Virus record (IMG/VR): IMGVR_UViG_3300032285_004054
Coordinates: 124,001-188,000 of that record
Length of the DNA: 64,000 nt
Reading direction: 5' to 3' (one strand)
This document shows positions 1-64,000 of the stretch, in pieces. The notes under the pieces are model-generated. The model made no database searches, had not been told where the DNA came from, and worked only from the letters and a program-made list of their open reading frames with translations. Every line of letters begins with the position of its first letter. Positions within the stretch are counted from its first letter, which is position 1. A program made the translations under genes and the position numbers.

Positions 1-1227
1 GGGAAAATCCCATTCAGCTAAATAAGGATTTTCGTTCGGAACAGTATACGCAACTATAGTAGCGTTTTCAGCAGTAGCGGTAGCTGCAGGTGTAATTGTT
101 GTAAATACGTAACCGCCTGTATCAAACCCGTTGACATCGGTACGTTGAAAATGTATAGCGTCAGGATCAGTAGTGTAGGGTGTTGTAGCAGAAACATTAA
201 TCACAGAAGGTACTATATTACCATCTTGATCTATTATATCTAAATTTAAGACTGTTGATAACCCTGTAGGATTATCTACAGGGAAATTGTAAATTATACC
301 ACTACTTGTTGTCGGTACACCAGTATAACAAAAACGATTTGCAAGATTTGAATGACCGGTTATTAATACCGGTATGGGGTAACCAGCCCATTTACTTGTT
401 GATATACCGTCAATATAATTACCTGTTACTTTAAAATAATCAGGCTTATAATCATAGAACTGCCAGGCAATAGTAGCACGGGTTACTGTTGTATTACTAT
501 AACTAAAATATTTGTATGTATTGGTTTCAAGCGGTACAGGTAGTGCTGATGTCTGCAATGTAGCGATAATAACTAACGGGCAATTTTCTGTAGGGTTACC
601 TATACTTTGATCATCTCTAAATTTGAATTGACCGGAACCTGAAACAGCTACAACGTTACCGTCTTTATTATACAGATTAACAGTTTCAATATTTAGAGTA
701 TCAATGGCGTTACCACTTAAATCGTAAAAACTCCAAGTAGGTGTTAAGAATTTCCATTTACCAGTAGCAAAATCAAGCGGTATAGAAGGAGAGTTTGCCG
801 CAAATAATTTTACTTTAATGGGTTCATTTATTTGAGCAGATATTATGTTAACAGTAAACGGTTCAGGAGAAATTTCTCCGGGTGTACCGAACTGTTTCGG
901 GTAATTTGCAAACGATATATAATCTCTATAAACGTAGTCAACAGAAATACTCGCAGTATTAGTACTATAGGTATTATCATACCCAAAAGCAGATAATGTA
1001 ACCGTATATATACCTGGAAATTTATATACATGAGACGGGAACAATGTATCGTATGCAATATTACCGTCACCGAAATTCCATATAACTTGTTTTACATTAG
1101 GGTCATACGCGGAAATACTCGTATATGTAGGACCGTTAAAATAAAAAACAGTACCATATACGTCTCCTGATAATTGAGGAACACCTGTAAGTGATGTTGA
1201 GTATATACTAATAGGAGGCGTAACCAT
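1..1227 (-). CDS. PKD-domain virion/baseplate protein, 3'-truncated by the window edge (possible gp7-like wedge subunit)
   Basis: Not in the ORF track. ATG at 1227 gives MVTPPISIYSTSLTG...VIWNFGDGNIAYDTLFPSHVYKFPGIYTVTLSA, a classic PKD motif (W-FGDG...H-Y--PG-YTV-L). Frame checked open at both ends; lies directly after gp6. Confidence 0.7.
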   Translation of the reverse strand, partial: MVTPPISIYSTSLTGVPQLSGDVYGTVFYFNGPTYTSISAYDPNVKQVIWNFGDGNIAYDTLFPSHVYKFPGIYTVTLSAFGYDNTYSTNTASISVDYVYRDYISFANYPKQFGTPGEISPEPFTVNIISAQINEPIKVKLFAANSPSIPLDFATGKWKFLTPTWSFYDLSGNAIDTLNIETVNLYNKDGNVVAVSGSGQFKFRDDQSIGNPTENCPLVIIATLQTSALPVPLETNTYKYFSYSNTTVTRATIAWQFYDYKPDYFKVTGNYIDGISTSKWAGYPIPVLITGHSNLANRFCYTGVPTTSSGIIYNFPVDNPTGLSTVLNLDIIDQDGNIVPSVINVSATTPYTTDPDAIHFQRTDVNGFDTGGYVFTTITPAATATAENATIVAYTVPNENPYLAEWDFP

Positions 1228-1235
1228 ATAAAGTA

Positions 1236-3038
1236 TTAATTTATAACAATGTAATTAGTTATATTATTGAGATTATTATAGTAAGGAAATTCAAAATAAT
1301 TTAACGAGACGTTGTTTGATGTTGATATGGCATCCTGATAAGGATAGTTAGGGTTCCAGACATATATAGATAGTCCTTCAACTTTAACATCAGGAACGTC
1401 TGTACGGGCCGTGTAAAATGTTTGTACACCATCTACAGCTAAAATTTCTTGTGTTAAGCCTCTAACATCGAGTGTCATACCTAATGATAATCTTAGATTG
1501 CTAAAATAATTTGTAAAAATATTTAGAATGTCGTTTGCAATGGCTTGCTTATTACGTAAAGAATTAGGTAACTGCTTAACTTGTAATTGAATACAGGATT
1601 GATCTCCTGCAGGGTATAACAGCTTACCGGGATTTGCTATACCGATACTAACAGCTTTGTAAACAGGGTCAATAAAGACAATCTCAGCTGTTGTTAAAGC
1701 AGTATCAGATAATGATGATTTTATTAACTGTTTTTGTGCAGGTGCTAAATAGTTAAATGTTGTGTTGGTAGCGCGAGGTGCAACAACTAGATATATATTG
1801 TTAAAGTTACAACTATCAGCGTATAATACCTGATTTATTAAAGCTCTATCTGTTAGGTTAGGGTTATTAACACCAAGCTTATAAAAATATTGTAAATATT
1901 GAGATACGTAATCGGTATTGTTTACAACTCTAACGTCGGTAATAAGATTTGCAAAGTTTGTTTGTATAAACGTTTGAAAATCTTTGGTAGTTACAAGGCG
2001 ATACTGACTTCTAAAATTCGAAGGTGCAATATCACGGATGTTATCTGTTGTTTGGGATGCGCGTATATTAGTCGAGCTTGAATTATTTGTTATAAAGATA
2101 TTTTGACTAATTTGTGTATCTGTTAAAAAATTGTACTGGTTACCTACAATATCGCTTAATATATTTTTGAATTGAGGTGTATTAAGTTTTACGATACCGT
2201 TGCTACCGTTAAATGATAACGGACCTACTATACCGCTAGTTCCATCGCTCTGTAGGTAGTATACTGCAACTAAATCACCGCTACGAAGTTTTAATCCGTT
2301 AATATCATTACCAAATTTAATTTCATATCGTTGATTTTCATTTAATCTAATTTCGTATTTTTTAGCAGTACCTGTTTCGAGATATAAACTATTTGTAGGT
2401 GTATATTGACTCCATGTACCGTTTAGATTAGAATAAACGTATACGTCAATGTTAAAGTGATCTACTAATACACCTGCTGTATCTAATAATACAATTTCGT
2501 TATCGTCCCCTGCAGCTGTGTATGTAGGATATTCTTGATAACTACCTTGATATAAAAATACGTCTTGAGAGAGCTGGGTAAGCAATTCATTTGAATTGTT
2601 TGTTTTGGCAAATGTTACATCCTGTGTAAATGAAAAAGCAATATTACTTGTTTTAATTGATGAATATCTTGGTATAGTGTATAGACCTATATCGAGCCCG
2701 TTTGAGGAATTTGCTGATGCATTAAACGTTAATGTTGATGTTTGATAACCGATAGGTTTGTAATCAATAAGCTTAACAATGCGGTTCATGTTTTCGTAAA
2801 GCTGTGCTTCACTAAACATAGATTCAGTACTTGTCTTATTGAGATAGTAAATTAGAGTATTGTACGAGTATGCTACTATATCTATAATTGATGCAAGATT
2901 ACTACCGACAAAGTTTTGATCAGTAAATGTTCCTTGTTCGTTTAATCGATCGATAATAAGCTGTCTTAGAGACATTGCGTCGAAGGCCATATAGCCTCCA
3001 GCTGGTATATCGTAAGGGTTTTGCGGTGTAGTTGCCAT
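1236..3038 (-). CDS. gp6: Baseplate wedge subunit (T4 gp6-like)
   Basis: N-terminal FDAMSLRQLIID...FTDQNFVGSNLASIIDIVAY...ESMFSEAQLYENMNRIVKLIDYKP and YEIKFGNDING, RLVTTKDF match the gp6 pattern; 600 aa; next to gp25. Confidence 0.9.
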   Translation of the reverse strand: MATTPQNPYDIPAGGYMAFDAMSLRQLIIDRLNEQGTFTDQNFVGSNLASIIDIVAYSYNTLIYYLNKTSTESMFSEAQLYENMNRIVKLIDYKPIGYQTSTLTFNASANSSNGLDIGLYTIPRYSSIKTSNIAFSFTQDVTFAKTNNSNELLTQLSQDVFLYQGSYQEYPTYTAAGDDNEIVLLDTAGVLVDHFNIDVYVYSNLNGTWSQYTPTNSLYLETGTAKKYEIRLNENQRYEIKFGNDINGLKLRSGDLVAVYYLQSDGTSGIVGPLSFNGSNGIVKLNTPQFKNILSDIVGNQYNFLTDTQISQNIFITNNSSSTNIRASQTTDNIRDIAPSNFRSQYRLVTTKDFQTFIQTNFANLITDVRVVNNTDYVSQYLQYFYKLGVNNPNLTDRALINQVLYADSCNFNNIYLVVAPRATNTTFNYLAPAQKQLIKSSLSDTALTTAEIVFIDPVYKAVSIGIANPGKLLYPAGDQSCIQLQVKQLPNSLRNKQAIANDILNIFTNYFSNLRLSLGMTLDVRGLTQEILAVDGVQTFYTARTDVPDVKVEGLSIYVWNPNYPYQDAISTSNNVSLNYFEFPYYNNLNNITNYIVIN

Positions 3039-3041
3039 TTA

Positions 3042-3554
3042 TTATAAGTTTTTAGATGGTATGATTGTAAAGTTTTGATTCTTAGTATTAAGAATGTAAT
3101 TTACTGTATCAGTAGTATTTAATGTTGGGAAATTTAAGATTATACTAATATTATAACGATTGTGATCAGGATCAGCTTCAACATTAACGTTAACGACACT
3201 AACTCTAGGTTCGTATTTTGTAATTACATTTAGTATTTGGCTGCCAATAGCTAAAGCGTTAGATTGTGTGATTTGTGTAAAAAGATGTTGTCTTAAATCT
3301 AAACCATAATCAGGGAATAAAAATCTCTGTCCTGGCAGGGTATTGAAGAGATTTGTTATAGAATTACGAATAGCTAGGGTATCGTAGTCAACTTTTATAT
3401 CAGAGCCTGTTTTATACGGGTAACCGTTACTTAAAGATATGTGTTGTTCCATATCTAGCGCTAAATCGCTGTACACATACGAACCACCATTATAGCCTTG
3501 CTGATCGGTATAAGTACTTGCGACTTGTTCTAAAGTTTTTATCTTTATGGCCAT
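3042..3554 (-). CDS. gp25: Baseplate wedge subunit gp25 (GPW/gp25 family)
   Basis: AIRNSITNLFNTLPGQRFLFPDYGLDLRQHLF...ITKYEPRVSVVNVNV signature. Confidence 0.92.
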   Translation of the reverse strand: MAIKIKTLEQVASTYTDQQGYNGGSYVYSDLALDMEQHISLSNGYPYKTGSDIKVDYDTLAIRNSITNLFNTLPGQRFLFPDYGLDLRQHLFTQITQSNALAIGSQILNVITKYEPRVSVVNVNVEADPDHNRYNISIILNFPTLNTTDTVNYILNTKNQNFTIIPSKNL

Positions 3555-3607
3555 TTCTACACTATTATTTAGTTAAGAAGACCATAAATAATATAACAAC
3601 AGCAATT

Positions 3608-4156
3608 ATGGATCCTAAATTTAATATTTTATTTGAAAATCTTCTAGAGAGATATCAGCAAGGTGGTTACCTAATTGGCGATAGAGTTAGATTTCGTAAC
3701 GATGCTCTTCGTCATGAATTCTTTAAAGATAAGGCAGCTAGCTTTGTTGAGCTTGTAAAATCCTGTTCGAATGAAAATTTTGATTTAAATTTAAGAATTT
3801 CTTCGTTAAAGAGTGTATATCCAACAACTACACAAAATTATCGTGGAGGTACTGAATCACCTGATAAGATTTTTGCTGATATTATTGTTGAATACGCTCC
3901 TGGTCTCTATCGTACACCTATGACAGTACCTATTGAAGTACTTGAACTTATGGAAGACGGTATCAACCGCGGACCAGTACCTAATAGTTTAAAGAGAAAG
4001 AGTGATATTCACGGTCCTAAGGAAATAAAAACCAAAGAAACGAACGATCTTAAGGCTGAAGTTAATCTTAAGAATACAAACGTAAAGCTACCTGGTGGTA
4101 ATAAATGGGATGACAGTAAACCAGGTGGAGGTAATAAACCTAAGAAGAAACGCTAA
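3608..4156 (+). CDS. Conserved T4-like late hypothetical protein
   Basis: The ORF-track start (3518) overlaps gp25; the ATG at 3608 (MDPKFNILFENLLE) follows a CATAAATA late motif at 3583-3590. Confidence 0.65.
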   Translation: MDPKFNILFENLLERYQQGGYLIGDRVRFRNDALRHEFFKDKAASFVELVKSCSNENFDLNLRISSLKSVYPTTTQNYRGGTESPDKIFADIIVEYAPGLYRTPMTVPIEVLELMEDGINRGPVPNSLKRKSDIHGPKEIKTKETNDLKAEVNLKNTNVKLPGGNKWDDSKPGGGNKPKKKR

Positions 4157-4244
4157 GTCTAAGTAGAAACTTAGCAAAATGAAAATACAATGTATAAACA
4201 CACTCGGACTATGTCTTGCAACCTATAAGTACTTTTAAAATTTT

Positions 4245-5216
4245 ATGATATTCGACGAACAAATCTCCCGTAAACCCAACAATTATAAATGGACCGACGA
4301 ATTCATTGAGTCGATGCATAATGGATTCTGGACTGATAAAGAATTCTCTTTTAAGTCTGATGTTCAACAATTCAAAGTAAATCTAACTGAACAAGAAAGA
4401 GAGATTATTATTCGTACACTTTCAGCTATCGGGCAGATTGAAATTGCTGTTAAAACTTTTTGGGCTAAGTTAGGAGAGAATCTTCCTCAGCCTTGTTTTC
4501 AGGATCTTGGTTATGTTATGGCTAATACAGAAGTTATTCATAACAATGCTTATGAAAGACTTCTTTCCGTTCTTGGTTTAGAGGATGTATTTGAAGAGAA
4601 TCTAAAGCTCGACTGGATTGAAGGTCGTGTGAAGTATCTTCGCAAGTATACTCACAAGTTTTACAAGGACTCAAAGAAGCAGTATCTATATGCTATTATT
4701 TTGTTTACGCTTCTCGTTGAGAATGTTTCTCTAATGAGTCAATTCTATGTTATCAATTGGTTTGCTCGTCATAAAAACGTTCTCAAGGATACTGATCAAC
4801 AAGTAAAGTACACTCGTAACGAAGAGAATATTCATGGACTTGTTGGTACAAAGATTATTAATACCATCAGAGAAGAATACCCTGAATTGTTTGATGAAGA
4901 GCTTACAGAGCGTATTCTTCATGAAGCTCAAGAAGCTTATAAGTCCGAGGCTAAGATTGTTGACTGGATGGTTAACGGTATTCAAGAAGATGGACTCACT
5001 GCGCCTGTTCTCAAAGAGTTTATTAAAGATCGAATTAACGAATCTTTAAAGGGTATTGGTTTCCCTGAAACCTTTGAGACTGATAAAGAGCTTGTTAAAA
5101 AGACAATGTGGTTTAACGAAGAGTTATTGGGTAACAACATGACTGACTTTTTTCATAGTCGTCCGGTAGAGTACTCCAAGAAATCACAATCTTTCTCTGA
5201 AGATGATTTATTCTAG
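4245..5216 (+). CDS. nrdB: Ribonucleotide reductase class Ia beta subunit
   Basis: Diiron/tyrosyl motifs QIE, EVIHNNAY, ENVSL, NEENIH; C-terminal DFFHSRPVEYSK tail. Confidence 0.95.
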   Translation: MIFDEQISRKPNNYKWTDEFIESMHNGFWTDKEFSFKSDVQQFKVNLTEQEREIIIRTLSAIGQIEIAVKTFWAKLGENLPQPCFQDLGYVMANTEVIHNNAYERLLSVLGLEDVFEENLKLDWIEGRVKYLRKYTHKFYKDSKKQYLYAIILFTLLVENVSLMSQFYVINWFARHKNVLKDTDQQVKYTRNEENIHGLVGTKIINTIREEYPELFDEELTERILHEAQEAYKSEAKIVDWMVNGIQEDGLTAPVLKEFIKDRINESLKGIGFPETFETDKELVKKTMWFNEELLGNNMTDFFHSRPVEYSKKSQSFSEDDLF

Positions 5217-5256
5217 TTGTTGTCTAAGATTTTTAGATTAAAATAATAGATACAAC

Positions 5257-6906
5257 ATGAACAAAGACATCTATTGGCTTAATAAAGACTCGAGAAAATT
5301 TCTCAGTCGAGGTTACCTTGTAGAAGGAGAAACCGCCGAACAACGTATAAGAGATATTGCTGAAAAAGCTGAGCATTATCTTAATCTTCCTGGTTTTGCA
5401 GATAAGTTTGAAGATTATATGCACAGAGGTTTCTATTCTCTAGCATCTCCTATCTGGTCTAACTTTGGCCGTGTTCGTGGTCTTCCTATCTCCTGTTTTG
5501 GTTCGTATGTCAATGACGACATGGATGATATTCTATATAAAGTTGCTGAAGTAGGTGTTATGTCTAAAGTTGGTGGAGGTACATCTGGGTACTTTGGGGC
5601 TATTCGCCATCGTGGTGCTCCTATCTCTTCTGGCGGTGAGGCAACTGGTGTACATCATCAGTTATCAGTTTTTGAATCTCTTACAAATTATATCTCCCAA
5701 GGTAATGTTCGTCGTGGTTCATTTGCTGCTTATCTTCCTATTGATCATCCAGATATTGAAGAGTTCTTAAAGATTCGCGGAGAAGGCGATGATATTCAGA
5801 ACTTATCAATAGGTGTATGCGTATCTGACGAATGGATGAAATCCATGATTGCAGGTGATAAAGATAAGCGTGCTATTTGGGGATTAGTTATTAAGAAGCG
5901 TTTTGAGTCCGGTTATCCTTATATCTTCTTTACAGATAATGCTAATAACCAGGCACCTAAAGTTTATAAAGATAAAGGTCTGAAGATTAATCATAGTAAT
6001 CTTTGTACTGAGATTATGCTTTCAAACGGTATTGAAGAGTCATTTGTCTGTGATCTTTCTTCTCTTAATCTTGAGCGTTGGGATGAATGGAAGGATACAG
6101 ATGCTGTAGAAACTTTAGTATATTTCTTAGATTCAGTAATGACTGAATTTATTAATAAGACAGAAGGTATGAAGTTTATGGAGCATCCTAGAAACTTTGC
6201 TATTAATCAGCGAGCTCTAGGTGTTGGTATTCTTGGTTGGCATTCTCTTCTTCAGCTTAAGATGATTGGGTTTGAATCAATGGGCGCTAAAATGCTTAAC
6301 AATCAGATTTGGAAATTTATTAGAGAAAAAGCAGATCTTGCTTCTGAAGCATTAGCTAAAGAATACGGCGAAGCACCTCTTCTTAAAGGGTACGGTCGTC
6401 GTAATACAACTACATTAGCAGTTGCTCCTACAACATCTTCTTCTTTTATTCTCGGACAGGTCAGTCCTTCTATCGAACCTCTTAATAGTAATTACTTTGT
6501 TAAGGATTTAGCTAAGGGTAAGTTTACATTTAGAAATCCTTATCTTAAAAAGCTTCTTAAAGAGAAGGGTAAAGATGATGATGATACTTGGAAGTCAATT
6601 CTTATTAAGGGCGGTTCAGTGCAGCATCTTGATTTTCTAACTCAGGAAGAGAAGGACGTATTCAAGACATTTGGTGAGATTTCACAAAAAGAGATTATTA
6701 TTCAAGCTGCTGCTAGACAGAAGTATATCGATCAAGGTCAATCATTAAACGTAATGATTCCACCTAATACAAAACCGAAGGATGTTAATGAGCTTCTTAT
6801 CTTTGCCTGGGAACAAGGTATTAAATCACTTTATTATCAGCGTTCAGCAAATCCTGCGCAAGAGCTTGCTCGTTCAATTCTTACTTGTGCATCGTGTGAG
6901 GCTTAA
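5257..6906 (+). CDS. nrdA: Ribonucleotide reductase class I alpha subunit, no ATP-cone
   Basis: LPISCF, SNLCTEI, LAVAPTTSSS, YYQRS and C-terminal CASCEA; 549 aa. Confidence 0.96.
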   Translation: MNKDIYWLNKDSRKFLSRGYLVEGETAEQRIRDIAEKAEHYLNLPGFADKFEDYMHRGFYSLASPIWSNFGRVRGLPISCFGSYVNDDMDDILYKVAEVGVMSKVGGGTSGYFGAIRHRGAPISSGGEATGVHHQLSVFESLTNYISQGNVRRGSFAAYLPIDHPDIEEFLKIRGEGDDIQNLSIGVCVSDEWMKSMIAGDKDKRAIWGLVIKKRFESGYPYIFFTDNANNQAPKVYKDKGLKINHSNLCTEIMLSNGIEESFVCDLSSLNLERWDEWKDTDAVETLVYFLDSVMTEFINKTEGMKFMEHPRNFAINQRALGVGILGWHSLLQLKMIGFESMGAKMLNNQIWKFIREKADLASEALAKEYGEAPLLKGYGRRNTTTLAVAPTTSSSFILGQVSPSIEPLNSNYFVKDLAKGKFTFRNPYLKKLLKEKGKDDDDTWKSILIKGGSVQHLDFLTQEEKDVFKTFGEISQKEIIIQAAARQKYIDQGQSLNVMIPPNTKPKDVNELLIFAWEQGIKSLYYQRSANPAQELARSILTCASCEA

Positions 6907-6915
6907 GCTTTAAGC

Positions 6916-6944
6916 TTGCCTGTTTATAAAATGCCATCTATTAT
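6916..6944 (+). promoter_or_regulatory. Sigma70-like promoter, start codon 6 nt downstream
   Basis: TTGCCT-17 nt-TATTAT-6 nt-ATG(6951). Confidence 0.6.
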
Positions 6945-6950
6945 GGTGGC

Positions 6951-7481
6951 ATGAATATATTTGTAACCGACAGCGATCCTATTGTTTCTGCTAGGGAGCT
7001 TTGTGATAAACACGTTCGTTCTAAGATGCAGATAGAGTCTGCTATTATGCTTCAAAACGCGTTTACCAATGAGCAATTAAGTTCATCTGATTGTCCTAGA
7101 ACTAAAACAGGTAAGGTTCGTTCATCAGGTAAAGGTTATTCAAAACATCAATGTACTATCTGGGTTAAAGAATCTAGAGCTAATTTTGAATGGCTCGTTG
7201 AACATGCTCTAGAAATGTTTAATGAACGTAATTACCGTTGGCCTGATTCCTCAGAGCATTTTACTAAGGAATTTATTCTCTGGTGCAAAGACAATATGAA
7301 TAAAACTATTCATACGACTAATACATTAACACCTTTTACCGTAGCTATCAGTCAAGATAGTAACTGTCGTAAAATTAAAGACTTTGATAAACTATCTGTT
7401 ATCGAGCAATACAGACTTTATATTAAGTACGATAAACTTTTTGCTGCTTGGACAAAGCGTAATAAACCTAATTGGTTTTAA
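6951..7481 (+). CDS. denV: Pyrimidine-dimer DNA glycosylase / endonuclease V-like protein
   Basis: MNIFVTDSDPIVSARELCDKHVRSKMQIESAIML...HQCTIWVKESRANFEWL...YRLYIKYDK typical of the phage Pyr_excise-like family. Confidence 0.75.
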   Translation: MNIFVTDSDPIVSARELCDKHVRSKMQIESAIMLQNAFTNEQLSSSDCPRTKTGKVRSSGKGYSKHQCTIWVKESRANFEWLVEHALEMFNERNYRWPDSSEHFTKEFILWCKDNMNKTIHTTNTLTPFTVAISQDSNCRKIKDFDKLSVIEQYRLYIKYDKLFAAWTKRNKPNWF

Positions 7482-8248
7482 CCTACTTTCCAGATATTAA
7501 TATCAAATAATATTGCAGACGGTACTGCAACTGGAGCCGCTACTACGAACGCAGTCGAAGCATCTCGTCTAACGACGAACTTATACTTTGTTGTTAAAGA
7601 AGTAACTTGAAATTGACCTTTAATACTTATTTGCGGCGAATTACTTCCCCATGCATCAATAGCAACAGTTACGGGCCCTTGCAGTATAACATTATTGCTA
7701 TCATCTACAAGATAAGCATCTAAAGCAACGTTTAAGTCAGCATACGGTACAGCAATTCCTGGACCGTCTAATTCAACCCTATATATTCCAACTGAAGGAA
7801 ATTGAAATGTATTGTCGCTGTTTATAGTTATACCGATATTATTAAGTTGATTTACAGGTGTACTACTAATTTTGAGTGTTCTTGTTGGAGTACTACCTGC
7901 AAATAAATTAACAGCTGAGCCGTTTACAGCACCAGTTGAACTAGTAACTGTTTTTAGTAATCTTGGTGCTTCAACTGAACTAGCAACTTCAACAAGTCTT
8001 GTGTAAGGGTAATTTCCAATATTGTTCACATTACTACTTAATCCGTGTATCAAAGAAAGTAAATAGTTATAATCTATTTGTTCTTGTATTTTAGCAGCAC
8101 TTATTTGACATGTAAGATAATTTGTATTGGCATTTATATACTGCAGAGAATCGCCCATACAATCATCTAGACTAATTGACCAAGGACCTGTTCCTGGGCA
8201 GGTTATAACTGGCGGGGAACCACCTGGAGGATTAAAAAGTGTAGCCAT
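7478..8248 (-). CDS. Putative virion fibre/appendage protein
   Basis: N-terminal GDSLQYINANTNYL resembles the gp9/gp10-type coil anchor; beta-rich C-terminus (NTFQFPSVGIYRVEL) resembles C1q/BclA heads; AATAAATA late motif at 8263-8270. Confidence 0.5.
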   Translation of the reverse strand: MATLFNPPGGSPPVITCPGTGPWSISLDDCMGDSLQYINANTNYLTCQISAAKIQEQIDYNYLLSLIHGLSSNVNNIGNYPYTRLVEVASSVEAPRLLKTVTSSTGAVNGSAVNLFAGSTPTRTLKISSTPVNQLNNIGITINSDNTFQFPSVGIYRVELDGPGIAVPYADLNVALDAYLVDDSNNVILQGPVTVAIDAWGSNSPQISIKGQFQVTSLTTKYKFVVRRDASTAFVVAAPVAVPSAILFDINIWKVG

Positions 8249-8277
8249 ATACTATTGTAAAATATTTATTACTGTTT

Positions 8278-8844
8278 TTAACTATTTCGAGCTAAAATAT
8301 CGCTTGCCTTTATTTTAACAGGTACAGGTTCTTTACCTTGTACAAGCTCTGCTTCAATAACATTTGGATCAGGTAATGTTTTACCGCTTAAAATATGCTT
8401 CATAATTTCTTCTCTAGAAGCTAAGACAACTTGTGTATTATTATTTGTAATAGTGTTACCTGTTATGTTTTGGGTAGGTGTTTGTACAGTAGAAGCTGCT
8501 ATTTGTTTTTTACCTTCTATTTTTAATTGTTCAATTTCTTTTGTTGCTTCAATTTTTTTCTTTTGAAGCATCGTTTTATTGAGAATTTCAATCGCACCTG
8601 TTGCTGAATTTATTAATGAAGCAAGAGAAGCTATTTCTTCTGGATCTTGACCTTGTATAATAAGATCTTTTACACTGTTAATAGAATGAATACTTGCATC
8701 AATAAGCTCTCCTGATTTTTTAAGAACGAATTCAGTAACCTTATCTTCAGATAGATCTGTTACCGGTGCAGGTACTAAAGCTGTTGTAGGTTCAAAACTA
8801 AAACTAGAAAGCTCGTCAAGTAATGTATTTAAATTGTCCGACAT
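8278..8844 (-). CDS. Probable terminase small subunit (gp16-like)
   Basis: DPEEIASLASLINSATGAIEILNKTMLQKKK...TITNNNTQVVLASREEIMKHI parallels the T4-like TerS layout (P-xxEV-xxLI...TNN-xFVGST-EL); TATAAATA at 8852-8859. Confidence 0.6.
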   Translation of the reverse strand: MSDNLNTLLDELSSFSFEPTTALVPAPVTDLSEDKVTEFVLKKSGELIDASIHSINSVKDLIIQGQDPEEIASLASLINSATGAIEILNKTMLQKKKIEATKEIEQLKIEGKKQIAASTVQTPTQNITGNTITNNNTQVVLASREEIMKHILSGKTLPDPNVIEAELVQGKEPVPVKIKASDILARNS

Positions 8845-8881
8845 TGTTGATTATTTATAATAGTATATTAATTTAATAGAT

Positions 8882-9046
8882 ATGAGTATTACAGTCAACA
8901 CTCTCTACGGTACTTTTATTGTACCTGATGAGAAGCAAGATCAATTAATTCAATGGCTCCAGACTAATGCTGTAAAAGCAGGTCAGGAACCAATCGGTGA
9001 AATCAAAGAAGATAACTATACCGGGAGACAATTAATCAATGAGTAA
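8882..9046 (+). CDS. Small hypothetical protein (54 aa)
   Basis: Not in the ORF track; hand-translated MSITVNTLYGTFIVPDEKQDQLIQWLQTNAVKAGQEPIGEIKEDNYTGRQLINE; stop overlaps the dut start. Confidence 0.65.
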   Translation: MSITVNTLYGTFIVPDEKQDQLIQWLQTNAVKAGQEPIGEIKEDNYTGRQLINE

Positions 9047-9542
9047 CACAGTACAAGAACTACAAGGTAAGTCTAAGGAAGAACTTCAGGAACTCTATAG
9101 ACTTCTATTCGTTAAAACTCATCCTGATGCAGTACTACCTGTACGTAACCATAAGGATCCTGTTTTTGGTGATTCAGGTTATGATGTTACTGCAGTAGAA
9201 GATACACTAATTCCTGCAAGAGGTGCTAATATTGTTCCTGTAGGTTTAAAACTTGCCCAGGTTCCTCCTGGTTTCTGGATTCGTATTGAGAGCCGTTCCG
9301 GTCTTCAGTTTAAGCATAACATCTCTGCTTTTAACGGTATTATTGATAACGGCTATCGTGGGGATATGGGTGTAAGGCTTATTAATAGCTCTAATACTGA
9401 TTACCAGGTTAAGAAAGGTGATCGTATTGCCCAGCTTGTTCTCTACCCTCTTATTGTAGTAACTGAAGAAAATGTTCAGTTTGTAACAGAAGCTACTGAT
9501 TCTACAAGAGGCGAAAATGGCTTTGGATCTTCTGGAAATTAA
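9039..9542 (+). CDS. dut: Trimeric dUTPase
   Basis: GDSGYDV, RIESRSGL, GIIDNGYRGDMGV, RIAQLV, RGENGFGSSG motifs. Confidence 0.97.
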   Translation: MSNTVQELQGKSKEELQELYRLLFVKTHPDAVLPVRNHKDPVFGDSGYDVTAVEDTLIPARGANIVPVGLKLAQVPPGFWIRIESRSGLQFKHNISAFNGIIDNGYRGDMGVRLINSSNTDYQVKKGDRIAQLVLYPLIVVTEENVQFVTEATDSTRGENGFGSSGN

Positions 9543-9551
9543 GCGTATAAT
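9523..9551 (+). promoter_or_regulatory. Sigma70-like promoter, start codon 6 nt downstream
   Basis: TTGGAT-17 nt-TATAAT-6 nt-ATG(9558). Confidence 0.6.
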
Positions 9552-9557
9552 CGCTTT

Positions 9558-10475
9558 ATGTTTCAAGGTCTATTTGTAGAGAAATATCGTCCTAAGACTT
9601 TAGAAGAGCTTGTCCTGTCAAAGGACGAGCACGACTTTTTTAAGTCTTTAAAAGAAAGAGAAGAGATACCTAATTTGCTCTTTGCAGGTTCTCCGGGTAC
9701 AGGTAAGACCTCTCTATCGAAGATCATTGTTAATGATATACTTGATTGTCAGTATTTGTATATTAACGCTTCTGACGAAAACGGTATTGATACAATTCGT
9801 ACAAAAGTAATTAGCTTTGCACAAACTAAGTCCCTCGACGGTAAGCTTAAGGTTATTCTATTTGACGAGTGTGATGCTTTAACTCTTGATTCACAGAAAG
9901 CTCTTCGTAATGTAATTGAAGAGTATCCAGATAATACTCGTTTTATTTTTACGTGTAACTATCTGTTTAAGATTATACCTGCACTTCAATCCCGTTGTCA
10001 GATTTTTAATCTTATACCTCCATTTAACGGTATTCTCGGTAGAGTTGTACACGTTTTAAAAGATCAGGACATAACAGTACCTGAAGAGGAGAAGCCAAAG
10101 CTTATTGAGTATGTGCGTCGTAATGCTCCTGATCTTCGTCGTATTATCAATGACGTACAGAAGTTTTCTTACTCAGGTACATTATACATTAAAACAAATA
10201 GCTCTAAGAATGTAGCTGAAAAGATTGTTGATGACTTATTGATTAAGAAAGTTGATCTAACAGATATTAGAAAATATACTATCGAACACGAACAGGATTT
10301 TTCTGGTGATTATCTTCAACTACTAAAAGAGATGTTTGAAGCAGTTTATAATCATACTACAATCAACGATAAATCTTCTATACTTCTGAATATATCAGAA
10401 GCTATGTATAGAGATTCTATTGTAGTAGATAAAGAGATAAACTGGTTTAGCAGCTGTTTAAAGATTAGATCTTAA
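9558..10475 (+). CDS. gp44: Sliding-clamp loader AAA+ subunit (gp44/RFC-like)
   Basis: VEKYRPKTL, GSPGTGKT, INASDENGID, ILFDECD, ALQSRC. Confidence 0.95.
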   Translation: MFQGLFVEKYRPKTLEELVLSKDEHDFFKSLKEREEIPNLLFAGSPGTGKTSLSKIIVNDILDCQYLYINASDENGIDTIRTKVISFAQTKSLDGKLKVILFDECDALTLDSQKALRNVIEEYPDNTRFIFTCNYLFKIIPALQSRCQIFNLIPPFNGILGRVVHVLKDQDITVPEEEKPKLIEYVRRNAPDLRRIINDVQKFSYSGTLYIKTNSSKNVAEKIVDDLLIKKVDLTDIRKYTIEHEQDFSGDYLQLLKEMFEAVYNHTTINDKSSILLNISEAMYRDSIVVDKEINWFSSCLKIRS

Positions 10476-10714
10476 CGACCACAACACTTTCTAGGTGGAG
10501 CAGCAGGAATTTGGGATACACTTATATTAGGTGTAGCAGCTTGAGGCTGGGATATCTGCTGATTATTCTTTAATAGATATGTACTAACGTCAGACATTGC
10601 TTCCTGCTGTGTGGGGTAAGACTGAGAACGATATAATAAAGCGTTATTACCTGAACGATATACAACGCCCTGATATTGCCCGTTTACGTATTCTAGTGAT
10701 GTAAAGAAGTTCAT
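10472..10714 (-). CDS. Hypothetical protein (80 aa)
   Basis: Co-oriented with the baseplate operon and overlaps the hub gene stop; ends PRKCCGR. Confidence 0.6.
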   Translation of the reverse strand: MNFFTSLEYVNGQYQGVVYRSGNNALLYRSQSYPTQQEAMSDVSTYLLKNNQQISQPQAATPNISVSQIPAAPPRKCCGR

Positions 10715-12429
10715 AGTGTTTTAGGAAATTTAATCGTTGTAAAGTAGCGATGCAACTTGATTGCTGTTATTTCATTTAAGTATTGTGTACCTTGAAATAT
10801 ATGTCTTATATTTATAATAAACCATTGACCGCAAAACTTATCGTCGAAAGCGTCATTTAGACTGCCTTGTACTCTATCAATACCTATAAAGCGACCTGTT
10901 ACTCGAGACGTAAGACCAGGTACAGTAAAGACGATACAAGCATTTTGAAATATACCTAACTGTAGTAGTTTTTGTACACCGTCAGCTTCTCTTAATATTT
11001 TGTTTTGACCGTAGAGTGAGAAAATAGGATTAATATTTTTATCTTTTTTATTCTCCGCAATCGTTATTTGAAAATTATTAGGTGAACCGTCTTTTGTTAG
11101 TACTTGCTTAACATATTGCTCACCTATAAAAGTTTTTGCATCTGTAACAGTATTAGTTTTAAACTCAATATTAAATTCTCTTTTTGATAAATCATAGGAA
11201 TAAACCGGTCTACTAACAAATGTGTTAGCGTTTATCATAGGGGATACCTCAACATATTCGTATGAACGAATATAACTATAATCTACAAGTGTTTTATCTT
11301 TACCTACAATCTTACCTGAATCTTTTCTTGGAGCTCTAAACTTACCTGTCTTAGGTTTTTTACCTTTAGCTTCTATATTGTCGTTAAAGTCCTGTATAAA
11401 AAAGTGCTCAATTTGAAACTCACCAGGGTTCTCAGGGTCTTTACCGGCTTGACTAAAGTACTTTGACATCGGTCTTAATGTAAAGACACCTTTGTCACCG
11501 AATTTAGGTCCGCGTTCAATACTTAAAATACAAAAATCATTAACATCTTTTGATTTTATAGCACTTACATGTCTCTTATAAGCATACATTAACAGATCAT
11601 ATGCTGTAGTAGCAGTAGGAGCGGTTAAAAACAATGAGGAAGCTCCATCGTCCCAATCGTCCTGATTAGTTGTTATTTTGTTTATGCTTTCGTCTGTTAA
11701 AGTTTGTTGAATAACTTCTTTTATTATTTTACCAGTAGATAAACTTCTTGCATAATCAGGAGTATCTGCATTTACGTCAGGGTTACTTTTTGATGTAGCA
11801 GTTGAATACTGAATCGTATTTGTTGAAAGTTCATGATAACGAAAATCTCTAAAATATAATTTTTTACACTTTAAAGAAGCACTTGCTGCACCTGTTGCAC
11901 CCGGTGGTTTAGGTAAATCTTCAATATTATAAATTGAAAACAAATAGTTTAATTCCCAATCTTTTTGTTTTAAATCAGGGAGTGGTTGACCTGTTGTAGG
12001 ATCGACTGAACGGTCACCGACAACAGATACTGGATATATCTGTACGTTTATTGTATCGTACCCGTCGTTTCTAAATGTAAAGATTTTATCTAGAACATCA
12101 TGCTTGTAAGTAAAAGTTAGCGTACCTTTTGTAACCCAATCAGCAAGAGACTCTTCAATTGTAAAGTCTATAATTGAATTAGGCGCTAAACTAAAAGTTT
12201 GAGACGCTATAAAATTACTAATTGATATTTGTACGGAATATAATTTTGTATTATAACTATAATTCTGTTTTGGTGTTTCGGTATTAGCAAGTGGGCCGCC
12301 TGGTGAATTAGCTGGTAGACCGTTATCCGTTGACGATTGATTGTAGTCGTACGGCTTTCGAACATCAGGTGTATTACTCAAAGCAGCTTGAGCAGGATGT
12401 AATACGTTATATAAATTAGGTGTAGCCAT
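10711..12429 (-). CDS. Putative baseplate hub protein (gp27-like)
   Basis: IIDFTIEESLADWVTKGTLTF start and VPGLTSRVTG...GQWFIINIRHIF...EITAIK end resemble gp27/gpD hub folds; position beside gp53-like and tube-initiator genes. Confidence 0.6.
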   Translation of the reverse strand: MATPNLYNVLHPAQAALSNTPDVRKPYDYNQSSTDNGLPANSPGGPLANTETPKQNYSYNTKLYSVQISISNFIASQTFSLAPNSIIDFTIEESLADWVTKGTLTFTYKHDVLDKIFTFRNDGYDTINVQIYPVSVVGDRSVDPTTGQPLPDLKQKDWELNYLFSIYNIEDLPKPPGATGAASASLKCKKLYFRDFRYHELSTNTIQYSTATSKSNPDVNADTPDYARSLSTGKIIKEVIQQTLTDESINKITTNQDDWDDGASSLFLTAPTATTAYDLLMYAYKRHVSAIKSKDVNDFCILSIERGPKFGDKGVFTLRPMSKYFSQAGKDPENPGEFQIEHFFIQDFNDNIEAKGKKPKTGKFRAPRKDSGKIVGKDKTLVDYSYIRSYEYVEVSPMINANTFVSRPVYSYDLSKREFNIEFKTNTVTDAKTFIGEQYVKQVLTKDGSPNNFQITIAENKKDKNINPIFSLYGQNKILREADGVQKLLQLGIFQNACIVFTVPGLTSRVTGRFIGIDRVQGSLNDAFDDKFCGQWFIINIRHIFQGTQYLNEITAIKLHRYFTTIKFPKTL

Positions 12430-12432
12430 TTA

Positions 12433-12771
12433 TTATATCTGATTAAGAATACTTCTTAATACGCTGGGTGTTGGTATTTTTAATACATCATTCGGCATTA
12501 GTTGCTTTGTCGGGTCAATAATTTTGTTTATGTTTGCTATTACCCACCAGAGATGTATATCTCCTAATGTTTTATACGAAACGTACGGTAATGTATCACC
12601 GTAAACTACAGTATATTTTGTAAAAAAGGATTCAGGTAAATTACTAGGTATTACTACACTTTGTAATAGATTGTAATAATATCTATTATTTTCGTCTTTA
12701 TAGACGTTAAAGATATTTTCATAGTTCTCCTGATTAAGAAGAGGTAAATCTGTAATTTGATTCTGATCCAT
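12433..12771 (-). CDS. gp53: LysM-like baseplate wedge protein (gp53/tail X-like)
   Basis: YTVVYGDTLPYVSYKTLGDIHLWWVIANINKIIDP...LKIP. Confidence 0.8.
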   Translation of the reverse strand: MDQNQITDLPLLNQENYENIFNVYKDENNRYYYNLLQSVVIPSNLPESFFTKYTVVYGDTLPYVSYKTLGDIHLWWVIANINKIIDPTKQLMPNDVLKIPTPSVLRSILNQI

Positions 12772-12779
12772 ATGTTATA

Positions 12780-13964
12780 TTAAAAAGAAGAGCCTCCTCC
12801 ACCACCTCCGAATTCGCCTCCACCGCCTTGAACTCCTCCGGGACTATTAATATTCTGTACGTTAGGGCTACTCGGAACTGTACCAGGATTTGAACCAGAT
12901 CCGGAGCCTGTACCTGATGTTGAGCCAGGTTTTTTAGAAGCTGTGACTTGGGGGTTACCTACAACGTTAAATAAATTTTTACTATTGACTAACATATCTT
13001 GTAGGGTTATATTAACAATATAAGCATCAGGTATATTGTAATCTGCACTACCGTTACCTAGCCAATCAAATTTCATTGAACGTATATTGCCTGCATGTGT
13101 AATTTTTAAATTACTTACGTAGGAGGCTTTACTATAATGTACACCCGGAACAACTACCTCATAAAATACTGGAGGTGTGTTTGTAAAATATGTTCTCTTA
13201 TTAAAGAGATTTTGATAGGTTAGTAGGTAACATAACTCCCAGTTCTTTTGTATTATATCACTATAATTTTGTTCTTTACCGGTTACTATAGTGTTGTATA
13301 ATGGGAAAGAAATAGATAACGATCTTGCTTCACCGTTAACCCACAGCTTAGGTTTGTCTATAGCTTTTGCAGACGGGGATGTTGCCTTAAAAGCAAGATC
13401 TTTTACAAGCCCCATTTTATCTGAAGCTTGACCGATAGCTTTTCCTCCAAGGTTCATCAATCTGCCTAACTTACCTCCTCTTCTAGAACCTAATCCTTCT
13501 AATGCTCCAGCACCTTCTTTAATAAGCCCTCCTACTAAACCTTCATCGCTTACTTCTTGCCAAGTATTTGTTGTAGAGTACGCAGTATTATCAAAATACG
13601 GAAATGTATATGAAAAATTTGTAGGATTATCGTGATCATATAATTTATCGTACGGTGAACTACTTACACCATCAGTAGCTGCTGCAGCTAAACCTTTAGG
13701 TAGTGCTAAAGACGTGGTAGCTTCTGCTCTCATTTGACTTTCAAGATAAAGATATTCTTTCATCCATACATAAGGTACTTCGTCTAGAGCAGGAGATGAA
13801 GGTGGTGTAAGTGTCCAGGGCCACCCTGTTACAACATTAATATCGCCTCCATAGGATCCTGGCTCTAACTGACCACCAGCGCCTAATTTATCATGACCGC
13901 TAGTTGTACTGCCAGGGTTATCGCGTGTTCCTTTTGCGTTGTATGTAAAGAGTTTAGTAGCCAT
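12780..13964 (-). CDS. Baseplate tail-tube cap/initiator (gp48/gp54-like)
   Basis: Tube-fold-like C-terminal half (ARSLSISFPLYN...PPVFYEVVVPG...YVSNLKIT...PDAYIVNITLQD); Gly-rich ends; gene order. Confidence 0.55.
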   Translation of the reverse strand: MATKLFTYNAKGTRDNPGSTTSGHDKLGAGGQLEPGSYGGDINVVTGWPWTLTPPSSPALDEVPYVWMKEYLYLESQMRAEATTSLALPKGLAAAATDGVSSSPYDKLYDHDNPTNFSYTFPYFDNTAYSTTNTWQEVSDEGLVGGLIKEGAGALEGLGSRRGGKLGRLMNLGGKAIGQASDKMGLVKDLAFKATSPSAKAIDKPKLWVNGEARSLSISFPLYNTIVTGKEQNYSDIIQKNWELCYLLTYQNLFNKRTYFTNTPPVFYEVVVPGVHYSKASYVSNLKITHAGNIRSMKFDWLGNGSADYNIPDAYIVNITLQDMLVNSKNLFNVVGNPQVTASKKPGSTSGTGSGSGSNPGTVPSSPNVQNINSPGGVQGGGGEFGGGGGGSSF

Positions 13965-13980
13965 TTATCGTATATAGTAT

Positions 13981-16212
13981 TTATCCTTCGTAAAAGGCGT
14001 TTAGAAATTCTGTTCTTTTTTGAGCTACGGCGCTGTTAAAATTACGTGCAAAATCTACAGGAGAAGGACCTGAGTCAGGAGAAGCATTAATATTAATAGT
14101 TTGGTCGTCAGGCGGAGATGGCATTCCTTGACTATTAGCAATCGCTTTAGCTAATGATTGCATATTCATGCTAAGTTCTTTAACAGCACCGTAAGTATTT
14201 TTAGTATTCTCAGCTATTTCACTAGATTTGTCGTCACTATTTGCTGCAGTTTGCGTTTTTTCTTTAATAGAGGGTTCAACTATAGGTTCAGGTTTCTTTG
14301 ATTTAAATTCATTCTTTATATAATCAGGTGAATTTACATTCTCAGACGCTTTTTCAATCTGAGATTTAAGAGATGATGTTTTGTCGTGTAGCTCTGCTGT
14401 TGTTTTAGCTAATTGCTGCTCATCAGTTAAAACCGGTTTAGATGGTTCAGCTTTAGCTGTCTCGGGTTTGATACTTTCAGCTTTAGCTGTCTCGGGTTTG
14501 ATACTTTCAGCTTTAGCTGTCTCGGGGGTAGAAACCGGTTCAATTTTACCCTCCTTTAATGTACCTTCTGTCTGATTATTATTTTTTAACTGATTTTCAG
14601 CAGACATTGATTTTACTTTTTGCTGTGCAGTTAAAAGAGCTGTAGCTTTACCCAAAGGAGCTGTTTCTAGATTTTTAGTTATTTCTTTTTGTTGTTCAGG
14701 GTTAAGTTGTTTCCAATTTTCTGGATTAATGCCTTTTGGTGCTTCAGCAGGTTTTACTGTCTCAGGTGTTTTCTTATCGGTAGTTTCTGTTTTAGCCTCT
14801 TCCCCTTGTTTACCAGGTTCGGGATGTGTTGCTTTATATATATCTCTACCTGCTAAAGCTGCGTCAATACCTATACTAGCAGCAGTACCTGCACCTGGTA
14901 ACGTACTTGCAGCACCTGAAGCAACTTCAAGACCTGCCCCGGTCCAATCCCCTTCAAGAGCTCTTTGTGCACCGAAACCTAATCCCGCTACTAAACCTAT
15001 ACCAGGTATTTTTTTAAGTACACTTTTACCTAAAGCTTTTGCACCTGCTTTTTCAGCTACTTTGATACCTTCTTTTTCAGCTACTTTGATACCTTCTTTT
15101 TCAGCTACTTTAACACCTTCTTTTTCAGCAACTTTTTCAGCTGTTTTTGCACCTTCTTTTTCAAGAGCTTTTGCTCCTTCTTTTTCAGCAACTTTTTCAG
15201 CTGTTTTTGCACCTTCTTTTTCAAGAGCTTTTGCTCCTTCTTTTTCAGCAACTTTTTCAGCTTCCTTTTCGGCTGCTTTCTCGGCTTCCTTTTCGGCTGC
15301 TTTTTCAGCAGTTTTTCCTTTATTCTTAAAATGGTCCCATAGCTCTCCTAAACCACCTAATATACCTGCTCCTGCAAGAGCTGCAGCTGCGTTGTTATTA
15401 TCTTTTTTATCTTCGGTAGGTTTTTTATTATTATCTGTTTTATTAAACCAATTTTTTAAAAGCTCTAAAATACTATGCGTGTCTTTTGCTTCTTGATCTT
15501 CGTCCTTTTCAAGCTGACTTTCTTTTGAAATAAAAGATGTCTCCCCGGGTTGTAGTGTTGTTGTAGTAGCAGGTGCTCCCGGGGGATTACTATTGGTATC
15601 CTTTGGCTGTTGTAGAATTGATGATGCTTTTGGATCAATTACCGTAGCTACTTTAATTGTAAATTCATTTAATCTGTTAATTAACTTATCAATTGATTCT
15701 TTAGATGCTTTTTCGAAGCCTACTTCATTTTTACGTTCAACAAAATCTTTAACTTTATTAGTAGCTTTTTCACCAGCTTGTTTACCTAAACCGGTAATCT
15801 CTTTTCCAAAATCAATAATAGCATCTACACCGAAATGCTTTGCTAAGTTAAACTTTTCTCCGTCTTCTTTTTTATCGCCATGCTCTTTCTTATCAGTATC
15901 TTCTTTCTTTGCTTTATCTGAAACATCTGATTGTACTGATACAGGTACTGCAGGGGTTGGTGTAACTTCTTTTTTAGTCGGTAAAACTAGTTGTACATTA
16001 TCTAAACCTGTATTGTCTTTTTTTGCTAAGGAAGGCTGAGATGGAATAGCGTTTCTTTTTAAATCAAAAATCTTTGAGATATTACCTACAAATTGTTCTA
16101 ACAATCCTTGAGATTTTACAATAGGTTCCTTATAGGTCTCAACAGTAGGAGAACTCTTTAAATCAGGAGAAGACAGTACATCCTGTACAGGTTTTTCCGG
16201 AGTTTCAGCCAT
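13981..16212 (-). CDS. Tail length determinant / tape-measure-like protein (gp29-like)
   Basis: 743 aa, low complexity, EKEGAK repeats, KKIPGIGLVAGLGFGAQRALEGDWTGAGLEVASG motif typical of T4-like tail-length proteins; gene order. Confidence 0.65.
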   Translation of the reverse strand: MAETPEKPVQDVLSSPDLKSSPTVETYKEPIVKSQGLLEQFVGNISKIFDLKRNAIPSQPSLAKKDNTGLDNVQLVLPTKKEVTPTPAVPVSVQSDVSDKAKKEDTDKKEHGDKKEDGEKFNLAKHFGVDAIIDFGKEITGLGKQAGEKATNKVKDFVERKNEVGFEKASKESIDKLINRLNEFTIKVATVIDPKASSILQQPKDTNSNPPGAPATTTTLQPGETSFISKESQLEKDEDQEAKDTHSILELLKNWFNKTDNNKKPTEDKKDNNNAAAALAGAGILGGLGELWDHFKNKGKTAEKAAEKEAEKAAEKEAEKVAEKEGAKALEKEGAKTAEKVAEKEGAKALEKEGAKTAEKVAEKEGVKVAEKEGIKVAEKEGIKVAEKAGAKALGKSVLKKIPGIGLVAGLGFGAQRALEGDWTGAGLEVASGAASTLPGAGTAASIGIDAALAGRDIYKATHPEPGKQGEEAKTETTDKKTPETVKPAEAPKGINPENWKQLNPEQQKEITKNLETAPLGKATALLTAQQKVKSMSAENQLKNNNQTEGTLKEGKIEPVSTPETAKAESIKPETAKAESIKPETAKAEPSKPVLTDEQQLAKTTAELHDKTSSLKSQIEKASENVNSPDYIKNEFKSKKPEPIVEPSIKEKTQTAANSDDKSSEIAENTKNTYGAVKELSMNMQSLAKAIANSQGMPSPPDDQTININASPDSGPSPVDFARNFNSAVAQKRTEFLNAFYEG
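14446..14526. repeat. 30-bp coding tandem repeat (about 2.7 copies; PETAKAESIK)
   Basis: TTCAGCTTTAGCTGTCTCGGGTTTGATACT repeated. Confidence 0.9.
15045..15310. repeat. Nested 12/24/60-bp coding tandem repeats (AEKE / KVAEKEGI / KEGAKALEKEGAKTAEKVAE)
   Basis: Repeated TTTTTCAGC...CCTTC units, visible in both DNA and translation. Confidence 0.88.
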
Positions 16213-16231
16213 ATATATTATTTAAACTACA

Positions 16232-16963
16232 TTACGTAGTAAATAACCTTAGGTCATAATCGATTTTACTGTTTTCGTCTATCGTTAAAAGCTTAGTCTT
16301 TATCTGCTTAATGCTATCAATATATGAAATAACTCTATTTAAAATACTTACAGGTAATGTTGAGATTGTAGGTATCCAGTTTTCTTTATTATTTTCCTGA
16401 GTATATGTATTAGCATCAACAACTATACTATCTATATACTTTGATAACTCAGCAACAAAAATAATATTTAAAATACTCTTTAGAGCTTCAACGTCAGTAA
16501 CTTCTTGATCCAAGGTATTACAGGAATAACTAATATAATTTTCTTCTGTTAAAAGATTCGGTACCTTACAAACTACCTTAATACCTCCTTCTTCTATCTC
16601 TAAAAGATCTGGATGATTTAGTGCTTTTATTTCATCAATTTTTGAAGATATATCCTTATCGTTATAGGTAGATGATATATCATTAATTCTTATTTTTAAT
16701 GCAATACAAAGTTTGTCTAGTTCTGTTAAGGTATTAACATCAAAATTATCTGTGATTATATTTTTACGTATAGTGTTTGTTAGTTCTTGCTGAAAACCTA
16801 AATCAAAATACGAATTTTTTGCTACGGTATCTACAAAATCACTAAATTGTGCAATAATAAGAGGTTTAAATTTTAAATTTGACTTAATAGATGGAACATA
16901 TACCTCATACGCCCTCGAAGCGTTTATTTCATTTAGTGTATCAATTAAATTATTTGTTTCCAT
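16232..16963 (-). CDS. Baseplate hub assembly protein (gp26-like)
   Basis: YEVYVPSIKSNLKFKPL...ELDKLCIALKIR pattern; gene order. Confidence 0.6.
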   Translation of the reverse strand: METNNLIDTLNEINASRAYEVYVPSIKSNLKFKPLIIAQFSDFVDTVAKNSYFDLGFQQELTNTIRKNIITDNFDVNTLTELDKLCIALKIRINDISSTYNDKDISSKIDEIKALNHPDLLEIEEGGIKVVCKVPNLLTEENYISYSCNTLDQEVTDVEALKSILNIIFVAELSKYIDSIVVDANTYTQENNKENWIPTISTLPVSILNRVISYIDSIKQIKTKLLTIDENSKIDYDLRLFTT

Positions 16964-16974
16964 GTTAATATATA

Positions 16975-17847
16975 TTATATTGTCGGGAAACTTGCAAATT
17001 GTTCGTCTCCGGTATCAGTTTGTTCTTCAGAGGGTGAACTCTCTTTTATACTAGCTTCAAGATTTTTAGCAAAAATTTTAAATTCACCTGGTGTACAGTT
17101 TTCTAAATACTCTAAAGAAATATTAGCGTATTTTGCTAGATAAAACATATCACTATAAAATACACTTAAATCATCTCCGAATAGAAGTTGTATTAAAAAA
17201 TACTGTTCATCTAATTTTATATCGTAAGGTATACAAAACTGCTCAACATTAGTCTTAAAAAAGAAAATATCTTTTAATATTTTAGCAATTTCTTTTTCGT
17301 AATTTCTAATATTTGTTAAAGCAGATGGTGTTAGTATTTTAACAATTTGTAAAATATCATCTGATGTGGTAAACACATTATCGTTAATAGTAATTTTTTT
17401 AATAAAAAATGTGTAACTAGATGTATCTTCAATTATTTTTTTATAGTTCGGCAAACCAACAGTCAAAGCAATACCACCGTCAAAAAATAATGTATCTTTA
17501 TTTGTTAATAGCTTAGATAAGCTTTCTAATGTATTATATAAATTAACAGACAAGTTTGTTTTTTTATCGCTATCTTTATTAGACATAATAAGTGGTAGAT
17601 AACCGCTTACATTGATAGCTCTTATATAGATTAAAAGAATAAAATACTCTACAAAATTTAAGTTATTAACTTCATCTAAGGTAAGATTAGTAATCTTACT
17701 AATAACGTTATTTAAATTATTTAAAACTTCTAAATCAAATGTATCACTAAGTAATGCTTTAAGAATTACTTTATAAAGTCTAACAGGTAATTCATAGCAG
17801 TATATATCCTTTTCTATAAAAGGAACTTTACTGATATATTTTTCCAT
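16975..17847 (-). CDS. Baseplate hub assembly protein (gp26-like with gp51-like C-terminus)
   Basis: FVEYFILLIYIRAINV (gp26-like) plus C-terminal LAKYANISLEYLENCTPGEFKIFAKNL (gp51-like). Confidence 0.6.
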   Translation of the reverse strand: MEKYISKVPFIEKDIYCYELPVRLYKVILKALLSDTFDLEVLNNLNNVISKITNLTLDEVNNLNFVEYFILLIYIRAINVSGYLPLIMSNKDSDKKTNLSVNLYNTLESLSKLLTNKDTLFFDGGIALTVGLPNYKKIIEDTSSYTFFIKKITINDNVFTTSDDILQIVKILTPSALTNIRNYEKEIAKILKDIFFFKTNVEQFCIPYDIKLDEQYFLIQLLFGDDLSVFYSDMFYLAKYANISLEYLENCTPGEFKIFAKNLEASIKESSPSEEQTDTGDEQFASFPTI

Positions 17848-17863
17848 TTTCTATTTATTAGAA

Positions 17864-19519
17864 CTACTTTGAAGATGCTAGAAAAGCGTTCTTACTCGAA
17901 TCAATTGTGTAGTAATAATATGTAAATGTAGCATTCTTTCTTATAGCTTGAGTATAAGGAGCGTATGTAAACTCGTGACCATCAACAGAAACAGGACAAG
18001 CACCGTAAAATGTTATTGTTTCTAAAATAGTAGGAGGGTTATCTTTTGTTGTGATACCTAATTTATAAAGAACCATATTTGTTCTATACGTCTGTTCAGG
18101 TGGACGAGCAATTAACCCTAAATGGCTTGTCATTATTACCCAAGGTCTAATAACATTATCAACGAAATCGACATTTGTCTCAAGAAATGATACTGTTACT
18201 TGTTGAGGGTCATTTCTACCTAAACCAATGTAGCTACGTATTAAACCGTTTCTCTGTACACCTTCACCTTGAAGTGTCATACTTTCGTTAGGTAATAGTA
18301 TACTCTGGGCAAACATACAACAAACTTTATTATAGTTATCACTAGCAACTGTATCAAATGCTTTATCTATCTGCCAGTTATTGCTATTGGGTTCGTATTT
18401 ATTAACCTGTTTAATAACCGACGGAATACCGTTTATATAATATGAATTGGATTTACCGCTTGTATCGTCACTATTACCACTCCACACAAGTACCCATTGA
18501 GCTCCCTTAGGCAACGTACCTGCTGGAGAAGTTAATACATTTTGAAAAAACGTTGGTACTAAACCTTTATATGCTTCACTTGTATTACTCGTGTTAATTT
18601 TTTTATCACTAACTTGAGGTGTGTTGTTATCGGTTAGTTGTAATTGGTTATTGGGTTTGGCTGAAGACGTCTTTTTTTCAGTAAAACTAATATCTTTATT
18701 TTGAGTAGCGTCTGTAGGTGGTACATTAGTACCAGTTAAAGATATTTGTGAAGTAGGTATACTTGCAGTTGGTATTTCACCGTTAGTTACCGGTGTAATA
18801 TCATTTAATTTATTAGGCGGTATACTTGCAGATGTAATACCAGGTGGTACCGTTTCGGTGGCCGAGGCTGTAGAGGGTACAACGTTACCATGTAAAGGTG
18901 TACTATTATTAACAGGTCGTTTAGCCTCTAAATAGGTACTGGACTGAAAGGATGTTGTTGAGGTTGTAGCTGGAGCTAATTGTAAAGACTTTGTTACAAA
19001 AGAATCAGGAGTAACAGCACTTCCTCCAATTACAGGTGGTTTAGTGTCTATTAATGTCTGCTGTGCATTTTGAATAACTACCGGCGGAACAGGGGTAGTG
19101 GGTATATTACTTGTAAATAATATATCGTTAGGGGTTACCGGTATTAAATTTAACGCAATATTGTTTCTTGCGATTTCGTACGAATTAGGTAGCGGTAGGT
19201 TGGTAGTTTCTATTTTATCAGATAAATTACCTACCGGTGGTGTACCTACATACTGTAATGGTGTTTTTGAGTGCTGTACCCCTATTTCGTTAATAGCGGG
19301 GTTTAATATACTCGGCGGAGTAGACGTATAATACGCTGAAGATGTTCCCTGAATGTCAGGAGGGGTAACTTTCTGAACAGGTAGCGGTATACCGGTAATT
19401 AAAAGGTCTGGTACCACAACAGGTGGTACGTTAAACTCGTCTGTTACCGGTACGTCTTTCTTAGTCTGAGTACTAAGAAAGTTAGGATCAATAATATTGA
19501 TTGACGGATCTACTGACAT
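17864..19519 (-). CDS. Tail-tube-like protein (gp54/gp19-like domain) with long Pro/Thr/Ser-rich N-terminus
   Basis: C-terminal ~220 aa: FAQSILLPNES...QVTVSFLET...IRPWV...ITFYGACPVSVDGHEFTY; TATAAATA at 19532-19539. Confidence 0.6.
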   Translation of the reverse strand: MSVDPSINIIDPNFLSTQTKKDVPVTDEFNVPPVVVPDLLITGIPLPVQKVTPPDIQGTSSAYYTSTPPSILNPAINEIGVQHSKTPLQYVGTPPVGNLSDKIETTNLPLPNSYEIARNNIALNLIPVTPNDILFTSNIPTTPVPPVVIQNAQQTLIDTKPPVIGGSAVTPDSFVTKSLQLAPATTSTTSFQSSTYLEAKRPVNNSTPLHGNVVPSTASATETVPPGITSASIPPNKLNDITPVTNGEIPTASIPTSQISLTGTNVPPTDATQNKDISFTEKKTSSAKPNNQLQLTDNNTPQVSDKKINTSNTSEAYKGLVPTFFQNVLTSPAGTLPKGAQWVLVWSGNSDDTSGKSNSYYINGIPSVIKQVNKYEPNSNNWQIDKAFDTVASDNYNKVCCMFAQSILLPNESMTLQGEGVQRNGLIRSYIGLGRNDPQQVTVSFLETNVDFVDNVIRPWVIMTSHLGLIARPPEQTYRTNMVLYKLGITTKDNPPTILETITFYGACPVSVDGHEFTYAPYTQAIRKNATFTYYYYTIDSSKNAFLASSK

Positions 19520-19566
19520 GATATGTAATAATATTTATATTACATATCCTATGTAATACCTATCAA

Positions 19567-20139
19567 TTAAACTACTACACCACCGGGAAGACCGGGTGTT
19601 GTATTACCTGCAAGGGAAACAGGGCGTAGCTGCCAATACTGATATGCAAGGGTAGCTGTTACTGTTTGAATTGTACCTGTGTCACCGATGTTGTAAGCCA
19701 TTTCACCGATATTCTGTACATATGCACCTACAAGGTTGTAAACACGGATACCGTTATTTTGCTTATCAAGTAGCTCTAATGTAATGACGGAATCAGGTCC
19801 AGGGGTATTGTAGTTACCTGTGCTTGTACTTTCGTCAAACGTATTTAGAGTTACCTGCTCAAGTACACCACGAATATCGTAGTTAGCATCACTTCGGAAT
19901 GTAACATTCCAAGCAGCAGAATTAGGGTATGAAGCAGTACCGGGTACGTTAAACTGAAGTCCCATGAAAGGAACCTGTACGTTGTTAATTGTACGGCCTG
20001 GTAGAGCAGCTGACTCAACATAAACGAGAGCGTTTTCGTTGAATTGTGTGTTAGCTAAGGTATGTACACGAAATTGGAATTTACGTGCAAAGTCTTTAGC
20101 TGTTGCTACTCTATAGAAATCGGAGATGTTTTGGCTCAT
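19567..20139 (-). CDS. gp19: Tail tube protein
   Basis: ESAALPGRTINNVQVPFMG...PGTASYP...WNVTF...TVTATLAYQYW; perfect TATAAATA upstream. Confidence 0.9.
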   Translation of the reverse strand: MSQNISDFYRVATAKDFARKFQFRVHTLANTQFNENALVYVESAALPGRTINNVQVPFMGLQFNVPGTASYPNSAAWNVTFRSDANYDIRGVLEQVTLNTFDESTSTGNYNTPGPDSVITLELLDKQNNGIRVYNLVGAYVQNIGEMAYNIGDTGTIQTVTATLAYQYWQLRPVSLAGNTTPGLPGGVVV

Positions 20140-20149
20140 ATGTTTAAAT

Positions 20150-20157
20150 TATTTATA
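20150..20157 (-). promoter_or_regulatory. T4-type late promoter TATAAATA
   Basis: Exact T4 late consensus 10 nt upstream of the tube ATG; gp55 is encoded in the window. Confidence 0.75.
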
Positions 20158-22545
20158 TTAGATTAACTCAGAGAAGTTTTGACCTGTTCTAGTTGCGATA
20201 AAGTTAACTAAGATAAATTCTGCAGCCTTGACGGGCTTGAGGTAAATATCTACTGCTAACTCGTTACGATCGATAACGTCAGGTGTATTGTTTCTGGTAT
20301 CGCAAACAATTAGGTAATCATAAAGACCCTGTGTGTTCTTTGCTAAGTTAAAGATTGGCGAGATTGTATTTATAACACGTGTACGTGTGTAATCTGTATT
20401 AGGTTCAAATACGAAGTACTTGATTGTATTTTGTACAGCACGTTCAAGTGTTAAGAATAGACGTCTTACGTTTACACGGTCAAACGCTGAGGGCTTAGCC
20501 TGCTGTGTCTTCTGACCGTATACAACATAACCTCCACTACTAAAGTAAGCGATTGGGTTAACAGAGATTAGATAGAGGTAATCTCTTTGCTTCTGGTTCG
20601 GATTAACAGCAATGTCTGTTACCCCTGTAAGTATACCGCGATTTAGACCAGCTGGCGCAAACCAAGGCTGTGTCGCAGCGTCACTTCTGGAGTAGATTGC
20701 ACTTACGAACCCAGATGCTGGTAACCATGCGAAGGTATCAGAATAGGAATCGTAAGATTTTAACCAGTTACCGTAAACGGCGGAGTAATTACTATCAGCT
20801 CTGCTAATTGCAGCTTGTAGAGGGGTATATACATTCTGTGTAAATGTATTACCTTTGATAGATAATACCTTAGTGTCCTTACCTGTTACGAAGATCTGAC
20901 GTAGAGGATCAGCAATAAACATACAATCCTTACGAGTCTGTTCACAGAAGTCGTTAAACAGTCCCCAGAGAGCTAACCATCTTTGTGTATATTGATCCTC
21001 ACCTGTGTACCCGAAGTCTGAAATGTACTTAGTGTCATCAAAGTCTTGTGCAGTATCAAATGTTGTAGTATGTTGACCTGTTGCTGTATTAGCAAAAATG
21101 GTACTAAGACCAGCATCAGCAATAAGATCTACTTTAATATCTTCTGGTGAGTTAATTAAACGTAATGCGTTGTTTACCTTAGTATAAACATTACCAATGT
21201 GCTTATTATCTTGATTTAGATAACTAGGTAGATACACACCAACAGGGTATACAGCGTTCGTATTTGCTTGTAATTGAACATTACCTTTTGTAATATCAGT
21301 TTGTGTACCCCATAGATTTGTACGTGCAAATGCTGGATTTACATGTAATGTGATATTTGCAGAGCTACCATCGATAATATCTTGTAGATAGAAGGATCTT
21401 AGGTTACCGCCCTTGGAATCAGCTATCTTACGGTTTTGGTTGAAAGACCCTACATAGGTTTCAACAGGGGAGATAACTAGCTGAGAAGGATCGTAGATAG
21501 AGCTACGTACCTTGAAAAGATTAATAGTTACGCAATCGTTGTAACCTGCTTGACTAAAGTCAAAGCTAAAAGCACGCTCAATTTGCTGTGATACACTCTG
21601 CGAGCCAGGTGAAAGTTGACCTGCAGATAACTCAAAACCTAAAGAACCACCTTGACTCTTTGGTAATACAGGAGCAAAAGCATCTGCACCTGTTAGTGTA
21701 TTAAAAGATGTAACAGCAACGAAATCGCTATTAGGACCAAACTGAGTATTATCTGTTACAGTTAGATAATAACCTTGGAACTGTTCGTCAATTGTAGTCT
21801 GGCTATTATTGAGAACGATGAACCCTGCATTAGCTACATTTGTTGTAGATGACCAACTTGCTGTTGCTGGAGCAAATGTCTGAGTTGTTGATAAAGTTGT
21901 TGAAGTAACAGATTTATTGAATGTAAAGGTATATGTACCGCTTAATGCGCCTACGTTGAACACTTCTGTGAATGATTCAGGAACAATATTTGCAGCTAAT
22001 TGAACAGCAGTTATTGCTCCGATTGTGGACATCGCAGCTGATGTTGGAACTGTTACTGATGAAACAGAATAACCTGTTGTTGTAGTTACTGTTGTAACAG
22101 GTGCTTGACCGTTGTTAAATCCGCTCCAATTAACATTACCGTTAAGAATATCAGTATGTTCTTTTTCAGTTAATGTAACGTGTGTAGGTGTACCAATTGT
22201 AAAGGAACCGTTGGCAGAAGCTACAGGGAAGAATAAAGCACTATATGTTGAAGCAGCAAAACCGTAACCGCTACCAGAACCATAAGGAAGACGGGTTGTT
22301 AATAGGTTACCTGGTGAATTTAAAACTTGCTTACAGGAATAATAGAAATAACGCTCAGCAGGTGTAGTTGGGGTACCGAAAATAGTATCTAAATCGGCAG
22401 CTGTTGTAACCTGAATGACTTCGTCAGTAGGTCCTTGAGGAGCAAAACCGGCTATAAATGTAGTTGTACCGTTTACAATGTTTTGATAATTAGATAAATC
22501 TGTTTCAATTATCTGTACACCAGGTGAGTTAATAGTTAGTGCCAT
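20158..22545 (-). CDS. gp18: Tail sheath protein
   Basis: SPGVQIIETDLS, FAPQGPTDE, PWFAPAGLNRG, SAFDRVNVRRLF, FVFEPN, AAEFILVNF. Confidence 0.97.
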   Translation of the reverse strand: MALTINSPGVQIIETDLSNYQNIVNGTTTFIAGFAPQGPTDEVIQVTTAADLDTIFGTPTTPAERYFYYSCKQVLNSPGNLLTTRLPYGSGSGYGFAASTYSALFFPVASANGSFTIGTPTHVTLTEKEHTDILNGNVNWSGFNNGQAPVTTVTTTTGYSVSSVTVPTSAAMSTIGAITAVQLAANIVPESFTEVFNVGALSGTYTFTFNKSVTSTTLSTTQTFAPATASWSSTTNVANAGFIVLNNSQTTIDEQFQGYYLTVTDNTQFGPNSDFVAVTSFNTLTGADAFAPVLPKSQGGSLGFELSAGQLSPGSQSVSQQIERAFSFDFSQAGYNDCVTINLFKVRSSIYDPSQLVISPVETYVGSFNQNRKIADSKGGNLRSFYLQDIIDGSSANITLHVNPAFARTNLWGTQTDITKGNVQLQANTNAVYPVGVYLPSYLNQDNKHIGNVYTKVNNALRLINSPEDIKVDLIADAGLSTIFANTATGQHTTTFDTAQDFDDTKYISDFGYTGEDQYTQRWLALWGLFNDFCEQTRKDCMFIADPLRQIFVTGKDTKVLSIKGNTFTQNVYTPLQAAISRADSNYSAVYGNWLKSYDSYSDTFAWLPASGFVSAIYSRSDAATQPWFAPAGLNRGILTGVTDIAVNPNQKQRDYLYLISVNPIAYFSSGGYVVYGQKTQQAKPSAFDRVNVRRLFLTLERAVQNTIKYFVFEPNTDYTRTRVINTISPIFNLAKNTQGLYDYLIVCDTRNNTPDVIDRNELAVDIYLKPVKAAEFILVNFIATRTGQNFSELI

Positions 22546-22591
22546 AAAATTATATTGTTGTAATAATATTTATGCTAGACCTGGATATTTT

Positions 22592-23206
22592 TTACGGTTG
22601 GGCTATCTCAGGATTTAAAATATTTATTTCAAATTCACTGTATTGAAACGAAACAGATGAATTTAATAAGGTAGCGTCTTGATAACTATAGTTTATACTA
22701 CCTAAAGTTGTAATAAAAGCATTGTGGTATATAAATTGTATCGCTTTTTGGTTGTATTCGTTTAAGCCGTAGATAGTTAGATTAGTCTGGTACTCAGTTA
22801 ACGTACCGTTTTTAAGCGCATTAGCATTAATATTCGGCGGAATATCAAATAAATTACCTCCATAGATACTTTCATCGAAAGTATTTAAAACATTTAACCA
22901 TAACCACATTGTGTAATAGTTTGCGTATGCGTTATCTACAATAAAATTAACTGCGAGAGGTGCATATTGTGGTCGAGCATGACTCGAAACATTATAATTT
23001 TGGCCTGAGTATGGTATTGTTACAGCAGGTACATTAATATCCGGTACAACAGCTCCGAATACACTAATCTCCAGAGGTTCGATAGATAGATTTTTTGCTT
23101 TAAACTGTTTTTTTAAAATACTGGGTAGATCTAGTACTAGTAAAAATTTATCTTTACTAGATCTATTTAAAACAGATTGCTGTGTTGGATTTGATGTATA
23201 TTGCAT
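22592..23206 (-). CDS. gp3: Tail completion / tube terminator (gp3-like)
   Basis: VVPDINVPAVTIP...YAPLAVNFIVDNAYANYYTMWLWL...VSFQYSEFEI. Confidence 0.7.
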   Translation of the reverse strand: MQYTSNPTQQSVLNRSSKDKFLLVLDLPSILKKQFKAKNLSIEPLEISVFGAVVPDINVPAVTIPYSGQNYNVSSHARPQYAPLAVNFIVDNAYANYYTMWLWLNVLNTFDESIYGGNLFDIPPNINANALKNGTLTEYQTNLTIYGLNEYNQKAIQFIYHNAFITTLGSINYSYQDATLLNSSVSFQYSEFEINILNPEIAQP

Positions 23207-23209
23207 TTA

Positions 23210-24943
23210 CTAAAAAGGCTTCCAACCATCTGCTAATAATGACTCAAAACTATGATCATCTAAATAGTATGAATCATCATCAGAAATTAACGGTTTGTAG
23301 CCATTAGTATTTATATCAGATAATGATGCACTTAACCTTGATGTTATATCTCTTAAAATATAGAGATCAGGATCGGGATCATAGTATTGCCCGTAGCTTA
23401 ATTCAGATGGTTTATTTTGTTCATCAAAATTATTAACTGTAAAATACTGCTGACAGATATCTGGTTCTAGAATAAAAAGAGCCCAAACAAGAGACATTAC
23501 ACGGTCATCAAAAAATTTATCACTTTGTTTTCTATACGTTCCGTTTGGATATCTAATAAACGTTTCTAGTTCTTTAATTGTATCGACATCGTTTATCTTT
23601 ACAACCTGTAGAAAGTTTAACCAGTATCTCATATTTGATACTGCTGCAAATCTTAGATTATTATGACTTAGTACACCGAGATGCCTAGTTGTACCAGCTG
23701 AGCCTGTATTTGAAAGCTTAGAGTAACTTACGATTTTTTCATATTGTAAGTTATTGTATAGTGCATCTATTACCTGAGCACCACAGTTATTACGTTCAAT
23801 AAGGAGCGGTGGTCTTCCCCAAGAATCTGATAAGTTAAAAAGCTTATTAGCAAAATGATACGGCTCAACAATATTTGTACTGTAAACCGCAACCTGTTTT
23901 ATGTTTGTAAGATCAGTAACATCCAGTATTTGTGCAACGGAAGCAGCACGACCTATACCCTCACCTACGTCAACACCTACAACGTATAGCTTTGTTGGAT
24001 CTGGTAGCTCAAATACTTTATACGCACCTGACTCGCAATCCCATATTACAGGTTTTTTTGTTTCTTTGTATTGTTCAATTACTGAAGCACCTACTGCAGA
24101 GTTTGCAGCGTCTAAGAATGTATTACCAAACTCTTGTTGAAAAGCTTCTTCAGAACCTAAAGCAGAAATCATCTGCTTCTTCCATTTCTCACCTCGACCT
24201 GGTACATCCCACCAGTCAATTCTTTCAGCATGCCAACCGTTTGTGCCTTTTTCAGCTTCAGAATAAATTTCATAAAACTTATTACCTGTACCGTTAGGGG
24301 TACTAACCATAAAGATCTTAGTTGTTTTACCTGATGAAATAATAGGTATAACAGACTTCCAAAACTCTTCCATGAAGTTTTGATCAATAAATGCAGCTTC
24401 GTCAATACAGAGAATGTTAGCAGTATCACCTCTTGCTGCTGTAGATGTTGTAGTACTGATACCGATACTCGAACCATTATCAAATGTTACACCTGTCTTA
24501 CCGTACTCTTTAACACCGGGTTTAAGATAGTTTGGTAATAACTCGTAAGCGAGACGTATTTTTTTAAAAATATTAATTGCTGTTGACTCTTTGTTAGCAA
24601 CAATCATTACTCTTTTATCAGGCTGAAAGCAAGTATTCCACAACGCGTAAATAGTAGTAATAGTTGTTTTACCAACCTGTCTGGAAGCTAGTACACAAAC
24701 AAAACGATTATCTGCGAGACTCTTAAGAGCTTTTTTCTGTGCTTTGTAAAGCTCAATTTTTTGTTTACCACGATCAGCTTCTACTATATAGAAATGATTT
24801 TCAGCAAAATGAATTATGTTTTCAGAGCACTTCTTAATCTCTCTGATCATTGTCGGTGTAAATTCAAACACCGCATTTTCTTTTGGTATGTTTTTATCTC
24901 CGCGATAAAATTGACTTTCGTCTATTGGATCTCCTTCTGTCAT
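23210..24943 (-). CDS. gp17: Terminase large subunit
   Basis: LASRQVGKTT (Walker A), CIDEAAFI (Walker B), STPNG, FQQEFG, VGVDVGEG (RNase H), DDRVMS. Confidence 0.97.
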   Translation of the reverse strand: MTEGDPIDESQFYRGDKNIPKENAVFEFTPTMIREIKKCSENIIHFAENHFYIVEADRGKQKIELYKAQKKALKSLADNRFVCVLASRQVGKTTITTIYALWNTCFQPDKRVMIVANKESTAINIFKKIRLAYELLPNYLKPGVKEYGKTGVTFDNGSSIGISTTTSTAARGDTANILCIDEAAFIDQNFMEEFWKSVIPIISSGKTTKIFMVSTPNGTGNKFYEIYSEAEKGTNGWHAERIDWWDVPGRGEKWKKQMISALGSEEAFQQEFGNTFLDAANSAVGASVIEQYKETKKPVIWDCESGAYKVFELPDPTKLYVVGVDVGEGIGRAASVAQILDVTDLTNIKQVAVYSTNIVEPYHFANKLFNLSDSWGRPPLLIERNNCGAQVIDALYNNLQYEKIVSYSKLSNTGSAGTTRHLGVLSHNNLRFAAVSNMRYWLNFLQVVKINDVDTIKELETFIRYPNGTYRKQSDKFFDDRVMSLVWALFILEPDICQQYFTVNNFDEQNKPSELSYGQYYDPDPDLYILRDITSRLSASLSDINTNGYKPLISDDDSYYLDDHSFESLLADGWKPF

Positions 24944-24952
24944 AACCTTTAA

Positions 24953-25288
24953 TTAATCGTTGTTATTACTAACAATATTAATTAAGGTAGTTCTTAAATG
25001 CTCAACTAATGCATCTCTATCATGCGGATTATTTGCATGAAATATATGAACTTTTTCACCGTTAAAATCATAACCTAAAATAATAAATGCTTTTAGATAC
25101 TCAGTAGCAATATTATCTAAGTGCTCAAGATCTTGAAGCTTGTAAAGTTTGGACGATTCTGTTTCTCCAAACCTCGCGAAGGCTTCCTTTATAACATCTT
25201 GTATATTTACACCGCTAAGATTAGGTAGAGTAATCTCTTTTTTCTTAGCAGAAGATTTTCTTTTCTTGGGTTGATCTTCTGCAGGCAT
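24953..25288 (-). CDS. Hypothetical late protein
   Basis: 111 aa ORF; TAAATA ends 6 nt before the ATG. Confidence 0.7.
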   Translation of the reverse strand: MPAEDQPKKRKSSAKKKEITLPNLSGVNIQDVIKEAFARFGETESSKLYKLQDLEHLDNIATEYLKAFIILGYDFNGEKVHIFHANNPHDRDALVEHLRTTLINIVSNNND

Positions 25289-25297
25289 TTTAAATAT

Positions 25298-25642
25298 TTA
25301 ACTAACCTTTTCTATTTTACCAACTCTATCATGGTAGCCTGCAGCCTTGTTGTTAATGTTATACTTAACAAGTTGTTCAATTAGGATCTCGAAAGAGCTA
25401 GTCTTAATCTTAAGACGTCCAGGTATAAACTGACCTCCATCATACAGCTCAAAGTATGACTCACCAATAAAAGGATCATTAATGTAGCAAGTACAAAATA
25501 TAGATGCAACACCTGGGTCAATGACTATTGTCCAAGCACGAGGATCAGTATCTGCATAATCATTAAAAAGTTTATGAGCATAATATCCGTTGTCACGAAA
25601 TCTCTTTAATGTGTAACCTAGTGTGGTGAGTTTGTTTGACAT
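25298..25642 (-). CDS. Hypothetical protein
   Basis: 114 aa ORF, co-oriented and tightly packed. Confidence 0.7.
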   Translation of the reverse strand: MSNKLTTLGYTLKRFRDNGYYAHKLFNDYADTDPRAWTIVIDPGVASIFCTCYINDPFIGESYFELYDGGQFIPGRLKIKTSSFEILIEQLVKYNINNKAAGYHDRVGKIEKVS

Positions 25643-25665
25643 ATTGTAATTTATGGTATTGTTTA

Positions 25666-26406
25666 CTATTTTACCAGCGCAGAAATAATAAACTTAATAG
25701 AAGTATTTTCGTCTTCAATTTCAAAGAGTGAAATCTTTAACGTGTTGTTAACTTTAACAACAAAATGATCTGCTTTGATACCTGCTAGCATTCTAATACT
25801 TTCTAGATTGAACGGTAATGAGTTTTTAATAGGTTCACCTTCGAAGTCATTAGTTACAAAATATGTAATACTGTTGATATTTTGTCTCTCGTGATCATTA
25901 AGCTCTGCGTATACTTGATTATCTTTGCTATAAAAGTATACCTTTTCAGAATCTGTAGCAATAGAACTACCTTTTAGTATTTCATTAAATCTATTAACAG
26001 GTAATTTAAATGTAGAATCAAACTTAAGATTTTTAATCTTTTCAGGGTTAAGACTATTTTTTTGTATATAACTATCCTCTAAAAGATAATACTTAAATCT
26101 GATATTATTAGTATCGTAAACAAGATGATTATCTTGTAAAGTTAATCTAATAATTTTATCCTCAATACAATCAATAAGTCGTACAAATTTTTTAACATCA
26201 GGTAGATTGAGTCTTAAAATACCCTTTAAGAGGCTCGGTAGGCGTAGTTCAGCATAAAGCACTACACTACTACCATCCTGAGAACTACACAACGCATATA
26301 ACCCTTTTTCATTAGGATATATTGCTACCGTGTCAGCCAACTTACTAATTGGCTGTAAAAATTTTGTAACAAAGACTTCTTTGTCGAGGATCAGGTCGTT
26401 GGCCAC
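25666..26406 (-). CDS. gp45: DNA polymerase sliding clamp (gp45-like)
   Basis: 246 aa, two-domain beta-rich pattern; LNLPDVKKFVRLI, RFKYYLLEDSYI; replication context. Confidence 0.75.
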   Translation of the reverse strand: MANDLILDKEVFVTKFLQPISKLADTVAIYPNEKGLYALCSSQDGSSVVLYAELRLPSLLKGILRLNLPDVKKFVRLIDCIEDKIIRLTLQDNHLVYDTNNIRFKYYLLEDSYIQKNSLNPEKIKNLKFDSTFKLPVNRFNEILKGSSIATDSEKVYFYSKDNQVYAELNDHERQNINSITYFVTNDFEGEPIKNSLPFNLESIRMLAGIKADHFVVKVNNTLKISLFEIEDENTSIKFIISALVK

Positions 26407-26885
26407 TTTTCTTCTAGAAGTTTGACAATTTCTCTTAAAGAGAGATCAATTGAGTTTAATACTTTATCTAGACCTGTATCAATTCTAGTAATTTTTTCAC
26501 TATACTCTTCAAATGGTAAACTCATCTGAGGATCTGGAGGTATAGGCGGTAATACTTGTTGTACTGGTACGTAGTTTGGAATTTGTTGAGGTGTATTATT
26601 TACTTGAGCAGGTACTTGACCTGAAGAAAATATGTTTGAATGAGGCATTTCAATAGCCTGAGCTTCTCTCAAAGAGAGAGCTACTGCAGCTGCTACTTCC
26701 GGGGACGACGGTGTACCTACTACTGGTTTTGCAGAGTGCGACCCTCTAATAAAGCTTAGAGGGTCGATTTTATTCGCAGGTCCACCAGCTGGAAGAGATG
26801 TAGTATTTTCGTCTACTCTCTTAAGCTCAGAGCCAAATATCTTAGCAATAGTAGCTGTAGCTAATTGCTCGTCAAATGTGCTCAT
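26391..26885 (-). CDS. Hypothetical protein
   Basis: 164 aa, Pro/Gln-rich; translationally coupled to folE2. Confidence 0.7.
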   Translation of the reverse strand: MSTFDEQLATATIAKIFGSELKRVDENTTSLPAGGPANKIDPLSFIRGSHSAKPVVGTPSSPEVAAAVALSLREAQAIEMPHSNIFSSGQVPAQVNNTPQQIPNYVPVQQVLPPIPPDPQMSLPFEEYSEKITRIDTGLDKVLNSIDLSLREIVKLLEEKWPTT

Positions 26886-27718
26886 TACTTAAGTTCTCTT
26901 CCAGCGTTAATAACGGCTACTGCAACCGCAGTATGAATGGATTCGTAGTGATTAACAACTACTGAGTAGTCCTTAATACGGTTATCAAGCTCCTTATCGA
27001 GTTCTACGGCTACCTTACGTACCATATCCTCAACAAACACCGGATTCTCATACATGAGCTCGGTCTGATAAGCCTCATCAACTCGCTTAAGGGCGTTAAT
27101 AATAGGTGCTGAAGCACTCTTCTCAACAATATCAATAAGATCTTCAATCCACATGATACCCTTTGACTCGTCAATCTCAACTGTAACATCAGCTACAGAA
27201 CGTTGATTATGGGCGCCGTAATCAGAGATCTCCTTAGAGCAAGGACAGAGTGACGCGTACATTACATTAACAGTTAGGTACAGACGCTCCTTACCATCAA
27301 TAAGACGACCTTCCATATTACCGCGGTAGTCCATATGAGATTCAATACCAGAGACAGGAGCCTTACGCTTAAGGAAGTAATCAAACTTAATCTTGACGTA
27401 CGCATTATCTGACTTCAGACGAGACTTACACTCGTGAAGAAGATCCTTAATAACCTCGTGTACGTAATAACCGTCTTTCTGTAGTACCTCTTCAATAAGG
27501 ATACGATAACGGGACATATTAGTACCTTTATTCTCTGAAGTAAGATCAGTATACATACTGAACTTACCTGAACCTTCATTAACAGTACCGTCCTTTCTAA
27601 TAATCTTTACAGGCAACGTAGCGTCGCGTGTACCTACCTTAGGGATGTACTTGTTAGGGAACCCGTCCTTAGTATTCTGGATGTCGGGGATATCAGCGTT
27701 AGTTTTGATTCTAGGCAT
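26885..27718 (-). CDS. folE2: GTP cyclohydrolase I type IB
   Basis: DIQN...IPKVG, KGTNMSR, YFLKRKAPVSG, SLCPCSKEISDYGAHNQRS, KRVDE, YENPVFVEDMVR, ESIH. Confidence 0.93.
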   Translation of the reverse strand: MPRIKTNADIPDIQNTKDGFPNKYIPKVGTRDATLPVKIIRKDGTVNEGSGKFSMYTDLTSENKGTNMSRYRILIEEVLQKDGYYVHEVIKDLLHECKSRLKSDNAYVKIKFDYFLKRKAPVSGIESHMDYRGNMEGRLIDGKERLYLTVNVMYASLCPCSKEISDYGAHNQRSVADVTVEIDESKGIMWIEDLIDIVEKSASAPIINALKRVDEAYQTELMYENPVFVEDMVRKVAVELDKELDNRIKDYSVVVNHYESIHTAVAVAVINAGRELK

Positions 27719-27724
27719 ATGTGT

Positions 27725-27752
27725 ATTATAGGTTAAAATTAGAGACCGGCAA
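27725..27752 (-). promoter_or_regulatory. Sigma70-like promoter of folE2
   Basis: TTGCCG-16 nt-TATAAT-6 nt-ATG(27718). Confidence 0.65.
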
Positions 27753-28617
27753 GCAATTCTTTGAGTTTCGCATCAGTATCATCTTCAACAGGAGCTGAAG
27801 CAGTTTCAACACCCTTGAAAATATCTTCAACGTCTGCTTTCTTCTTTTCAACAACCGGGACAATTGGCTCATCTGCGATGTCTTCAATATCCTCATCAGC
27901 AACATCCTGTACGCAGAAGAAGTGCTGCTCAAGCATACGTTGAAGTTCTGCTGATGACTTAGGCTTATTAAGCTTCTCAAGATCAAAGATGTTCTTGTGA
28001 ATCTCTTCGAGTCTCTTAGACTCTACACCTTCTAGCTTTGAAGGTGAGGTAAATTTAGAAGAGGTATATGTAGTCATCATACGATTACTACCTGTACCTG
28101 TACGGGATTCACACTTAATCTTGAAGGAACAACCTTCACCGACGTTAAAGATCTTAACACCGAACTCGTCAGCATCATCACCGTCGATTGCACTATTGAT
28201 GATCTTCGCAAGCTCCTTACCGTAACGGATGATCTTAACCTTGCCTTCATTATCAGGATTAGTAGGATCTGAGATTACGTACGCGTTAACCATCCAATAC
28301 TCCTTACGAGAAACGTCTCGAAGCTTATTCTTTTCTTCTTGTGTACCGGTATTGTATGTCTTGAGTACATAAGAGTCAATAGGGCAAGACTCACCGTAGG
28401 TAGAAGGACAAATGCCTGTAGTAAACTGGCCGTTGGCGTGACTCTTCCAAGAGTGATGATAGTAGTGATGAATTGTCTTCTTAGGTTCAAGAAGATTTGG
28501 TACAAGACGTACAACGTATGTCTTGCCTGCTTCGAACTTCATAATGTCCTTGTAGGGGTTATCCTTCTTGGAGATAGAAGCTTTGATTTCGTTGAATATA
28601 TTATTATTGAATGTCAT
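27739..28617 (-). CDS. gp32: Single-stranded DNA binding protein
   Basis: VVRLVP...HYYHHSW...CPSTYGESCPID...YWMVNAYVISDP...KIIRYGK, acidic C-terminal tail. Confidence 0.9.
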   Translation of the reverse strand: MTFNNNIFNEIKASISKKDNPYKDIMKFEAGKTYVVRLVPNLLEPKKTIHHYYHHSWKSHANGQFTTGICPSTYGESCPIDSYVLKTYNTGTQEEKNKLRDVSRKEYWMVNAYVISDPTNPDNEGKVKIIRYGKELAKIINSAIDGDDADEFGVKIFNVGEGCSFKIKCESRTGTGSNRMMTTYTSSKFTSPSKLEGVESKRLEEIHKNIFDLEKLNKPKSSAELQRMLEQHFFCVQDVADEDIEDIADEPIVPVVEKKKADVEDIFKGVETASAPVEDDTDAKLKELLAGL

Positions 28618-28624
28618 ATGGTGT

Positions 28625-28652
28625 ATTATACTAGTTGTTTTGTTTTGTTCAA
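28625..28652 (-). promoter_or_regulatory. Sigma70-like promoter of gp32
   Basis: TTGAAC-16 nt-TATAAT-7 nt-ATG(28617). Confidence 0.68.
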
Positions 28653-29294
28653 GTTTTTATCTATAAAAAGTTTAATTTTTATAAACGCTTCCTGAAGAAA
28701 AGGTCTTAATTTACTTGAGTTCAAGTACTTCGATTTATAGTCAAAGTATCTTAATGCGAAATCACCTAAAAGTAATTCCTGTTCATCAGAAGGTATTTGA
28801 TTTATTAAATCAGAAATGTTGGAAAATTCCATTAAAGAATACAAATTAATTTGTTTTTTCTTTATATGATACATCCATTCAGGCTCTATACCTTTTAAAC
28901 AGAATGTAGGATACTCAGTTAAGTCAATACTATTATCAATACAGAACTTCGCTATAAATCTTAATGAGTCAGTTACATCTTCAATTTGACTATCAGGGGA
29001 TTTATGCAATAGTTCTTGTTTATAAATTGTATACGATTTTAAAGCTCTGGGAGATGCAAAATAGCCCAAATCAAAATATTCTACATCCGGGTAAAGCTTA
29101 TACGGAGCCATAAAATATGTATCAAGATCCAGATCTGGATATTTTGTAGCTAAAACAGCTATACGTTTTACAGAGATATATTTTGAATCATCCTCAAAAC
29201 CTGTAAAATTATTTTTTAGCTTAAAAGGTTTATTTCGTAAAGAACGAGATACCGCTAAATGTTTGTTGTAAATTCTTTTTTCTAGTTCAGTCAC
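28626..29294 (-). CDS. Putative helicase loader (gp59-like)
   Basis: About 220 aa, helical; IYNKHLAV...PFKLKNNF start; lies between gp41 and gp32. Confidence 0.45.
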   Translation of the reverse strand: MTELEKRIYNKHLAVSRSLRNKPFKLKNNFTGFEDDSKYISVKRIAVLATKYPDLDLDTYFMAPYKLYPDVEYFDLGYFASPRALKSYTIYKQELLHKSPDSQIEDVTDSLRFIAKFCIDNSIDLTEYPTFCLKGIEPEWMYHIKKKQINLYSLMEFSNISDLINQIPSDEQELLLGDFALRYFDYKSKYLNSSKLRPFLQEAFIKIKLFIDKNLNKTKQLV

Positions 29295-29599
29295 TTTTTA
29301 ATCGATTTTTTAAATAGTTTTTTTGTATTCTTCGATTTTATAAGCGCCGGGTAAAGTTGCAAGAGTCCTAATAGAGCTTCTTTAGTATTTTCTGAGCCTG
29401 TAACTTCTATAAAAAGTTCTCTTAATTCTAAATTCTCTAAAATTGAATTAAAAAATGTTGATGGGTTTATTCTTTTATTATGTAAAATAGAAAGATAAGA
29501 ACCGAACACCAATACACCTCTAATGTATTCCTGAGAACATATCTGTTCAAGAGAGTTATTTTGAAATACAAAGTTCTCTAGGGTTTGTTCTGTTAACAT
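29291..29599 (-). CDS. Hypothetical protein
   Basis: 102 aa ORF overlapping the next start by 4 nt. Confidence 0.65.
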   Translation of the reverse strand: MLTEQTLENFVFQNNSLEQICSQEYIRGVLVFGSYLSILHNKRINPSTFFNSILENLELRELFIEVTGSENTKEALLGLLQLYPALIKSKNTKKLFKKSIKK

Positions 29600-29642
29600 A
29601 TAATAACAACTATTTACATCAAAGTTGTTACTAAATCCATTT

Positions 29643-30989
29643 TTATGTTAATTGCTCTTCTAGCTTTTGTAATGCATTTTGAGCTTCAGATACTGCTAAT
29701 TGAGGATTGTCTGTGCTAAAGAAATCAGGGTTAGTTTCAGTAAGAGTTAAGGTTTCATATTTAACCTTAAACGCACAATGACCGTAATTAGCGCCGAATC
29801 TGTTTTTAGTCATACCGAGCTTAATAACACCTAATTCTTTATCTTCATCTTCTTGCCAAAGCGAGCAAATAACATCACAGGTTGCAGCAAGACCAATACT
29901 CTCAGAAATGCCTTCCATACCTGGAGAAGATGTATTAAAAGCACCTCGATTAAGCTGCGATGCAGTAACAAACGGTATATTATATTTGAATGCTAGTGCA
30001 CGTAATTGCTCTGCAATCTCTTTTACAGTTTCGTACGAGTTTTGGTTCTTTGTAGTTGGTTTAAGCAAGTTGATATAATCAATTACAACTACATCGGGTT
30101 TAAAATTATGATGTTGTAGTTTTGTCATATAACCGTCAATTTGACGCACGGTTACAGTTTTAGGAGGAAACTCCTTAATAACAAGCTTACTATCTAGCTG
30201 TGCTTTAATATTACGTACCTGATCTTTAAGTTCATCAGTATACATTTTTAATTCGTTGTGCGGTATCTGAGTAATCTGAGCACTAACCCTCTTAGCATAC
30301 ATATGCTCAGACATTTCAAGAGATATAAGAAGTACGTTCTTGTTTCTAAGAACATAATTAGCTGCTATATTACCTAAGAAAATACTCTTACCAATATTAA
30401 CTTGACCTACTAAACAGTAGAGAGATTTAGGAAATAACCCACCTTCTATTTTCTCATCAAGAAACTTCCAACCTGTAGGAATAGGGTTATATATGGTGGT
30501 TAGCTCTTTAATATGTTCATCAATATCGTCAAAATACCAATGACCTAAATTCTCTGTTAAACTTATATTATAAGCTTTTTCAAATTGTTGTAAGATTTCT
30601 GCAGTGTCAGCTTTACCTTGTGCAAACTTATCTGCAGTATCAACAATAGTGTTATACAGACAACGCTCTTTTAAGAAATGCTCTGTATTAGCAAGCAATT
30701 CGTCTCGATTAAACTTATTATCGATACGCTTTAACTTATCTGCTACCTCGTTAAACGCTCTCTTCTCTTCATCAGAAGTTAAGCGAGTTTTAATTTCAGT
30801 GTGATTAGGTACTGCACCTCTTTCGGTAAAGAAAGAGGTTACTACCTTAAAAATAGTAGCGATATTTTTATCACTAAAATACGTAGGATCTACGTATTCT
30901 ATAATAGTAGAGAGATATTCCTGACTTACTAACGAATTATATAGAATGATATTTTCGTAATAGTCAAGGTCGAGTTTGCTATTAGACAT
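29643..30989 (-). CDS. gp41: Replicative DnaB-like helicase
   Basis: IPTGWKFLD, GQVNIGKS, ISLEMSE, VVIDYINLL, TASQLNR, TKNRFG. Confidence 0.96.
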   Translation of the reverse strand: MSNSKLDLDYYENIILYNSLVSQEYLSTIIEYVDPTYFSDKNIATIFKVVTSFFTERGAVPNHTEIKTRLTSDEEKRAFNEVADKLKRIDNKFNRDELLANTEHFLKERCLYNTIVDTADKFAQGKADTAEILQQFEKAYNISLTENLGHWYFDDIDEHIKELTTIYNPIPTGWKFLDEKIEGGLFPKSLYCLVGQVNIGKSIFLGNIAANYVLRNKNVLLISLEMSEHMYAKRVSAQITQIPHNELKMYTDELKDQVRNIKAQLDSKLVIKEFPPKTVTVRQIDGYMTKLQHHNFKPDVVVIDYINLLKPTTKNQNSYETVKEIAEQLRALAFKYNIPFVTASQLNRGAFNTSSPGMEGISESIGLAATCDVICSLWQEDEDKELGVIKLGMTKNRFGANYGHCAFKVKYETLTLTETNPDFFSTDNPQLAVSEAQNALQKLEEQLT

Positions 30990-32095
30990 TAGCTATCGAT
31001 ATTATCGACTTCCTCTTCGAGATCTACTGTAGAACTCGTACCGTAACAAAGTTTTTCTTGAAGAGCCTTTTCAATGTCTGGCATAATCTTTTCCCAGAAT
31101 TTAGCATCCTTTTCAAGATCTTTACGGTAACCAAGGCTTTCACCTTTATACAAAACAGTACGACCTGGCTTCTCAATAACTCCAAAAGCTTCTGCAATCT
31201 CAAAAAGACCAGCATGCTTATCAAGACCTGTCTTAAAGTTGAGATACAACTCAGTTTTAAGGTAAGAAGGCACAAAGCGGTTTTTTACTGTTAATGCACC
31301 TAGTGTAACACCTGAGATGTTGTGAGCAATAGCTACAGACTCTTCATTTGGATTATCACTCGCTTTTTCATTACGGGTGCTAAGTTGTACAAGCACAGAA
31401 GCAAGATAGATCGGGCCTTTACCACCGCTCTGTGTTTTAACAAGTGTCGGAAACATTTCCATGCCTTCATAGATATGGTTACTAAAGAGAATAGGTACTT
31501 TAGCTTTAGCAGCTTTATACGTAAGAATACGCATCATTGATTTAATAGCTTTTGCTCTTTGTCCTACATCTGCTGCATCCTTACCGGCTGCGGAATCTTT
31601 AATTTCTTTAGCACTAGCTAGATTACCTAGTGAATCAATAGCTACAATAAATTTTAAATCGGGGTTATTAGCCTTGATAACGTTATCAAGGAATGCGCAC
31701 ATTTGATTACGACAATCTTCAATTGTCTCAACAGGGTAATACTTAACTCGGGAAGTATCCATACCAGCGCCTTCAGCACTTTTCTTATCTACGGCAACCT
31801 CAGAGTCCCAAATAACAGGGATATAACCTTTCTTCTGAGCGTTAGCCATAATCTTATTCATAATAAGGGTTTTGCCAGCCATCGAGGGACCAGCAAAACC
31901 CGTAATACGTCCTCCAGGTATACCTTTATACATGGAGCCTGAAATAATAGCATTTAAGGCAAAAGACCCTGTATCGATCCAATCTTCTGCAGTTGATAGA
32001 GTTGCAGCATCGAGTACTGCAGCGTCTGGATTTAAATCATCAACAGATTTAAAAATATCTTTTAAATTCGAGAGGTCGTTTTTGTCTTTTGCCAT
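30989..32095 (-). CDS. uvsX: RecA-like recombinase
   Basis: IDTGSFALN, GPSMAGKT, WDSE, IDSLGNL, SGGKG, KNRF. Confidence 0.95.
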   Translation of the reverse strand: MAKDKNDLSNLKDIFKSVDDLNPDAAVLDAATLSTAEDWIDTGSFALNAIISGSMYKGIPGGRITGFAGPSMAGKTLIMNKIMANAQKKGYIPVIWDSEVAVDKKSAEGAGMDTSRVKYYPVETIEDCRNQMCAFLDNVIKANNPDLKFIVAIDSLGNLASAKEIKDSAAGKDAADVGQRAKAIKSMMRILTYKAAKAKVPILFSNHIYEGMEMFPTLVKTQSGGKGPIYLASVLVQLSTRNEKASDNPNEESVAIAHNISGVTLGALTVKNRFVPSYLKTELYLNFKTGLDKHAGLFEIAEAFGVIEKPGRTVLYKGESLGYRKDLEKDAKFWEKIMPDIEKALQEKLCYGTSSTVDLEEEVDNIDS

Positions 32096-32103
32096 AATGC
32101 GAT

Positions 32104-32131
32104 ATAATAGTATATCTTTAGATTAAGTCAA
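32104..32131 (-). promoter_or_regulatory. Sigma70-like promoter of uvsX
   Basis: TTGACT-16 nt-TATTAT-8 nt-ATG(32095). Confidence 0.68.
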
Positions 32132-32136
32132 TACTA

Positions 32137-32505
32137 TTAATCCTCGAATAGCTTTACTACCTGAGGTTCACCCTGAGCAGGCTGAGGTGCTGCAGGAAGA
32201 GCAGCAAAGATCTGCTTATACTGAGCATCAAGCTTAAAGTCAAAGGCAATATCCTCAGACTCCGTAATAAGATTACGCTGATACTTCCAGTATGTAGCTT
32301 CTGTCTTATCAGCCTGAAACTCTCTAAAGAAGAGAGGCAGAATCTGAAGAGCCAGCTGACCGGTTTGCTGATTAGGCATTACCTGTACTACTGCGGGATT
32401 CTTGACTGTAAGAACAGCATCGGTTGTTCTCTCATCAACGCGCTCTGCAATAACAGTGCGGCCAATTGTGTCAAGGAATGTGATTAGTTTTGTTGTTTCG
32501 CTCAT
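32137..32505 (-). CDS. Hypothetical protein, possible Sm-like beta fold
   Basis: ITFLDTIGRTVIAE...LTVKNPAVVQVMP...LALQILP beta-strand pattern. Confidence 0.55.
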   Translation of the reverse strand: MSETTKLITFLDTIGRTVIAERVDERTTDAVLTVKNPAVVQVMPNQQTGQLALQILPLFFREFQADKTEATYWKYQRNLITESEDIAFDFKLDAQYKQIFAALPAAPQPAQGEPQVVKLFED

Positions 32506-32540
32506 ATCGTTAATATATTATATTGGTTTGTTGTGTAATT

Positions 32541-33470
32541 CTACTGCCCCATTGCTTTATTTGTGTATTTGTTCACGTTGAACAAAGCTTCGGGTAGTAG
32601 ATCGGCTCTAGAAGCTCTTGCAGGATTAATATCCAGTGAACCTCTACGGGAGTAAAGAAGAGTAACACAGCAATCAGTTACTTCAGGATGCTTCATAATA
32701 GTTGTAAATAGTTTCTCAGCACAAAACTCATGAAATTCATTAACTTCACGGAGAGATACAATCTGCTTAAAAAGAGACTCCGGATCAACTGCCATGCCGT
32801 CTTTTGTCTTAATAAGAATATATGCTGCACCTGTATCCTTCTGTTTAGTATGACGGCAACGTGAACGAAGAGCATTAGTAAACCAGCGACTTGTTACGGG
32901 CTGATTGTCTTCTGGATGCAACTTATAAAACTTAAGATGATCTACCTGAGAGGAATAGTCAGTTATTTCAATAGAATCTGCTTTACCGTAGAGTTCCCAA
33001 TAAAGATCGAGATATTCATCTTCGAACGCATTATACGAATTTACATCTGAACCTGACGGAAAGAAGCAAACATGTACAGGTGTCTGTAGAGCAGCTTCAA
33101 GATCTTTCTTAACTTGCTCTTCGTAGTTAACGATAGCTTCCTTAATAGAACTACCCATCTTACACATATCAAAAGAATTGAGATAGAGTTTAGCAGACTT
33201 TGACTCTACCATAAACTTTGACTCAGCAGGGTATGTATACTTTAACGTACCTGCTACAGGGTAGCCGTTATCGAGGAGAAATGTTGCTTCGTGGCAATGC
33301 CATGTATCAAAACCGACAAATTCATTGCCGGTAATACCGTGATCAGCTCTCGCTAATTCTCTTGGCATTGGATTAAGCAATGATGGATCAAATTGCTCGG
33401 TATAAATTGCGTACGAAGCTGAAGATCCAAGTGTCTTCGACGCAATATCAGTTAGGTTTGTTGTACTCAT
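32541..33470 (-). CDS. queF: NADPH-dependent preQ0 reductase, two-domain type
   Basis: QueF motif ESKSAKLYLNSF; catalytic C-x6-D (SRCRHTKQKD); EFHEFC; YSRRGSLDINP. Confidence 0.92.
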   Translation of the reverse strand: MSTTNLTDIASKTLGSSASYAIYTEQFDPSLLNPMPRELARADHGITGNEFVGFDTWHCHEATFLLDNGYPVAGTLKYTYPAESKFMVESKSAKLYLNSFDMCKMGSSIKEAIVNYEEQVKKDLEAALQTPVHVCFFPSGSDVNSYNAFEDEYLDLYWELYGKADSIEITDYSSQVDHLKFYKLHPEDNQPVTSRWFTNALRSRCRHTKQKDTGAAYILIKTKDGMAVDPESLFKQIVSLREVNEFHEFCAEKLFTTIMKHPEVTDCCVTLLYSRRGSLDINPARASRADLLPEALFNVNKYTNKAMGQ

Positions 33471-34027
33471 AATTCGTAAGGGTTGTTATATTCGTATTTT
33501 TGTGTTTCCCAGCGTTCAATAGAATTAAGCACTTGCATAACTCTATTTTCAACTGAACCTGAAATTCTAATAACAGGAACTTTATACGATTGTATAATAG
33601 CTTGAAACGATTGCACTACACATTCAAAGAAATCTCTATTAACAGTTCGTTGACCGTCTTCTACTAACGGCAATTCCGGTTCAACATAAAAAATAATATC
33701 ATATCTATCAATCATTGCATAAAACAATTCTCTAATAGCACTCAGCACTTTTAAGTCTTTAACCAAAGACATTGAGTATGCATAACCATCTAAAGCACAA
33801 CGATCGTAAATAATATTACCGTCTTCATTAAGACGCTGAAGATGTTTAGTCATAATAGCTAATTGAGTTACCTCATCACCATCCTCATTTATATTATAAC
33901 CTGCCTCCTGCATACCTCTTGTTAAAGAAGTTTTAAAAGAAAAATCATCTAATAAACCGCTATCTTGTAACGCATTTACAAGAGTAGTTTTACCTTGACT
34001 ATGAGCTCCTGAAATAGCTACCTTCAT
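33467..34027 (-). CDS. P-loop nucleotide kinase (AAA_28/dNMP-kinase-like)
   Basis: MKVAISGAHSQGKTTL, IYDRCALD, IIFYVEP; coupled to queF. Confidence 0.8.
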   Translation of the reverse strand: MKVAISGAHSQGKTTLVNALQDSGLLDDFSFKTSLTRGMQEAGYNINEDGDEVTQLAIMTKHLQRLNEDGNIIYDRCALDGYAYSMSLVKDLKVLSAIRELFYAMIDRYDIIFYVEPELPLVEDGQRTVNRDFFECVVQSFQAIIQSYKVPVIRISGSVENRVMQVLNSIERWETQKYEYNNPYEL

Positions 34028-34563
34028 GCTGAATATAATAACCTCTTATTCAAAAATGTAAACCATAAATTTGTAGCATCCTTATGAAGTTTTTCTAAAA
34101 CTTCAAACTCAAGTACCCCTTCTATAAGAATTGTACTATACTCTTCTATTTTACCGCCATCAAGTTCGGCAGTACAGCGATGAATTGTATTACCTGACCA
34201 TTTCTGAAGTTCTTGTACAGCTCTTTTTTGAGGGTCCTTGCCTTTAAGATGAGGATGAAGCAAGAGATTAGCAGGATGTAGATTATATATTTCATACTCT
34301 TCACATATTTCACCCGGTATAATCCTCAACCATCCGTGTAACGTAACGAATGCGTTTTTAGGTATATGATGTTTATACTCTTCTATAGAAGGCGATTTAC
34401 TAATTTGAAAAATTCTAGCTCCAAACTCGTTAATAAGTTTTTGATTAACGCCGTTTAAATCCTGTCTATTGGTTATAATAAGATCAGGTGTACGGTTAAG
34501 TTTCTTTGAAAGATTGTAAATCTCACTACCTGTTTGACTAAAAAAAGTTACCCAAGGTCTCAT
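34024..34563 (-). CDS. dpdN: PurN-like formyltransferase (DpdN-like)
   Basis: FFSQTGS start, TLHGWLRII, YNLHP, GKDPQ, GNTIH...ELDGGKI formyltransferase motifs; inside the deazaguanine operon. Confidence 0.8.
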   Translation of the reverse strand: MRPWVTFFSQTGSEIYNLSKKLNRTPDLIITNRQDLNGVNQKLINEFGARIFQISKSPSIEEYKHHIPKNAFVTLHGWLRIIPGEICEEYEIYNLHPANLLLHPHLKGKDPQKRAVQELQKWSGNTIHRCTAELDGGKIEEYSTILIEGVLEFEVLEKLHKDATNLWFTFLNKRLLYSA

Positions 34564-35414
34564 GATACGAACGTACAGAGCTTTTTAAATACGTGTGTGT
34601 TGTACAAAACATCAGTAATTTGTTCAGATGTTAATGTAGAGCTAATAAAATCAACAAGCTTTACTGACCATTTTTCATCTAATCCTCTAAGAAGACCGTA
34701 ACGCTTACCTAAGATAGCTGCAACAATTGGGTTCGATGTGTCAATTGTTTCAATACATTTAAGATTTTGAAATCCAAACTCCCAGGGTACACTACATCCT
34801 AGTAGATGATGAGGTTTATCATGATTAATAATGCCGTCTCTATACAACCTTTCAATAAGACATATACGACCTAAAGCATAATTTGACCATTTATTAAATT
34901 TAAAATCTTTTAAAACGTCAGGTATCATATCTCCCCAGTCAAGTTCCTTTTGAACGCTCGCAAGATCAGGCCATTCGTTAAGATAAAAACTATAATCGAA
35001 TGAAATAGCGATCTTATCTGCTATACTCGACATAAAACGATAACATTTTACAATCTCCTCATATGTCTTACCTTGAACAACACCTATTGTCTTACCTGGT
35101 AGTACAGAATATTTCTCAGTAAATTTTGCGTAGCTTTCGATTGTTTCTTCAGTATTTTCAAGTACATCTGGTACAATGTATTCAGTTGGTTTAAGACGAG
35201 ATACCCAATAAGCGAATTCGTCAGAATCATATGCTGTACCTAACTCAAAAATTGAGTTGTCAAGAAGAACATGTCTGCCTTCTTTAACTGAATCTTCAAA
35301 GAACTTATAATATTCAGGATGCTCTTTAAATAGATGTACAAGCGCATAATCATAATCATTATAAGATTTTGATACATCTAGGAAAGATATAGGTGTCTCG
35401 TGGCTAATTAACAT
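34560..35414 (-). CDS. dpdA: TGT-like 7-deazaguanine transglycosylase (DpdA3-like)
   Basis: TIM-barrel TGT-type motifs LLDNSIFELG, IVPDVL, IGVVQG, HHLLGC, IDTSNP; adjacent to formyltransferase and queF. Confidence 0.75.
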   Translation of the reverse strand: MLISHETPISFLDVSKSYNDYDYALVHLFKEHPEYYKFFEDSVKEGRHVLLDNSIFELGTAYDSDEFAYWVSRLKPTEYIVPDVLENTEETIESYAKFTEKYSVLPGKTIGVVQGKTYEEIVKCYRFMSSIADKIAISFDYSFYLNEWPDLASVQKELDWGDMIPDVLKDFKFNKWSNYALGRICLIERLYRDGIINHDKPHHLLGCSVPWEFGFQNLKCIETIDTSNPIVAAILGKRYGLLRGLDEKWSVKLVDFISSTLTSEQITDVLYNTHVFKKLCTFVS

Positions 35415-35432
35415 AAATATTGATCAATAATA

Positions 35433-35672
35433 ATGTCTAACGAAGAAGATATCCAGTATATAATTGTAAAAAAATTAGTCTACGTGATAAAAGTAGGGCC
35501 TATTTATTTTTGGGATACAGCTGCTACAAATAAAGCTGAATGTCTTAGAAAAGGTTTACAGTTTTTTAAAGTAGAAAGTGAACATCTTTTAAAAATTAAA
35601 GGTGCTGAATTAATACGTTTATTTACAAAAGAAATTATAGCTCAAGATAATAAATCAAATAAGTCTGTTTGA
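35433..35672 (+). CDS. Hypothetical protein (79 aa)
   Basis: Fills the gap between dpdA and polymerase on the opposite strand; 31-nt overlap with the polymerase 3' end. Confidence 0.4.
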   Translation: MSNEEDIQYIIVKKLVYVIKVGPIYFWDTAATNKAECLRKGLQFFKVESEHLLKIKGAELIRLFTKEIIAQDNKSNKSV

Positions 35673-38185
35673 ACCTCTTTACCTATTTGTGGTAGTCTCC
35701 AACCGATAGCTTCATAAACACTTTCAATAGGTGGTACTACAATCTTACTAAACATCTTATCGTAATCAATTTTAATTGAATTAAATTCCTCTGGATATTC
35801 ACTTGTAAATGCTATTGCATCTAACCCATACTTATTTTTAGAAGCGTAGAAGTATTTTATCTTTTGTCCTGATTTAATAGTCTCGTATTTGGTTTCGAGC
35901 TCTAACTCATTTAAAAGTAAATTATACGCAATAGATGCTTTTACGTGACAAGGAGTTGCTTTGTTAAATTTTGATAGAGATGCACCTTGTGAATACTTTT
36001 CGTATTCTTTTACAGATTTTCTAAAAGCAGCTTCTGCAACACTGAGTGTCTTAAACGTATCGTAAGCTTCTCTAAAAACTTCATTTGTCTTCTTAACATC
36101 TCTAGACAGGAAGGCTGTATTTACGGTTTTCTTAATTACCTCTTTTACTTTTTGAGGTGTTGTTGAGCGTGCAAGCTCAACACCTACATATTTAAATTTA
36201 CTAACAGGTACCCCTTCATCATCAAGAATATGTAAGATATATCGTTTCTTTTGTAAGAAAGCTCCTACGTCAGCAATGGCTTCTCTCTTGAATACAAATC
36301 TCGGATCTGCTGAATTTAATTCTTCTCTAGCCCAGTCAAGAATTTTTGTACCTAAATGCTTATCAATTGCGTTGATAATTGTATGAGATTGCTCAGTAAC
36401 AATATTATTGTCAGCAAGTTTGATATTAAGTTTATCAAGAATTGGCTGAATTGTAATGTATAACGAGTCAGTATCACCACTTAAGATTAATGAATTATCT
36501 GTTTTAAAAGTTTCTTTTGCAAATTCGTTAATAATATGTCCACCTGCTTTAGCTACAGCTTGACCTGTAAGTGTAATAGAGGATGCATTATCAATATCCA
36601 TGAAAGCAGAATGCTTATTTGCAAACGTACCATAGATAGAATTTAGAAGAATTTTTAACGTATACTGTAGGGTATCGAAGTATTGTATAGAGGATGTTGT
36701 TTCTTTATCTTGCTTCTTTGTTTTCTTAAGCTCAAGCATTCTCTTACGAGCATAAACTCGCTCATCATAAATACTATTAATCAAATTAGGACAAACACCT
36801 TTAAACTTTTGAGAATATAGTACACCAGCTTTTGAAAGTGATACGTTTTCTGCTTTTAAGAATTGCTTGAGTTTATCAACAGTGATAGTAAATGTACCAC
36901 CGTTGACAAGTTTAATTTGAACTTCTTTATCTACTTCAACATCTCCTGTTACTATTTTACCTAATTTAGTTTCAGGTGAAATGTTTAAAGTAATAATAGT
37001 GTTAGGGTATAGGGAGTTAACGTCAAAACTTACAATAGCTTCTTTGAGACCTCGTTCGGGATCTCTTACATAACCTCCTTCAAGAGCCTCTCTTTCAATT
37101 TCGTTTTTAAATGTAGGTATAATGTATCCTTGTTTTTGGGCTTGTAAAGTCATTGCACCTGTAACAATAGATACTTTACCGAGTGCGCGTTCAAAGTTTG
37201 TACATCCTTTGTATGCTAGTAGACGAATGATCTTAAGATAGTTAAGCTTATCTTCCATTTTACGTAGAAGATCGACGTCCTGAATATTGTAATCAACGAA
37301 GTTTTCCCAATCTGTTTCAGCTAATGTTGAAAGGTTTGTAGCGTTAATTGCAAGCTTACCTTCACCTAACTCGTATTCGGCAATATAATTCAACGAAAAC
37401 GACTCTCTATCTCCTTTAGAGTAAGTCTTATAAATTTCCATGTAGTCTAAACAGCTAATACCTGTAATGTACCAGCGACCTACATCTTTACCGAACTTAG
37501 CAAAATTAGAACGGTAATTAAGTTCTCTTACTGGTGATAATTGTTTAATAAACTCTTCACCTAAGAGGTTTTTTGCTCTATTAATAATATACGGCACGTC
37601 AAACTGCTCGGTATTCCATCCTGTTAGAATATCTGGTGGATCCTTTTTCCAAAAATTAACAAACCGTTCAAATAGTTCTTCCTCGTTACTACACTTATAA
37701 TATGTAACGTTATCTAGTTTAGGTGTATAGTCGTTCTTTAACCCCCAAGTGTGTATTTTACCTGTAATTGTATCAAGAATAGTAATGAGGGTAACAGGGT
37801 CTTTTGCTCGTTCGGGTATAGGAAATTCATTCGGTGAATACGTTTCAATATCGATAAAATAAACCTTAAGAGGAAACTTACTGAATTCCTCTTTATGTAC
37901 ATCCTCTTTGAAGGTTTCGATAAGAAACTGCTGATCTACAGGTAAATTACCAAAGAGTCTTGGGTTACCTGTATCTTGAACGAACTTATTACGTTCAAAA
38001 GAATTTCTAAATGAATGTCTTTTTAAAGGGGTTTTAAAAATAGAAACACCATCCTGAGCGCCTTCTTTTTCTGTATATAAGAACGGTATAAACGGTACTT
38101 CAGTATCTATACGCTGACCGTCTTCTGTCCAAGTTCTAAGATATACTAAACCGTCTTTAGGGTTATAAGATGCGTTTCTATACAC
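35642..38185 (-). CDS. gp43: Family B DNA polymerase
   Basis: Exonuclease DIET, WNTEQFD, YNIQDV; polymerase FDVNSLYP, KILLNSIYG, GDTDS, KKRY; GTG start. Confidence 0.97.
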   Translation of the reverse strand: MYRNASYNPKDGLVYLRTWTEDGQRIDTEVPFIPFLYTEKEGAQDGVSIFKTPLKRHSFRNSFERNKFVQDTGNPRLFGNLPVDQQFLIETFKEDVHKEEFSKFPLKVYFIDIETYSPNEFPIPERAKDPVTLITILDTITGKIHTWGLKNDYTPKLDNVTYYKCSNEEELFERFVNFWKKDPPDILTGWNTEQFDVPYIINRAKNLLGEEFIKQLSPVRELNYRSNFAKFGKDVGRWYITGISCLDYMEIYKTYSKGDRESFSLNYIAEYELGEGKLAINATNLSTLAETDWENFVDYNIQDVDLLRKMEDKLNYLKIIRLLAYKGCTNFERALGKVSIVTGAMTLQAQKQGYIIPTFKNEIEREALEGGYVRDPERGLKEAIVSFDVNSLYPNTIITLNISPETKLGKIVTGDVEVDKEVQIKLVNGGTFTITVDKLKQFLKAENVSLSKAGVLYSQKFKGVCPNLINSIYDERVYARKRMLELKKTKKQDKETTSSIQYFDTLQYTLKILLNSIYGTFANKHSAFMDIDNASSITLTGQAVAKAGGHIINEFAKETFKTDNSLILSGDTDSLYITIQPILDKLNIKLADNNIVTEQSHTIINAIDKHLGTKILDWAREELNSADPRFVFKREAIADVGAFLQKKRYILHILDDEGVPVSKFKYVGVELARSTTPQKVKEVIKKTVNTAFLSRDVKKTNEVFREAYDTFKTLSVAEAAFRKSVKEYEKYSQGASLSKFNKATPCHVKASIAYNLLLNELELETKYETIKSGQKIKYFYASKNKYGLDAIAFTSEYPEEFNSIKIDYDKMFSKIVVPPIESVYEAIGWRLPQIGKEVQTDLFDLLS

Positions 38186-38191
38186 ACGCTA

Positions 38192-38219
38192 ATAATAGAC
38201 CGGTTTTAATTTGTTTCAA
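38192..38219 (-). promoter_or_regulatory. Sigma70-like promoter of the DNA polymerase
   Basis: TTGAAA-16 nt-TATTAT-6 nt-GTG(38185). Confidence 0.68.
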
Positions 38220-39469
38220 GATAATTTTGGATTTGTCTCAAGAAGATATGTTCTTTCATTAGAACCAAACGGCGTAAAATATGCTTCGTGATGTTTTCCG
38301 AGATTCTTTTCATCTTCAAGCCAGTAGTTATCAGTAAACGCACGTGACTTCTTACAAAGATCAGCATAACGAGTTTGATCTTTAAGAGCATATTTAATTT
38401 GATCAATAAACTCATCACCTGTCTTATACTTTAAGAGAGCATCCTTATATGTTACCATATCTGGACAAACACAAGGTAGACCCATTGCTCCTGCTTCTAA
38501 TAATTTAATATTAGATTTAGCACGATTAAAATTATTATCTTGTAGGGCAGCGAATGTTAGCTGTGTACCTGACTCTGCCATAGAAGCCGGGAAGTCTGGT
38601 AACTGTACCCACTCCTTGTAAATAATTTCACCTGAATCAACAAACGGTTTTAACGGTAGGGGGTAGCAACCGTAAAACTGCCATTGATAATCCTTACGGG
38701 TCTTCATTACAGCATTAACTACATGTGCAAAATCGTCTGCTTGATTAACACGGTTAACTACGTCTACGTGTGTACCTGAAGCAAAAATTGAAATAACGGG
38801 TTTCTTTTTATTCTTTTCGTATCCTTTGATAAGCTTATCGAGGTTGTAATAGCGATCAAACCACCATTTCAATAGATAGTTCGGTATTACAGTCGTAGCT
38901 TTATTACCTGTTTTCTCAATAAAATAATCTCTCATGAAATCACATGTAACAGTAACCTCATCACACATGTTCATAATATCGAGAATAGATCCTCGAATCT
39001 CATCGCTCGTAAATGCATCTTTATTACGGTTGTAATCTGGAATATCTTCTCTAAAGACAATATCGTCGATTTCGTAAATAAGCTTAAAGCCGTTTTGCTT
39101 GGAAAGCTCTTTAAGAACTTTAACAAACTCTTTTTGAATTGGTGTTGCCTGGCGTTGAATTTTAACTGCCTGAATGCCCTGATAAAATCTAGGATCCAGA
39201 ACCATCGTTGTTAATTCTAACACAACAGCTTTATTATAGAGATTAAGCATGGAGTTAGGAGCCATACAACGATAAAAACTACAGCCACCGTAATCAGCTA
39301 AATAATTTACAGCTCTTGGTAGATTTGCCCCAGGTATTTCAGGTGGAGGTAATTCAAAAGAACCTCTTGTAGGTACAGCACAAAATGTTGAAGGCATACC
39401 TAAAGGTAGGCCAACAGGTGCACCTATTGTTGTGTCTAAGCTAGTTCGTACGAGATTATAGTTGCTCAT
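38216..39469 (-). CDS. GT-B fold glycosyltransferase
   Basis: GGCSFYRC, IYEIDD, DEVTVTCDF, VIPNY, NNFNRAKSNIKLLEAGAMGLPCVC acceptor/donor motifs. Confidence 0.8.
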   Translation of the reverse strand: MSNYNLVRTSLDTTIGAPVGLPLGMPSTFCAVPTRGSFELPPPEIPGANLPRAVNYLADYGGCSFYRCMAPNSMLNLYNKAVVLELTTMVLDPRFYQGIQAVKIQRQATPIQKEFVKVLKELSKQNGFKLIYEIDDIVFREDIPDYNRNKDAFTSDEIRGSILDIMNMCDEVTVTCDFMRDYFIEKTGNKATTVIPNYLLKWWFDRYYNLDKLIKGYEKNKKKPVISIFASGTHVDVVNRVNQADDFAHVVNAVMKTRKDYQWQFYGCYPLPLKPFVDSGEIIYKEWVQLPDFPASMAESGTQLTFAALQDNNFNRAKSNIKLLEAGAMGLPCVCPDMVTYKDALLKYKTGDEFIDQIKYALKDQTRYADLCKKSRAFTDNYWLEDEKNLGKHHEAYFTPFGSNERTYLLETNPKLS

Positions 39470-41267
39470 TGTTGTTTAATATATATGTAAAACCGTTTCT
39501 TTTTTCAAGCTGAATAATACTATCAACTTTACTGTTAATAGCGTTACTACGATGTGTTATAATATAACATCCTTCATTATATTTTTCAAGACGTTCACGT
39601 AATACTTTCATTACTAATTCAACACCTTTGTCGTCTAAAGAGGAATCGAGTAGTTCATCATAAAAAATAGTACTAAAATTAATATCGCCCTGTAAGCGTC
39701 TAATGTCTAGAAAAGCAAATAAACAGGCGAGGTCAATTCTTTTACGTTCACCACCAGAGAAGTTAAAATAAGATTTAACTTCGTTATTTTCATCGATAAT
39801 TTGCTCATCAAAAAACTCGTTAAACTGACATAAGCAATTTGCATGTAGTGCATTTAAGTAGTGAGCTAATCTAGCATTCAATAGCTTTAATATTTTTTTT
39901 ACAATATAAGCTTTAACTCCTTCCTCTGAAACAACAAATTTAACACTATCCAATACGTTTAAATTTAAATCTAACGCATCTATTTGTTGGATGTAGTTAT
40001 TTTGCTCTATTGTTAAATTTTTAACGTTTTCTTCTAAAGAAGTGTTAGTTTCTTGTTTAACAGATTCGATATCTCTTAGAATCTCGTTATTACTTTCTTC
40101 AATAATATTAAGCTTATTTGTACAGATAATATTTTTATTTTTAAGATCTTTAATCTTATCTTTTTTATCTTGTAGTTCTCTAAATTGCTGTTTAATATAC
40201 TTAATGTTTTCTTTAACATTATCGTATTGCTCTTGCCACTTGCTTACGTTTTTAGTGTACTGTACTTCTTTTTCTTTTAACTTATTAATAGCATCAGTTC
40301 TATGTGTCGTATCTTCTTCAGAGTATGGTCGTTGACACAGCTTACACGATGAACCTACCTTTTCAATCTCTTTAATATTGTTAATATTTGTTTCTAATTC
40401 GAACTTAGCAGTAGTTAACTGCTGTAATGTATTTGTATGCTCAGTATCTGCTGCAACTTGAAGCTCGTTTAGTTCTGTTTCTTTATTTGAAATAAGCTCT
40501 TCAATATTTACTGGTACATCAATTATACTATTTTTAAGTAGGGTATAATTGCTGTTATTGTTTTCAATTTTAACCTCAAGATCTTTTATTTTGTTTTGTT
40601 TATTAACATTGAACTGATTAAGTTGTACTAGATTAAATTCAAGAGTTTTATCAATTGTTGTTTTTTTAGCAAAAACTACATCATACTCTCTCTTCAACTC
40701 ATTGTATTGCTCTCTAGCTTTTAAAAGCATCTCTGAAAACACTTCTAGATTAAGCGTGCTTTCGATAAATTTTCGTTTATCAACTTTAGACTGTGCCATA
40801 AAAGGTACAGTATTATTAATCGTCATTACAACAGTATTTTGAAATATTTTGCTAGTAGAGTTTACTAACTGTTGTATATACTCGTTTGTTTTAGGTAAAG
40901 TTGAACGCGTGACATCAACACCATCTTTTAAGATGGAACATTTTGTAGGTCCTAAGGACCGTGTTACGGTATAATTGTTTGTTATACCGTTTACGCTTAT
41001 TTGTAATTCGAGTTTAACTTCGCAATGTTTTTTATTATAAGAGTTAACAATAAGATCTTTACTTAGTTCTCTAATCGTTGAACCGAATAACGCAAAATGC
41101 AATGCATCGACGACTGTCGATTTACCTACACCGTTTTTAGAATCTTCCTTATCGTAGTTAATGCCTGTAATGACATTAATACCTGATTGAAAGTTAATAA
41201 CTATCGGTTCACTACCTACCGATAGAAAATTACGAACTGTAAGTGTTTTAAAGCTTATTACCCGCAC
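39456..41267 (-). CDS. gp46: Recombination endonuclease ATPase subunit (Rad50/SbcC-like)
   Basis: NFLSVG, NGVGKST, central CKLC hook, FSGGERKRID, FYDELLD, IITH. Confidence 0.95.
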   Translation of the reverse strand: MRVISFKTLTVRNFLSVGSEPIVINFQSGINVITGINYDKEDSKNGVGKSTVVDALHFALFGSTIRELSKDLIVNSYNKKHCEVKLELQISVNGITNNYTVTRSLGPTKCSILKDGVDVTRSTLPKTNEYIQQLVNSTSKIFQNTVVMTINNTVPFMAQSKVDKRKFIESTLNLEVFSEMLLKAREQYNELKREYDVVFAKKTTIDKTLEFNLVQLNQFNVNKQNKIKDLEVKIENNNSNYTLLKNSIIDVPVNIEELISNKETELNELQVAADTEHTNTLQQLTTAKFELETNINNIKEIEKVGSSCKLCQRPYSEEDTTHRTDAINKLKEKEVQYTKNVSKWQEQYDNVKENIKYIKQQFRELQDKKDKIKDLKNKNIICTNKLNIIEESNNEILRDIESVKQETNTSLEENVKNLTIEQNNYIQQIDALDLNLNVLDSVKFVVSEEGVKAYIVKKILKLLNARLAHYLNALHANCLCQFNEFFDEQIIDENNEVKSYFNFSGGERKRIDLACLFAFLDIRRLQGDINFSTIFYDELLDSSLDDKGVELVMKVLRERLEKYNEGCYIITHRSNAINSKVDSIIQLEKRNGFTYILNNNEQL

Positions 41268-41273
41268 ATGAAT

Positions 41274-41301
41274 ATTGTATATGATACATTAATCATTGCT
41301 A
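41274..41301 (-). promoter_or_regulatory. Sigma70-like promoter of gp46
   Basis: TAGCAA-16 nt-TACAAT-6 nt-GTG(41267). Confidence 0.55.
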
Positions 41302-41303
41302 CT

Positions 41304-41912
41304 TTATTTTTTTACAATGTATGATGTAATACTTTGTCCGTTGTTTGTTGAATATACTTCACAAAATTCTATTTGGTTTTTTAAATTCAAAATTTGTTCT
41401 TCGGTTACATAAAAATTTTTATAATCTGAACAGTTAATGTTTTTAATATCTTTTAAAAGGCTTAAAGTTGTGCTTTCTGTTTTAGTTTCTAATAGACTTG
41501 TGTGTAAATCTTCTAATATGTAAATTCCTCCGCTTTTAAGTCTGTTAAAAATATTAACTATTGATACTTGCTGCTGAAGCATCGTATGACCTCCATCATC
41601 TATTATAAGGTCAAATTCTACTCCGTTAAAAACACTCTGTAAAAAATTAATATCTGTTTGATCGCCCTGTTCAATTACAATACGATCCTCTTGTAGGTAT
41701 TTTCGATCTTCTATATCGAAACCGTATATTGTTGCTTTTGGAAAGTATTCTTTCCACATACGTAACGATTGGCCTAAGAAAACACCTATTTCTAAAATAG
41801 AAGTGTAAGTATTTCTAAAATTTGAAAGTTTTTCATTATATATTTGTGTAAAGTGATGGTTTACAGCTTTATCTGTACTACATTTTAGTCCTATTTCAGT
41901 TAATATGTCCAT
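41304..41912 (-). CDS. Class I SAM-dependent methyltransferase, sugar O-methyltransferase-like
   Basis: TDKAVNHHFTQIY, ILEIG, YGFDI, GDQTD, DLIIDDGGH, GGIYILEDL, as in the MycE/OleY-type family. Confidence 0.82.
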   Translation of the reverse strand: MDILTEIGLKCSTDKAVNHHFTQIYNEKLSNFRNTYTSILEIGVFLGQSLRMWKEYFPKATIYGFDIEDRKYLQEDRIVIEQGDQTDINFLQSVFNGVEFDLIIDDGGHTMLQQQVSIVNIFNRLKSGGIYILEDLHTSLLETKTESTTLSLLKDIKNINCSDYKNFYVTEEQILNLKNQIEFCEVYSTNNGQSITSYIVKK

Positions 41913-41915
41913 AAA

Positions 41916-42623
41916 TTATACTATTTTTGTAAATCCTTCGGTGTTCCATTTTCTATAAAATACTTCTTGAGCATCAAGAAGTTTCTTTCTTACCTGATCT
42001 GATGTCTCTTCAGATTCGGGTTTATTTAGCCCGTGTTCAATTTGGGATGCTGTATTTAAAGCATGCGGTAATTTGTTTGCCTGTAGACAGCGTTCATAAT
42101 CGTTATCTTGAAAATAAAAATCAAAACGCTCATCAAATTTACCAATAATATCAAAAACCTGTTTACGCATAAACAAACAAAAACCTAATAAAAATTTTGT
42201 TGTTTCATAACCAAAATATAAAGTATTATCTTCTGGGAAATCATTATATGTATTTCTATGCCAGGAACGATCTACCGGGCTTGCAGACATGAGAGTGTTA
42301 ATTTTATTAAACGCAAATACCATGTTCTCAAGGCATTTTGGTTTTGTTATAACATCGTTATTTGAAATACAAATAAACTCTGATGTACAGTATGTCAAAG
42401 CTATATTAAGAAATTTGTTGTAATTGAAATCGTAAGGCGGTACAACACTAATAATTTTATTAGAAATATTTTTCCAAATAGAGTTATCAAAGTCTTTATT
42501 ACTCTCAACCAGAATAATATTATTAATATACTGTTCTTCTTTAAGGTAAGACGTAATACATCTTAATACCATTTCATAATACTCACTATTTTTTGTATAT
42601 GTAAGTATAATAATATCGATCAT
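41916..42623 (-). CDS. GT-A (family 2) glycosyltransferase
   Basis: IDIIILTY, ILVES, FNYNKFLN, CISNNDV, IGKFDERFDFYFQDND. Confidence 0.82.
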   Translation of the reverse strand: MIDIIILTYTKNSEYYEMVLRCITSYLKEEQYINNIILVESNKDFDNSIWKNISNKIISVVPPYDFNYNKFLNIALTYCTSEFICISNNDVITKPKCLENMVFAFNKINTLMSASPVDRSWHRNTYNDFPEDNTLYFGYETTKFLLGFCLFMRKQVFDIIGKFDERFDFYFQDNDYERCLQANKLPHALNTASQIEHGLNKPESEETSDQVRKKLLDAQEVFYRKWNTEGFTKIV

Positions 42624-43339
42624 AGAGTTATACCTTCGAGGTGTTTTGTTTCTTGTGCGTATATACGCTGTACGTGCTGACCATGCATTAATATACCGAC
42701 ATTATTATGTGTTGCAGTACTACTTACGTCTATATCTTCATCCTTTTCGCCGTATTTACTAACATGCCAGGACATACCTTCGTAGTGTTTATATAGTACT
42801 CCGCTACCGTTATAGTTACCAATTTTTAATTTATGTTTTCTAATATCTTCGAAAAACGAAGAACCGATATCGTATCTCTTTTCTCCTCTACTCTTTTGTC
42901 TTTCAATATCAAAGAAATTAATATTATGATCTTTTACATGCTTAACGTTTATAAAACAATGCCAAGGATGTACTCTATTATATAGTTTTTTACCTGCACG
43001 GTCTCCTACTATTTCTCCCATTAGTGTTAAATCCATCTCTTTAAATTGTCTAAAGATTTCATCATGATTTGATAGAAAAATAACATCCGTATCTACTAGT
43101 AAAGCATAATCTGTTTTTACGTTTTTAAGTAAAATATCAACCGAAGGTCCGTGTATACCTCCTTTATTTTCAACAAATGGTATATTTGCTCTTTTGAGAA
43201 TATCTTTTGTAAGATTATCTATAGAATTTTCACATATTAATATATTACATTCTGGGTGAAACGCTCTAAATGTTTTTAACATATTAGACGTAACAACAGG
43301 AGTGTTATATGAGCAAGATATAAGAGTTAAATTATCCAT
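42620..43339 (-). CDS. GT-A glycosyltransferase-like protein
   Basis: LISCSYNT, ILICEN, HGPSVD, LLVDTDV (DXD). Confidence 0.72.
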   Translation of the reverse strand: MDNLTLISCSYNTPVVTSNMLKTFRAFHPECNILICENSIDNLTKDILKRANIPFVENKGGIHGPSVDILLKNVKTDYALLVDTDVIFLSNHDEIFRQFKEMDLTLMGEIVGDRAGKKLYNRVHPWHCFINVKHVKDHNINFFDIERQKSRGEKRYDIGSSFFEDIRKHKLKIGNYNGSGVLYKHYEGMSWHVSKYGEKDEDIDVSSTATHNNVGILMHGQHVQRIYAQETKHLEGITL

Positions 43340-44141
43340 TTTGCTTATAAATTTCTTTTAAGGATTTTTTTACTAAATCAAGCGGGGTATCAGGTATGCC
43401 ACCAGGTACGGTGCCATGCTTTTTAACAAAAATTTCATCAGCTGCTCTAACTATAGTTTGATGATCGCTTCTTGAACTAATTGTACTTGTTTGAAGAGTC
43501 CAAGGAATATCCTCTAGGTATTGATTTGAGTTTGCAATATCTGCAAAATACCAGAATGGCGGATGCATTCCTTTTTGTATAATTCTATAAGTGTGTTCTA
43601 CGTGTTCACACGCGTTAAAAAATAACTCATCAATTAACCCTACTTCTTCAAGACACTTACGCGTATAAAAAGAAAACGCACCCACACAATGTGGATATAA
43701 TGCAATTGAAAGATCCTCTGAATAGCTTATAACAGTTCTAGGGTTAGGGGTTTCGGATCTAAACATTTTATTCATAAGTCCGTGCTGACTATAATTAAAA
43801 TGCTGTATACCTGTGCCTTTTGAAGCATCTATATATCTCTGAAAAACACTTTCATCCTTAATAAGGATATCATCTTCTATTAAGAAAATGTAATCGCAAC
43901 CTTTTTCTAATAAAAGCTTTGTAGCATCATTTTTACTAATACCAACACCCTTATTGGTTTTATGCTGTATTAATGTAAAATTATCTTTATTCGGGTATAG
44001 ATCATCACTGTAAGGCGTACCGTCATTTACAACTACAACATGTTGTATCTTATCAACAGGTATAGTTTTAAAACTCTTTTTAAAGTAATTCTCTCTATTG
44101 TATGTTACAATACCTATACCTATTTTATTATTTGTTTCCAT
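43332..44141 (-). CDS. GT-A (family 2) glycosyltransferase
   Basis: IGIVTYNR, VVVNDG, NKGVGISKN, FLIEDD, VGLIDE. Confidence 0.85.
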   Translation of the reverse strand: METNNKIGIGIVTYNRENYFKKSFKTIPVDKIQHVVVVNDGTPYSDDLYPNKDNFTLIQHKTNKGVGISKNDATKLLLEKGCDYIFLIEDDILIKDESVFQRYIDASKGTGIQHFNYSQHGLMNKMFRSETPNPRTVISYSEDLSIALYPHCVGAFSFYTRKCLEEVGLIDELFFNACEHVEHTYRIIQKGMHPPFWYFADIANSNQYLEDIPWTLQTSTISSRSDHQTIVRAADEIFVKKHGTVPGGIPDTPLDLVKKSLKEIYKQNG

Positions 44142-44787
44142 TTTTAATTTCTTTTAGTTGTGGTTTAAGATCGTCAATACTAGGTATTAGCTGATCCCAG
44201 GGTAGTACATTATATTTGTATTTGTACCAGCCACTAGAGTACATCTCTAGAGTTTGTTTAGCAACTTTATCGTCCTTTTGAACGATATCAAATAACCAGG
44301 GTGTAGTCTTATCAATACTTGAAGGGTATAAGTTTGTACTTCCTAATCTAATTGCATAATCCATTGAGCATAATGAATCGTTAAGTCTTACATCTAAATA
44401 ACCAATTTTATCTATTGCTTGTCTTGTAAAAACCTCTAAAACAACTTTTTGCTCGCTACCGTTGCTTACATTTATCTTAACACTACCATAATCTATAACA
44501 GTACCTGTTTTAAGAGGCCCTGTGAGGTAGTTGATACCAGTTGAAATAATAGTATTTACGTACTGTTCAGCTACAATTCTCAATGAATTAACAGATAAGG
44601 GAGGTAGTTCATTGTTTGTGTTGTATATAACAAAATACTGATACTGTTCGTTATCAATAAAGCGTCGTAGAAAGCTATTTTTAGTAGCGGTAACATTTTT
44701 ACCTATAGAGGAAAAAAATATACCTGGTTCTTCTTCATTTTGAAGAGATGGCTTTGTAATAATACCAATTGCTATTTGATTATTCAT
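44128..44787 (-). CDS. Degenerate GT2-like protein
   Basis: IAIGIIT start and FTRQAIDKIGYLD...DYAIR resemble the neighbouring GT2; no evident DXD. Confidence 0.45.
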   Translation of the reverse strand: MNNQIAIGIITKPSLQNEEEPGIFFSSIGKNVTATKNSFLRRFIDNEQYQYFVIYNTNNELPPLSVNSLRIVAEQYVNTIISTGINYLTGPLKTGTVIDYGSVKINVSNGSEQKVVLEVFTRQAIDKIGYLDVRLNDSLCSMDYAIRLGSTNLYPSSIDKTTPWLFDIVQKDDKVAKQTLEMYSSGWYKYKYNVLPWDQLIPSIDDLKPQLKEIKNGNK

Positions 44788-45835
44788 TTGTTTGTTGTGA
44801 TATTTTATATAGTTCTAAGCATTTATCTAGTATACTTCTTTTATCTACATCAGTTGTTAATAAATTAACAAATTCTTGTAACGCTGTTTCAATGTCGAAA
44901 CTTAAATTTTCTAATTCTTCTCCTTCAACTTGTTTTTCTTCTAAGAGATTAAATTCAGTTCTTAAAGAGAGAGGTTTATACTGCGATATTTTTGTAATAA
45001 TAGAATCAATATGTTGAGCGGTTAATTTGTTATCAACATAAAGACTAACTATATTGTTTCTTACTATCTCCTCAACATTCTTTATAGAACCGTCAAATAT
45101 TTTTGCAGTATTAATTCTCTTATGCTTAGGTGAAAATGTATTTTCAATAAATTCAACATCTAGCGTATCTACATCTAATATCGAAACACCTTTTTGTTGA
45201 TCTCTGTCTCCAAAATCTAACTCATGAGGTGAACCTAGATATAATATACTTTTACCACCAGGGTAGAACCTATGCTCTCTAAAATGAAAATGACCTGATA
45301 TAACTAAATCAGCCTTATCATGTAAAAAGGTATTTTCAAAACCATGCTCACATACTTTATGTTGGTTCATTCTAAAATTAATAATATCAAAATGTCCAAC
45401 TATAACATCACACTTAGGTATACTCTTAGCTTCAGTACCCCAAGGGCAAAATGTAAATGATTTATCTCTAATTTTAAAATTACGTAACTCTTCAAAAACT
45501 GTTACGTTCTTATTATTAAGAATAGAAATCGAATTAACGTCAGATTTATCTTTATAGAAGCAATCATGATTACCAGTTATTGCTACAATATTAAAATCTT
45601 CTAATATATTAAAAAATCTATTCGCAGCATGTATTGTGTTAACACCAATTAAATGTCTATCATGAAAGATATCTCCTGCAATAATAATATCTTTAATATT
45701 GCGTTCAAGTAATGTCGATTTTAACCAATAAGCAAATTTGATAGCTATATCATGCCAGGTCTGCGAGTTTTGATGTACACCTAAGTGTATATCACTTATA
45801 CAGGCTATTTTTGGACCTGTGATATTATTCATCAT
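44780..45835 (-). CDS. gp47: Recombination endonuclease nuclease subunit (Mre11/SbcD-like)
   Basis: SDIHLG, GDIFHDR, GNHD, GHF, SGHFH, YLGSP. Confidence 0.95.
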   Translation of the reverse strand: MMNNITGPKIACISDIHLGVHQNSQTWHDIAIKFAYWLKSTLLERNIKDIIIAGDIFHDRHLIGVNTIHAANRFFNILEDFNIVAITGNHDCFYKDKSDVNSISILNNKNVTVFEELRNFKIRDKSFTFCPWGTEAKSIPKCDVIVGHFDIINFRMNQHKVCEHGFENTFLHDKADLVISGHFHFREHRFYPGGKSILYLGSPHELDFGDRDQQKGVSILDVDTLDVEFIENTFSPKHKRINTAKIFDGSIKNVEEIVRNNIVSLYVDNKLTAQHIDSIITKISQYKPLSLRTEFNLLEEKQVEGEELENLSFDIETALQEFVNLLTTDVDKRSILDKCLELYKISQQTNE

Positions 45836-46385
45836 TTGTTGCTAGTGAATCGTCATAGTGATCACTACCGTCATCTTCTCTGTGAGCATTTTTCTGATAG
45901 GGTATCTGACCACTCTCTGCTAGTAGTTCATAAACTTCATTTTGATATCTATGAATAGTTTCATGTTCTTTCTTTTCTTTTTTAATTCTATTTTGAAATG
46001 CTCTATAAGCTACTTTTGTAAAGTAAGAAAAAGGATTATACCCGCTATCACACTTAAATCTCTTTCTAGTTAAAGCAGTCATCATCTTAATGATCGCGTC
46101 CCCAATCATTTCTTCCTTATATGAATAGTTAATAAAGTTCTGTGCGTACCCTAGACGTGTACCGATCTTTTGAATCATGTCGGCTAGTTCATTCTTAAGA
46201 TCGTTAGTTTTGTAGTACTCCTTTATAAGATTTTCCATCTCAATCGGGTCAACGTAATTTGGCTTAAGCTCTTCTTTAGTACGTCTGACTCTCTTCTTAC
46301 CTTTTGTAATAGCTTTATCGTCTAGTATTTCATCTAGATCTGGCTCTTCGAATCCGACGAACGCATCTTTTTGTTTTTTAATCAT
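45825..46385 (-). CDS. gp55: Late-transcription sigma factor
   Basis: NYVD...NFINYSYKEEMIGDAI...NPFSYFTKVAYRAFQNRIKKEKK. Confidence 0.92.
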   Translation of the reverse strand: MIKKQKDAFVGFEEPDLDEILDDKAITKGKKRVRRTKEELKPNYVDPIEMENLIKEYYKTNDLKNELADMIQKIGTRLGYAQNFINYSYKEEMIGDAIIKMMTALTRKRFKCDSGYNPFSYFTKVAYRAFQNRIKKEKKEHETIHRYQNEVYELLAESGQIPYQKNAHREDDGSDHYDDSLATNDE

Positions 46386-46397
46386 AAAATTTAATCA

Positions 46398-46425
46398 ATA
46401 ATATACGATTGATATGTTTAATCAA
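46398..46425 (-). promoter_or_regulatory. Sigma70-like promoter of gp55
   Basis: TTGATT-16 nt-TATTAT-12 nt-ATG(46385). Confidence 0.6.
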
Positions 46426-47870
46426 CTCTCCAGTAGCTCTTTTACAGTAAAATCTATACTTTCATTTGTGTATAGTTCTATTCTTTCCTGTAAATGAGAA
46501 TTACCGTAACGTAGATTATCTCCTATATCAAAAATTGTAGCACGTTTTTTATTAGCGTGTAGACGAAGACTTCTACCTATGGATTGAATAATTTTTATCC
46601 TAGCTTTTCCAATAGCTGCAAACACAACATAGTGTAAGTTTTTAATATTAATACCGGTACTAAAAATTTTAGATATAGCAATACATACGATATTGTCGCT
46701 TGTCTCCATAAGTTCGCGTATTTTTTCTCTTTCATCTACCTCTACACCTCCATGTACAAAATAAACCATTTTATTAGTATTATTATAAAGTACGTTGTGT
46801 AGTTCTTCACCATGTGCGATACGATCAACCATAATGAGAATATTGTTTGATACACCATTAACGAGTTTAGTTATTACCTCATTACGAAATTTATTAGTTT
46901 GTAAAAATTGTATTTCTTCCTCATACCCTGCGGTAGGGTTAGACATAGACGGTGTTGTGAATGCAGGTAGATTTCTATAGTGTAACTTAAGTACAGCAAC
47001 AGTAACGTCGGTTATATATTTTTGTTCTCTTAAATCTATCGACTTCTTTGTGTATATAATCTTACCTATCTTACCAAAAATATTCCATTGGTCCATTTTA
47101 TTGTCGGGTAATGTACCTGTTAAACCGTAGCGAAACTTAGCAGGTATCTTGTCGATAACTTTATTTACTTTATTACCATGTTTAATCTTATGTACCTCAT
47201 CAACAATAAGAAGGTCTATATCTTTAAGAGCTGATAAATCTTGTTTTTCAGATTGTAATATCTGAGCATTTGAAATAATAATTGAAGCGTTTGGATCTGG
47301 TTCATTACTACCTGTCCATTTTGTTACACTACTTTCTGGTATTCCGTACTCAATAAAATCACTAGATGTCTGAGTAGCTAACTGTAGATCAGGTACTAAA
47401 ATTAATGTTTTACATTTATTAACTTGCTCCTGTATTGTACTAACAAGAGTAGCCATAACAAGAGTTTTACCTGCTGACGTAGGTAGAATTATAACACCAC
47501 CTCTATTTTTTATAGCTGCTTTAATAGTTTCTTCCTGATAATCTCTTAATGGTAGATTAAGTTTTGCAATTTTATCCTCAAATAAAAAAGGCGGTTCGTA
47601 CGCTTTCTTAAAAGCGTCACTTATTGTGATATCAAATTTAATTTCTAAACTTTGTAGATATTCAATTATTGTTGGTGCTAATCTAATCTCAAATCTACCT
47701 TGAGGTGTAATTACGTATTGTCTTGTTGAGGGACGATAACCTACTGCAAAACGTCTCTTAAAAGCTTGGTTTTTATCTTCAACAGAAAAATATTCTCTTA
47801 TGTTAGGTAGATAATCAGTTGTAATTACACCCTTCTTTCTACCAAAATCATAATCAAATAAAACCTTCAT
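46422..47870 (-). CDS. uvsW: SF2 DNA helicase
   Basis: LRDYQ, PTSAGKT, IVDEVH, GLTGT, FSTGINI, IIQSIGRSLR. Confidence 0.94.
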   Translation of the reverse strand: MKVLFDYDFGRKKGVITTDYLPNIREYFSVEDKNQAFKRRFAVGYRPSTRQYVITPQGRFEIRLAPTIIEYLQSLEIKFDITISDAFKKAYEPPFLFEDKIAKLNLPLRDYQEETIKAAIKNRGGVIILPTSAGKTLVMATLVSTIQEQVNKCKTLILVPDLQLATQTSSDFIEYGIPESSVTKWTGSNEPDPNASIIISNAQILQSEKQDLSALKDIDLLIVDEVHKIKHGNKVNKVIDKIPAKFRYGLTGTLPDNKMDQWNIFGKIGKIIYTKKSIDLREQKYITDVTVAVLKLHYRNLPAFTTPSMSNPTAGYEEEIQFLQTNKFRNEVITKLVNGVSNNILIMVDRIAHGEELHNVLYNNTNKMVYFVHGGVEVDEREKIRELMETSDNIVCIAISKIFSTGINIKNLHYVVFAAIGKARIKIIQSIGRSLRLHANKKRATIFDIGDNLRYGNSHLQERIELYTNESIDFTVKELLES

Positions 47871-48283
47871 TATGTTGTTTCAAGCTTAATAATTTCTATT
47901 AAGTTTTTTATATCGTAACTAACACTTCTAAAATTTGTTTCAACTTTACCTAGATACTCGACAAGTAATTCATTTTCTGCTATCTGATGATCTATTTTTG
48001 TAATAATTTCGTGATTGCTAGCTGCAATTTCCGCAGTCTTAGCAGTTATACCGACGGGTGATTCAGCTTTCATTTTTTCGCTAATTTTAGCGAGAGCTTG
48101 TTGGCGTAACTTGTTTAGCTTTATAACTTCCTGTTTATGGAACATAAGCCTACCAACCCAGTAATGTCTCGTAGCAGGTAGGTCTAACTGAACTTGCTTC
48201 ATATTAAATTCATCAAGAGCGATCGATTTTTTAATCGCTTCCTCGTATGTCTGTAAAAGAGAGATAGTACTTTCCTGTTCCAT
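47870..48283 (-). CDS. uvsY: Recombination mediator
   Basis: Helical; ends LVEYLGKVETNFRSVSYDIKNLIEIIKLE. Start moved to ATG 48283 (MEQES), 7 nt after a TATTAT. Confidence 0.75.
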   Translation of the reverse strand: MEQESTISLLQTYEEAIKKSIALDEFNMKQVQLDLPATRHYWVGRLMFHKQEVIKLNKLRQQALAKISEKMKAESPVGITAKTAEIAASNHEIITKIDHQIAENELLVEYLGKVETNFRSVSYDIKNLIEIIKLETT

Positions 48284-48331
48284 CTCATTAATAATATGTG
48301 CTTTTAACCTTTTTACCACTAAATATTATAT

Positions 48332-48598
48332 ATGTCTTTGTTTGACAACATTGTTAATTCTATTTTAAAAGAAAGTGCTAATATATCTGGTGGTATTGGT
48401 AGTGCGTTTGGTCCGGGTGTAGGAGCGGAGGGAGCAACACAATTTTCAGCTGATACCTACGCAAGAGGAGATGCACGTATAGTTAAACCTTTAAGTAAAG
48501 GTGTAATCACTCGTAATGGAGTCGTAAAAACTGTATTTTCAACAGGTAAAAAAAGTAAAAAGAAACATTCCAGGCGCCGTAAACATAAAAGAAAGTAA
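48332..48598 (+). CDS. Small late protein, possible internal head protein
   Basis: MSLFDNIVNSILKES start, basic tail; TAAATA 6 nt before the ATG. Confidence 0.65.
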   Translation: MSLFDNIVNSILKESANISGGIGSAFGPGVGAEGATQFSADTYARGDARIVKPLSKGVITRNGVVKTVFSTGKKSKKKHSRRRKHKRK

Positions 48599-49014
48599 TG
48601 GAATACGGACATTGGATTGTAAGAGAAGGTGTTAGTATATCTGAGGGTACTTTTGGGTTTATATATGAAATTACCAATACTGTTTTAAATAAAAAGTATA
48701 TAGGTAAGAAGCAGTGTACAAGTCGTATTAAACGTAAACCTCTTAAGGGTAAAACACGTAATAGAATAGAACATAAGGAATCTGATTGGAAGTTATACAC
48801 AAGCTCCTCAAATGAACTAAATGAAGATATAGCAAAGTACGGAAAAGATAAGTTTTGTTTTGAAATTATAAAAGAATGTAATTCGAAGTGGGAATTAGCA
48901 TATTATGAAATTAAAGAGCAACTCGATAAACAGGTTCTTTTAAGGGAAGACTACTATAACGGTATAATAAATGTAAGAATAGGTAGACCTCCTAAAAGTG
49001 CTAAGATTAAATAA
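48598..49014 (+). CDS. GIY-YIG family endonuclease
   Basis: GFIYEITN...KYIGKK, WKLYTSS, FEIIKEC, YYE, YYNG. Confidence 0.8.
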   Translation: MEYGHWIVREGVSISEGTFGFIYEITNTVLNKKYIGKKQCTSRIKRKPLKGKTRNRIEHKESDWKLYTSSSNELNEDIAKYGKDKFCFEIIKECNSKWELAYYEIKEQLDKQVLLREDYYNGIINVRIGRPPKSAKIK

Positions 49015-49019
49015 AAGAC

Positions 49020-49604
49020 ATGAAGCAGGTTAATAGATGTATGTATTGTCAGAGTACGAGTTACGGTAGAGGTTGTAACTACGGTCCTCACGGTATACAC
49101 TTTCATCCTGATGACACCAAGCTTTGTTCATATTGCGGTTCAACCAACTACGGTAATGGCTGCTTAACAAACCCTTTTGGTAAAGTACATATTCACGGAA
49201 TAATGTATAATAATATGTTAAAAGAATCACTAGTTAACGGGTTTTATATGCACGAAATGTTTAAAGATCTTAAGGAATACCGAGCATACAAGTTAGGTAT
49301 TATTGACGAGAGCGGAAATAAAATTAAAGAACCTATAACGGAAGAGGAGCGTGCTGCTTTCTCCCCTATAACCAAAAACTTTATTAAAATAAAGCGTTAT
49401 TTGGGATCTAAGTTAGATCTTATTAACCGTGCAACAATCCTCGAAAAAGAAACAAAATTAAACTATAATAAGGAAGATCATAAAAAGCTGTTAAAGCATA
49501 CAGATGAGTTTGAAAATGTTTTTGAACAGTTACATAGAGCAGTAGATGCAGCTCTAGAGGATGGTTTAACCCACGAGCAAATTGAAAGCTTGTTGCAGAA
49601 ATAA
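49020..49604 (+). CDS. Hypothetical late protein with duplicated Cys/His motif
   Basis: Two CxxCxSxxYGxGC...PxG..HxH units, then AYKLGIIDESGNKIK...EEERAAF; TAAATA 6 nt before the ATG. Confidence 0.75.
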   Translation: MKQVNRCMYCQSTSYGRGCNYGPHGIHFHPDDTKLCSYCGSTNYGNGCLTNPFGKVHIHGIMYNNMLKESLVNGFYMHEMFKDLKEYRAYKLGIIDESGNKIKEPITEEERAAFSPITKNFIKIKRYLGSKLDLINRATILEKETKLNYNKEDHKKLLKHTDEFENVFEQLHRAVDAALEDGLTHEQIESLLQK

Positions 49605-49624
49605 ATTTACATTATAATATGGGT

Positions 49625-50122
49625 ATGAAAATAAAAGAATACCCTGATAAGAGGATTTGTACTATAGATTTCTATCCTCTATTAGAACAAGCTACTAAAG
49701 AAGTATTAACGGCTTGTAAGCGTTATAACATACCTCTTAATACTACCGGAAGGGGTTCAACAGATGTGTCCCGCTTTTTTTATCATTTTTGTTTAGAAAA
49801 GTTTCTAGAAGGGTACAAGAGCTGTAATTCAAAGTACCCTAAAGTACTGGTTTTTTACCCTATTACTAATGGTGTATTGAAGAATTTTGTTGACAAGGGA
49901 CTTGATAAGGTCCTTAAGATATTACCCGTGCCTTGGTGTAAGGTAAAGAAGTTTGATTCACCGGATACGTCAACAGCTGCGCTAGGTGCAATTGAAAAGA
50001 ATCGTAACGTAGCACAGAACTTAGACAAGTTTGCTAGATCGAATGAACTGTTTTCCTTCCTGAAGAAAAAATATAAAGTTTTTTTAAATGGTACAGTTGA
50101 TTTAACTGAAGACCCCCAATAA
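49625..50122 (+). CDS. Hypothetical protein
   Basis: ORF-track ATG (49619) abuts a TATAAT; the second ATG (49625) fits the 6-nt spacing seen elsewhere. Confidence 0.6.
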   Translation: MKIKEYPDKRICTIDFYPLLEQATKEVLTACKRYNIPLNTTGRGSTDVSRFFYHFCLEKFLEGYKSCNSKYPKVLVFYPITNGVLKNFVDKGLDKVLKILPVPWCKVKKFDSPDTSTAALGAIEKNRNVAQNLDKFARSNELFSFLKKKYKVFLNGTVDLTEDPQ

Positions 50123-50188
50123 GTGAATTAAAGACCCTTTAAGCCCCCTGAACAATTGTTTTTATGGAACTTTCAATAAATATATTAT

Positions 50189-50530
50189 ATGTCTAAATTC
50201 GCATCTGCTCTAAAATCTGTTTTTGAAGATATGGCTCTAGGAACACCTGCTCCTCAGGCCGGAAACTCTGCTGCAACCGCAAGTGCTCCTACTGCTACTG
50301 GTCCTGTTGCTACTTCTAATCCTCCTAATCAAACTTTAACTCCTAGTCCTTCTACTGGAGCACAGCCTAACCCTCTTAAAGCTGCAGCTGCTGTTACTGG
50401 TGCTAAGCCTAATTTACAAGCTAACGATCCTAACCTTTTAGCTTTTGCTAAATCTCAAAATTTAAATCCTCAAGATGTTTATAAAGCTTTAACATCTTCT
50501 GCTACTACCCATCAGCCTAACGTTCCTTAA
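50189..50530 (+). CDS. Ala/Pro/Thr-rich late protein
   Basis: AATAAATA at 50175-50182, 6 nt before the ATG; first gene of a tightly coupled operon. Confidence 0.7.
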   Translation: MSKFASALKSVFEDMALGTPAPQAGNSAATASAPTATGPVATSNPPNQTLTPSPSTGAQPNPLKAAAAVTGAKPNLQANDPNLLAFAKSQNLNPQDVYKALTSSATTHQPNVP

Positions 50531-50898
50531 TGCACGAGGCTGTAATCAATCTGCTTAAGCTTCAGAACCAATTACGTATTTGTCATTGGCAAACGGATTC
50601 TTTTTCTGAGCACAAAGCTCTTGATAAAGCTTATAACGGCTTAAATGGTGTTATTGATGATCTTGTAGAAGTTTATCAAGGTAAGCACGGAAAGCTAAAG
50701 TTTAACGATACTATTGATTTAACTTTAGTTAACTATGAAGAGATATCTCTTCAGGATATCCTTCAAGATGTTTACGAGTATCTTCAAACAACATTTGTTG
50801 ATGATATGGATCCAGAAATGGATACCGATCTTTTGAATATAAAAGACGAAGGTTTAGCTGTTATCAATCGTTTACGTTATCTTCTTACGCTTAAGTAA
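50530..50898 (+). CDS. Ferritin/Dps-like four-helix protein (DUF5856-like)
   Basis: LRICHWQT..FSEHKALDKAY...IDDLVEVYQGKHG...RLRYLLTLK. Confidence 0.78.
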   Translation: MHEAVINLLKLQNQLRICHWQTDSFSEHKALDKAYNGLNGVIDDLVEVYQGKHGKLKFNDTIDLTLVNYEEISLQDILQDVYEYLQTTFVDDMDPEMDTDLLNIKDEGLAVINRLRYLLTLK

Positions 50899-50908
50899 TA
50901 GATAACAT

Positions 50909-51871
50909 ATGCTTTCTGAATCTTTTTTAAGTTTTTATAAAAACGGTTCGTATATTACCGAGGGAGGTAATGTATTCGGTACTACTCATCCTATTAAGAA
51001 AGAATATATTGATTCTACTTTAAAAGAATTTTATAAACAACTTATCGGTATTTTTCCTGAGGCTGATATTCATTTTAAAAGTATTCGTACTTTAGGTTCT
51101 GTTGGCAAGAAGCCTGAATCTGGAGATATTGATCTTGCTTTATCAGAAGATTCATTTAAAAATATTGATGATTGGGGTCTGAATAGATCTGAAGTAAAAC
51201 ATCTTTTTGATTCTTTTAAAAAGAAATCTAGAACCGCAACTGATGAACTTCTTCTAAAGAGAGCAGTTATTGTAGCAATTGCTGAAAAAATAAACGAAAG
51301 CGAATGTGATATAGTTACTGATATTAAGGGTTCCTCTGCAGGATCTCTTTTTTGTCAATTTCCACAATTTGATGATCAAGGTAACAAACTAGAAACATTT
51401 GTTCAAATTGATATTAATGTAGGAAATCTAGATTGGTTATCCTTTGCTTATCATTCTGCTACATATTCTGGTAATGTTAAAGGTTTACATCGTACCCAGC
51501 TTCTTGTTTCCCTCTTTTCACATAAAGGTTATACATTTTCACACAATTACGGTGTAAAAGATAGAGAAACTCAAGAAATTGCAGCCTCTACTCCTCAAGA
51601 AGCCATCGAACTTTTAAATAAACTATACAATATTGAGTTAACTCCTGATATTGCTGGAGATTACTTCAAATTAATGAATTATCTAAAGTATGAACTCTCA
51701 CCTGAAGATCTTCATGCTGTATACGACACTTACTTACGAATTTTAGATAGTACAAGAGCTGATATACCTGAAGATTTACAGGAATATTGGAAAGAACATC
51801 AACAACGCTTAGGTCTTAAGGGTAAATTCTTACCTAATGAATCAAACCTAGCAAAATATAAAACAACATAA
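50909..51871 (+). CDS. Pol-beta superfamily nucleotidyltransferase-like protein
   Basis: LGSVGKKPESGDIDL (GS...DxD) plus third Asp in VQIDINV. Confidence 0.7.
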   Translation: MLSESFLSFYKNGSYITEGGNVFGTTHPIKKEYIDSTLKEFYKQLIGIFPEADIHFKSIRTLGSVGKKPESGDIDLALSEDSFKNIDDWGLNRSEVKHLFDSFKKKSRTATDELLLKRAVIVAIAEKINESECDIVTDIKGSSAGSLFCQFPQFDDQGNKLETFVQIDINVGNLDWLSFAYHSATYSGNVKGLHRTQLLVSLFSHKGYTFSHNYGVKDRETQEIAASTPQEAIELLNKLYNIELTPDIAGDYFKLMNYLKYELSPEDLHAVYDTYLRILDSTRADIPEDLQEYWKEHQQRLGLKGKFLPNESNLAKYKTT

Positions 51872-51872
51872 T

Positions 51873-53288
51873 ATGTCTGGAGTAGCAGGAGGTAATAGAA
51901 TCAAAAGACAAGACGTATCTGATACGTTCAATGACTATGTTAGAAGGGTTTTGACAAGAATTCCTTCTTTTGTTAATGCTTCCTTATCAGGTAGTGTAAA
52001 AGTAGGTGCAAAAGATGATTACGGTGATCTAGACCTTATTGTTTTGTTTAAAGGTAAGGATAAAAAAGTGGTAAAACAGCAAATTATTGATGTTGTTCAA
52101 TCTTTACCAGATGCCGTTATTGTACCTTTCAAAAATCCTCGCTATCAGGGTAGAAAATACTATAATGCTGGGGAATTAATATCCGTATTATTCCCTATTA
52201 CAGGCCGTCCCGGAGAATTTATACAGGTTGATAATAATGTAGCTTTATCAGTTGAAGAGCACACATTTAAAAACAATTTTTTAGATTTACCTGCTGAAAT
52301 TCAAGGACTTCTTATCGGTCTTACAAAAGTAGTAACACTCGAAGAAAAGCCTTCTGAGATTTTTAAAAAATTAGGTATTACAAATTTACCAAAATTAGCT
52401 AGTAATCAAGAATTTGAGTTTAATTTAAGCTCGGTCAATCTTTCTCTTAGAAAAGTTACTCTAGATGGATACAAAGAGTTATCCAGGGAAGTAGTTTGGA
52501 GTTCATCTGATTGGGAAAAAGTAAAATTACTTCTTAGTAAGTTCAATATCAATCTACCTTTTGAAGAGTTACTGAATAGTATTGCCAGACGCTTAACAAA
52601 TCCAAGATCCAAAGCAAGAATTGCAGGAATCTTTAAGAGTATGGTGAGTGTTAAGTCAGGGGAGGTAGGTACCGCTAAGGGAGCAGGTAAAGAAAAAGCA
52701 CTTCTTGCTGTAGCTCAAAAGCTTGCTGAATCTGTTGAAGAAAGTCAACAGGTTGTATCAATTTATGCCGGGGGGTTTAAACCACCTCATAAAGCACATT
52801 TTAGAAACGCACAAATTCTTGCAAACAAATCAAACAAATTAATAATTTTCATTGGACCGAAAATACGGGAAGGGTTAACAATAACACCTGAGCAATCTAA
52901 ATCTATTTGGGAGGTATACACCAAGTATATTGATGTACCTACCGAGGTAAGTATTAGTAGTATCACACCAATTAGAGATACATACGAATGGATTGACTTA
53001 AATCAGTCAACTGTCAAACAGATCATTACCGGTACAACAAAAGAAGAGATGGGTAAGTTCTCAAGTATAGCTAAAAACGCTGAAAAATACCCTAAAGTTA
53101 CCGTAGTTGAGTTACCGGTAATAACATACGGTGAAGATGAAAAATTCTCTGCAGGAGATATTAGAAAATCAGAAGATTATATCAAATCCGGTAGCTGGAT
53201 ACCTGCTGAGCTTAGTGAAGAGGATAAGAAAAAAGTTATTAATATAGCTCTACCGAAACAAGCGTTTAGAGAATATTTTAAGAAATAA
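51873..53288 (+). CDS. Fusion of Pol-beta-like nucleotidyltransferase and HIGH-family (cytidylyltransferase-like) domain
   Basis: N-terminal LSGSVKVGAKDDYGDLDL + IQVDN; C-terminal YAGGFKPPHKAH and FSAGDIRK. Confidence 0.75.
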   Translation: MSGVAGGNRIKRQDVSDTFNDYVRRVLTRIPSFVNASLSGSVKVGAKDDYGDLDLIVLFKGKDKKVVKQQIIDVVQSLPDAVIVPFKNPRYQGRKYYNAGELISVLFPITGRPGEFIQVDNNVALSVEEHTFKNNFLDLPAEIQGLLIGLTKVVTLEEKPSEIFKKLGITNLPKLASNQEFEFNLSSVNLSLRKVTLDGYKELSREVVWSSSDWEKVKLLLSKFNINLPFEELLNSIARRLTNPRSKARIAGIFKSMVSVKSGEVGTAKGAGKEKALLAVAQKLAESVEESQQVVSIYAGGFKPPHKAHFRNAQILANKSNKLIIFIGPKIREGLTITPEQSKSIWEVYTKYIDVPTEVSISSITPIRDTYEWIDLNQSTVKQIITGTTKEEMGKFSSIAKNAEKYPKVTVVELPVITYGEDEKFSAGDIRKSEDYIKSGSWIPAELSEEDKKKVINIALPKQAFREYFKK

Positions 53289-53294
53289 CTATAG

Positions 53295-53322
53295 TTGATA
53301 AAGAAATACGAGGTTATATAAT
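53295..53322 (+). promoter_or_regulatory. Sigma70-like promoter of the queD-queE operon
   Basis: TTGATA-16 nt-TATAAT-8 nt-ATG(53331). Confidence 0.68.
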
Positions 53323-53330
53323 AACCCGTA

Positions 53331-53612
53331 ATGAACACCGCAGAAACGTTTTCTTTTACAAAAGATGAACTAAATCTTATTACTGAATCTCTCTTATTTT
53401 CATCATCTGTTAATATCTGTGCAGATTGGGATGAAAATTCAATTACTAGTATGCTAGAGCTCGCTAAGAAGATTAAGAAGCATACAAAAACTGATACTGA
53501 TCTTAAAAATATTTACTTCTTAGAAGAAGAGAATTACGAAGAAAAGTGGACCGGTGATATTATTAAAAACTTTAAGGGAAAAATTAGAGTACTGGATTTA
53601 AGTAAAGCATAA
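53331..53612 (+). CDS. Hypothetical protein
   Basis: 93 aa, first gene of the queD operon. Confidence 0.7.
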   Translation: MNTAETFSFTKDELNLITESLLFSSSVNICADWDENSITSMLELAKKIKKHTKTDTDLKNIYFLEEENYEEKWTGDIIKNFKGKIRVLDLSKA

Positions 53613-53613
53613 T

Positions 53614-54132
53614 ATGTCTCAATACACATCTACTAAATTAATCGAGCTAGGCTCTTGTGCTTTTCGTCAATGGCGTGCTACCCACAGTCATTGCCAATAT
53701 ATTCACGGATATCGCTTAATGGCTAAGTTTTGGTTTGGTTGTGATTCTCTTGATGAGAAGAACTGGGCAGTTGACTTTGGAGGTCTTAAGGAGCTTAAGA
53801 AGATTCTTAACAATCAGTTTGACCACACCCTTTGTGTTGCTCAGGATGACCCTCTCCTAGAGGAGTTTAAGAAGCTAGATGATATTGGAGGTGTTCAACT
53901 CCGTATTATGGAATCAGTCGGTGTTGAAAAAACAGCCGAATGGTGCTTTAAAACAGCTAATGAGTTTGTAAAAAACCTAACACAGAATCGTTGCTGGGTA
54001 GAGAGTGTTGAAGTGTTCGAACACGAACAGAATTCTGCTATCTATTCTAAAGAAGATTTAACACTTAAAATAACACCTTCAGTAACTTCAACATCAAATA
54101 CATTTTATGCCTCAGACCGACCAGGAGTCTAA
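53614..54132 (+). CDS. queD: 6-carboxytetrahydropterin synthase
   Basis: HSHCQYIHGY, WAVDFGGLK, FDH, GVEK, VEVFE. Confidence 0.92.
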   Translation: MSQYTSTKLIELGSCAFRQWRATHSHCQYIHGYRLMAKFWFGCDSLDEKNWAVDFGGLKELKKILNNQFDHTLCVAQDDPLLEEFKKLDDIGGVQLRIMESVGVEKTAEWCFKTANEFVKNLTQNRCWVESVEVFEHEQNSAIYSKEDLTLKITPSVTSTSNTFYASDRPGV

Positions 54133-54322
54133 ACCTCTACTACTTAAACCTTACGCACCTGTAACAGGGGATGTATTTACAGAAGGTGAGTTCGGGTTTA
54201 CTAAACTCGTAGCTTTACTTAGTGTACTTGTATATGCACTCATTTATAATATTATTTGTACACCTTTAGGGTGGATTGGTATTGTAATATCTGCAATTGG
54301 GTATAAACTGATATCAAAATAA
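54107..54322 (+). CDS. Small membrane protein
   Basis: Two hydrophobic stretches; fills the queD-queE gap exactly. Confidence 0.55.
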   Translation: MPQTDQESKPLLLKPYAPVTGDVFTEGEFGFTKLVALLSVLVYALIYNIICTPLGWIGIVISAIGYKLISK

Positions 54323-54323
54323 T

Positions 54324-55154
54324 ATGGAAAATAATACATTAGAAATTTCAGAGCACTTCTACTCCGTACAATGTGAAGGTATCTCCACAGGTGTACCGGC
54401 GTATTTTATTCGTTTGAAAGGTTGTAATCTATCCTGTGGTTTTTCAGGTAAAGCTATTGTAGATCTTAAGCGTAATCTTGAAGAAGTTGAAGGTTATGTA
54501 GTAGGTGGTAATATAACTGGTGATTTACACAGTGAAGGTAAGGCAACATGGACATGTGATTCAGCACCTGTCTGGCTCAGAGGTGCTCATACTACATACG
54601 AGCAGCTAGTACAATCTTGGGTTGATCAAGGTATCCTAGATTGGATTCTAGATGGTACAATTCATCTTATCTGGACAGGAGGTGAACCTACAATACCTAA
54701 GCATCAAAAAGCAATTGTCGGTTTCTTGAAGTGGTTTGCTGACAAATATAAAACAGAAAAAGTTTATAGTGAGATTGAAACTAACGGTTCAATTGTTATT
54801 GAAGATAGTCTTCTTACTTGGCTAGATCAGATTAATTGCTCGGTTAAGCTTCATAATTCAGGCATGGATAAAGATAAGCGTATTAATGAACAGGCACTTC
54901 GCCGTATTAAGCTTCATCGCAATTATTCATTTAAGTTTGTAATCTCTGACGAGGAAGATTTAGTAGAAATTATTAGAGATTTTGTAGTACCTTTTGAAAT
55001 ACCTACTAACAGAATCTGTATGATGCCCGGACTAGATAGTCAAGAACATTACCATGAAAGGACACGTTTTGTTTTAGAGATGGCTAAGAAGTATGGTTTT
55101 AGAGGTTTATCACGTTTACATATTAGTGCTTGGGATCAAGCAACAGGTGTATGA
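54324..55154 (+). CDS. queE: 7-carboxy-7-deazaguanine synthase (radical SAM)
   Basis: EHFYSVQCEG..TGVPAYFIRLKGCNLSC...CDS, WTGGEP, IETNG, SVKL, FKFVI, RLHI. Confidence 0.92.
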   Translation: MENNTLEISEHFYSVQCEGISTGVPAYFIRLKGCNLSCGFSGKAIVDLKRNLEEVEGYVVGGNITGDLHSEGKATWTCDSAPVWLRGAHTTYEQLVQSWVDQGILDWILDGTIHLIWTGGEPTIPKHQKAIVGFLKWFADKYKTEKVYSEIETNGSIVIEDSLLTWLDQINCSVKLHNSGMDKDKRINEQALRRIKLHRNYSFKFVISDEEDLVEIIRDFVVPFEIPTNRICMMPGLDSQEHYHERTRFVLEMAKKYGFRGLSRLHISAWDQATGV

Positions 55155-55780
55155 AAATTGCTATAATAGGTACACATTGTAACGGTAAGACAACTCTTAT
55201 TGAGGAATTTCTAAAGCGCTGGCCAATGTATAAGAAGCCAGCGAAGACGTATAGAGATTTCTTAAATGATAAGAAAATAAAAATTAATCAAAAAGGCACT
55301 AAAGAGAGCCAGAGAGCGATACTTGATGCACTTATTGATGAAGTACAAACGGCTTGCGGATCAGGAGATGAGTTTCTTATCTTTGATCGTTGTGTATTAG
55401 ACAATCTTGTTTATTCACTTTGGCTTAATGCAAAAGGTAAAGTTGATGATAACTTTATTATGGATTGTAAGTTTCTAGTATCTGAAACAATTAAGCTTTT
55501 TGATATTATCTTTTACATACCTTTAAGAGAAGAAATTAAATTAGAGAAGAGAAAACATAGAGATATTGACCCTGTTTATCGAGAGGAAATTGATAATATA
55601 TTCTCAGCGGTTATTGGTACATATCTTACTGGGTCAGGTATTTTCTTTCCGTTAAGTGATTGCCCGGCTGTTATTGAAATTGAAGGTCCGCCGGATCTAA
55701 GATGCGATCAAATACAGCTCTATATTAAAGATACAGGAAAAACGTATACAGAGGAAGATCCATCGTTAATTTATACATAA
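55151..55780 (+). CDS. P-loop nucleotide kinase (AAA_28/dNMP-kinase-like)
   Basis: MKIAIIGTHCNGKTTL, FDRCVLD, IIFYIP; ATGA overlap with the queE stop (start moved from 55130). Confidence 0.8.
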   Translation: MKIAIIGTHCNGKTTLIEEFLKRWPMYKKPAKTYRDFLNDKKIKINQKGTKESQRAILDALIDEVQTACGSGDEFLIFDRCVLDNLVYSLWLNAKGKVDDNFIMDCKFLVSETIKLFDIIFYIPLREEIKLEKRKHRDIDPVYREEIDNIFSAVIGTYLTGSGIFFPLSDCPAVIEIEGPPDLRCDQIQLYIKDTGKTYTEEDPSLIYT

Positions 55781-55798
55781 TCATATTAAATATATGAT

Positions 55799-56800
55799 AT
55801 GTTGGATTTTAGGTCAATAGTACATGAAAAGCTCTTTTTAGAAGAAGAAGAGATAGCTTCGCCTCCTACCAGTACTGCAAGTGATGCTGAGATAACTTTT
55901 TTTAAGAAAATTAACACAGCTAATAGTTCAATTCCTCAAAAACAAGAAGATGTTAGGAAATTTGTACAAACACTTTTAAGTAAACAAAGCGATTATCAGG
56001 CTGTAAAGGATTTTATTCCTTATGAGGATTATCTACCTATAATAGACATTATCTATACCAGTCTAGGTAGTAAAGCAGGTTTTTTAGCAAGTAAAAGCCC
56101 AGATGGTACCTTAGATAAACTTTGGAATAACGTTAATGCTGCGCTAGATGCAAATCCTACTATTTTAAATAAACTTAAAAATAAAAATATTGATACGTAC
56201 GTATATCAGGATACTGTTATAGAAGGAATGGCCAAGAATATTCTAGATTTTAAAAATAAGAGCTTAATAGCAGCAGCAGCTTATCAAACAATAGGTCCAA
56301 TGTTTATTGTACCGGCCTTAGAATCAATTTTCGAAAAAAGACTTAGCGTCGAAACACAGTTAAAAATTTCAGGTAATAAAACAGGCTATGTAACACCGGA
56401 TATTTACAGAAGCTTTATACAGGATATTTTTACACACTACACTGAATACAGTACAGGCGGAAAAAAAGTAGATGATAAAATACTTTCAGGTTTAACAGAA
56501 GCAGGTATAAACTATCAAGCTTTAATTTATATAGCAATTTCTACTATAAAATTTTATAATAACCTATTAGTAGATTTATTAACTAAATCGTTTGCAGAAG
56601 ATGATCCTAAGCAAGATATAATCGGTAAATATCTAGAAAAGGAATTAGTAGATAACACTAATGCAAAAAAATATGCATTTCAGTTAGCGTTAACAGGTAA
56701 ATTTAACTCTGATTTTGGAGTCAAAACCTCTGATATTGAAAAATCACCTGCTGGTAAACAACAATTTCCAGCATCACCAACACCAACACCAACTGCGTAA
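55799..56800 (+). CDS. Hypothetical late protein
   Basis: 333 aa; TAAATA 6 nt before the ATG; MLDFRSIVHEKLFLE start. Confidence 0.75.
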   Translation: MLDFRSIVHEKLFLEEEEIASPPTSTASDAEITFFKKINTANSSIPQKQEDVRKFVQTLLSKQSDYQAVKDFIPYEDYLPIIDIIYTSLGSKAGFLASKSPDGTLDKLWNNVNAALDANPTILNKLKNKNIDTYVYQDTVIEGMAKNILDFKNKSLIAAAAYQTIGPMFIVPALESIFEKRLSVETQLKISGNKTGYVTPDIYRSFIQDIFTHYTEYSTGGKKVDDKILSGLTEAGINYQALIYIAISTIKFYNNLLVDLLTKSFAEDDPKQDIIGKYLEKELVDNTNAKKYAFQLALTGKFNSDFGVKTSDIEKSPAGKQQFPASPTPTPTA

Positions 56801-56808
56801 ACATATAT

Positions 56809-57147
56809 ATGAGTAATTTATTTGATAAAATTATAAGCGAAATTTTGTTAGAAGGTAACGGTTATAATCGCGCCGCGCGAGGTGCCGGAGGCGGTAATCG
56901 CTCTAAGCAAAAAAGATACGGTGTAAAAAAATTCACACCGCCTGCTCCTGAGACTCCAACAGCACCTGTACAGGAAATTATCGATTATTCTAAAAATTTA
57001 TACACACTTAACTTTATTGAAAGCTTAAAAGATACTGATGGTAATGTAATTATTACTAAGTTTAAAGAAATATGTTCTGGTGTTCAAGCTAAACCTGAAA
57101 CACCAGGATTTGATTTTGGCATTTTCGGTAAAGGTTTAAACTTCTAA
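56809..57147 (+). CDS. Hypothetical late protein
   Basis: MSNLFDKIISEILLEG start; coupled operon. Confidence 0.7.
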   Translation: MSNLFDKIISEILLEGNGYNRAARGAGGGNRSKQKRYGVKKFTPPAPETPTAPVQEIIDYSKNLYTLNFIESLKDTDGNVIITKFKEICSGVQAKPETPGFDFGIFGKGLNF

Positions 57148-57148
57148 T

Positions 57149-57388
57149 ATGAGCAAAAAATTTAATACATTAGTAGAAAGCTTTTTCCCTACAACACTTA
57201 AGTTGGTAACAAGGGTTCGCTACCCGAAACAAATACAATTTAGTCAGGAGTTTCATGAAGCTTTAAAGAAAGAGTATCAGAGACTTCAAACAATTGAAGA
57301 AAAAGAAACCGAGCAGCAAATCGCTCCTATTAGAAATTACAGAGATAAATTTCTTAAAGCAGTAAATTTTTGTATTAGAGCTCTTTAA
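57149..57388 (+). CDS. Hypothetical late protein
   Basis: 79 aa; coupled operon. Confidence 0.6.
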   Translation: MSKKFNTLVESFFPTTLKLVTRVRYPKQIQFSQEFHEALKKEYQRLQTIEEKETEQQIAPIRNYRDKFLKAVNFCIRAL

Positions 57389-58386
57389 CGTTTAAGCTTT
57401 AACTTAGCCTCGATACCTGAGTAAGCGTTATCAACGATATATTTGTACGGAAATTCGTTAAGTTGTAAACTCGTACATACTTCATTTATATCTTTAAATT
57501 TACTAAACTCTTTCGGCCAAATAAAGATCTTCTTACCAGAGTCAACAACTGATAATATCTTCTTATCTACTTCTTTATTATCTTTATCGTTATCGTAGAC
57601 GTATATAAGCTCATGACCAAAGCAAGTATTGAGAAATTGTTCCTGCTTTTCTGTCGTTGATGTACCACCCATTGCTACTGCATTTCTAACAAACATAGCA
57701 TCAATAGGTCCCTCAAAAATAAAGATATACGGTATATCTGAATCAATATTATTTTCGCCGTACAAACATTTTTCACCATACTTAGTTAGGTATTTTGGAA
57801 ATGCATCACCGCACAATACTCTACTCTGATAGCTTTCTATTTTATTATTTTTAGAGTAAAAAGGTATAATAAGTCTATTCTTATGTACCTTGTCATCAAA
57901 TGACATATAAAGAGCCTTAGGTCTATTTACTGCAGTTGTTAATCTTCTCTCTTGACAGTACGTTAACGCACTTTCAATTAACGGCCACTGACTCGTATCT
58001 TTAAAGAAATTACATTGATAGTCTTCAAACAAATTTATACTATCCTCCGGTATTGAAGGAACAGATTTAGTATATGTATTACTATTTTTTGAACTTACCG
58101 GGTCGGTAATTGTGTCATATGTTTTAGATTCTCTTAGAATCTCACTATAGCTTTTTTTACTTACCTCTTGAATCCAAGAAGACTCTTGCCAAGATCTACT
58201 ACAGTTAAAGCAGTAAAAATACCTATCATTAGTAAAATAAAACAAACGCCGCTTACTGCCAGCCGAAGAGCCTTCATTACATATACAACATTCTGCATTG
58301 TAGCACCCCTGGTGTTTTTTGTAAGTAGGTCGCTTGCAGTAGGTATAGATGTTTTGTACAACATAACTTTGAGGTAGTAACTCCAC
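57385..58386 (-). CDS. gp61: DNA primase
   Basis: Zn finger CCIC...YCFNC, RLIIPF, PKY, TOPRIM FEGPIDAMF, VYDND, KDINE. Confidence 0.94.
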   Translation of the reverse strand: MELLPQSYVVQNIYTYCKRPTYKKHQGCYNAECCICNEGSSAGSKRRLFYFTNDRYFYCFNCSRSWQESSWIQEVSKKSYSEILRESKTYDTITDPVSSKNSNTYTKSVPSIPEDSINLFEDYQCNFFKDTSQWPLIESALTYCQERRLTTAVNRPKALYMSFDDKVHKNRLIIPFYSKNNKIESYQSRVLCGDAFPKYLTKYGEKCLYGENNIDSDIPYIFIFEGPIDAMFVRNAVAMGGTSTTEKQEQFLNTCFGHELIYVYDNDKDNKEVDKKILSVVDSGKKIFIWPKEFSKFKDINEVCTSLQLNEFPYKYIVDNAYSGIEAKLKLKR

Positions 58387-58392
58387 CTCAAT

Positions 58393-58420
58393 AGTATACT
58401 ATATTTTTATAACTTATCTA
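58393..58420 (-). promoter_or_regulatory. Sigma70-like promoter of primase
   Basis: TAGATA-16 nt-TATACT-6 nt-GTG(58386). Confidence 0.55.
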
Positions 58421-58887
58421 CGGGGAGCAGGCTGATTACCAGCTCCAGAAGCTAGATCACGAGAGCGCTTTGAGGAATTAATAAGATAACCATTTAAAAC
58501 CTCTATAAGACTACGAACTTGTTCTGCAATCTTGATAATATCTGTGGATGTGTCTCTAGAGATACCAGCAAAAAGGCTACCAGCAACATCAATATCATTT
58601 ACAAATTTCTGTAATGAATCACCTTTAGGGTTGTTTAAAGCATCAGCAAATTGTTCGAGCTTCTCAATCTGGGAGGAAAGATTACCAGCGTGCTCACCTG
58701 TACCGGTAGCAACAGGAGCAGGTTCTACACCATAGTTATCAGGAACAGGTTCATTTGTTGTTGAATCGTCTCCCTCTGAAGGTACCTGACCGTCGGTAGG
58801 AGGAGGTACATCTGTAGGAGCTGGAGCAGGAGGAGCAACTGTTTCATCTGCTTCAATTAATAGTGTATAAAGCTTCTTAAAGTCCAT
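58414..58887 (-). CDS. Hypothetical late protein, possible internal head protein
   Basis: MDFKKLYTLLIEA start, acidic/Pro-rich; CATAAATA at 58899-58906. Confidence 0.7.
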   Translation of the reverse strand: MDFKKLYTLLIEADETVAPPAPAPTDVPPPTDGQVPSEGDDSTTNEPVPDNYGVEPAPVATGTGEHAGNLSSQIEKLEQFADALNNPKGDSLQKFVNDIDVAGSLFAGISRDTSTDIIKIAEQVRSLIEVLNGYLINSSKRSRDLASGAGNQPAPRR

Positions 58888-58903
58888 AAATTATATAATA
58901 TTT

Positions 58904-59254
58904 ATGTTATTATTTATTAATCTTGTTTGTATTGTAGTGAGTATTTTGTTTATTTGGAACAAGACAGATGCTTTTATAAGTTATTGTGAGTTATTAGGAT
59001 GGTTTAAAACTACCATAAACAACTATAATTTAACATCTAATTTAAGTTTTCCACAGTTTTTATACGTTACCTATAAGCATAGTATGAAAAACAAATTGAC
59101 GCTGTTCTCCCTAAAGCTAATAACTTGTCCTATATGTCTAGGTCTGTGGTTAAGCAGTATACTATGCTTACTTACAGGTGTATTTGCATACACGTTAATA
59201 GTTTTTATATTATCCGTAATACTATATTCTATTTTAGAACGCCTGTACTCTTAA
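58904..59254 (+). CDS. Membrane protein with CxxC (DUF1360-like)
   Basis: Hydrophobic helices flanking LITCPICLGLWLS. Confidence 0.65.
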   Translation: MLLFINLVCIVVSILFIWNKTDAFISYCELLGWFKTTINNYNLTSNLSFPQFLYVTYKHSMKNKLTLFSLKLITCPICLGLWLSSILCLLTGVFAYTLIVFILSVILYSILERLYS

Positions 59255-60029
59255 TATGTGTTAAAATATTCTCGATACGTTCCTGCATCGGGTTTAACTT
59301 AATGAGCTTATATTCAGTATTAATTACGTTAAACCAAATTACATAGGTATTTTTAATTTCTATTTTAGAATACTTTTCTATGAAATTTTTATACGCTGCA
59401 AGCTGCAAACTATAGGTATTAAATTCACAAACTTGTAGATCCGAAATAGGGTCATGATAAATTTCGTCAAATTTATTTGTAAAACGAATATCTTTATTTG
59501 TTTTATAGTCGTATATTTCAAAACCATTTACCTTTGGATTATACACTAATAAATCCATCATACCGCAAATACCTGTATCGTTAATATCACCGACAACTAA
59601 TTCGTTTTTAATTGGCAGTAGATAGTTGTAGTCGTCGTAAAATTTATGAAACTGTTTAACCAGCTCTAATACTTCTTTGTTAAGATTTTCATGAACCTCT
59701 TCACCAATTTCTTTTATTACAGCGTCTCTATTATAAGGTATAACCTTATTATTGTAATAATTTTCAATATAGTTATGAAGAATTGTACCTTTCCATGTGG
59801 AGTACAAATTATTAATTCTCCACGTTTCTAAAATCTCTTCAGGTGTAACGCCGAGCTGTTGCGCTTTAATATTTGACCATTTTACTTTATCGAACTTAGG
59901 CTTATACTTTTCTAGTAATCCTGTTACAGATAAAGAAGGCGCAGGTCTTCCTTTAATTAGATATCTATGATTGTGATGTAAAAATGTAATTGCATCAAAT
60001 ACACGCAAGCTTTGTAGTTCTTCAAACAT
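59229..60029 (-). CDS. PD-(D/E)XK exonuclease-like protein
   Basis: SVTGLL, GTILHNYIE, ELVV, CGMMDL, DYKT, LQLAAY. Confidence 0.85.
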   Translation of the reverse strand: MFEELQSLRVFDAITFLHHNHRYLIKGRPAPSLSVTGLLEKYKPKFDKVKWSNIKAQQLGVTPEEILETWRINNLYSTWKGTILHNYIENYYNNKVIPYNRDAVIKEIGEEVHENLNKEVLELVKQFHKFYDDYNYLLPIKNELVVGDINDTGICGMMDLLVYNPKVNGFEIYDYKTNKDIRFTNKFDEIYHDPISDLQVCEFNTYSLQLAAYKNFIEKYSKIEIKNTYVIWFNVINTEYKLIKLNPMQERIENILTHIKSTGVLK

Positions 60030-60640
60030 TATTTTAATCTCTTAATAGGGCAGCAACAATGCTTGTATATATTACAACCACCGCAATGACGACCGTTATC
60101 AAGGTAGATATGAGGTCTTGCGCATGCAAAATGAGTAATTGACTTTACATCATCCGGGTTTGTCATATCCAAAAACTTAGGATCACCTTTAGGTTTTAGG
60201 ATATATTTCGAGGGATTAGGATCATTAATAAAATCGTTCAAAGCTTTTCTTTGAGCTCTCCTCTTAGCTCGCTCTCTATTTTTAATCTTAGGAGCATAAC
60301 ATTTCAAATACTTAAGAGGTAGCTCGGTATTATCCCTGTATTTGTATTTGTTACGAATTTCAATATCTGTGAATCCGTCTTTAAGCATCTTTCTTGCATC
60401 CTTACAAACGTAGTATTGTACATACTCAGACGAAGAAGGAAACTTAAGCTTAATAGCCTGCTTCTCAAGCATTGCTTTACTAATTTTAAATTCCTGACCA
60501 GTAAGAATACAAATAACAACTGGCTTACGAGGACGCTTGAGCACTCTCTCTTTTTTAACCTTAACTGGTTTTGTTTTAACAGGCTTAGGCTTAACAGTCT
60601 TAACCTTCGTAGGTTTAACTTTCTTTTTCTTTTTAATCAT
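60029..60640 (-). CDS. Lys-rich hypothetical protein with C-terminal Cys cluster
   Basis: KVKP repeats at the N-terminus; CARP...HCGGC...HCCC at the C-terminus. Confidence 0.65.
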   Translation of the reverse strand: MIKKKKKVKPTKVKTVKPKPVKTKPVKVKKERVLKRPRKPVVICILTGQEFKISKAMLEKQAIKLKFPSSSEYVQYYVCKDARKMLKDGFTDIEIRNKYKYRDNTELPLKYLKCYAPKIKNRERAKRRAQRKALNDFINDPNPSKYILKPKGDPKFLDMTNPDDVKSITHFACARPHIYLDNGRHCGGCNIYKHCCCPIKRLK

Positions 60641-60651
60641 AAATAAAATAT

Positions 60652-60837
60652 ATGCCCATCATTAAAGGAAATAAAGCAAAAAGTAAAAAATCAATTGCTA
60701 AAAATATTAAAACCGAGCTAAAAGCAGGTAAGCCTAAAAAACAAGCAGTAGCCATTGCTTTAAGTTTAGCGGGTAAAAAGAAGAAAACTGTCAAGGAATC
60801 TTTTGACAGTGTAGTTGCTTCTATACTTGGTGAATAA
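60652..60837 (+). CDS. Small basic phage protein (KQAVAIAL family)
   Basis: MPIIKG...SIAKNIKTELKAGKPKKQAVAIALS; CATAAATA 6 nt before the ATG. Confidence 0.75.
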   Translation: MPIIKGNKAKSKKSIAKNIKTELKAGKPKKQAVAIALSLAGKKKKTVKESFDSVVASILGE

Positions 60838-60871
60838 AAGAAAAACGGCCGGATTTCTCCGGCCGTTTCTT
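60838..60871. terminator. Bidirectional Rho-independent terminator
   Basis: AAGAAAAACGGCCGGA-TTTC-TCCGGCCGTTTCTT hairpin between convergent genes. Confidence 0.88.
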
Positions 60872-60884
60872 AAGTTAAGAACAA

Positions 60885-61115
60885 TTAGCGATTACCCTTA
60901 ACGCGTGCCCAACGACCCTTGTTGTCACGTACGTTGTAGTAGCGTGCACGGAGGAGGGCAGTATTGGTACGATCAACGAAACCAAGGAACTCGTACTTGG
61001 AAGGGTTGATGTAGTTCTCCACGATGCTCTCCCTCATGGTACGAGGCATTGCGGAATCGACGTCAAAGTTAGCAATCTCGCTAACATTCTTTGTTGTGAT
61101 GGTGTTGTTTGTCAT
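60885..61115 (-). CDS. Hypothetical protein (76 aa)
   Basis: Own promoter TTGAAT-16 nt-TATTAT at 61126-61153; ends at the terminator. Confidence 0.7.
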   Translation of the reverse strand: MTNNTITTKNVSEIANFDVDSAMPRTMRESIVENYINPSKYEFLGFVDRTNTALLRARYYNVRDNKGRWARVKGNR

Positions 61116-61145
61116 AACGATTTTTATAATAGAAGCTGCTTTCTA

Positions 61146-62312
61146 TTATTCAACTGAAAAACCAATAATTCTTTTTTCACTCTTAACGTCACCATGTACG
61201 TTTTCTACTTCGGCATTGTAAATTTCAGCCAAAGACATAGGCTCTGTAACTTTAACTTTAAGCTTCATCTTCTTAACAAGCTTTTGTGCTGTTTTTACAG
61301 AAAGTTTATCAAATTGATATTCTTTCTTAAGTCTTCCCTTACGTAAGAGAGCTTGATCGAGTTCATGTCTCGGGTTATTGTAAGTTGCAATAATTGAGAT
61401 ATTAAAAATATCCCCCATCATACCGTCTGTAAGGTTTAGAATAGTAGAAACTAGGGACGATTGATCACCACCCTCTCTTTGAAGAAGTGCTTTCTCAGCA
61501 TCTTCAATAATTAGAATACTAGATTTTTTATCAAGAAGTGCAGGTAGAAAGGACGGATCAACAATTGCATCAATAAAGTTTGTCGGTACGTAAATCATAT
61601 TACGCTTAACAACTGATGAAAGGTATTTGATATAAGTTGTCTTACCTGTACCAGGGTCGCCATGAAACAAATACAAACCGCTTTTGTTCTTGTTTAACTC
61701 TTCAACGATCTCATCATGCACTTTTTCTAATTCTGGCTCATAATGAGTTGTAATATCATATGTTTCAGGTAAAACAACTTCAAAAGGTTCAAAATTAAAA
61801 CCACTAGCTGTTTTTATAATTGTATGAATTACAGCTTTATAATTTGGTTTATAGATAAATTCTTCAAAGTCTTCTAAAGGCGGACGAACACCTGGAGGAT
61901 GATAAAAACGTAGAACATAATACTGTTCTTTAGTGTTATTAACACTTCTTTGTTCAGCCATTTCAATTTCAATAACAATATTTTCTTTGTATAGATATGT
62001 ACCTCTGTATTGTGCATCCCCATCTTCTTCCCACGTTAAACCTCCGTCATCTACATAACCTGAAGCTCCTTTACTAAGTTCATTAGGTACAAAAATCCAA
62101 TCAGAAATTAGCTTACCTTTTTCTTTAATTATTTCTACTGCATTAAAACTATATTGAAATGAAGAGTTGTACACACAAGGACAGCATTTAAATCTTTCCA
62201 TAAAGAAAGATCCAACAGGCAATATATGGGTTGTGTGACTTTTTGTAAAAAAATCATGAGACTTATCAAAGATTAAAGGATCGCCGTCTCCTGAGATGGT
62301 AATTTTTTTCAT
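61146..62312 (-). CDS. AAA+ ATPase (BCS1-like)
   Basis: HGDPGTGKTT, IIEDAE, LNLTDG, ATYN, LDQALLRKGRL. Confidence 0.88.
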   Translation of the reverse strand: MKKITISGDGDPLIFDKSHDFFTKSHTTHILPVGSFFMERFKCCPCVYNSSFQYSFNAVEIIKEKGKLISDWIFVPNELSKGASGYVDDGGLTWEEDGDAQYRGTYLYKENIVIEIEMAEQRSVNNTKEQYYVLRFYHPPGVRPPLEDFEEFIYKPNYKAVIHTIIKTASGFNFEPFEVVLPETYDITTHYEPELEKVHDEIVEELNKNKSGLYLFHGDPGTGKTTYIKYLSSVVKRNMIYVPTNFIDAIVDPSFLPALLDKKSSILIIEDAEKALLQREGGDQSSLVSTILNLTDGMMGDIFNISIIATYNNPRHELDQALLRKGRLKKEYQFDKLSVKTAQKLVKKMKLKVKVTEPMSLAEIYNAEVENVHGDVKSEKRIIGFSVE

Positions 62313-63250
62313 TTTAATGTAACGTAGTTGATATACTTTAAGGACGATAAATCATTACCGCCAGCGTAACTTATAGAAGACTGTAGTGACTGTTTAATTT
62401 CTGCTAAACGTTGCTCAAGGGTAACTCCCTGCTCAAGCTCTAACAGCGTACCTTCAATATGTTTATTTTCTTTCTTTGCTGAAAAACTTGCAGAACCAAA
62501 ATACACTTTACGTCCATTTACAGTAGGAGCAGGAGAATCAGCACATGATGCAAATAATGAACCTGCCATGGTTATTGTAGCACCAGCGGAAATAGCTTTA
62601 GCAATATCACCGTAATATCTAATACCTCCATCTGCAATAATAGGAATACATGCTTCCTTGGCACAATTTTGTACAGCCGTGAACATCGGTATATGAAAAC
62701 CGGTTTGCAGTCTTGTGGTACATGCTCTACCAGGCCCGATCCCTACTTTCAAGGCATTAGCTCCCCAATTAGTTAAATCAGTTACTGCTTCAGGAGTAGT
62801 AATATTACCTGCTATAATAAAAGTATTCGGAAAAAATAGTTTGATATAATCAATCATCCTACGAACTTTTTCGTGATGACCGTGAGCTACATCAATAGTA
62901 ATATAATCGACCCTTAATCTATCATCGTAAATTCTATTTAACTCATCGTAACTATCCTGATTAACACCAGTACTGATACTAATAATATGATGACCTAAAT
63001 CATTAAATTTTAAAACAAACGGGTAGGTAATCTTGTTAAAACGATGCATTACATAAAAGTAATTGTTTAAACTCATCCATCCTGCCCAGTCCTCACTTAT
63101 TACCGTTTCCATATTTGACGGTACAATAGGAAGTTTGAAATTGTAGTTTCCTAATCTTACAGATGTATCAGCTAGAGATCTACTCTCAAGTTGAGAGTAT
63201 TGAGGTACGAGGTAAACATCGTCGTAACAGAGAGCTGGCTTAACATTCAT
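62309..63250 (-). CDS. guaC: GMP reductase
   Basis: YDDVYLVP, IDVAHGH, KVGIGPGRACTTR, IIADGGIR, SSISYAG; 313 aa, no CBS domains. Confidence 0.9.
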   Translation of the reverse strand: MNVKPALCYDDVYLVPQYSQLESRSLADTSVRLGNYNFKLPIVPSNMETVISEDWAGWMSLNNYFYVMHRFNKITYPFVLKFNDLGHHIISISTGVNQDSYDELNRIYDDRLRVDYITIDVAHGHHEKVRRMIDYIKLFFPNTFIIAGNITTPEAVTDLTNWGANALKVGIGPGRACTTRLQTGFHIPMFTAVQNCAKEACIPIIADGGIRYYGDIAKAISAGATITMAGSLFASCADSPAPTVNGRKVYFGSASFSAKKENKHIEGTLLELEQGVTLEQRLAEIKQSLQSSISYAGGNDLSSLKYINYVTLK

Positions 63251-63270
63251 AAGTGTGTAAAATTACACCT

Positions 63271-63465
63271 ATGATTTTACGTACAATAATCATATTATCA
63301 ACCTGTTTATTAACAGGCTGTCTTTCACTACAAAAAGATGATTACGGTAACACTTGCTTAGGAAATAAAATACTTACACTTAAGGGAGTAGTCAATACAG
63401 AAGATTACAGAATAACCCCTCAAAAACCTCCAGGTCTAGATAACACAGTTACAATATTTTTTTAA
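63271..63465 (+). CDS. Small lipoprotein
   Basis: MILRTIIILSTCLLTGC lipobox; start at ATG 63271. Confidence 0.55.
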   Translation: MILRTIIILSTCLLTGCLSLQKDDYGNTCLGNKILTLKGVVNTEDYRITPQKPPGLDNTVTIFF

Positions 63466-63466
63466 G

Positions 63467-63499
63467 AAAAAAAAAAAGGGCCCGTAAGGGCCCTTTTTT
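63467..63499. terminator. Bidirectional Rho-independent terminator
   Basis: AAAAAAGGGCCC-GTAA-GGGCCCTTTTTT perfect hairpin between convergent genes. Confidence 0.92.
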
Positions 63500-63512
63500 A
63501 GGTTATATGTTC

Positions 63513-64000
63513 TTAGGCTCCTACGGGAGTAAGAAACGGGTTAGGCGCCATTGAAGCAAGATCCGGTCCAGAGAAGAACAGATCGGATGCAAGACGGTTG
63601 ATCTCCATACGTGTAGCAATCTCCTCATCCGTAAGCTTATGAGTAGCCGTATGGGTGAGCTGATTGAACAGATCGTAACTGTTAATGTTTGAGTTAGCAG
63701 ATGCCAACCAGCGATTGTTTTGCTTCTTAACATCCACCCCGATTGAAGCATAACGAGTCTTGATAACTTCGTCGTTAAAGACTTCTGCAGCGAGTTCCTT
63801 ATCGTAGTTTGCAACAACAGCCTTAGCAGCATAAAACTCCCTCAAAGAGGCGTTATTGCTACGAAGACGGTTACAACCCTGTTGAATCTCTTCCTTGTAC
63901 CCTTCACCGCCTAGGTAACGTCCAATCTGACGATCGAAAGTCTTCTGTGTGAGTTCAGTGCTTGAAACAAAACGCTGAGCCATACGATGAACAGCTTGCA
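63513..64000 (-). CDS. 5'-truncated hypothetical protein (DUF932-like C-terminus)
   Basis: Frame stays open past the ORF-track ATG to the window edge; NSYDLFNQLTHTATH motif. Confidence 0.5.
   Translation of the reverse strand, partial: QAVHRMAQRFVSSTELTQKTFDRQIGRYLGGEGYKEEIQQGCNRLRSNNASLREFYAAKAVVANYDKELAAEVFNDEVIKTRYASIGVDVKKQNNRWLASANSNINSYDLFNQLTHTATHKLTDEEIATRMEINRLASDLFFSGPDLASMAPNPFLTPVGA

What the first reader, a model, noticed from the sequence alone, without database searches (positions are those of the whole stretch)
38216..44787. Glycosyltransferase / O-methyltransferase island embedded in the replication module, splitting gp47 from gp46
Seen: three GT-A enzymes, one degenerate GT and a sugar-O-methyltransferase-like gene sit between gp47 and gp46, and a GT-B enzyme sits between gp46 and the polymerase. 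The inner island looks more AT-rich than its flanks. Known: T4 DNA glucosyltransferases sit in this same neighbourhood (a-gt near 47/55). Inference: a multi-step, methyl-capped glycan is built either on DNA (a second hypermodification layer, possibly on the preQ1 aminomethyl group) or on virion proteins or host surface. No hydroxymethylase is visible in the window, so the acceptor is unknown; a glycosylated deazaguanine would be new chemistry.
Basis: partly seen in the sequence, partly recalled or inferred. Interest (0 to 1): 0.7.

Follow-up and report, generated by a model that had tools for sequence, protein, structure and literature searches.

The report
Phage glycan-building gene cassette
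A large uncultured T4-like phage carries, inside its DNA-replication operon, a real set of sugar-adding and sugar-methylating enzymes that probably decorate the phage's own particle (or the host surface) rather than its DNA, so the proposed "sugar on deazaguanine" chemistry is unlikely.

Summary
All six enzyme calls are confirmed. Between gp47 and gp46 lie a degenerate GT-A, three GT-A glycosyltransferases and a MycE/TylE-type sugar O-methyltransferase. A GT4-type GT-B enzyme lies between gp46 and the polymerase.

This is not a recent insertion. gp46-GTB-gp43 is the order in every related locus long enough to show it (54 with all three genes). GTB is as conserved as the polymerase (63% vs 61% identity), and one homologue has an intein in its active-site motif. 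A GT2 gene follows gp47 in 26 of 28 related loci that reach there. The genes after it form a hypervariable cassette (fucosyl-, galactosyl-transferases, Glf, several methyltransferases).

The window's four-gene block recurs at 60-68% identity elsewhere in another phage genome. The genome also encodes RmlB/RmlC, so a methyl-capped 6-deoxyhexose glycan is likely.

DNA is an unlikely acceptor:
- The genome has no ThyA-family, TET/JBP or C5-methylase gene.
- Its deazaguanine module matches the formyl-preQ1 module of Flavobacterium phage immuto, so the amine is already capped.
- Complete relatives keep the GT system but lack QueC, QueD and DpdA.

Virion-protein glycosylation is the best guess (about 0.4). 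The acceptor remains unproven.

The parts
44780..45835 (-). gp47 (SbcD/Mre11-like nuclease subunit); upstream boundary of the island
   Evidence: phrog_100 2e-65, PF00149. It is followed directly by a GT2b-type gene in relatives L002-L012 and in those of L033-L079 that reach gp47.
44128..44787 (-). orf219: degenerate GT-A, a paralogue of GT2b and probably catalytically dead
   Evidence: No HMM hit. BLAST to GT2b homologues gives 26% identity, E 7e-7. The alignment shows loss of VVVNDG, and EDD reads YNT. Atlas neighbours are viral GT2-like clusters; the Atlas model has pLDDT 0.54.
43332..44141 (-). GT2b: conserved 'anchor' GT-A glycosyltransferase with an intact EDD motif
   Evidence: phrog_2456 5e-27; TIGR01556 rhamnosyltransferase 1.8e-7. 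It has 1194 homologues. The AF2 model has pLDDT 94, and its best PDB matches are WrtF, B4GALNT1, K4CP, ppGalNAc-T and TarS/P.
42620..43339 (-). orf239: GT-A (GT2-like) glycosyltransferase with a conserved DTD motif
   Evidence: ESM Atlas gives feature score 0.99 and TM 0.91 to viral GT2 clusters. DTD/DSD is conserved in the L018, L019 and L021 homologues.
41916..42623 (-). GT2a: family-2 glycosyltransferase
   Evidence: PF00535 7e-10, 39.5 bits, above the cut-off. Homologues occur at 34-37% identity in L059-L076 and at 60% in L018.
41304..41912 (-). MT: MycE/TylE-type metal-dependent sugar O-methyltransferase core (the 'methyl cap')
   Evidence: PDB 3ssm 2.7e-23 and 8ia9 4e-22, with the IDDGxH and ED motifs aligned. 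phrog_21658 5e-29. The nearest homologues (63-65%) lie on 221-227 kb phage contigs.
39456..41267 (-). gp46 (SbcC/Rad50-like); downstream boundary of the island
   Evidence: phrog_77 2e-92.
38216..39469 (-). GTB: GT4-like GT-B glycosyltransferase, a clade-core gene lying between gp46 and gp43 in every related locus that holds all three (54)
   Evidence: phrog_7162 3e-25. It has 1455 homologues, and the top 120 are all at least 64% identical. The AF2 model has pLDDT 84; best matches are BshA, PimB', MshA, WaaG and TarM. Mean identity is 63%, against 61% for the polymerase and 46% for gp46, in 54 loci. One homologue carries an intein at K318|S319.
35642..38185 (-). gp43 family-B DNA polymerase (context)
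   Evidence: phrog_262 5e-203.
32541..35414 (-). DNA-modification module, not part of the glycan system: DpdA-like (34560-35414), DpdN-like formyltransferase (34024-34563), AAA_28 kinase-like (33467-34027) and QueF (32541-33470)
   Evidence: Pfam and NCBIfam hits. Atlas places orf284 with TGT/DpdA clusters. The formyltransferase hits only the DpdN of immuto phages, at 41% identity. Immuto has the same gene order, and immuto DNA is fdPreQ1 (PMC10516641).

Best explanation
The locus is a cytoplasmic, stepwise glycan-assembly system that is ancestral to a large clade of uncultured T4-like phages of about 200-250 kb.

It has two fixed parts. One is a GT4-type GT-B enzyme (GTB) placed between gp46 and gp43. 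The other is a GT2 'anchor' enzyme (GT2b) placed right after gp47. Between GT2b and gp46 sits a swappable cassette of further transferases and methyltransferases.

In this phage the cassette is minimal: GT2b, orf239, GT2a and a MycE/TylE-like O-methyltransferase, plus a dead GT2b paralogue (orf219). Using host nucleotide sugars and a phage-supplied dTDP-6-deoxyhexose branch (RmlB/RmlC), these soluble enzymes would add about three or four sugars one after another. The last one, probably a rhamnose-type 6-deoxyhexose, would then be O-methylated.

Most likely acceptor (inferred, not shown): the phage's own virion proteins, glycosylated in the cytoplasm before or during assembly. Mycobacteriophages and giant algal viruses do this. 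The variable outer sugars would give related phages different surface 'glycotypes'.

Shown: gene identities, folds, motifs, synteny, conservation, and the absence of DNA-acceptor pathways.
Inferred: the sugar identities, the order of steps and the acceptor.
For: Enzyme identities and intact motifs.

Core status:
- gp46-GTB-gp43 is the order in every related locus that holds all three genes (54), and GTB was confirmed in all 80 loci kept, of 545 matches.
- GTB averages 63% identity, against 61% for the polymerase and 46% for gp46.
- One homologue carries an intein exactly in the invariant K318..E325 donor-site motif.

Variable cassette at a fixed site: relatives carry GT10 and GT11 fucosyltransferases, GT25, GT7C, GT47-like, DUF6492, Glf, and Methyltransf_21, _23, _24 and TylF.

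The module moves as a unit: GT2b-orf239-GT2a-MT recurs in the same order at 60-68% identity in L018, next to an epimerase, Glf and the gp15/portal genes.

Donor supply: RmlB-like and RmlC genes lie at G000 44138-45648. GT2b's best NCBIfam hit is a rhamnosyltransferase model. The methyltransferase's solved relatives methylate a 6-deoxyhexose (for the match; the substrate is from background knowledge of MycE/TylE).

Cytoplasmic, not lipid-export, logic: no hydrophobic segments were found. None of seven genomes has a Bac_transf or WecA-type initiating transferase.

Virion precedent: GT2b's only hits in cultured phages are glycosyltransferases of mycobacteriophages. These are the cluster F right-arm cassette at the position of Che8 108-110, and Bixzunavirus genes next to a virion structural protein. 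Glycans on mycobacteriophage capsid and tail-tube proteins are reported (Freeman 2023, as summarised in PMC12619734). The best viral structural neighbours include megavirus multi-domain glycosyltransferases.
Against: - No direct evidence identifies the acceptor. Fold searches give generic GT-A and GT4 neighbours with lipid, small-molecule, teichoic-acid and protein acceptors alike.
- The island sits in the early/middle replication operon. The T4-type late promoter motif TATAAATA occurs only upstream of structural genes at 8.8-23.3 kb, and none lies in 24-64 kb. The timing therefore resembles that of DNA-metabolism genes, although early expression of capsid-glycosylating enzymes is known in chloroviruses (background knowledge).
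- GT2b does not match the experimentally studied Che8 gp108-110 themselves by BLASTP.
- Peripheral LOS/LPS transferases also lack membrane segments, so a host lipid-linked acceptor is not excluded.
- No RNA data could be found.
Confidence: 0.4

Rival explanations
1. Host-envelope remodelling. The soluble transferases act at the inner face of the membrane on host lipid-linked intermediates (LPS/LOS core, O-antigen, capsule, or the Bacteroidota general O-glycan). They would change the infected cell's surface, for example to block superinfection or to stop progeny adsorbing to debris. This has long been proposed for the 'LPS genes' of large cyanomyoviruses.
For: - The GT families seen across the clade (GT4 WaaG/PimB-like, GT25, GT10/GT11, Glf, Rml) are typical of LOS and O-antigen loci.
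- The genes are placed in an early operon.
- Large cyanomyoviruses carry comparable clusters that are interpreted this way (PMC12801897).
- Bacterial homologues of the methyltransferase are common in Bacteroidota genomes.
Against: - None of seven genomes encodes an initiating phosphoglycosyltransferase. Flippase, polymerase and ligase families were not searched for; none appeared among the island genes that were annotated.
- GTB is conserved like a DNA polymerase and is intein-invaded. That is unusual for an accessory host-modifying gene whose target would vary with the host.
- I know of no experimental precedent in lytic phages (background knowledge).
Confidence: 0.22
2. DNA hypermodification. 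The transferases glycosylate phage DNA after replication, either on the deazaguanine or on another base. This would be a second layer of protection against restriction, analogous to T4 a-gt/b-gt or the TET-associated transferases.
For: - The position is inside the replication and recombination operon, next to the polymerase. The neighbourhood is analogous to that of T4 a-gt and b-gt.
- Hypervariable transferase sets are also seen in DNA-glycosylating phages (bioRxiv 10.1101/2023.12.21.572611 and PMC13326640).
- GT2b has weak hits to TAGT (E 2e-3) and phrog_842 (5e-4).
Against: - Every known DNA glycosylation starts from a hydroxylated pyrimidine made by a ThyA homologue or by a methylase plus TET. 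This complete genome has none of these.
- The deazaguanine module predicts formyl-preQ1, which has no free amine or hydroxyl.
- G002 (complete) and G003 (92% complete) keep GTB and the GT2 island but lack QueC, QueD, DpdA-like and ThyA-family genes.
- The TAGT hit is below the Pfam cut-off and covers only 59 residues.
- There is no similarity to T4 a-gt or b-gt.
- Relatives carry up to about 10 transferases, including fucosyltransferases. That exceeds the mono- to tri-saccharides known on DNA.
Confidence: 0.1
3. Another cytoplasmic acceptor. The system glycosylates a small molecule or a non-virion protein, for example a host factor or a defence signal. Alternatively it makes a free or storage oligosaccharide.
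For: The nearest GT4 structures include small-molecule transferases (BshA, MshA, sucrose-phosphate synthase, TreT). The best PDB matches of GT2b include a nucleoside glycosyltransferase, AvpGT.
Against: Multi-enzyme, hypervariable, methyl-capped cassettes are typical of exposed surface glycans (inference). No partner genes point to a particular small molecule.
Confidence: 0.13
4. Recently captured, decaying fragments of a host LPS locus with no function for the phage.
For: One member, orf219, is clearly degenerate. The island is in the lowest 1% of the genome for GC.
Against: - All ORFs are intact and translationally coupled.
- GTB and GT2b have more than 1000 homologues each on phage contigs at fixed positions.
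- The four-gene block is conserved at 60-68% identity in another phage.
- The best bacterial matches to the methyltransferase reach only 33-51% identity.
- GC3 matches that of the neighbouring core genes.
Confidence: 0.03

Closest known systems
Mycobacteriophage virion-glycosylation cassettes (cluster F, Che8 genes 108-110; Bixzunavirus transferase clusters; Freeman et al. 2023)
   Same: Both are small clusters of soluble phage-encoded GT-A/GT-B transferases outside the structural module, with variable content between related phages. GT2b's only hits in cultured phages are in these cassettes, at about 26% identity.
   Different: GT2b has no BLASTP match to Che8 gp108-110 themselves. The hosts and phage families are unrelated. 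Here one transferase (GTB) is a clade-core gene conserved as well as the polymerase. Virion glycosylation has not been shown for this clade.
Glycosyltransferase / 'LPS gene' clusters of large T4-like cyanomyoviruses (P-SSM2, S-SCSM1, S-SCSM2R)
   Same: Both are T4-like phages of about 200 kb or more with many GT2, GT10, GT11 and GT25 genes, sugar epimerases and RmlC, and the function is unresolved (PMC12801897).
   Different: The clade is different: the polymerase is at most 34% identical to cyanophage and pelagiphage polymerases. Here the cassette sits at a fixed hotspot that splits gp47 from gp46, with a universally conserved GT4 gene between gp46 and gp43. GTB has no cyanophage match.
Giant-virus capsid and fibril glycosylation machinery (e.g. 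chlorovirus PBCV-1 A064R, with rhamnosyltransferase domains plus a methyltransferase that caps rhamnose; megavirus transferases)
   Same: In both, cytoplasmic virus-encoded transferases build a methyl-capped, rhamnose-containing glycan on virion proteins without host ER or lipid carriers (background knowledge; review PMC9614988 listed). A megavirus transferase is among GT2b's best viral structural matches.
   Different: Those are eukaryotic viruses with multi-domain enzymes. No homology beyond the fold level has been shown, and the acceptor here is unknown.
T4 alpha- and beta-glucosyltransferases, and the phage 5hmC/5hoC glycosylation gene clusters (TAGT with methylase and TET; ThyA-homologue-dependent arabinosylation)
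   Same: The genes sit among replication genes. T4 a-gt lies between 55 and 47, and b-gt lies between 43 and uvsX. Transferase sets vary between related phages.
   Different: There is no sequence or top-ranked structural similarity to a-gt or b-gt. The TAGT hit is below the cut-off. No hydroxypyrimidine-generating enzyme is present in this genome or in complete relatives.
MycE / TylE macrolide sugar 2-O-methyltransferases
   Same: The catalytic core aligns over about 130 residues at E 1e-22 to 1e-23, with the metal and base motifs (IDDGxH, ED) conserved.
   Different: The phage protein is only the 202-residue catalytic core. It lacks the N-terminal auxiliary domain of the roughly 400-residue MycE and TylE. 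Its substrate must be a glycan, not a macrolide.

Membership tests
GT-A fold, family GT2-like glycosyltransferases (GT2a, orf239, GT2b) | Match to GT2 profiles, or a GT-A Rossmann-like fold | tested here: met
   GT2a: PF00535 at 39.5 bits, above the 23.3 cut-off. GT2b: 22.4 bits, just below the cut-off, but phrog_2456 5e-27 and an AF2 GT-A model with pLDDT 94. orf239: Atlas GT2 clusters, TM 0.91.
GT-A fold, family GT2-like glycosyltransferases (GT2a, orf239, GT2b) | DXD-type metal/nucleotide-sugar motif | tested here: met
   GT2b has EDD, nearly invariant in 20 sequences. orf239 has DTD/DSD, conserved. GT2a has NND, conserved among its orthologues; this is a variant motif, so its activity is inferred. 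orf219 fails this test (YNT, and loss of the NDG strand).
GT4-like retaining GT-B glycosyltransferases (GTB) | Two-Rossmann-domain GT-B fold closest to GT4 members | tested here: met
   Foldseek against PDB: BshA, PimB', MshA, HepE, WaaG, TarM at E 1e-9 to 1e-11, TM about 0.6. Swiss-Prot: MshA, GPI3, PimB. The Pfam Glyco_trans_1_2 hit is only 21 bits, below the cut-off of 25.
GT4-like retaining GT-B glycosyltransferases (GTB) | C-terminal EX7E donor-binding motif | tested here: inconclusive
   The invariant motif reads K318-x6-E325, so the second Glu is kept and the first position is Lys. An intein sits at K318|S319 in a homologue. The CAZy family assignment was not tested.
MycE/TylE-type sugar O-methyltransferases (MT) | Sequence match to the catalytic domain, with the His base and the acidic metal ligands | tested here: met
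   3ssm 2.7e-23 and 8ia9 4e-22. IDDGGH aligns to IDDGSH, and EDL aligns to EDM/EDL.
MycE/TylE-type sugar O-methyltransferases (MT) | N-terminal auxiliary/tetramerisation domain, and a 6-deoxyallose-macrolide substrate | tested here: not met
   The protein is 202 residues and aligns only to residues of about 170-330 of the roughly 400-residue enzymes. It is related to the catalytic core but is not an orthologue.
T4-type DNA glucosyltransferases (a-gt, b-gt) | Sequence or structural similarity to AGT or BGT | tested here: not met
   BLASTP and phmmer against T4 a-gt and b-gt give nothing better than E 0.17. There are no Pfam AGT or BGT hits. They are absent from the top 50 PDB matches.
Phage DNA-glycosylation systems (5hmC/5hmU/5hoC-dependent, including TAGT) | Co-encoded enzyme that creates the hydroxyl acceptor (ThyA homologue, or C5-methylase plus TET/5mYOX) | tested here: not met
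   PF00303, PF12851 and PF00145 have no hit in the complete own genome. PF00303 and PF12851 are also absent in G002 and G003.
Phage DNA-glycosylation systems (5hmC/5hmU/5hoC-dependent, including TAGT) | Match to the TAGT profile above the gathering score | tested here: not met
   PF20691 gives E 1.9e-3 and 18.6 bits against a cut-off of 27.5, and covers residues 34-92 only.
Hypothetical 'glycosylated deazaguanine' system | The transferases co-occur with deazaguanine synthesis and insertion genes | tested here: not met
   GTB plus GT2b were found in all 16 large related records examined (loci). QueC is present in 2 of the 15 that could be searched. QueC, QueD and DpdA-like are all absent from complete G002 and 92%-complete G003.
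Hypothetical 'glycosylated deazaguanine' system | A free acceptor group on the modified base | tested here: inconclusive
   The DpdA-like, DpdN-like, AAA_28 and QueF genes are syntenic with the immuto module, whose DNA is 100% formyl-preQ1. This predicts a capped amine, but the base in this phage has not been measured.
Lipid-linked (Und-P) O-antigen/capsule pathway | Initiating phosphoglycosyltransferase and membrane export or ligation components | tested here: not met
   PF02397 and PF00953 have no hit in seven genomes. No island protein has a hydrophobic 19-mer above 1.22 on the Kyte-Doolittle scale. Host enzymes could substitute, so this does not exclude action on host intermediates.
Phage virion-glycosylation systems (mycobacteriophage type) | Glycan demonstrated on capsid or tail proteins, dependent on the phage transferases | not testable with these tools
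   This needs virions and glycoproteomics. Only distant homology of GT2b to mycobacteriophage cassette transferases is shown.

The most novel reading that the evidence does not exclude
The conserved GT4 and GT2 pair, with its variable cassette, glycosylates phage DNA on an acceptor that needs none of the known hydroxypyrimidine or deazaguanine pathways. Possible sites are an unmodified base, the backbone, or a base hydroxylated by an unrecognised enzyme. This would explain why a transferase is kept beside the polymerase and is as conserved as the polymerase. It would be a new class of DNA hypermodification, with oligosaccharides larger than any known on DNA.
Probability: 0.07. Interest if true: 0.9.

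Novelty: new variant of a known kind. Interest (0 to 1): 0.5.

Why it matters
Phage-encoded glycosyltransferase clusters are common in large aquatic T4-like phages, but their targets are essentially unknown.

This locus shows that in one very large uncultured clade the system is not an accessory gene. The clade has more than 1000 homologues of each anchor enzyme. One transferase is as conserved as the DNA polymerase, sits at a fixed place in the replication operon and has attracted an intein. A neighbouring hotspot between gp47 and gp46 swaps whole transferase and methyltransferase cassettes between phages. That pattern suggests an essential, conserved inner glycan with a fast-evolving outer part.

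If the target is the virion, this would extend virion glycosylation from mycobacteriophages to T4-like phages and point to a phage 'serotype' layer relevant to adsorption, particle stability and grazing or immune recognition.

The work also separates this system from the phage's true DNA modification, predicted to be formyl-preQ1. That corrects an attractive but unsupported chemical hypothesis.

Tried and rejected
- DNA-level search of the island against cultured phages: no match.
- phmmer against PDB for GTB, GT2b, GT2a and orf239: nothing significant.
- Reading Freeman 2023 and Pyle 2024 by id: neither is held. I used the bioRxiv version of Pyle and secondary summaries instead.
- Searching the whole ENA/JGI contigs behind L018, L019 and L021 for Que genes: these records are not held. 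I used IMG/VR records instead.
- RNA evidence of expression: no RNA run was listed. The single DNA run only confirms contiguity.
- Complex prediction of GT2b with its dead paralogue orf219, to test a pseudoenzyme-partner idea: the verdict was 'no answer', score 0.01, which is uninformative.
- Isoelectric point and net charge as a hint of DNA binding: not discriminating, since the DpdA-like protein is itself acidic.
- Scan for mucin-like Ser/Thr-rich acceptor tracts: only modest enrichments were found, the top one in the tail-sheath insertion, and there are no repeats. I treat this as a lead, not evidence.
- Rejected, compositional foreignness of the island: the flanking core genes are equally AT-rich.
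- Rejected, direct orthology of GT2b with Che8 gp108-110: no BLASTP match.

Full report
**What the window is.** The window is bases 124001-188000 of a 218.4-kb IMG/VR virus record. CheckV rates it 100% complete, and its GC content is 36%. It is a distant T4-like myovirus. Its family-B polymerase is at most 34% identical to those of any cultured phage; the nearest are Kyanoviridae-like phage C48C1, pelagiphage HTVC008M and cyanophages. On the minus strand, a late structural block lies at about 8.8-25 kb and includes the tail sheath and the large terminase. A replication block follows, from FolE2 and gp32 at 26.9 kb up to UvsW at 47.9 kb.

**Observation check.** Reading downstream from gp55 (45825-46385) and gp47 (44780-45835):
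- orf219 (44128-44787) is a decayed paralogue of the next gene. It has lost the VVVNDG strand, and the EDD motif reads YNT.
- GT2b (43332-44141) hits phrog_2456 at 5e-27. Its AF2 model has pLDDT 94 and a GT-A fold, and EDD is intact.
- orf239 (42620-43339) has no HMM hit. ESM Atlas places it in viral GT2 clusters with TM 0.91, and DTD is conserved.
- GT2a (41916-42623) hits PF00535 above the cut-off.
- MT (41304-41912) matches the catalytic domains of the sugar O-methyltransferases MycE and TylE at E 1e-22 to 1e-23, with the IDDGxH and ED motifs aligned.

Then come gp46 (39456-41267), the GT-B enzyme GTB (38216-39469) and gp43 (35642-38185). GTB hits phrog_7162 at 3e-25. Its AF2 model has pLDDT 84, and its nearest structures are GT4 retaining transferases such as BshA, PimB', MshA, WaaG and TarM.

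The genes overlap by 4-14 nt or are separated by gaps of 3, 30 and 36 nt, so they belong to one operon. The arrangement is reproduced in a second contig (L001) and in an independent Logan contig.

The 'AT-rich island' remark is only half right. The island is 30.5% GC, in the lowest 1% of the genome. But gp46 (29.6%) and gp47 (28.4%) are the same, and third-position GC matches the neighbours.

**This is a clade feature, not an insertion.** GTB has 1455 database homologues, and the best 120 are all at least 64% identical. In IMG/VR, 545 matches were confirmed. The 80 kept all contain GTB, and every one long enough to hold all three genes (54) has the order gp46-GTB-gp43. Over those 54 loci GTB averages 63% identity, against 61% for the polymerase and 46% for gp46. 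One homologue carries an intein inserted exactly between K318 and S319, inside the invariant K318..E325 motif that corresponds to the GT4 donor site. That is the signature of an active, important enzyme.

GT2b has 1194 homologues. It follows gp47 directly, often as two tandem paralogues, in 26 of the 28 related loci that reach there. The exceptions are two distant lineages, L013 and L014, where gp47 and gp46 are adjacent. L013 still keeps GTB.

The DNA between GT2b and gp46 is 3.2-8.4 kb long, and its content differs from lineage to lineage. It includes GT10 and GT11 fucosyltransferases, GT25, GT7C, GT47-like, DUF6492, UDP-galactopyranose mutase, epimerases, and methyltransferases of at least four families.

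The window's own block GT2b-orf239-GT2a-MT recurs in the same order at 60-68% identity on a 227-kb ENA contig (L018), in a different context. There it follows PhoH-NUDIX-AAA_28-epimerase upstream, and Glf, a helicase, gp15 and the portal gene lie downstream. The window's closest backbone relatives carry GT2b copies only 36-44% identical. The cassette therefore moves as a unit between phages. orf219 may be what is left of the displaced resident copy (inference).

**Chemistry.** Outside the window, the genome encodes an RmlB-like dTDP-glucose 4,6-dehydratase and a bona fide RmlC (202 bits, above the cut-off) at G000 44138-45648. It has no RmlA. RmlC is present in only 2 of 7 genomes tested, so it is lineage-specific like the cassette.

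GT2b's best NCBIfam hit is a rhamnosyltransferase model. The solved relatives of MT methylate a 6-deoxyhexose (background knowledge on MycE/TylE). The most economical reading is a short oligosaccharide, built in three to four transfers, that ends in an O-methylated rhamnose-type sugar. The sugar identities and the order of steps are inferred.

**Is DNA the acceptor? Three independent lines say probably not.**

1. All described phage DNA glycosylations start from 5hmC, 5hmU or 5hoC. These are made either by a thymidylate-synthase homologue or by a C5-methylase plus a TET-type dioxygenase (PMC13326640; bioRxiv 10.1101/2023.12.21.572611). The complete genome has no PF00303, PF12851 or PF00145 match. 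PF00303 and PF12851 are also absent from the complete relatives.

2. The deazaguanine genes form their own module just downstream of the polymerase:
   - orf284 is a divergent DpdA-type transglycosylase (Atlas TM 0.76-0.90 to DpdA/TGT clusters).
   - A formyltransferase follows. Its only matches in 50,697 phage records are the DpdN genes of Flavobacterium immuto phages, at 41% identity.
   - An AAA_28 kinase-like protein and QueF complete the module.

Immuto has the same gene order, and its DNA has every G replaced by formylamino-methyl-deazaguanine (PMC10516641). This module occupies the slot where T4 keeps gene 42 and b-gt.

3. The transferase system does not track the deazaguanine system. 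G002 (211.6 kb, terminal repeats, 100% complete) and G003 (92% complete) have GTB and the GT2 island. They have no QueC, QueD, DpdA-like or ThyA-family gene. QueC and the DpdA-like gene co-occur only in G000 and G004.

In addition, GTB and the GT-A proteins have no similarity to T4 a-gt or b-gt. The TAGT hit of GT2b is below the cut-off and covers only 59 residues.

**Host surface or virion?** No island protein has a membrane-like segment. None of seven genomes encodes a WbaP- or WecA-type initiating transferase. The phage therefore does not bring a lipid-linked export pathway, although peripheral LOS-type enzymes could still use host intermediates. This is the classical proposal for cyanomyovirus 'LPS genes' (PMC12801897).

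Against a host-modifying accessory role is GTB's polymerase-like conservation and its intein.

In favour of the virion:
- GT2b's only cultured-phage relatives are transferases in mycobacteriophage cassettes, at about 26% identity. These are the cluster F right arm at the position of Che8 108-110, and Bixzunavirus genes beside a virion protein.
- Mycobacteriophage capsid and tail-tube glycosylation is documented (Freeman 2023, as summarised in PMC12619734).
- GT2b's best viral structural neighbours include megavirus transferases.

Against the virion:
- The island has no T4-type late promoter. TATAAATA occurs six times, all on the minus strand at 8.8-23.3 kb and mostly just upstream of structural genes, and never in 24-64 kb.
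- GT2b does not match Che8 gp108-110 themselves.
- No acceptor has been identified.

I therefore rate virion-protein (own-protein) glycosylation at about 0.4, host-envelope remodelling at about 0.22, another cytoplasmic acceptor at about 0.13, DNA at about 0.1 and junk at about 0.03.

**Not host-derived debris.** The nearest homologues of MT (63-65%) sit on 221-227 kb phage contigs inside the same cassette. The best matches in 185,579 bacterial and archaeal species genomes reach only 33-51% identity and are spread over many phyla.

**What led nowhere.**
- The DNA search against cultured phages found nothing.
- The PDB sequence searches for the transferases found nothing significant.
- No RNA runs were listed.
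- The ENA/JGI contigs could not be searched whole.
- The test of a GT2b-orf219 complex gave no answer.
- Charge and Ser/Thr-tract scans were not discriminating.

**Verdict.** What is really there is a clade-core GT4 enzyme plus a GT2 anchor, with a hypervariable, horizontally exchanged cassette at a fixed hotspot that splits gp47 from gp46. It is a new variant of the phage-encoded glycan machinery known from mycobacteriophages, cyanomyoviruses and giant viruses. The acceptor is still unknown.

Noticed in passing
window 32541-35414 (- strand): A four-gene module lies directly downstream of gp43: DpdA-like (orf284), DpdN-like formyltransferase, AAA_28 kinase-like protein and QueF. [quoted passage not shown] The Pfam TGT model misses the DpdA. 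The module sits in the slot where T4 has gene 42 and b-gt. This predicts fdPreQ1 DNA in an uncultured T4-like clade.
   Followed up: partly
P0075, homologue of window 38216-39469; insertion maps to GTB residues K318|S319: A 379-residue intein with a LAGLIDADG homing-endonuclease domain is inserted in the invariant donor-site motif of a GTB homologue. Inteins in a glycosyltransferase are unusual. This suggests the enzyme is essential to the phage.
   Followed up: partly
L009 8682-9736; L012 15368-16422 and 4501-5540; L009-L012 gp46 (726 aa vs 603); L051, L053, L067, L072, L076 and L100 gp43: tblastn matches to gp43, UvsW and gp46 are interrupted by inserts of 0.4-1.4 kb in several relatives. 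The window's own genes are uninterrupted. These are probably inteins, group I introns or homing-endonuclease insertions.
   Followed up: no
G000:C1:44138-46185 (outside the window): RmlC (175 aa) and an RmlB-like dTDP-glucose 4,6-dehydratase (328 aa) are adjacent and sit next to an Hsp20-family small heat-shock protein. The genome has no RmlA. These genes probably supply the island's 6-deoxyhexose donor.
   Followed up: partly
window 8852, 10809, 19532, 20150, 20367, 23308 (- strand): All six exact TATAAATA (T4 late-promoter) motifs lie on the minus strand within 8.8-23.3 kb. Several are a few bases upstream of structural gene starts. None lies in the 24-64 kb replication and early region. The total count is below the random expectation, so the clustering, not the number, is the signal.
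   Followed up: partly
window 53614-54132 (+), and G000:C1:209077-209505 (-): There are two PTPS/QueD-family genes in one genome. One may be a QueD paralogue with another role, as DpdL is in Cellulophaga phage phiST. QueC is at G000 30265-30909, far from the DpdA module.
   Followed up: no
window 20158-22545 (- strand), residues about 206-235: The tail sheath is 795 aa, and phrog_23 matches only its ends. Its extra central region holds the most Ser/Thr-rich 30-residue stretch in the genome (57%). It is a possible exposed O-glycosylation target, but this is only a lead.
   Followed up: no
ESM Atlas result for window 34560-35414 (structure row 5): Some viral proteins of about 455 aa fuse a DpdA-like fold to an AAA_28 domain. 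This suggests that the AAA_28 'kinase' conserved beside DpdA and DpdN works with the transglycosylase.
   Followed up: no
L018 and L019 (ENA/JGI contigs of 227 and 231 kb): In these phages the GT2b cassette lies after a conserved PhoH-NUDIX-AAA_28 block and an NDP-sugar epimerase, and runs up to a helicase, gp15 and the portal gene. L019 carries a full RmlA/B/C/D-like set and a DUF5672-Methyltransf_24 fusion. The cassette's genomic position is therefore not fixed across the wider group.
   Followed up: partly
window 13981-16212 (- strand): A 743-aa protein in the structural block has a central endolysin/peptidase-like domain (phrog_34252, 3e-25). It is possibly a virion-associated cell-wall hydrolase.
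   Followed up: no

What the first reader, a model, noticed from the sequence alone, without database searches (positions are those of the whole stretch)
50175..53288. Late operon with tandem Pol-beta-like nucleotidyltransferases, a HIGH-domain fusion and a ferritin-like protein: candidate virion-delivered enzyme system
Seen: one late-type promoter (AATAAATA) precedes four tightly packed genes: a low-complexity protein, a Dps/ferritin-like protein, NTase 1 (GS..DID..D) and NTase 2 (GS..DLD..D) fused to an HxxH cytidylyl/adenylyltransferase domain. NTase 1 starts with a T4-like cleavable leader (MLSESFLSF...ITE/GG), and the fusion has LAE/SVEE/S at the domain junction. Known: this NTase superfamily includes CD-NTases, MNT antitoxins, protein AMPylases and CCA enzymes; HIGH domains include NMNAT and PPAT. 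Inference: the enzymes are packaged, matured by the prohead protease and injected to counter defence (NAD+ restoration, tRNA end repair, toxin AMPylation, signal-nucleotide interference) or to take over the host. No function is established that I know of.
Basis: partly seen in the sequence, partly recalled or inferred. Interest (0 to 1): 0.72.

Follow-up and report, generated by a model that had tools for sequence, protein, structure and literature searches.

The report
Capsid-targeted PolX-like nucleotidyltransferase pair in phage
A large T4-like phage encodes two small enzymes shaped like family-X DNA repair polymerases plus an NAD-synthase-like enzyme, tagged so that they are probably loaded into the virus head, trimmed by the head protease and delivered with the DNA; the family is widespread in aquatic phages and I found no description of it.

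Summary
The "four-gene system" is not. Only the two nucleotidyltransferase genes travel together (adjacent in 78 of 80 related viral loci). The Dps-like gene and the low-complexity gene are local passengers.

Both "NTases" model as minimal family-X polymerases with palm plus thumb. Their closest solved structures are ASFV PolX and Pol beta/lambda, not CD-NTases, MNT, AMPylases or CCA enzymes. The fused HxxH domain is closest to NadM/NadR NMN adenylyltransferases, but the phage has no NadV partner.

The packaging idea gains real support. Of 92 representative relatives, 40 start M-GG. In the 52 with anything upstream, 46 have Glu at -1 and 40 have Leu/Ile at -3. This also holds at both internal junctions of fused polyproteins. 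It is the T4 prohead-protease rule, and the genome encodes that protease.

This lineage combines a propeptide with a late promoter. Leaderless relatives carry an early-class promoter instead. Both routes put the enzyme in the cell at the start of infection.

Function is inferred: action on DNA ends or gaps of the incoming genome. NAD+ restoration is not supported. No virion data exist.

The parts
50175..50182 (+). T4-type late-promoter motif AATAAATA, 6 nt upstream of the first ATG of the operon
   Evidence: Sequence. Genome-wide positional enrichment of NATAAATA before ORF starts, including tail sheath, tail tube, protease and scaffold genes.
50189..50530 (+). 113-aa low-complexity protein (pI 9.2). 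Not a conserved partner of the module.
   Evidence: Found only in the window's own locus among 80 related loci.
50530..50898 (+). 122-aa DUF5856 / Dps-like protein. A local neighbour, not part of the core module.
   Evidence: Pfam DUF5856 E 1e-13 and PHROG 858. H. pylori NapA E 3.5e-4, with the HW..H..DDLxE positions aligned. Detected in 8 of 80 loci and directly upstream of NT1 in the window's own locus and three close relatives.
50909..50962 (+). NT1 propeptide (residues 1-18), candidate capsid-targeting sequence ending I-T-E before G19-G20
   Evidence: pLDDT below 50 for residues 1-17. Absent from homologues that start M-GG. The -1 Glu / -3 Leu-Ile rule holds in 46 and 40 of 52 extended representatives. 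T4 CTS properties from PMC9026906 and PMC5694885.
50963..51871 (+). Mature NT1: minimal PolX-like nucleotidyltransferase (palm + thumb + C-terminal helical extension). Catalytic G63-S64, D73, D75, D168 at nt 51095-51100, 51125-51133 and 51410-51412.
   Evidence: AF2 model pLDDT 92.9. ASFV PolX Z 9.0 with 165 of 176 residues aligned; Pol beta palm-thumb Z 8.9. Foldseek Pol beta/mu/lambda E about 1e-5. Invariant residues.
51873..52727 (+). NT2 domain of the fusion (residues 1-285): second PolX-like palm + thumb, basic (pI 9.6). G40-S41, D52, D54, D120.
   Evidence: AF2 model. Pol beta 144-338 Z 12.0; ASFV PolX Z 10.7. Foldseek Pol lambda/beta E about 1e-7. Profile-profile match to NT1 across the catalytic motifs, E 0.0014. 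pI.
52722..52748 (+). Inter-domain linker with L-A-E (residues 284-286) and V-E-E; candidate protease site
   Evidence: pLDDT below 50 at residues 286-292. L-x-E kept in 119 of 120 close homologues. These are close relatives, so this is weak independent evidence.
52749..53288 (+). HIGH-superfamily adenylyltransferase domain (residues about 293-471). H306 and H309 in GGFKPPHKAH; F-S-A-G-D-I-R at 425-431.
   Evidence: NadM NMNAT 2qjt Z 13.3; PPAT Z 11.5; M. jannaschii NMNAT Z 11.2; NadR Z 10.8. Weak sequence hits to NadM. The homologue P0226 passes Pfam CTP_transf_like.
53295..53322 (+). Sigma-70-like promoter match (TTGATA-16-TATAAT) in the gap after NT2-HIGH. It could give the downstream gene at 53331 and the QueD/QueE genes a promoter of their own.
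   Evidence: Consensus match only; the number of such matches in the region is not above the shuffled expectation.

Best explanation
Core unit. The real unit is a conserved two-gene module. NT1 and the N-terminal half of NT2-HIGH are paralogous minimal family-X-polymerase-like nucleotidyltransferases. They have palm and thumb, like ASFV PolX, and lack the 8-kDa and fingers domains. The C-terminal half of NT2-HIGH is a HIGH-superfamily adenylyltransferase closest to NMN adenylyltransferases.

Delivery in this lineage. The module is transcribed from a T4-type late promoter. NT1 carries an 18-residue propeptide ending I-T-E before G-G. I infer that the propeptide targets NT1 to the prohead core and that the gp21-type prohead protease removes it. 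NT2-HIGH is probably co-loaded and cut at its L-A-E linker. The enzymes would then leave the head with the DNA.

Delivery in relatives. Relatives without the propeptide drive the same pair from an early-class promoter. In both cases the enzymes are present at the very start of infection.

Activity. The most likely activity is nucleotide addition to DNA 3' ends: gap filling or end repair/extension of the incoming or replicating genome. The HIGH domain would make an adenylylated dinucleotide such as NAD+. The phage encodes no ligase, so this could feed the host NAD+-dependent ligase.

Shown: folds, catalytic motifs, gene linkage, promoter motifs, the cleavage-site rule, presence of the protease. 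Inferred: packaging, ejection, substrate, and the role of the HIGH domain.
For: Folds. NT1 model pLDDT 92.9; best match ASFV PolX at Z 9.0 over nearly its whole length, then Pol beta, TdT, Pol lambda and TthPolX at Z 8.2-8.9. TUTases, OAS and CD-NTases match the palm only, at Z 4.3-7.2. NT2 residues 1-234 match Pol beta palm-thumb at Z 12. Residues 292-471 match NadM NMNAT at Z 13.3. Pfam DNA_pol_B_palm reaches its cut-off on the NT2-like domain of the fused relative P0249. Atlas and AFDB neighbours carry Pol-beta palm/thumb names.

Active enzymes. GS, DxD and the third Asp are invariant in 54 and 19 diverse sequences.

Linkage. NT1 and NT2-HIGH are adjacent in 78 of 80 loci. The three domains are fused in several orders: HIGH-NT1, HIGH-NT1-NT2, NT1-NT2, NT1-HIGH.

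Processing. Of 92 representatives, 40 start M-GG. Of the 52 extended ones, 46 have Glu at -1 and 40 have Leu/Ile at -3 (binomial P 2e-47 and 7e-21). Fused proteins have INE before GGNVF and LNE/ITE/LME before SG(V/S)AGG at both junctions. Nine close NT2 homologues start MILLE or MILNE before SGVAGG. The leader is disordered in the model. A Peptidase_S77 (T4 gp21) gene is present here and in 4 of 4 near-complete relatives. In T4, 10-20-residue CTS propeptides are cleaved after Glu, with determinants at the -3 and -1 positions (PMC9026906, PMC5694885).

Timing. A late motif precedes the operon here and lies directly before NT1 in L008 and L009. In leaderless loci, 61 of 71 have TAT[ACT]TTTA[GA] before NT1, often with a GTTG(C/G) element about 19 nt upstream. 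This is the same bipartite promoter that precedes 17 genes in the cluster of small ORFs in phage immuto.

DNA context. The conserved neighbours are a DnaG-like primase, a PD-(D/E)XK exonuclease and NT5C. In the window the operon lies among helicase, polymerase, UvsX and Que genes. No NAD- or ATP-dependent ligase was detected.
Against: There are no virion proteomics, N-terminal sequencing or transcript data. No RNA run holds this sequence.

A position-specific score built from other putative leaders in this genome does not single out the NT1 leader (p 0.07-0.3), and it discriminates poorly even in leave-one-out tests.

NT2-HIGH has no propeptide in this phage, and the complex prediction gave no answer. 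About 40% of family representatives have no extension at all, so packaging is not intrinsic to the function.

The window's own proteins do not reach any Pfam, PHROG or NCBIfam cut-off. A profile of the family finds no PolX by sequence in the PDB. The PolX assignment therefore rests on predicted structure plus motifs.

Polymerase activity, the template requirement and the HIGH-domain substrate are all unknown. Some leaderless loci also carry a late-like TAAATA core next to the early element, so the early/late split is not clean. That the immuto small-ORF cluster is "early" is itself an inference.
Confidence: 0.45

Rival explanations
1. The enzymes are not packaged. They act in the cytoplasm late in infection, for example by filling gaps or trimming and extending ends of replicated concatemers before or during packaging. 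The (L/I)-x-E-GG element would be a structural or regulatory feature of the domain boundary, not a protease site.
For: The late promoter is compatible with a late cytoplasmic role. About 40% of representatives lack any extension. NT2-HIGH has no leader here. The leader is not statistically similar to other putative leaders in this genome.
Against: A structural Glu would not be dispensable in the 40 M-GG forms, and the leader is disordered in the model. The same rule recurs before the unrelated N-terminus of NT2 (SGVAGG) in fused proteins. The motif matches the specificity of a protease that these genomes encode. Leaderless relatives use an early-class promoter, which argues against a purely late role.
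Confidence: 0.2
2. This is the reader's reading: an injected counter-defence system that restores NAD+, interferes with signalling nucleotides, or repairs tRNA ends cut by host anticodon nucleases.
For: The HIGH domain is closest to NMN adenylyltransferases. One distant relative fuses the domains to a Nudix domain, as NadM does (P0362). Delivery at the start of infection would suit counter-defence. Many relatives carry extra HExxH (zincin-like) domains, as polyvalent injected effectors do (PMC5512222).
Against: No NadV/NAMPT and no Nudix is found in this genome. In surveyed phages every NadM co-occurs with NadV (PMC9503650). NADase defences yield nicotinamide plus ADP-ribose, not NMN. CD-NTase, OAS and TUTase structures match only the palm, at much lower Z than PolX. 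The conserved neighbours are replication and nucleotide-metabolism genes.
Confidence: 0.12
3. The PolX-like domains are non-templated transferases acting on a non-DNA acceptor: host protein nucleotidylylation, RNA 3' tailing or a small molecule. The HIGH domain would make the activated donor. The purpose would be host take-over.
For: The Pol-beta NTase fold is used for many acceptors, and palm-level similarity to TUTases and poly(A) polymerases exists (Z 5-7). NT1 has a family-specific C-terminal helical extension (residues about 253-320) with no match. Mature NT1 is acidic (pI 5.5), which is unusual for a DNA-binding enzyme.
Against: The structural match includes the PolX thumb, not just the palm. 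NT2 is basic (pI 9.6). The genomic context is DNA metabolism.
Confidence: 0.13
4. The module belongs to the 7-deazaguanine DNA-modification pathway. It could repair abasic or gapped intermediates of base exchange, or handle modified nucleotides.
For: NT2-HIGH is followed by QueD and QueE in the window and its close relatives. QueC is present in the genome. The cultured relative immuto replaces its G with fdPreQ1 (PMC10516641). 3 of 4 near-complete relatives have QueC.
Against: One complete relative with terminal repeats has the module but no QueC. Among cultured phages the module was found only in the immuto group, so the other phages reported with fully modified genomes (phiST, CP220; PMC10516641) gave no match. 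In most loci the Que genes are not neighbours.
Confidence: 0.07

Closest known systems
African swine fever virus Pol X (minimal family-X DNA polymerase, PDB 5hr9) and the palm-thumb of Pol beta / lambda / mu / TdT
   Same: Pol-beta NTase palm with GS, DxD and a third Asp, followed by a thumb-like subdomain. No 8-kDa or fingers domains, as in ASFV Pol X. Z 9.0-12 over 163-180 aligned residues.
   Different: No sequence-level match to PolX. NT1 has an insertion after the DxD strand and a 70-residue C-terminal helical extension. There are two paralogous copies, linked to a HIGH adenylyltransferase. The family has an N-terminal GGN motif of its own. Polymerase activity is untested.
NadM / NadR-type NMN adenylyltransferases (for example Francisella NadM-Nudix, PDB 2qjt)
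   Same: HIGH Rossmann-like fold, G-x-F-x-P-x-H-x-x-H motif and an S-x-x-x-x-R motif. Best structural match Z 13.3. Public annotations of homologues call them NMNAT.
   Different: 17 bits against family cut-offs above 400. No NadV or Nudix in the genome. Fused to a PolX-like domain instead of Nudix or a kinase. PPAT, ATP sulfurylase and cytidylyltransferases score nearly as well (Z 9.7-11.5).
T4 internal proteins and Alt: capsid-targeting-sequence proteins cut by the gp21 prohead protease and ejected with the DNA
   Same: Short N-terminal propeptide ending (L/I)-x-E. Late promoter. A gp21-type protease, scaffold and major capsid gene cluster in the genome. The cargo is an enzyme, as with Alt.
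   Different: The cargo is a polymerase-like NTase. In relatives the same sites separate the domains of a polyprotein. The leader is 18 residues long and not demonstrably similar in sequence to T4's. Packaging is unproven.
Polyvalent proteins of phages and conjugative elements (Iyer et al. 2017, PMC5512222)
   Same: Relatives are multidomain proteins of up to 1,800 residues. They combine NTase, HIGH, Nudix and HExxH metallopeptidase-like domains, and delivery with the DNA is proposed.
   Different: Here the domains are split over two genes. Junctions carry head-protease sites. I did not establish whether this domain set is covered in that work.

Membership tests
Family X DNA polymerases (PolX) | Pol-beta-type palm with a GS motif and three catalytic carboxylates | tested here: met
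   NT1 G63-S64, D73, D75, D168; NT2 G40-S41, D52, D54, D120. Invariant in the alignments.
Family X DNA polymerases (PolX) | Thumb (nascent-base-pair-binding) subdomain following the palm | tested here: met
   Predicted models align to Pol beta residues 142-338 and to nearly all of ASFV PolX. This rests on predicted structures.
Family X DNA polymerases (PolX) | Match to the curated sequence models DNA_pol_B_palm / DNA_pol_B_thumb | tested here: not met
   No Pfam hit for either window protein at E up to 0.1. No PolX hit with the family profile against the PDB. Only the fused relative P0249 reaches the palm cut-off, 25.7 against 25 bits.
Family X DNA polymerases (PolX) | 8-kDa dRP-lyase and fingers (HhH) domains | tested here: not met
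   Absent. The models start at the palm. ASFV PolX also lacks them.
Family X DNA polymerases (PolX) | DNA-dependent dNTP incorporation | not testable with these tools
   Needs primer-extension and gap-filling assays.
NMN adenylyltransferase (NadM/NadR type) | HIGH-superfamily fold with (H/T)xxH and SxxxxR motifs | tested here: met
   Z 13.3 to 2qjt. H306, H309, S426 and R431 are invariant.
NMN adenylyltransferase (NadM/NadR type) | Score above the curated family cut-off | tested here: not met
   NCBIfam 17 bits against cut-offs of 409-418. Pfam CTP_transf_like is not reached by the window protein, only by the homologue P0226.
NMN adenylyltransferase (NadM/NadR type) | Works with a NadV nicotinamide phosphoribosyltransferase in phages | tested here: not met
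   No NAPRTase-family match in the complete genome. The co-occurrence rule comes from PMC9503650.
T4-type capsid-targeted, protease-processed head proteins | Short N-terminal propeptide ending in (L/I)-x-E | tested here: met
   Residues 1-18 end in I-T-E. Family-wide rule. Disordered in the model.
T4-type capsid-targeted, protease-processed head proteins | gp21-type prohead protease encoded by the phage | tested here: met
   Peptidase_S77 at 101 bits, genome 109623-110297. Also found in 4 of 4 near-complete relatives.
T4-type capsid-targeted, protease-processed head proteins | Late expression | tested here: inconclusive
   A late-promoter motif is present. No transcript data are available.
T4-type capsid-targeted, protease-processed head proteins | Sequence likeness of the leader to other leaders of the same phage | tested here: inconclusive
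   Position-specific score p 0.07-0.3. The score also performs poorly on held-out seeds.
T4-type capsid-targeted, protease-processed head proteins | Present in virions with a processed N-terminus | not testable with these tools
   Needs virion mass spectrometry.
   Only the palm aligns (94-115 residues) at Z 4.3-5.4, against Z 8.2-9.0 over 163-185 residues for the top PolX chains.
Dps / ferritin-like (the 122-aa neighbour) | Sequence match to Dps with the ferroxidase His/His/Asp/Glu positions | tested here: met
   NapA E 3.5e-4, with HW, H-K and DDLxE aligned. Pfam DUF5856. Fold and dodecamer not tested.

The most novel reading that the evidence does not exclude
A widespread and apparently undescribed family of aquatic T4-like phages carries a kit of three nucleotidyltransferases: two minimal PolX-like enzymes and an NMNAT-like adenylyltransferase. 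The kit is made either as separate genes or as a polyprotein. The capsid maturation protease cuts it exactly at each domain boundary, and it is ejected with the genome. This would be the first case of family-X-type polymerases packaged in a phage head, acting on the incoming DNA before any phage gene is expressed. Sister lineages would reach the same timing with an early promoter.
Probability: 0.35. Interest if true: 0.8.

Novelty: new variant of a known kind. Interest (0 to 1): 0.68.

Why it matters
Scale. The family is large: 581 clusters at 50% identity and 347 viral contigs from one scan. It has no Pfam, PHROG or NCBIfam model, and I found no paper on it. Public records label it "hypothetical" or "NMNAT".

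New biology. Recognising it as PolX-like gives phage biology a new class of DNA-end or gap-processing enzymes. It is also a clean natural experiment. The same enzymes are either pre-packaged (propeptide plus late promoter) or transcribed early (no propeptide plus early promoter). That pattern argues they are needed the moment the DNA enters the cell.

Predictive rule. The cleavage-site rule at domain junctions offers a sequence-only way to predict head-protease substrates and ejected proteins in uncultured T4-like phages.

Open question made testable. The phage has no ligase of its own, and an NAD-synthase-like domain is attached to a polymerase-like domain. This suggests a testable link between phage repair synthesis and the host NAD+-dependent ligase.

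Tractability. A cultured relative, Flavobacterium phage immuto, makes experiments feasible.

Tried and rejected
Leader scoring. I built a position-specific score from 12 other candidate leaders of this genome. It does not separate the NT1 leader from internal Glu sites (p 0.07-0.3) and does poorly on held-out seeds, so I do not use it as evidence either way. A loose regular expression for amphipathic leaders was too permissive.

Complex prediction. Mature NT1 with the NT2 N-domain gave no answer (score 0.00). This is not evidence for or against binding.

Sequence searches. PDB searches with NT1 alone and with a 54-sequence profile found no PolX. BLASTP of NT1 against NT2 found nothing significant; only the profile-profile comparison aligns the motifs.

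Missing partners. Searches for NadV, Nudix, NAD-dependent and ATP-dependent ligases and TGT in the genome found none. The extra HExxH domain seen in relatives is not encoded elsewhere in this genome.

Expression data. The search for RNA runs found only the source DNA sample, so no reads were laid.

Other. Rfam found nothing in the window. An apparent split in the DNA polymerase gene came from my ATG-only ORF caller; the frame is open for 848 codons.

Rejected idea. I considered a free N-terminal amine as a catalytic nucleophile. I dropped it because NT2 has four more residues before its GGN motif than NT1.

Full report
**Setting.** The window is bases 124001-188000 of a 218.4-kb viral contig judged complete. 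The phage is a T4-like myovirus:
- a gp21-type prohead protease (Peptidase_S77, 101 bits) sits next to a T4_CASP scaffold homologue and a 489-aa capsid gene;
- the window holds a baseplate wedge, tail sheath and tube, large terminase, DnaB-like helicase, UvsX, family-B polymerase, SbcC-like protein and ribonucleotide reductase.

**Observation.** Four + strand genes lie at 50189-50530, 50530-50898, 50909-51871 and 51873-53288, separated by -1, 10 and 1 nt. AATAAATA lies at 50175-50182, 6 nt before the first ATG. This is not a chance A+T-rich word:
- ATAAATA is the most enriched 7-mer upstream of ORFs (53 ORFs against 3.3 expected);
- 53 of the 83 genome-wide copies lie 2-26 nt before a start;
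- the genes behind it include tail sheath, tail tube, prohead protease and scaffold.

The catalytic motifs are real and conserved. NT1 has G63-S64, D73, D75 and D168, invariant in 54 sequences down to 30% identity. NT2 has G40-S41, D52, D54, D120, H306 and H309, invariant in 19 sequences. The 122-aa protein is Pfam DUF5856 and matches H. pylori NapA/Dps at E 3.5e-4, with the His/His/Asp/Glu positions aligned.

**What belongs together.** A scan of viral contigs gave 347 relatives, and I kept 80 loci.
- NT1 and NT2-HIGH are adjacent in 78 of them.
- DUF5856 was detected in 8 and lies directly upstream only in the window's own locus and three close relatives.
- The low-complexity gene appears only in the window's own locus.

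In most lineages the conserved block is DnaG-like primase, PD-(D/E)XK exonuclease, NT1, NT2-HIGH, NT5C deoxyribonucleotidase. The unit is therefore the gene pair, and its usual company is DNA metabolism.

The three domains are also fused in various orders in other phages: HIGH-NT1, HIGH-NT1-NT2, NT1-NT2 and NT1-HIGH, sometimes with Nudix or HExxH domains. This is strong evidence that they work together.

**What the proteins are.** Neither protein matches Pfam, PHROGs or NCBIfam at a meaningful level.

*NT1.* The AlphaFold2 model is confident (pLDDT 92.9, pTM 0.87) except for residues 1-17. The best solved match is ASFV Pol X (Z 9.0, 165 of its 176 residues aligned). Next come Pol beta palm-thumb, TdT, Pol lambda and Thermus PolX at Z 8.2-8.9. 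TUTases, poly(A) polymerases, OAS, cGAS-like and CD-NTases align over the palm only, at Z 4.3-7.2.

*NT2-HIGH.* The model (pLDDT 82.5) splits into two domains. Residues 1-234 match Pol beta palm-thumb (Z 12; ASFV PolX Z 10.7). Residues 292-471 match NadM NMN adenylyltransferase best (Z 13.3), then PPAT, archaeal NMNAT, ATP sulfurylase and NadR.

*Paralogy and related families.* A profile-profile comparison aligns NT1 and NT2 across GS, DxD and the third Asp (E 0.0014), so they are paralogues. Pfam DNA_pol_B_palm reaches its cut-off on the NT2-like domain of a fused relative. Atlas and AFDB neighbours carry Pol-beta palm/thumb labels.

*Limits.* By sequence alone the family does not find PolX. 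I therefore describe it as PolX-like, working from predicted structure plus motifs, and not as a proven member.

**The propeptide.** The 18-residue N-terminus of NT1 is optional. The nearest about 40 homologues have it. The rest, including cultured Flavobacterium phage immuto, begin M-G-G-N-V-F exactly where the window protein reads E-G-G-N-V-F.

Among 92 representatives of 50%-identity clusters:
- 40 start M-GG;
- of the 52 with anything upstream, 46 have Glu at -1 and 40 have Leu or Ile at -3, against background frequencies of 0.067 and 0.173;
- 34 of these are short leaders and 18 are internal junctions of fused proteins.

In the fused proteins the rule recurs at the second junction, before the unrelated N-terminus of NT2: LNE, ITE or LME before SG(V/S)AGG. 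Nine close NT2 homologues begin MILLE or MILNE before SGVAGG.

Published work on T4 states the following (PMC9026906, PMC5694885):
- internal-protein propeptides are 10-20 residues long;
- the first 10 residues of IPIII suffice for targeting;
- processing depends on positions 8 and 10 of that propeptide, the residues at -3 and -1 of the cut;
- T4-type proteases cut after Glu.

These genomes encode that protease. The leaderless forms (M-G, M-S) would lose Met and expose the same N-termini; Met removal before Gly or Ser is general knowledge, not tested here. Taken together, this is good indirect evidence that extended and fused forms are cut by the head protease, and hence that they are inside the prohead.

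A structural role for the Glu is unlikely, because it is dispensable in 40 clusters and lies in the disordered part of the model.

*Caveats.* Clusters are not phylogenetically independent. My attempt to show that the NT1 leader resembles other candidate leaders of this genome failed for lack of power.

**Timing.** In the leader-bearing lineage a late motif lies before the operon (window) or directly before NT1 (L008 and L009).

In leaderless loci, 61 of 71 carry TAT[ACT]TTTA[GA] just upstream of NT1, and at least 36 also have a GTTG(C/G) element about 19 nt further up. The neighbouring primase, exonuclease and NT5C genes almost never carry the downstream element.

In the complete immuto genome the same bipartite element precedes 17 genes in one 15-kb block of small, mostly unnamed ORFs. 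I read this block as the early region; that is an inference.

So the same enzymes are either made late and tagged for the head, or made early and untagged. Both put them in the cell at the start of infection. The split is not perfectly clean: some leaderless loci also have a late-like motif next to the early one.

**Function.** The NAD+-restoration idea is weak. There is no NadV and no Nudix. In surveyed phages NadM always accompanies NadV (PMC9503650). NADases do not yield NMN (general knowledge).

I favour action on DNA, either gap filling or 3'-end extension/repair of the incoming or replicating genome. The grounds are the PolX-like fold with thumb, the two active copies and the replication/repair neighbourhood.

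No DNA ligase of either type is detectable in the phage. It must therefore rely on the host enzyme, which is NAD+-dependent in bacteria (general knowledge). An NMNAT-like domain that re-makes NAD+ from the ligase by-product NMN would fit. This step is speculative.

A link to 7-deazaguanine modification is possible but not general. The Que genes are adjacent here, and immuto DNA is fully fdPreQ1-modified (PMC10516641). However, one complete relative lacks QueC.

**Prior knowledge.** Among 50,697 cultured phage genomes only the immuto phages carry NT1. There it is "hypothetical", and its partner is annotated NMNAT/NadR. Papers on immuto, on phage NAD systems and on phage polymerases that I could search do not mention this pair or a phage PolX. 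My literature access is partial.

**Verdict.** It is corrected in three respects:
- the unit is two genes, not four;
- the NTases are PolX-like;
- the likely target is DNA rather than defence signalling or NAD+ pools.

Packaging and activity remain to be shown experimentally.

Noticed in passing
window 3608-4156 (+), 48332-48598 (+), 56809-57147 (+), 58414-58887 (-); genome 1274-1546, 34684-35643, 40439-43796, 76435-77163, 85285-86253, 108462-109436: A dozen proteins, most behind the late motif, begin with M..F/L..(I/L)(I/L)xE leaders that look like capsid-targeting propeptides. They include the gp22-like scaffold, a MoxR-type AAA+ ATPase, a DUF2201 metallopeptidase-VWA protein, a DUF6321 protein and an 88-aa protein with a very basic tail. 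The phage may package an unusually rich set of enzymes. The statistics for the motif are weak.
   Followed up: partly
L001:6909-9632 and proteins P0134-P0240 (relatives of window 51873-53288): Most homologues of NT2-HIGH are 670-700 aa, and 907 aa in phage immuto. They carry one or two extra C-terminal HExxH (zincin-like) domains that are missing here and are not encoded elsewhere in this genome.
   Followed up: partly
L093 (phage immuto 60.9-76.2 kb) and upstream of NT1 in L010-L082: A sharply conserved bipartite promoter-like element, AGTTGC-N19-TATATTTAGGTAT, precedes 17 genes in a cluster of small ORFs in immuto. It also precedes the NT1/NT2-HIGH pair in leaderless relatives. It is probably the early promoter class of this phage group.
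   Followed up: partly
window 53295-53322: A near-consensus sigma-70-type promoter (TTGATA-16-TATAAT) lies in the 42-nt gap between NT2-HIGH and the next gene. It could give the following genes, including QueD and QueE, their own promoter.
   Followed up: no
window 53614-55154; genome 30265-30909: QueD, QueE and QueC are present, but no TGT/DpdA is found with the Pfam model. The relative immuto has fully fdPreQ1-substituted DNA made with a divergent DpdA3, so this phage's DNA is probably 7-deazaguanine-modified too.
   Followed up: partly
whole genome G000: No NAD-dependent or ATP-dependent DNA ligase was detectable with Pfam models in a 218-kb phage judged complete.
   Followed up: partly
window 48598-49014: A SegE-type GIY-YIG homing endonuclease lies close to the module, with homologues in 54 of 80 related loci. 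PHROG 447 and the immuto record label this family "NAD synthetase", which looks like a propagated misannotation.
   Followed up: no
upstream regions genome-wide: A second enriched upstream word, CATTTGGAGGTTT, contains a Shine-Dalgarno-like GGAGG. The Bacteroidetes-type immuto promoter is essentially absent (1 copy). The host may therefore differ from the Flavobacterium host of the nearest cultured relative.
   Followed up: no
window 48300-48331: The 88-aa leader-bearing basic protein gene is preceded by CTAAATA, one mismatch from the late motif, at the usual distance. TAAATAA and TAAATAT are also enriched upstream of ORFs, so the late consensus may be looser than NATAAATA.
   Followed up: no
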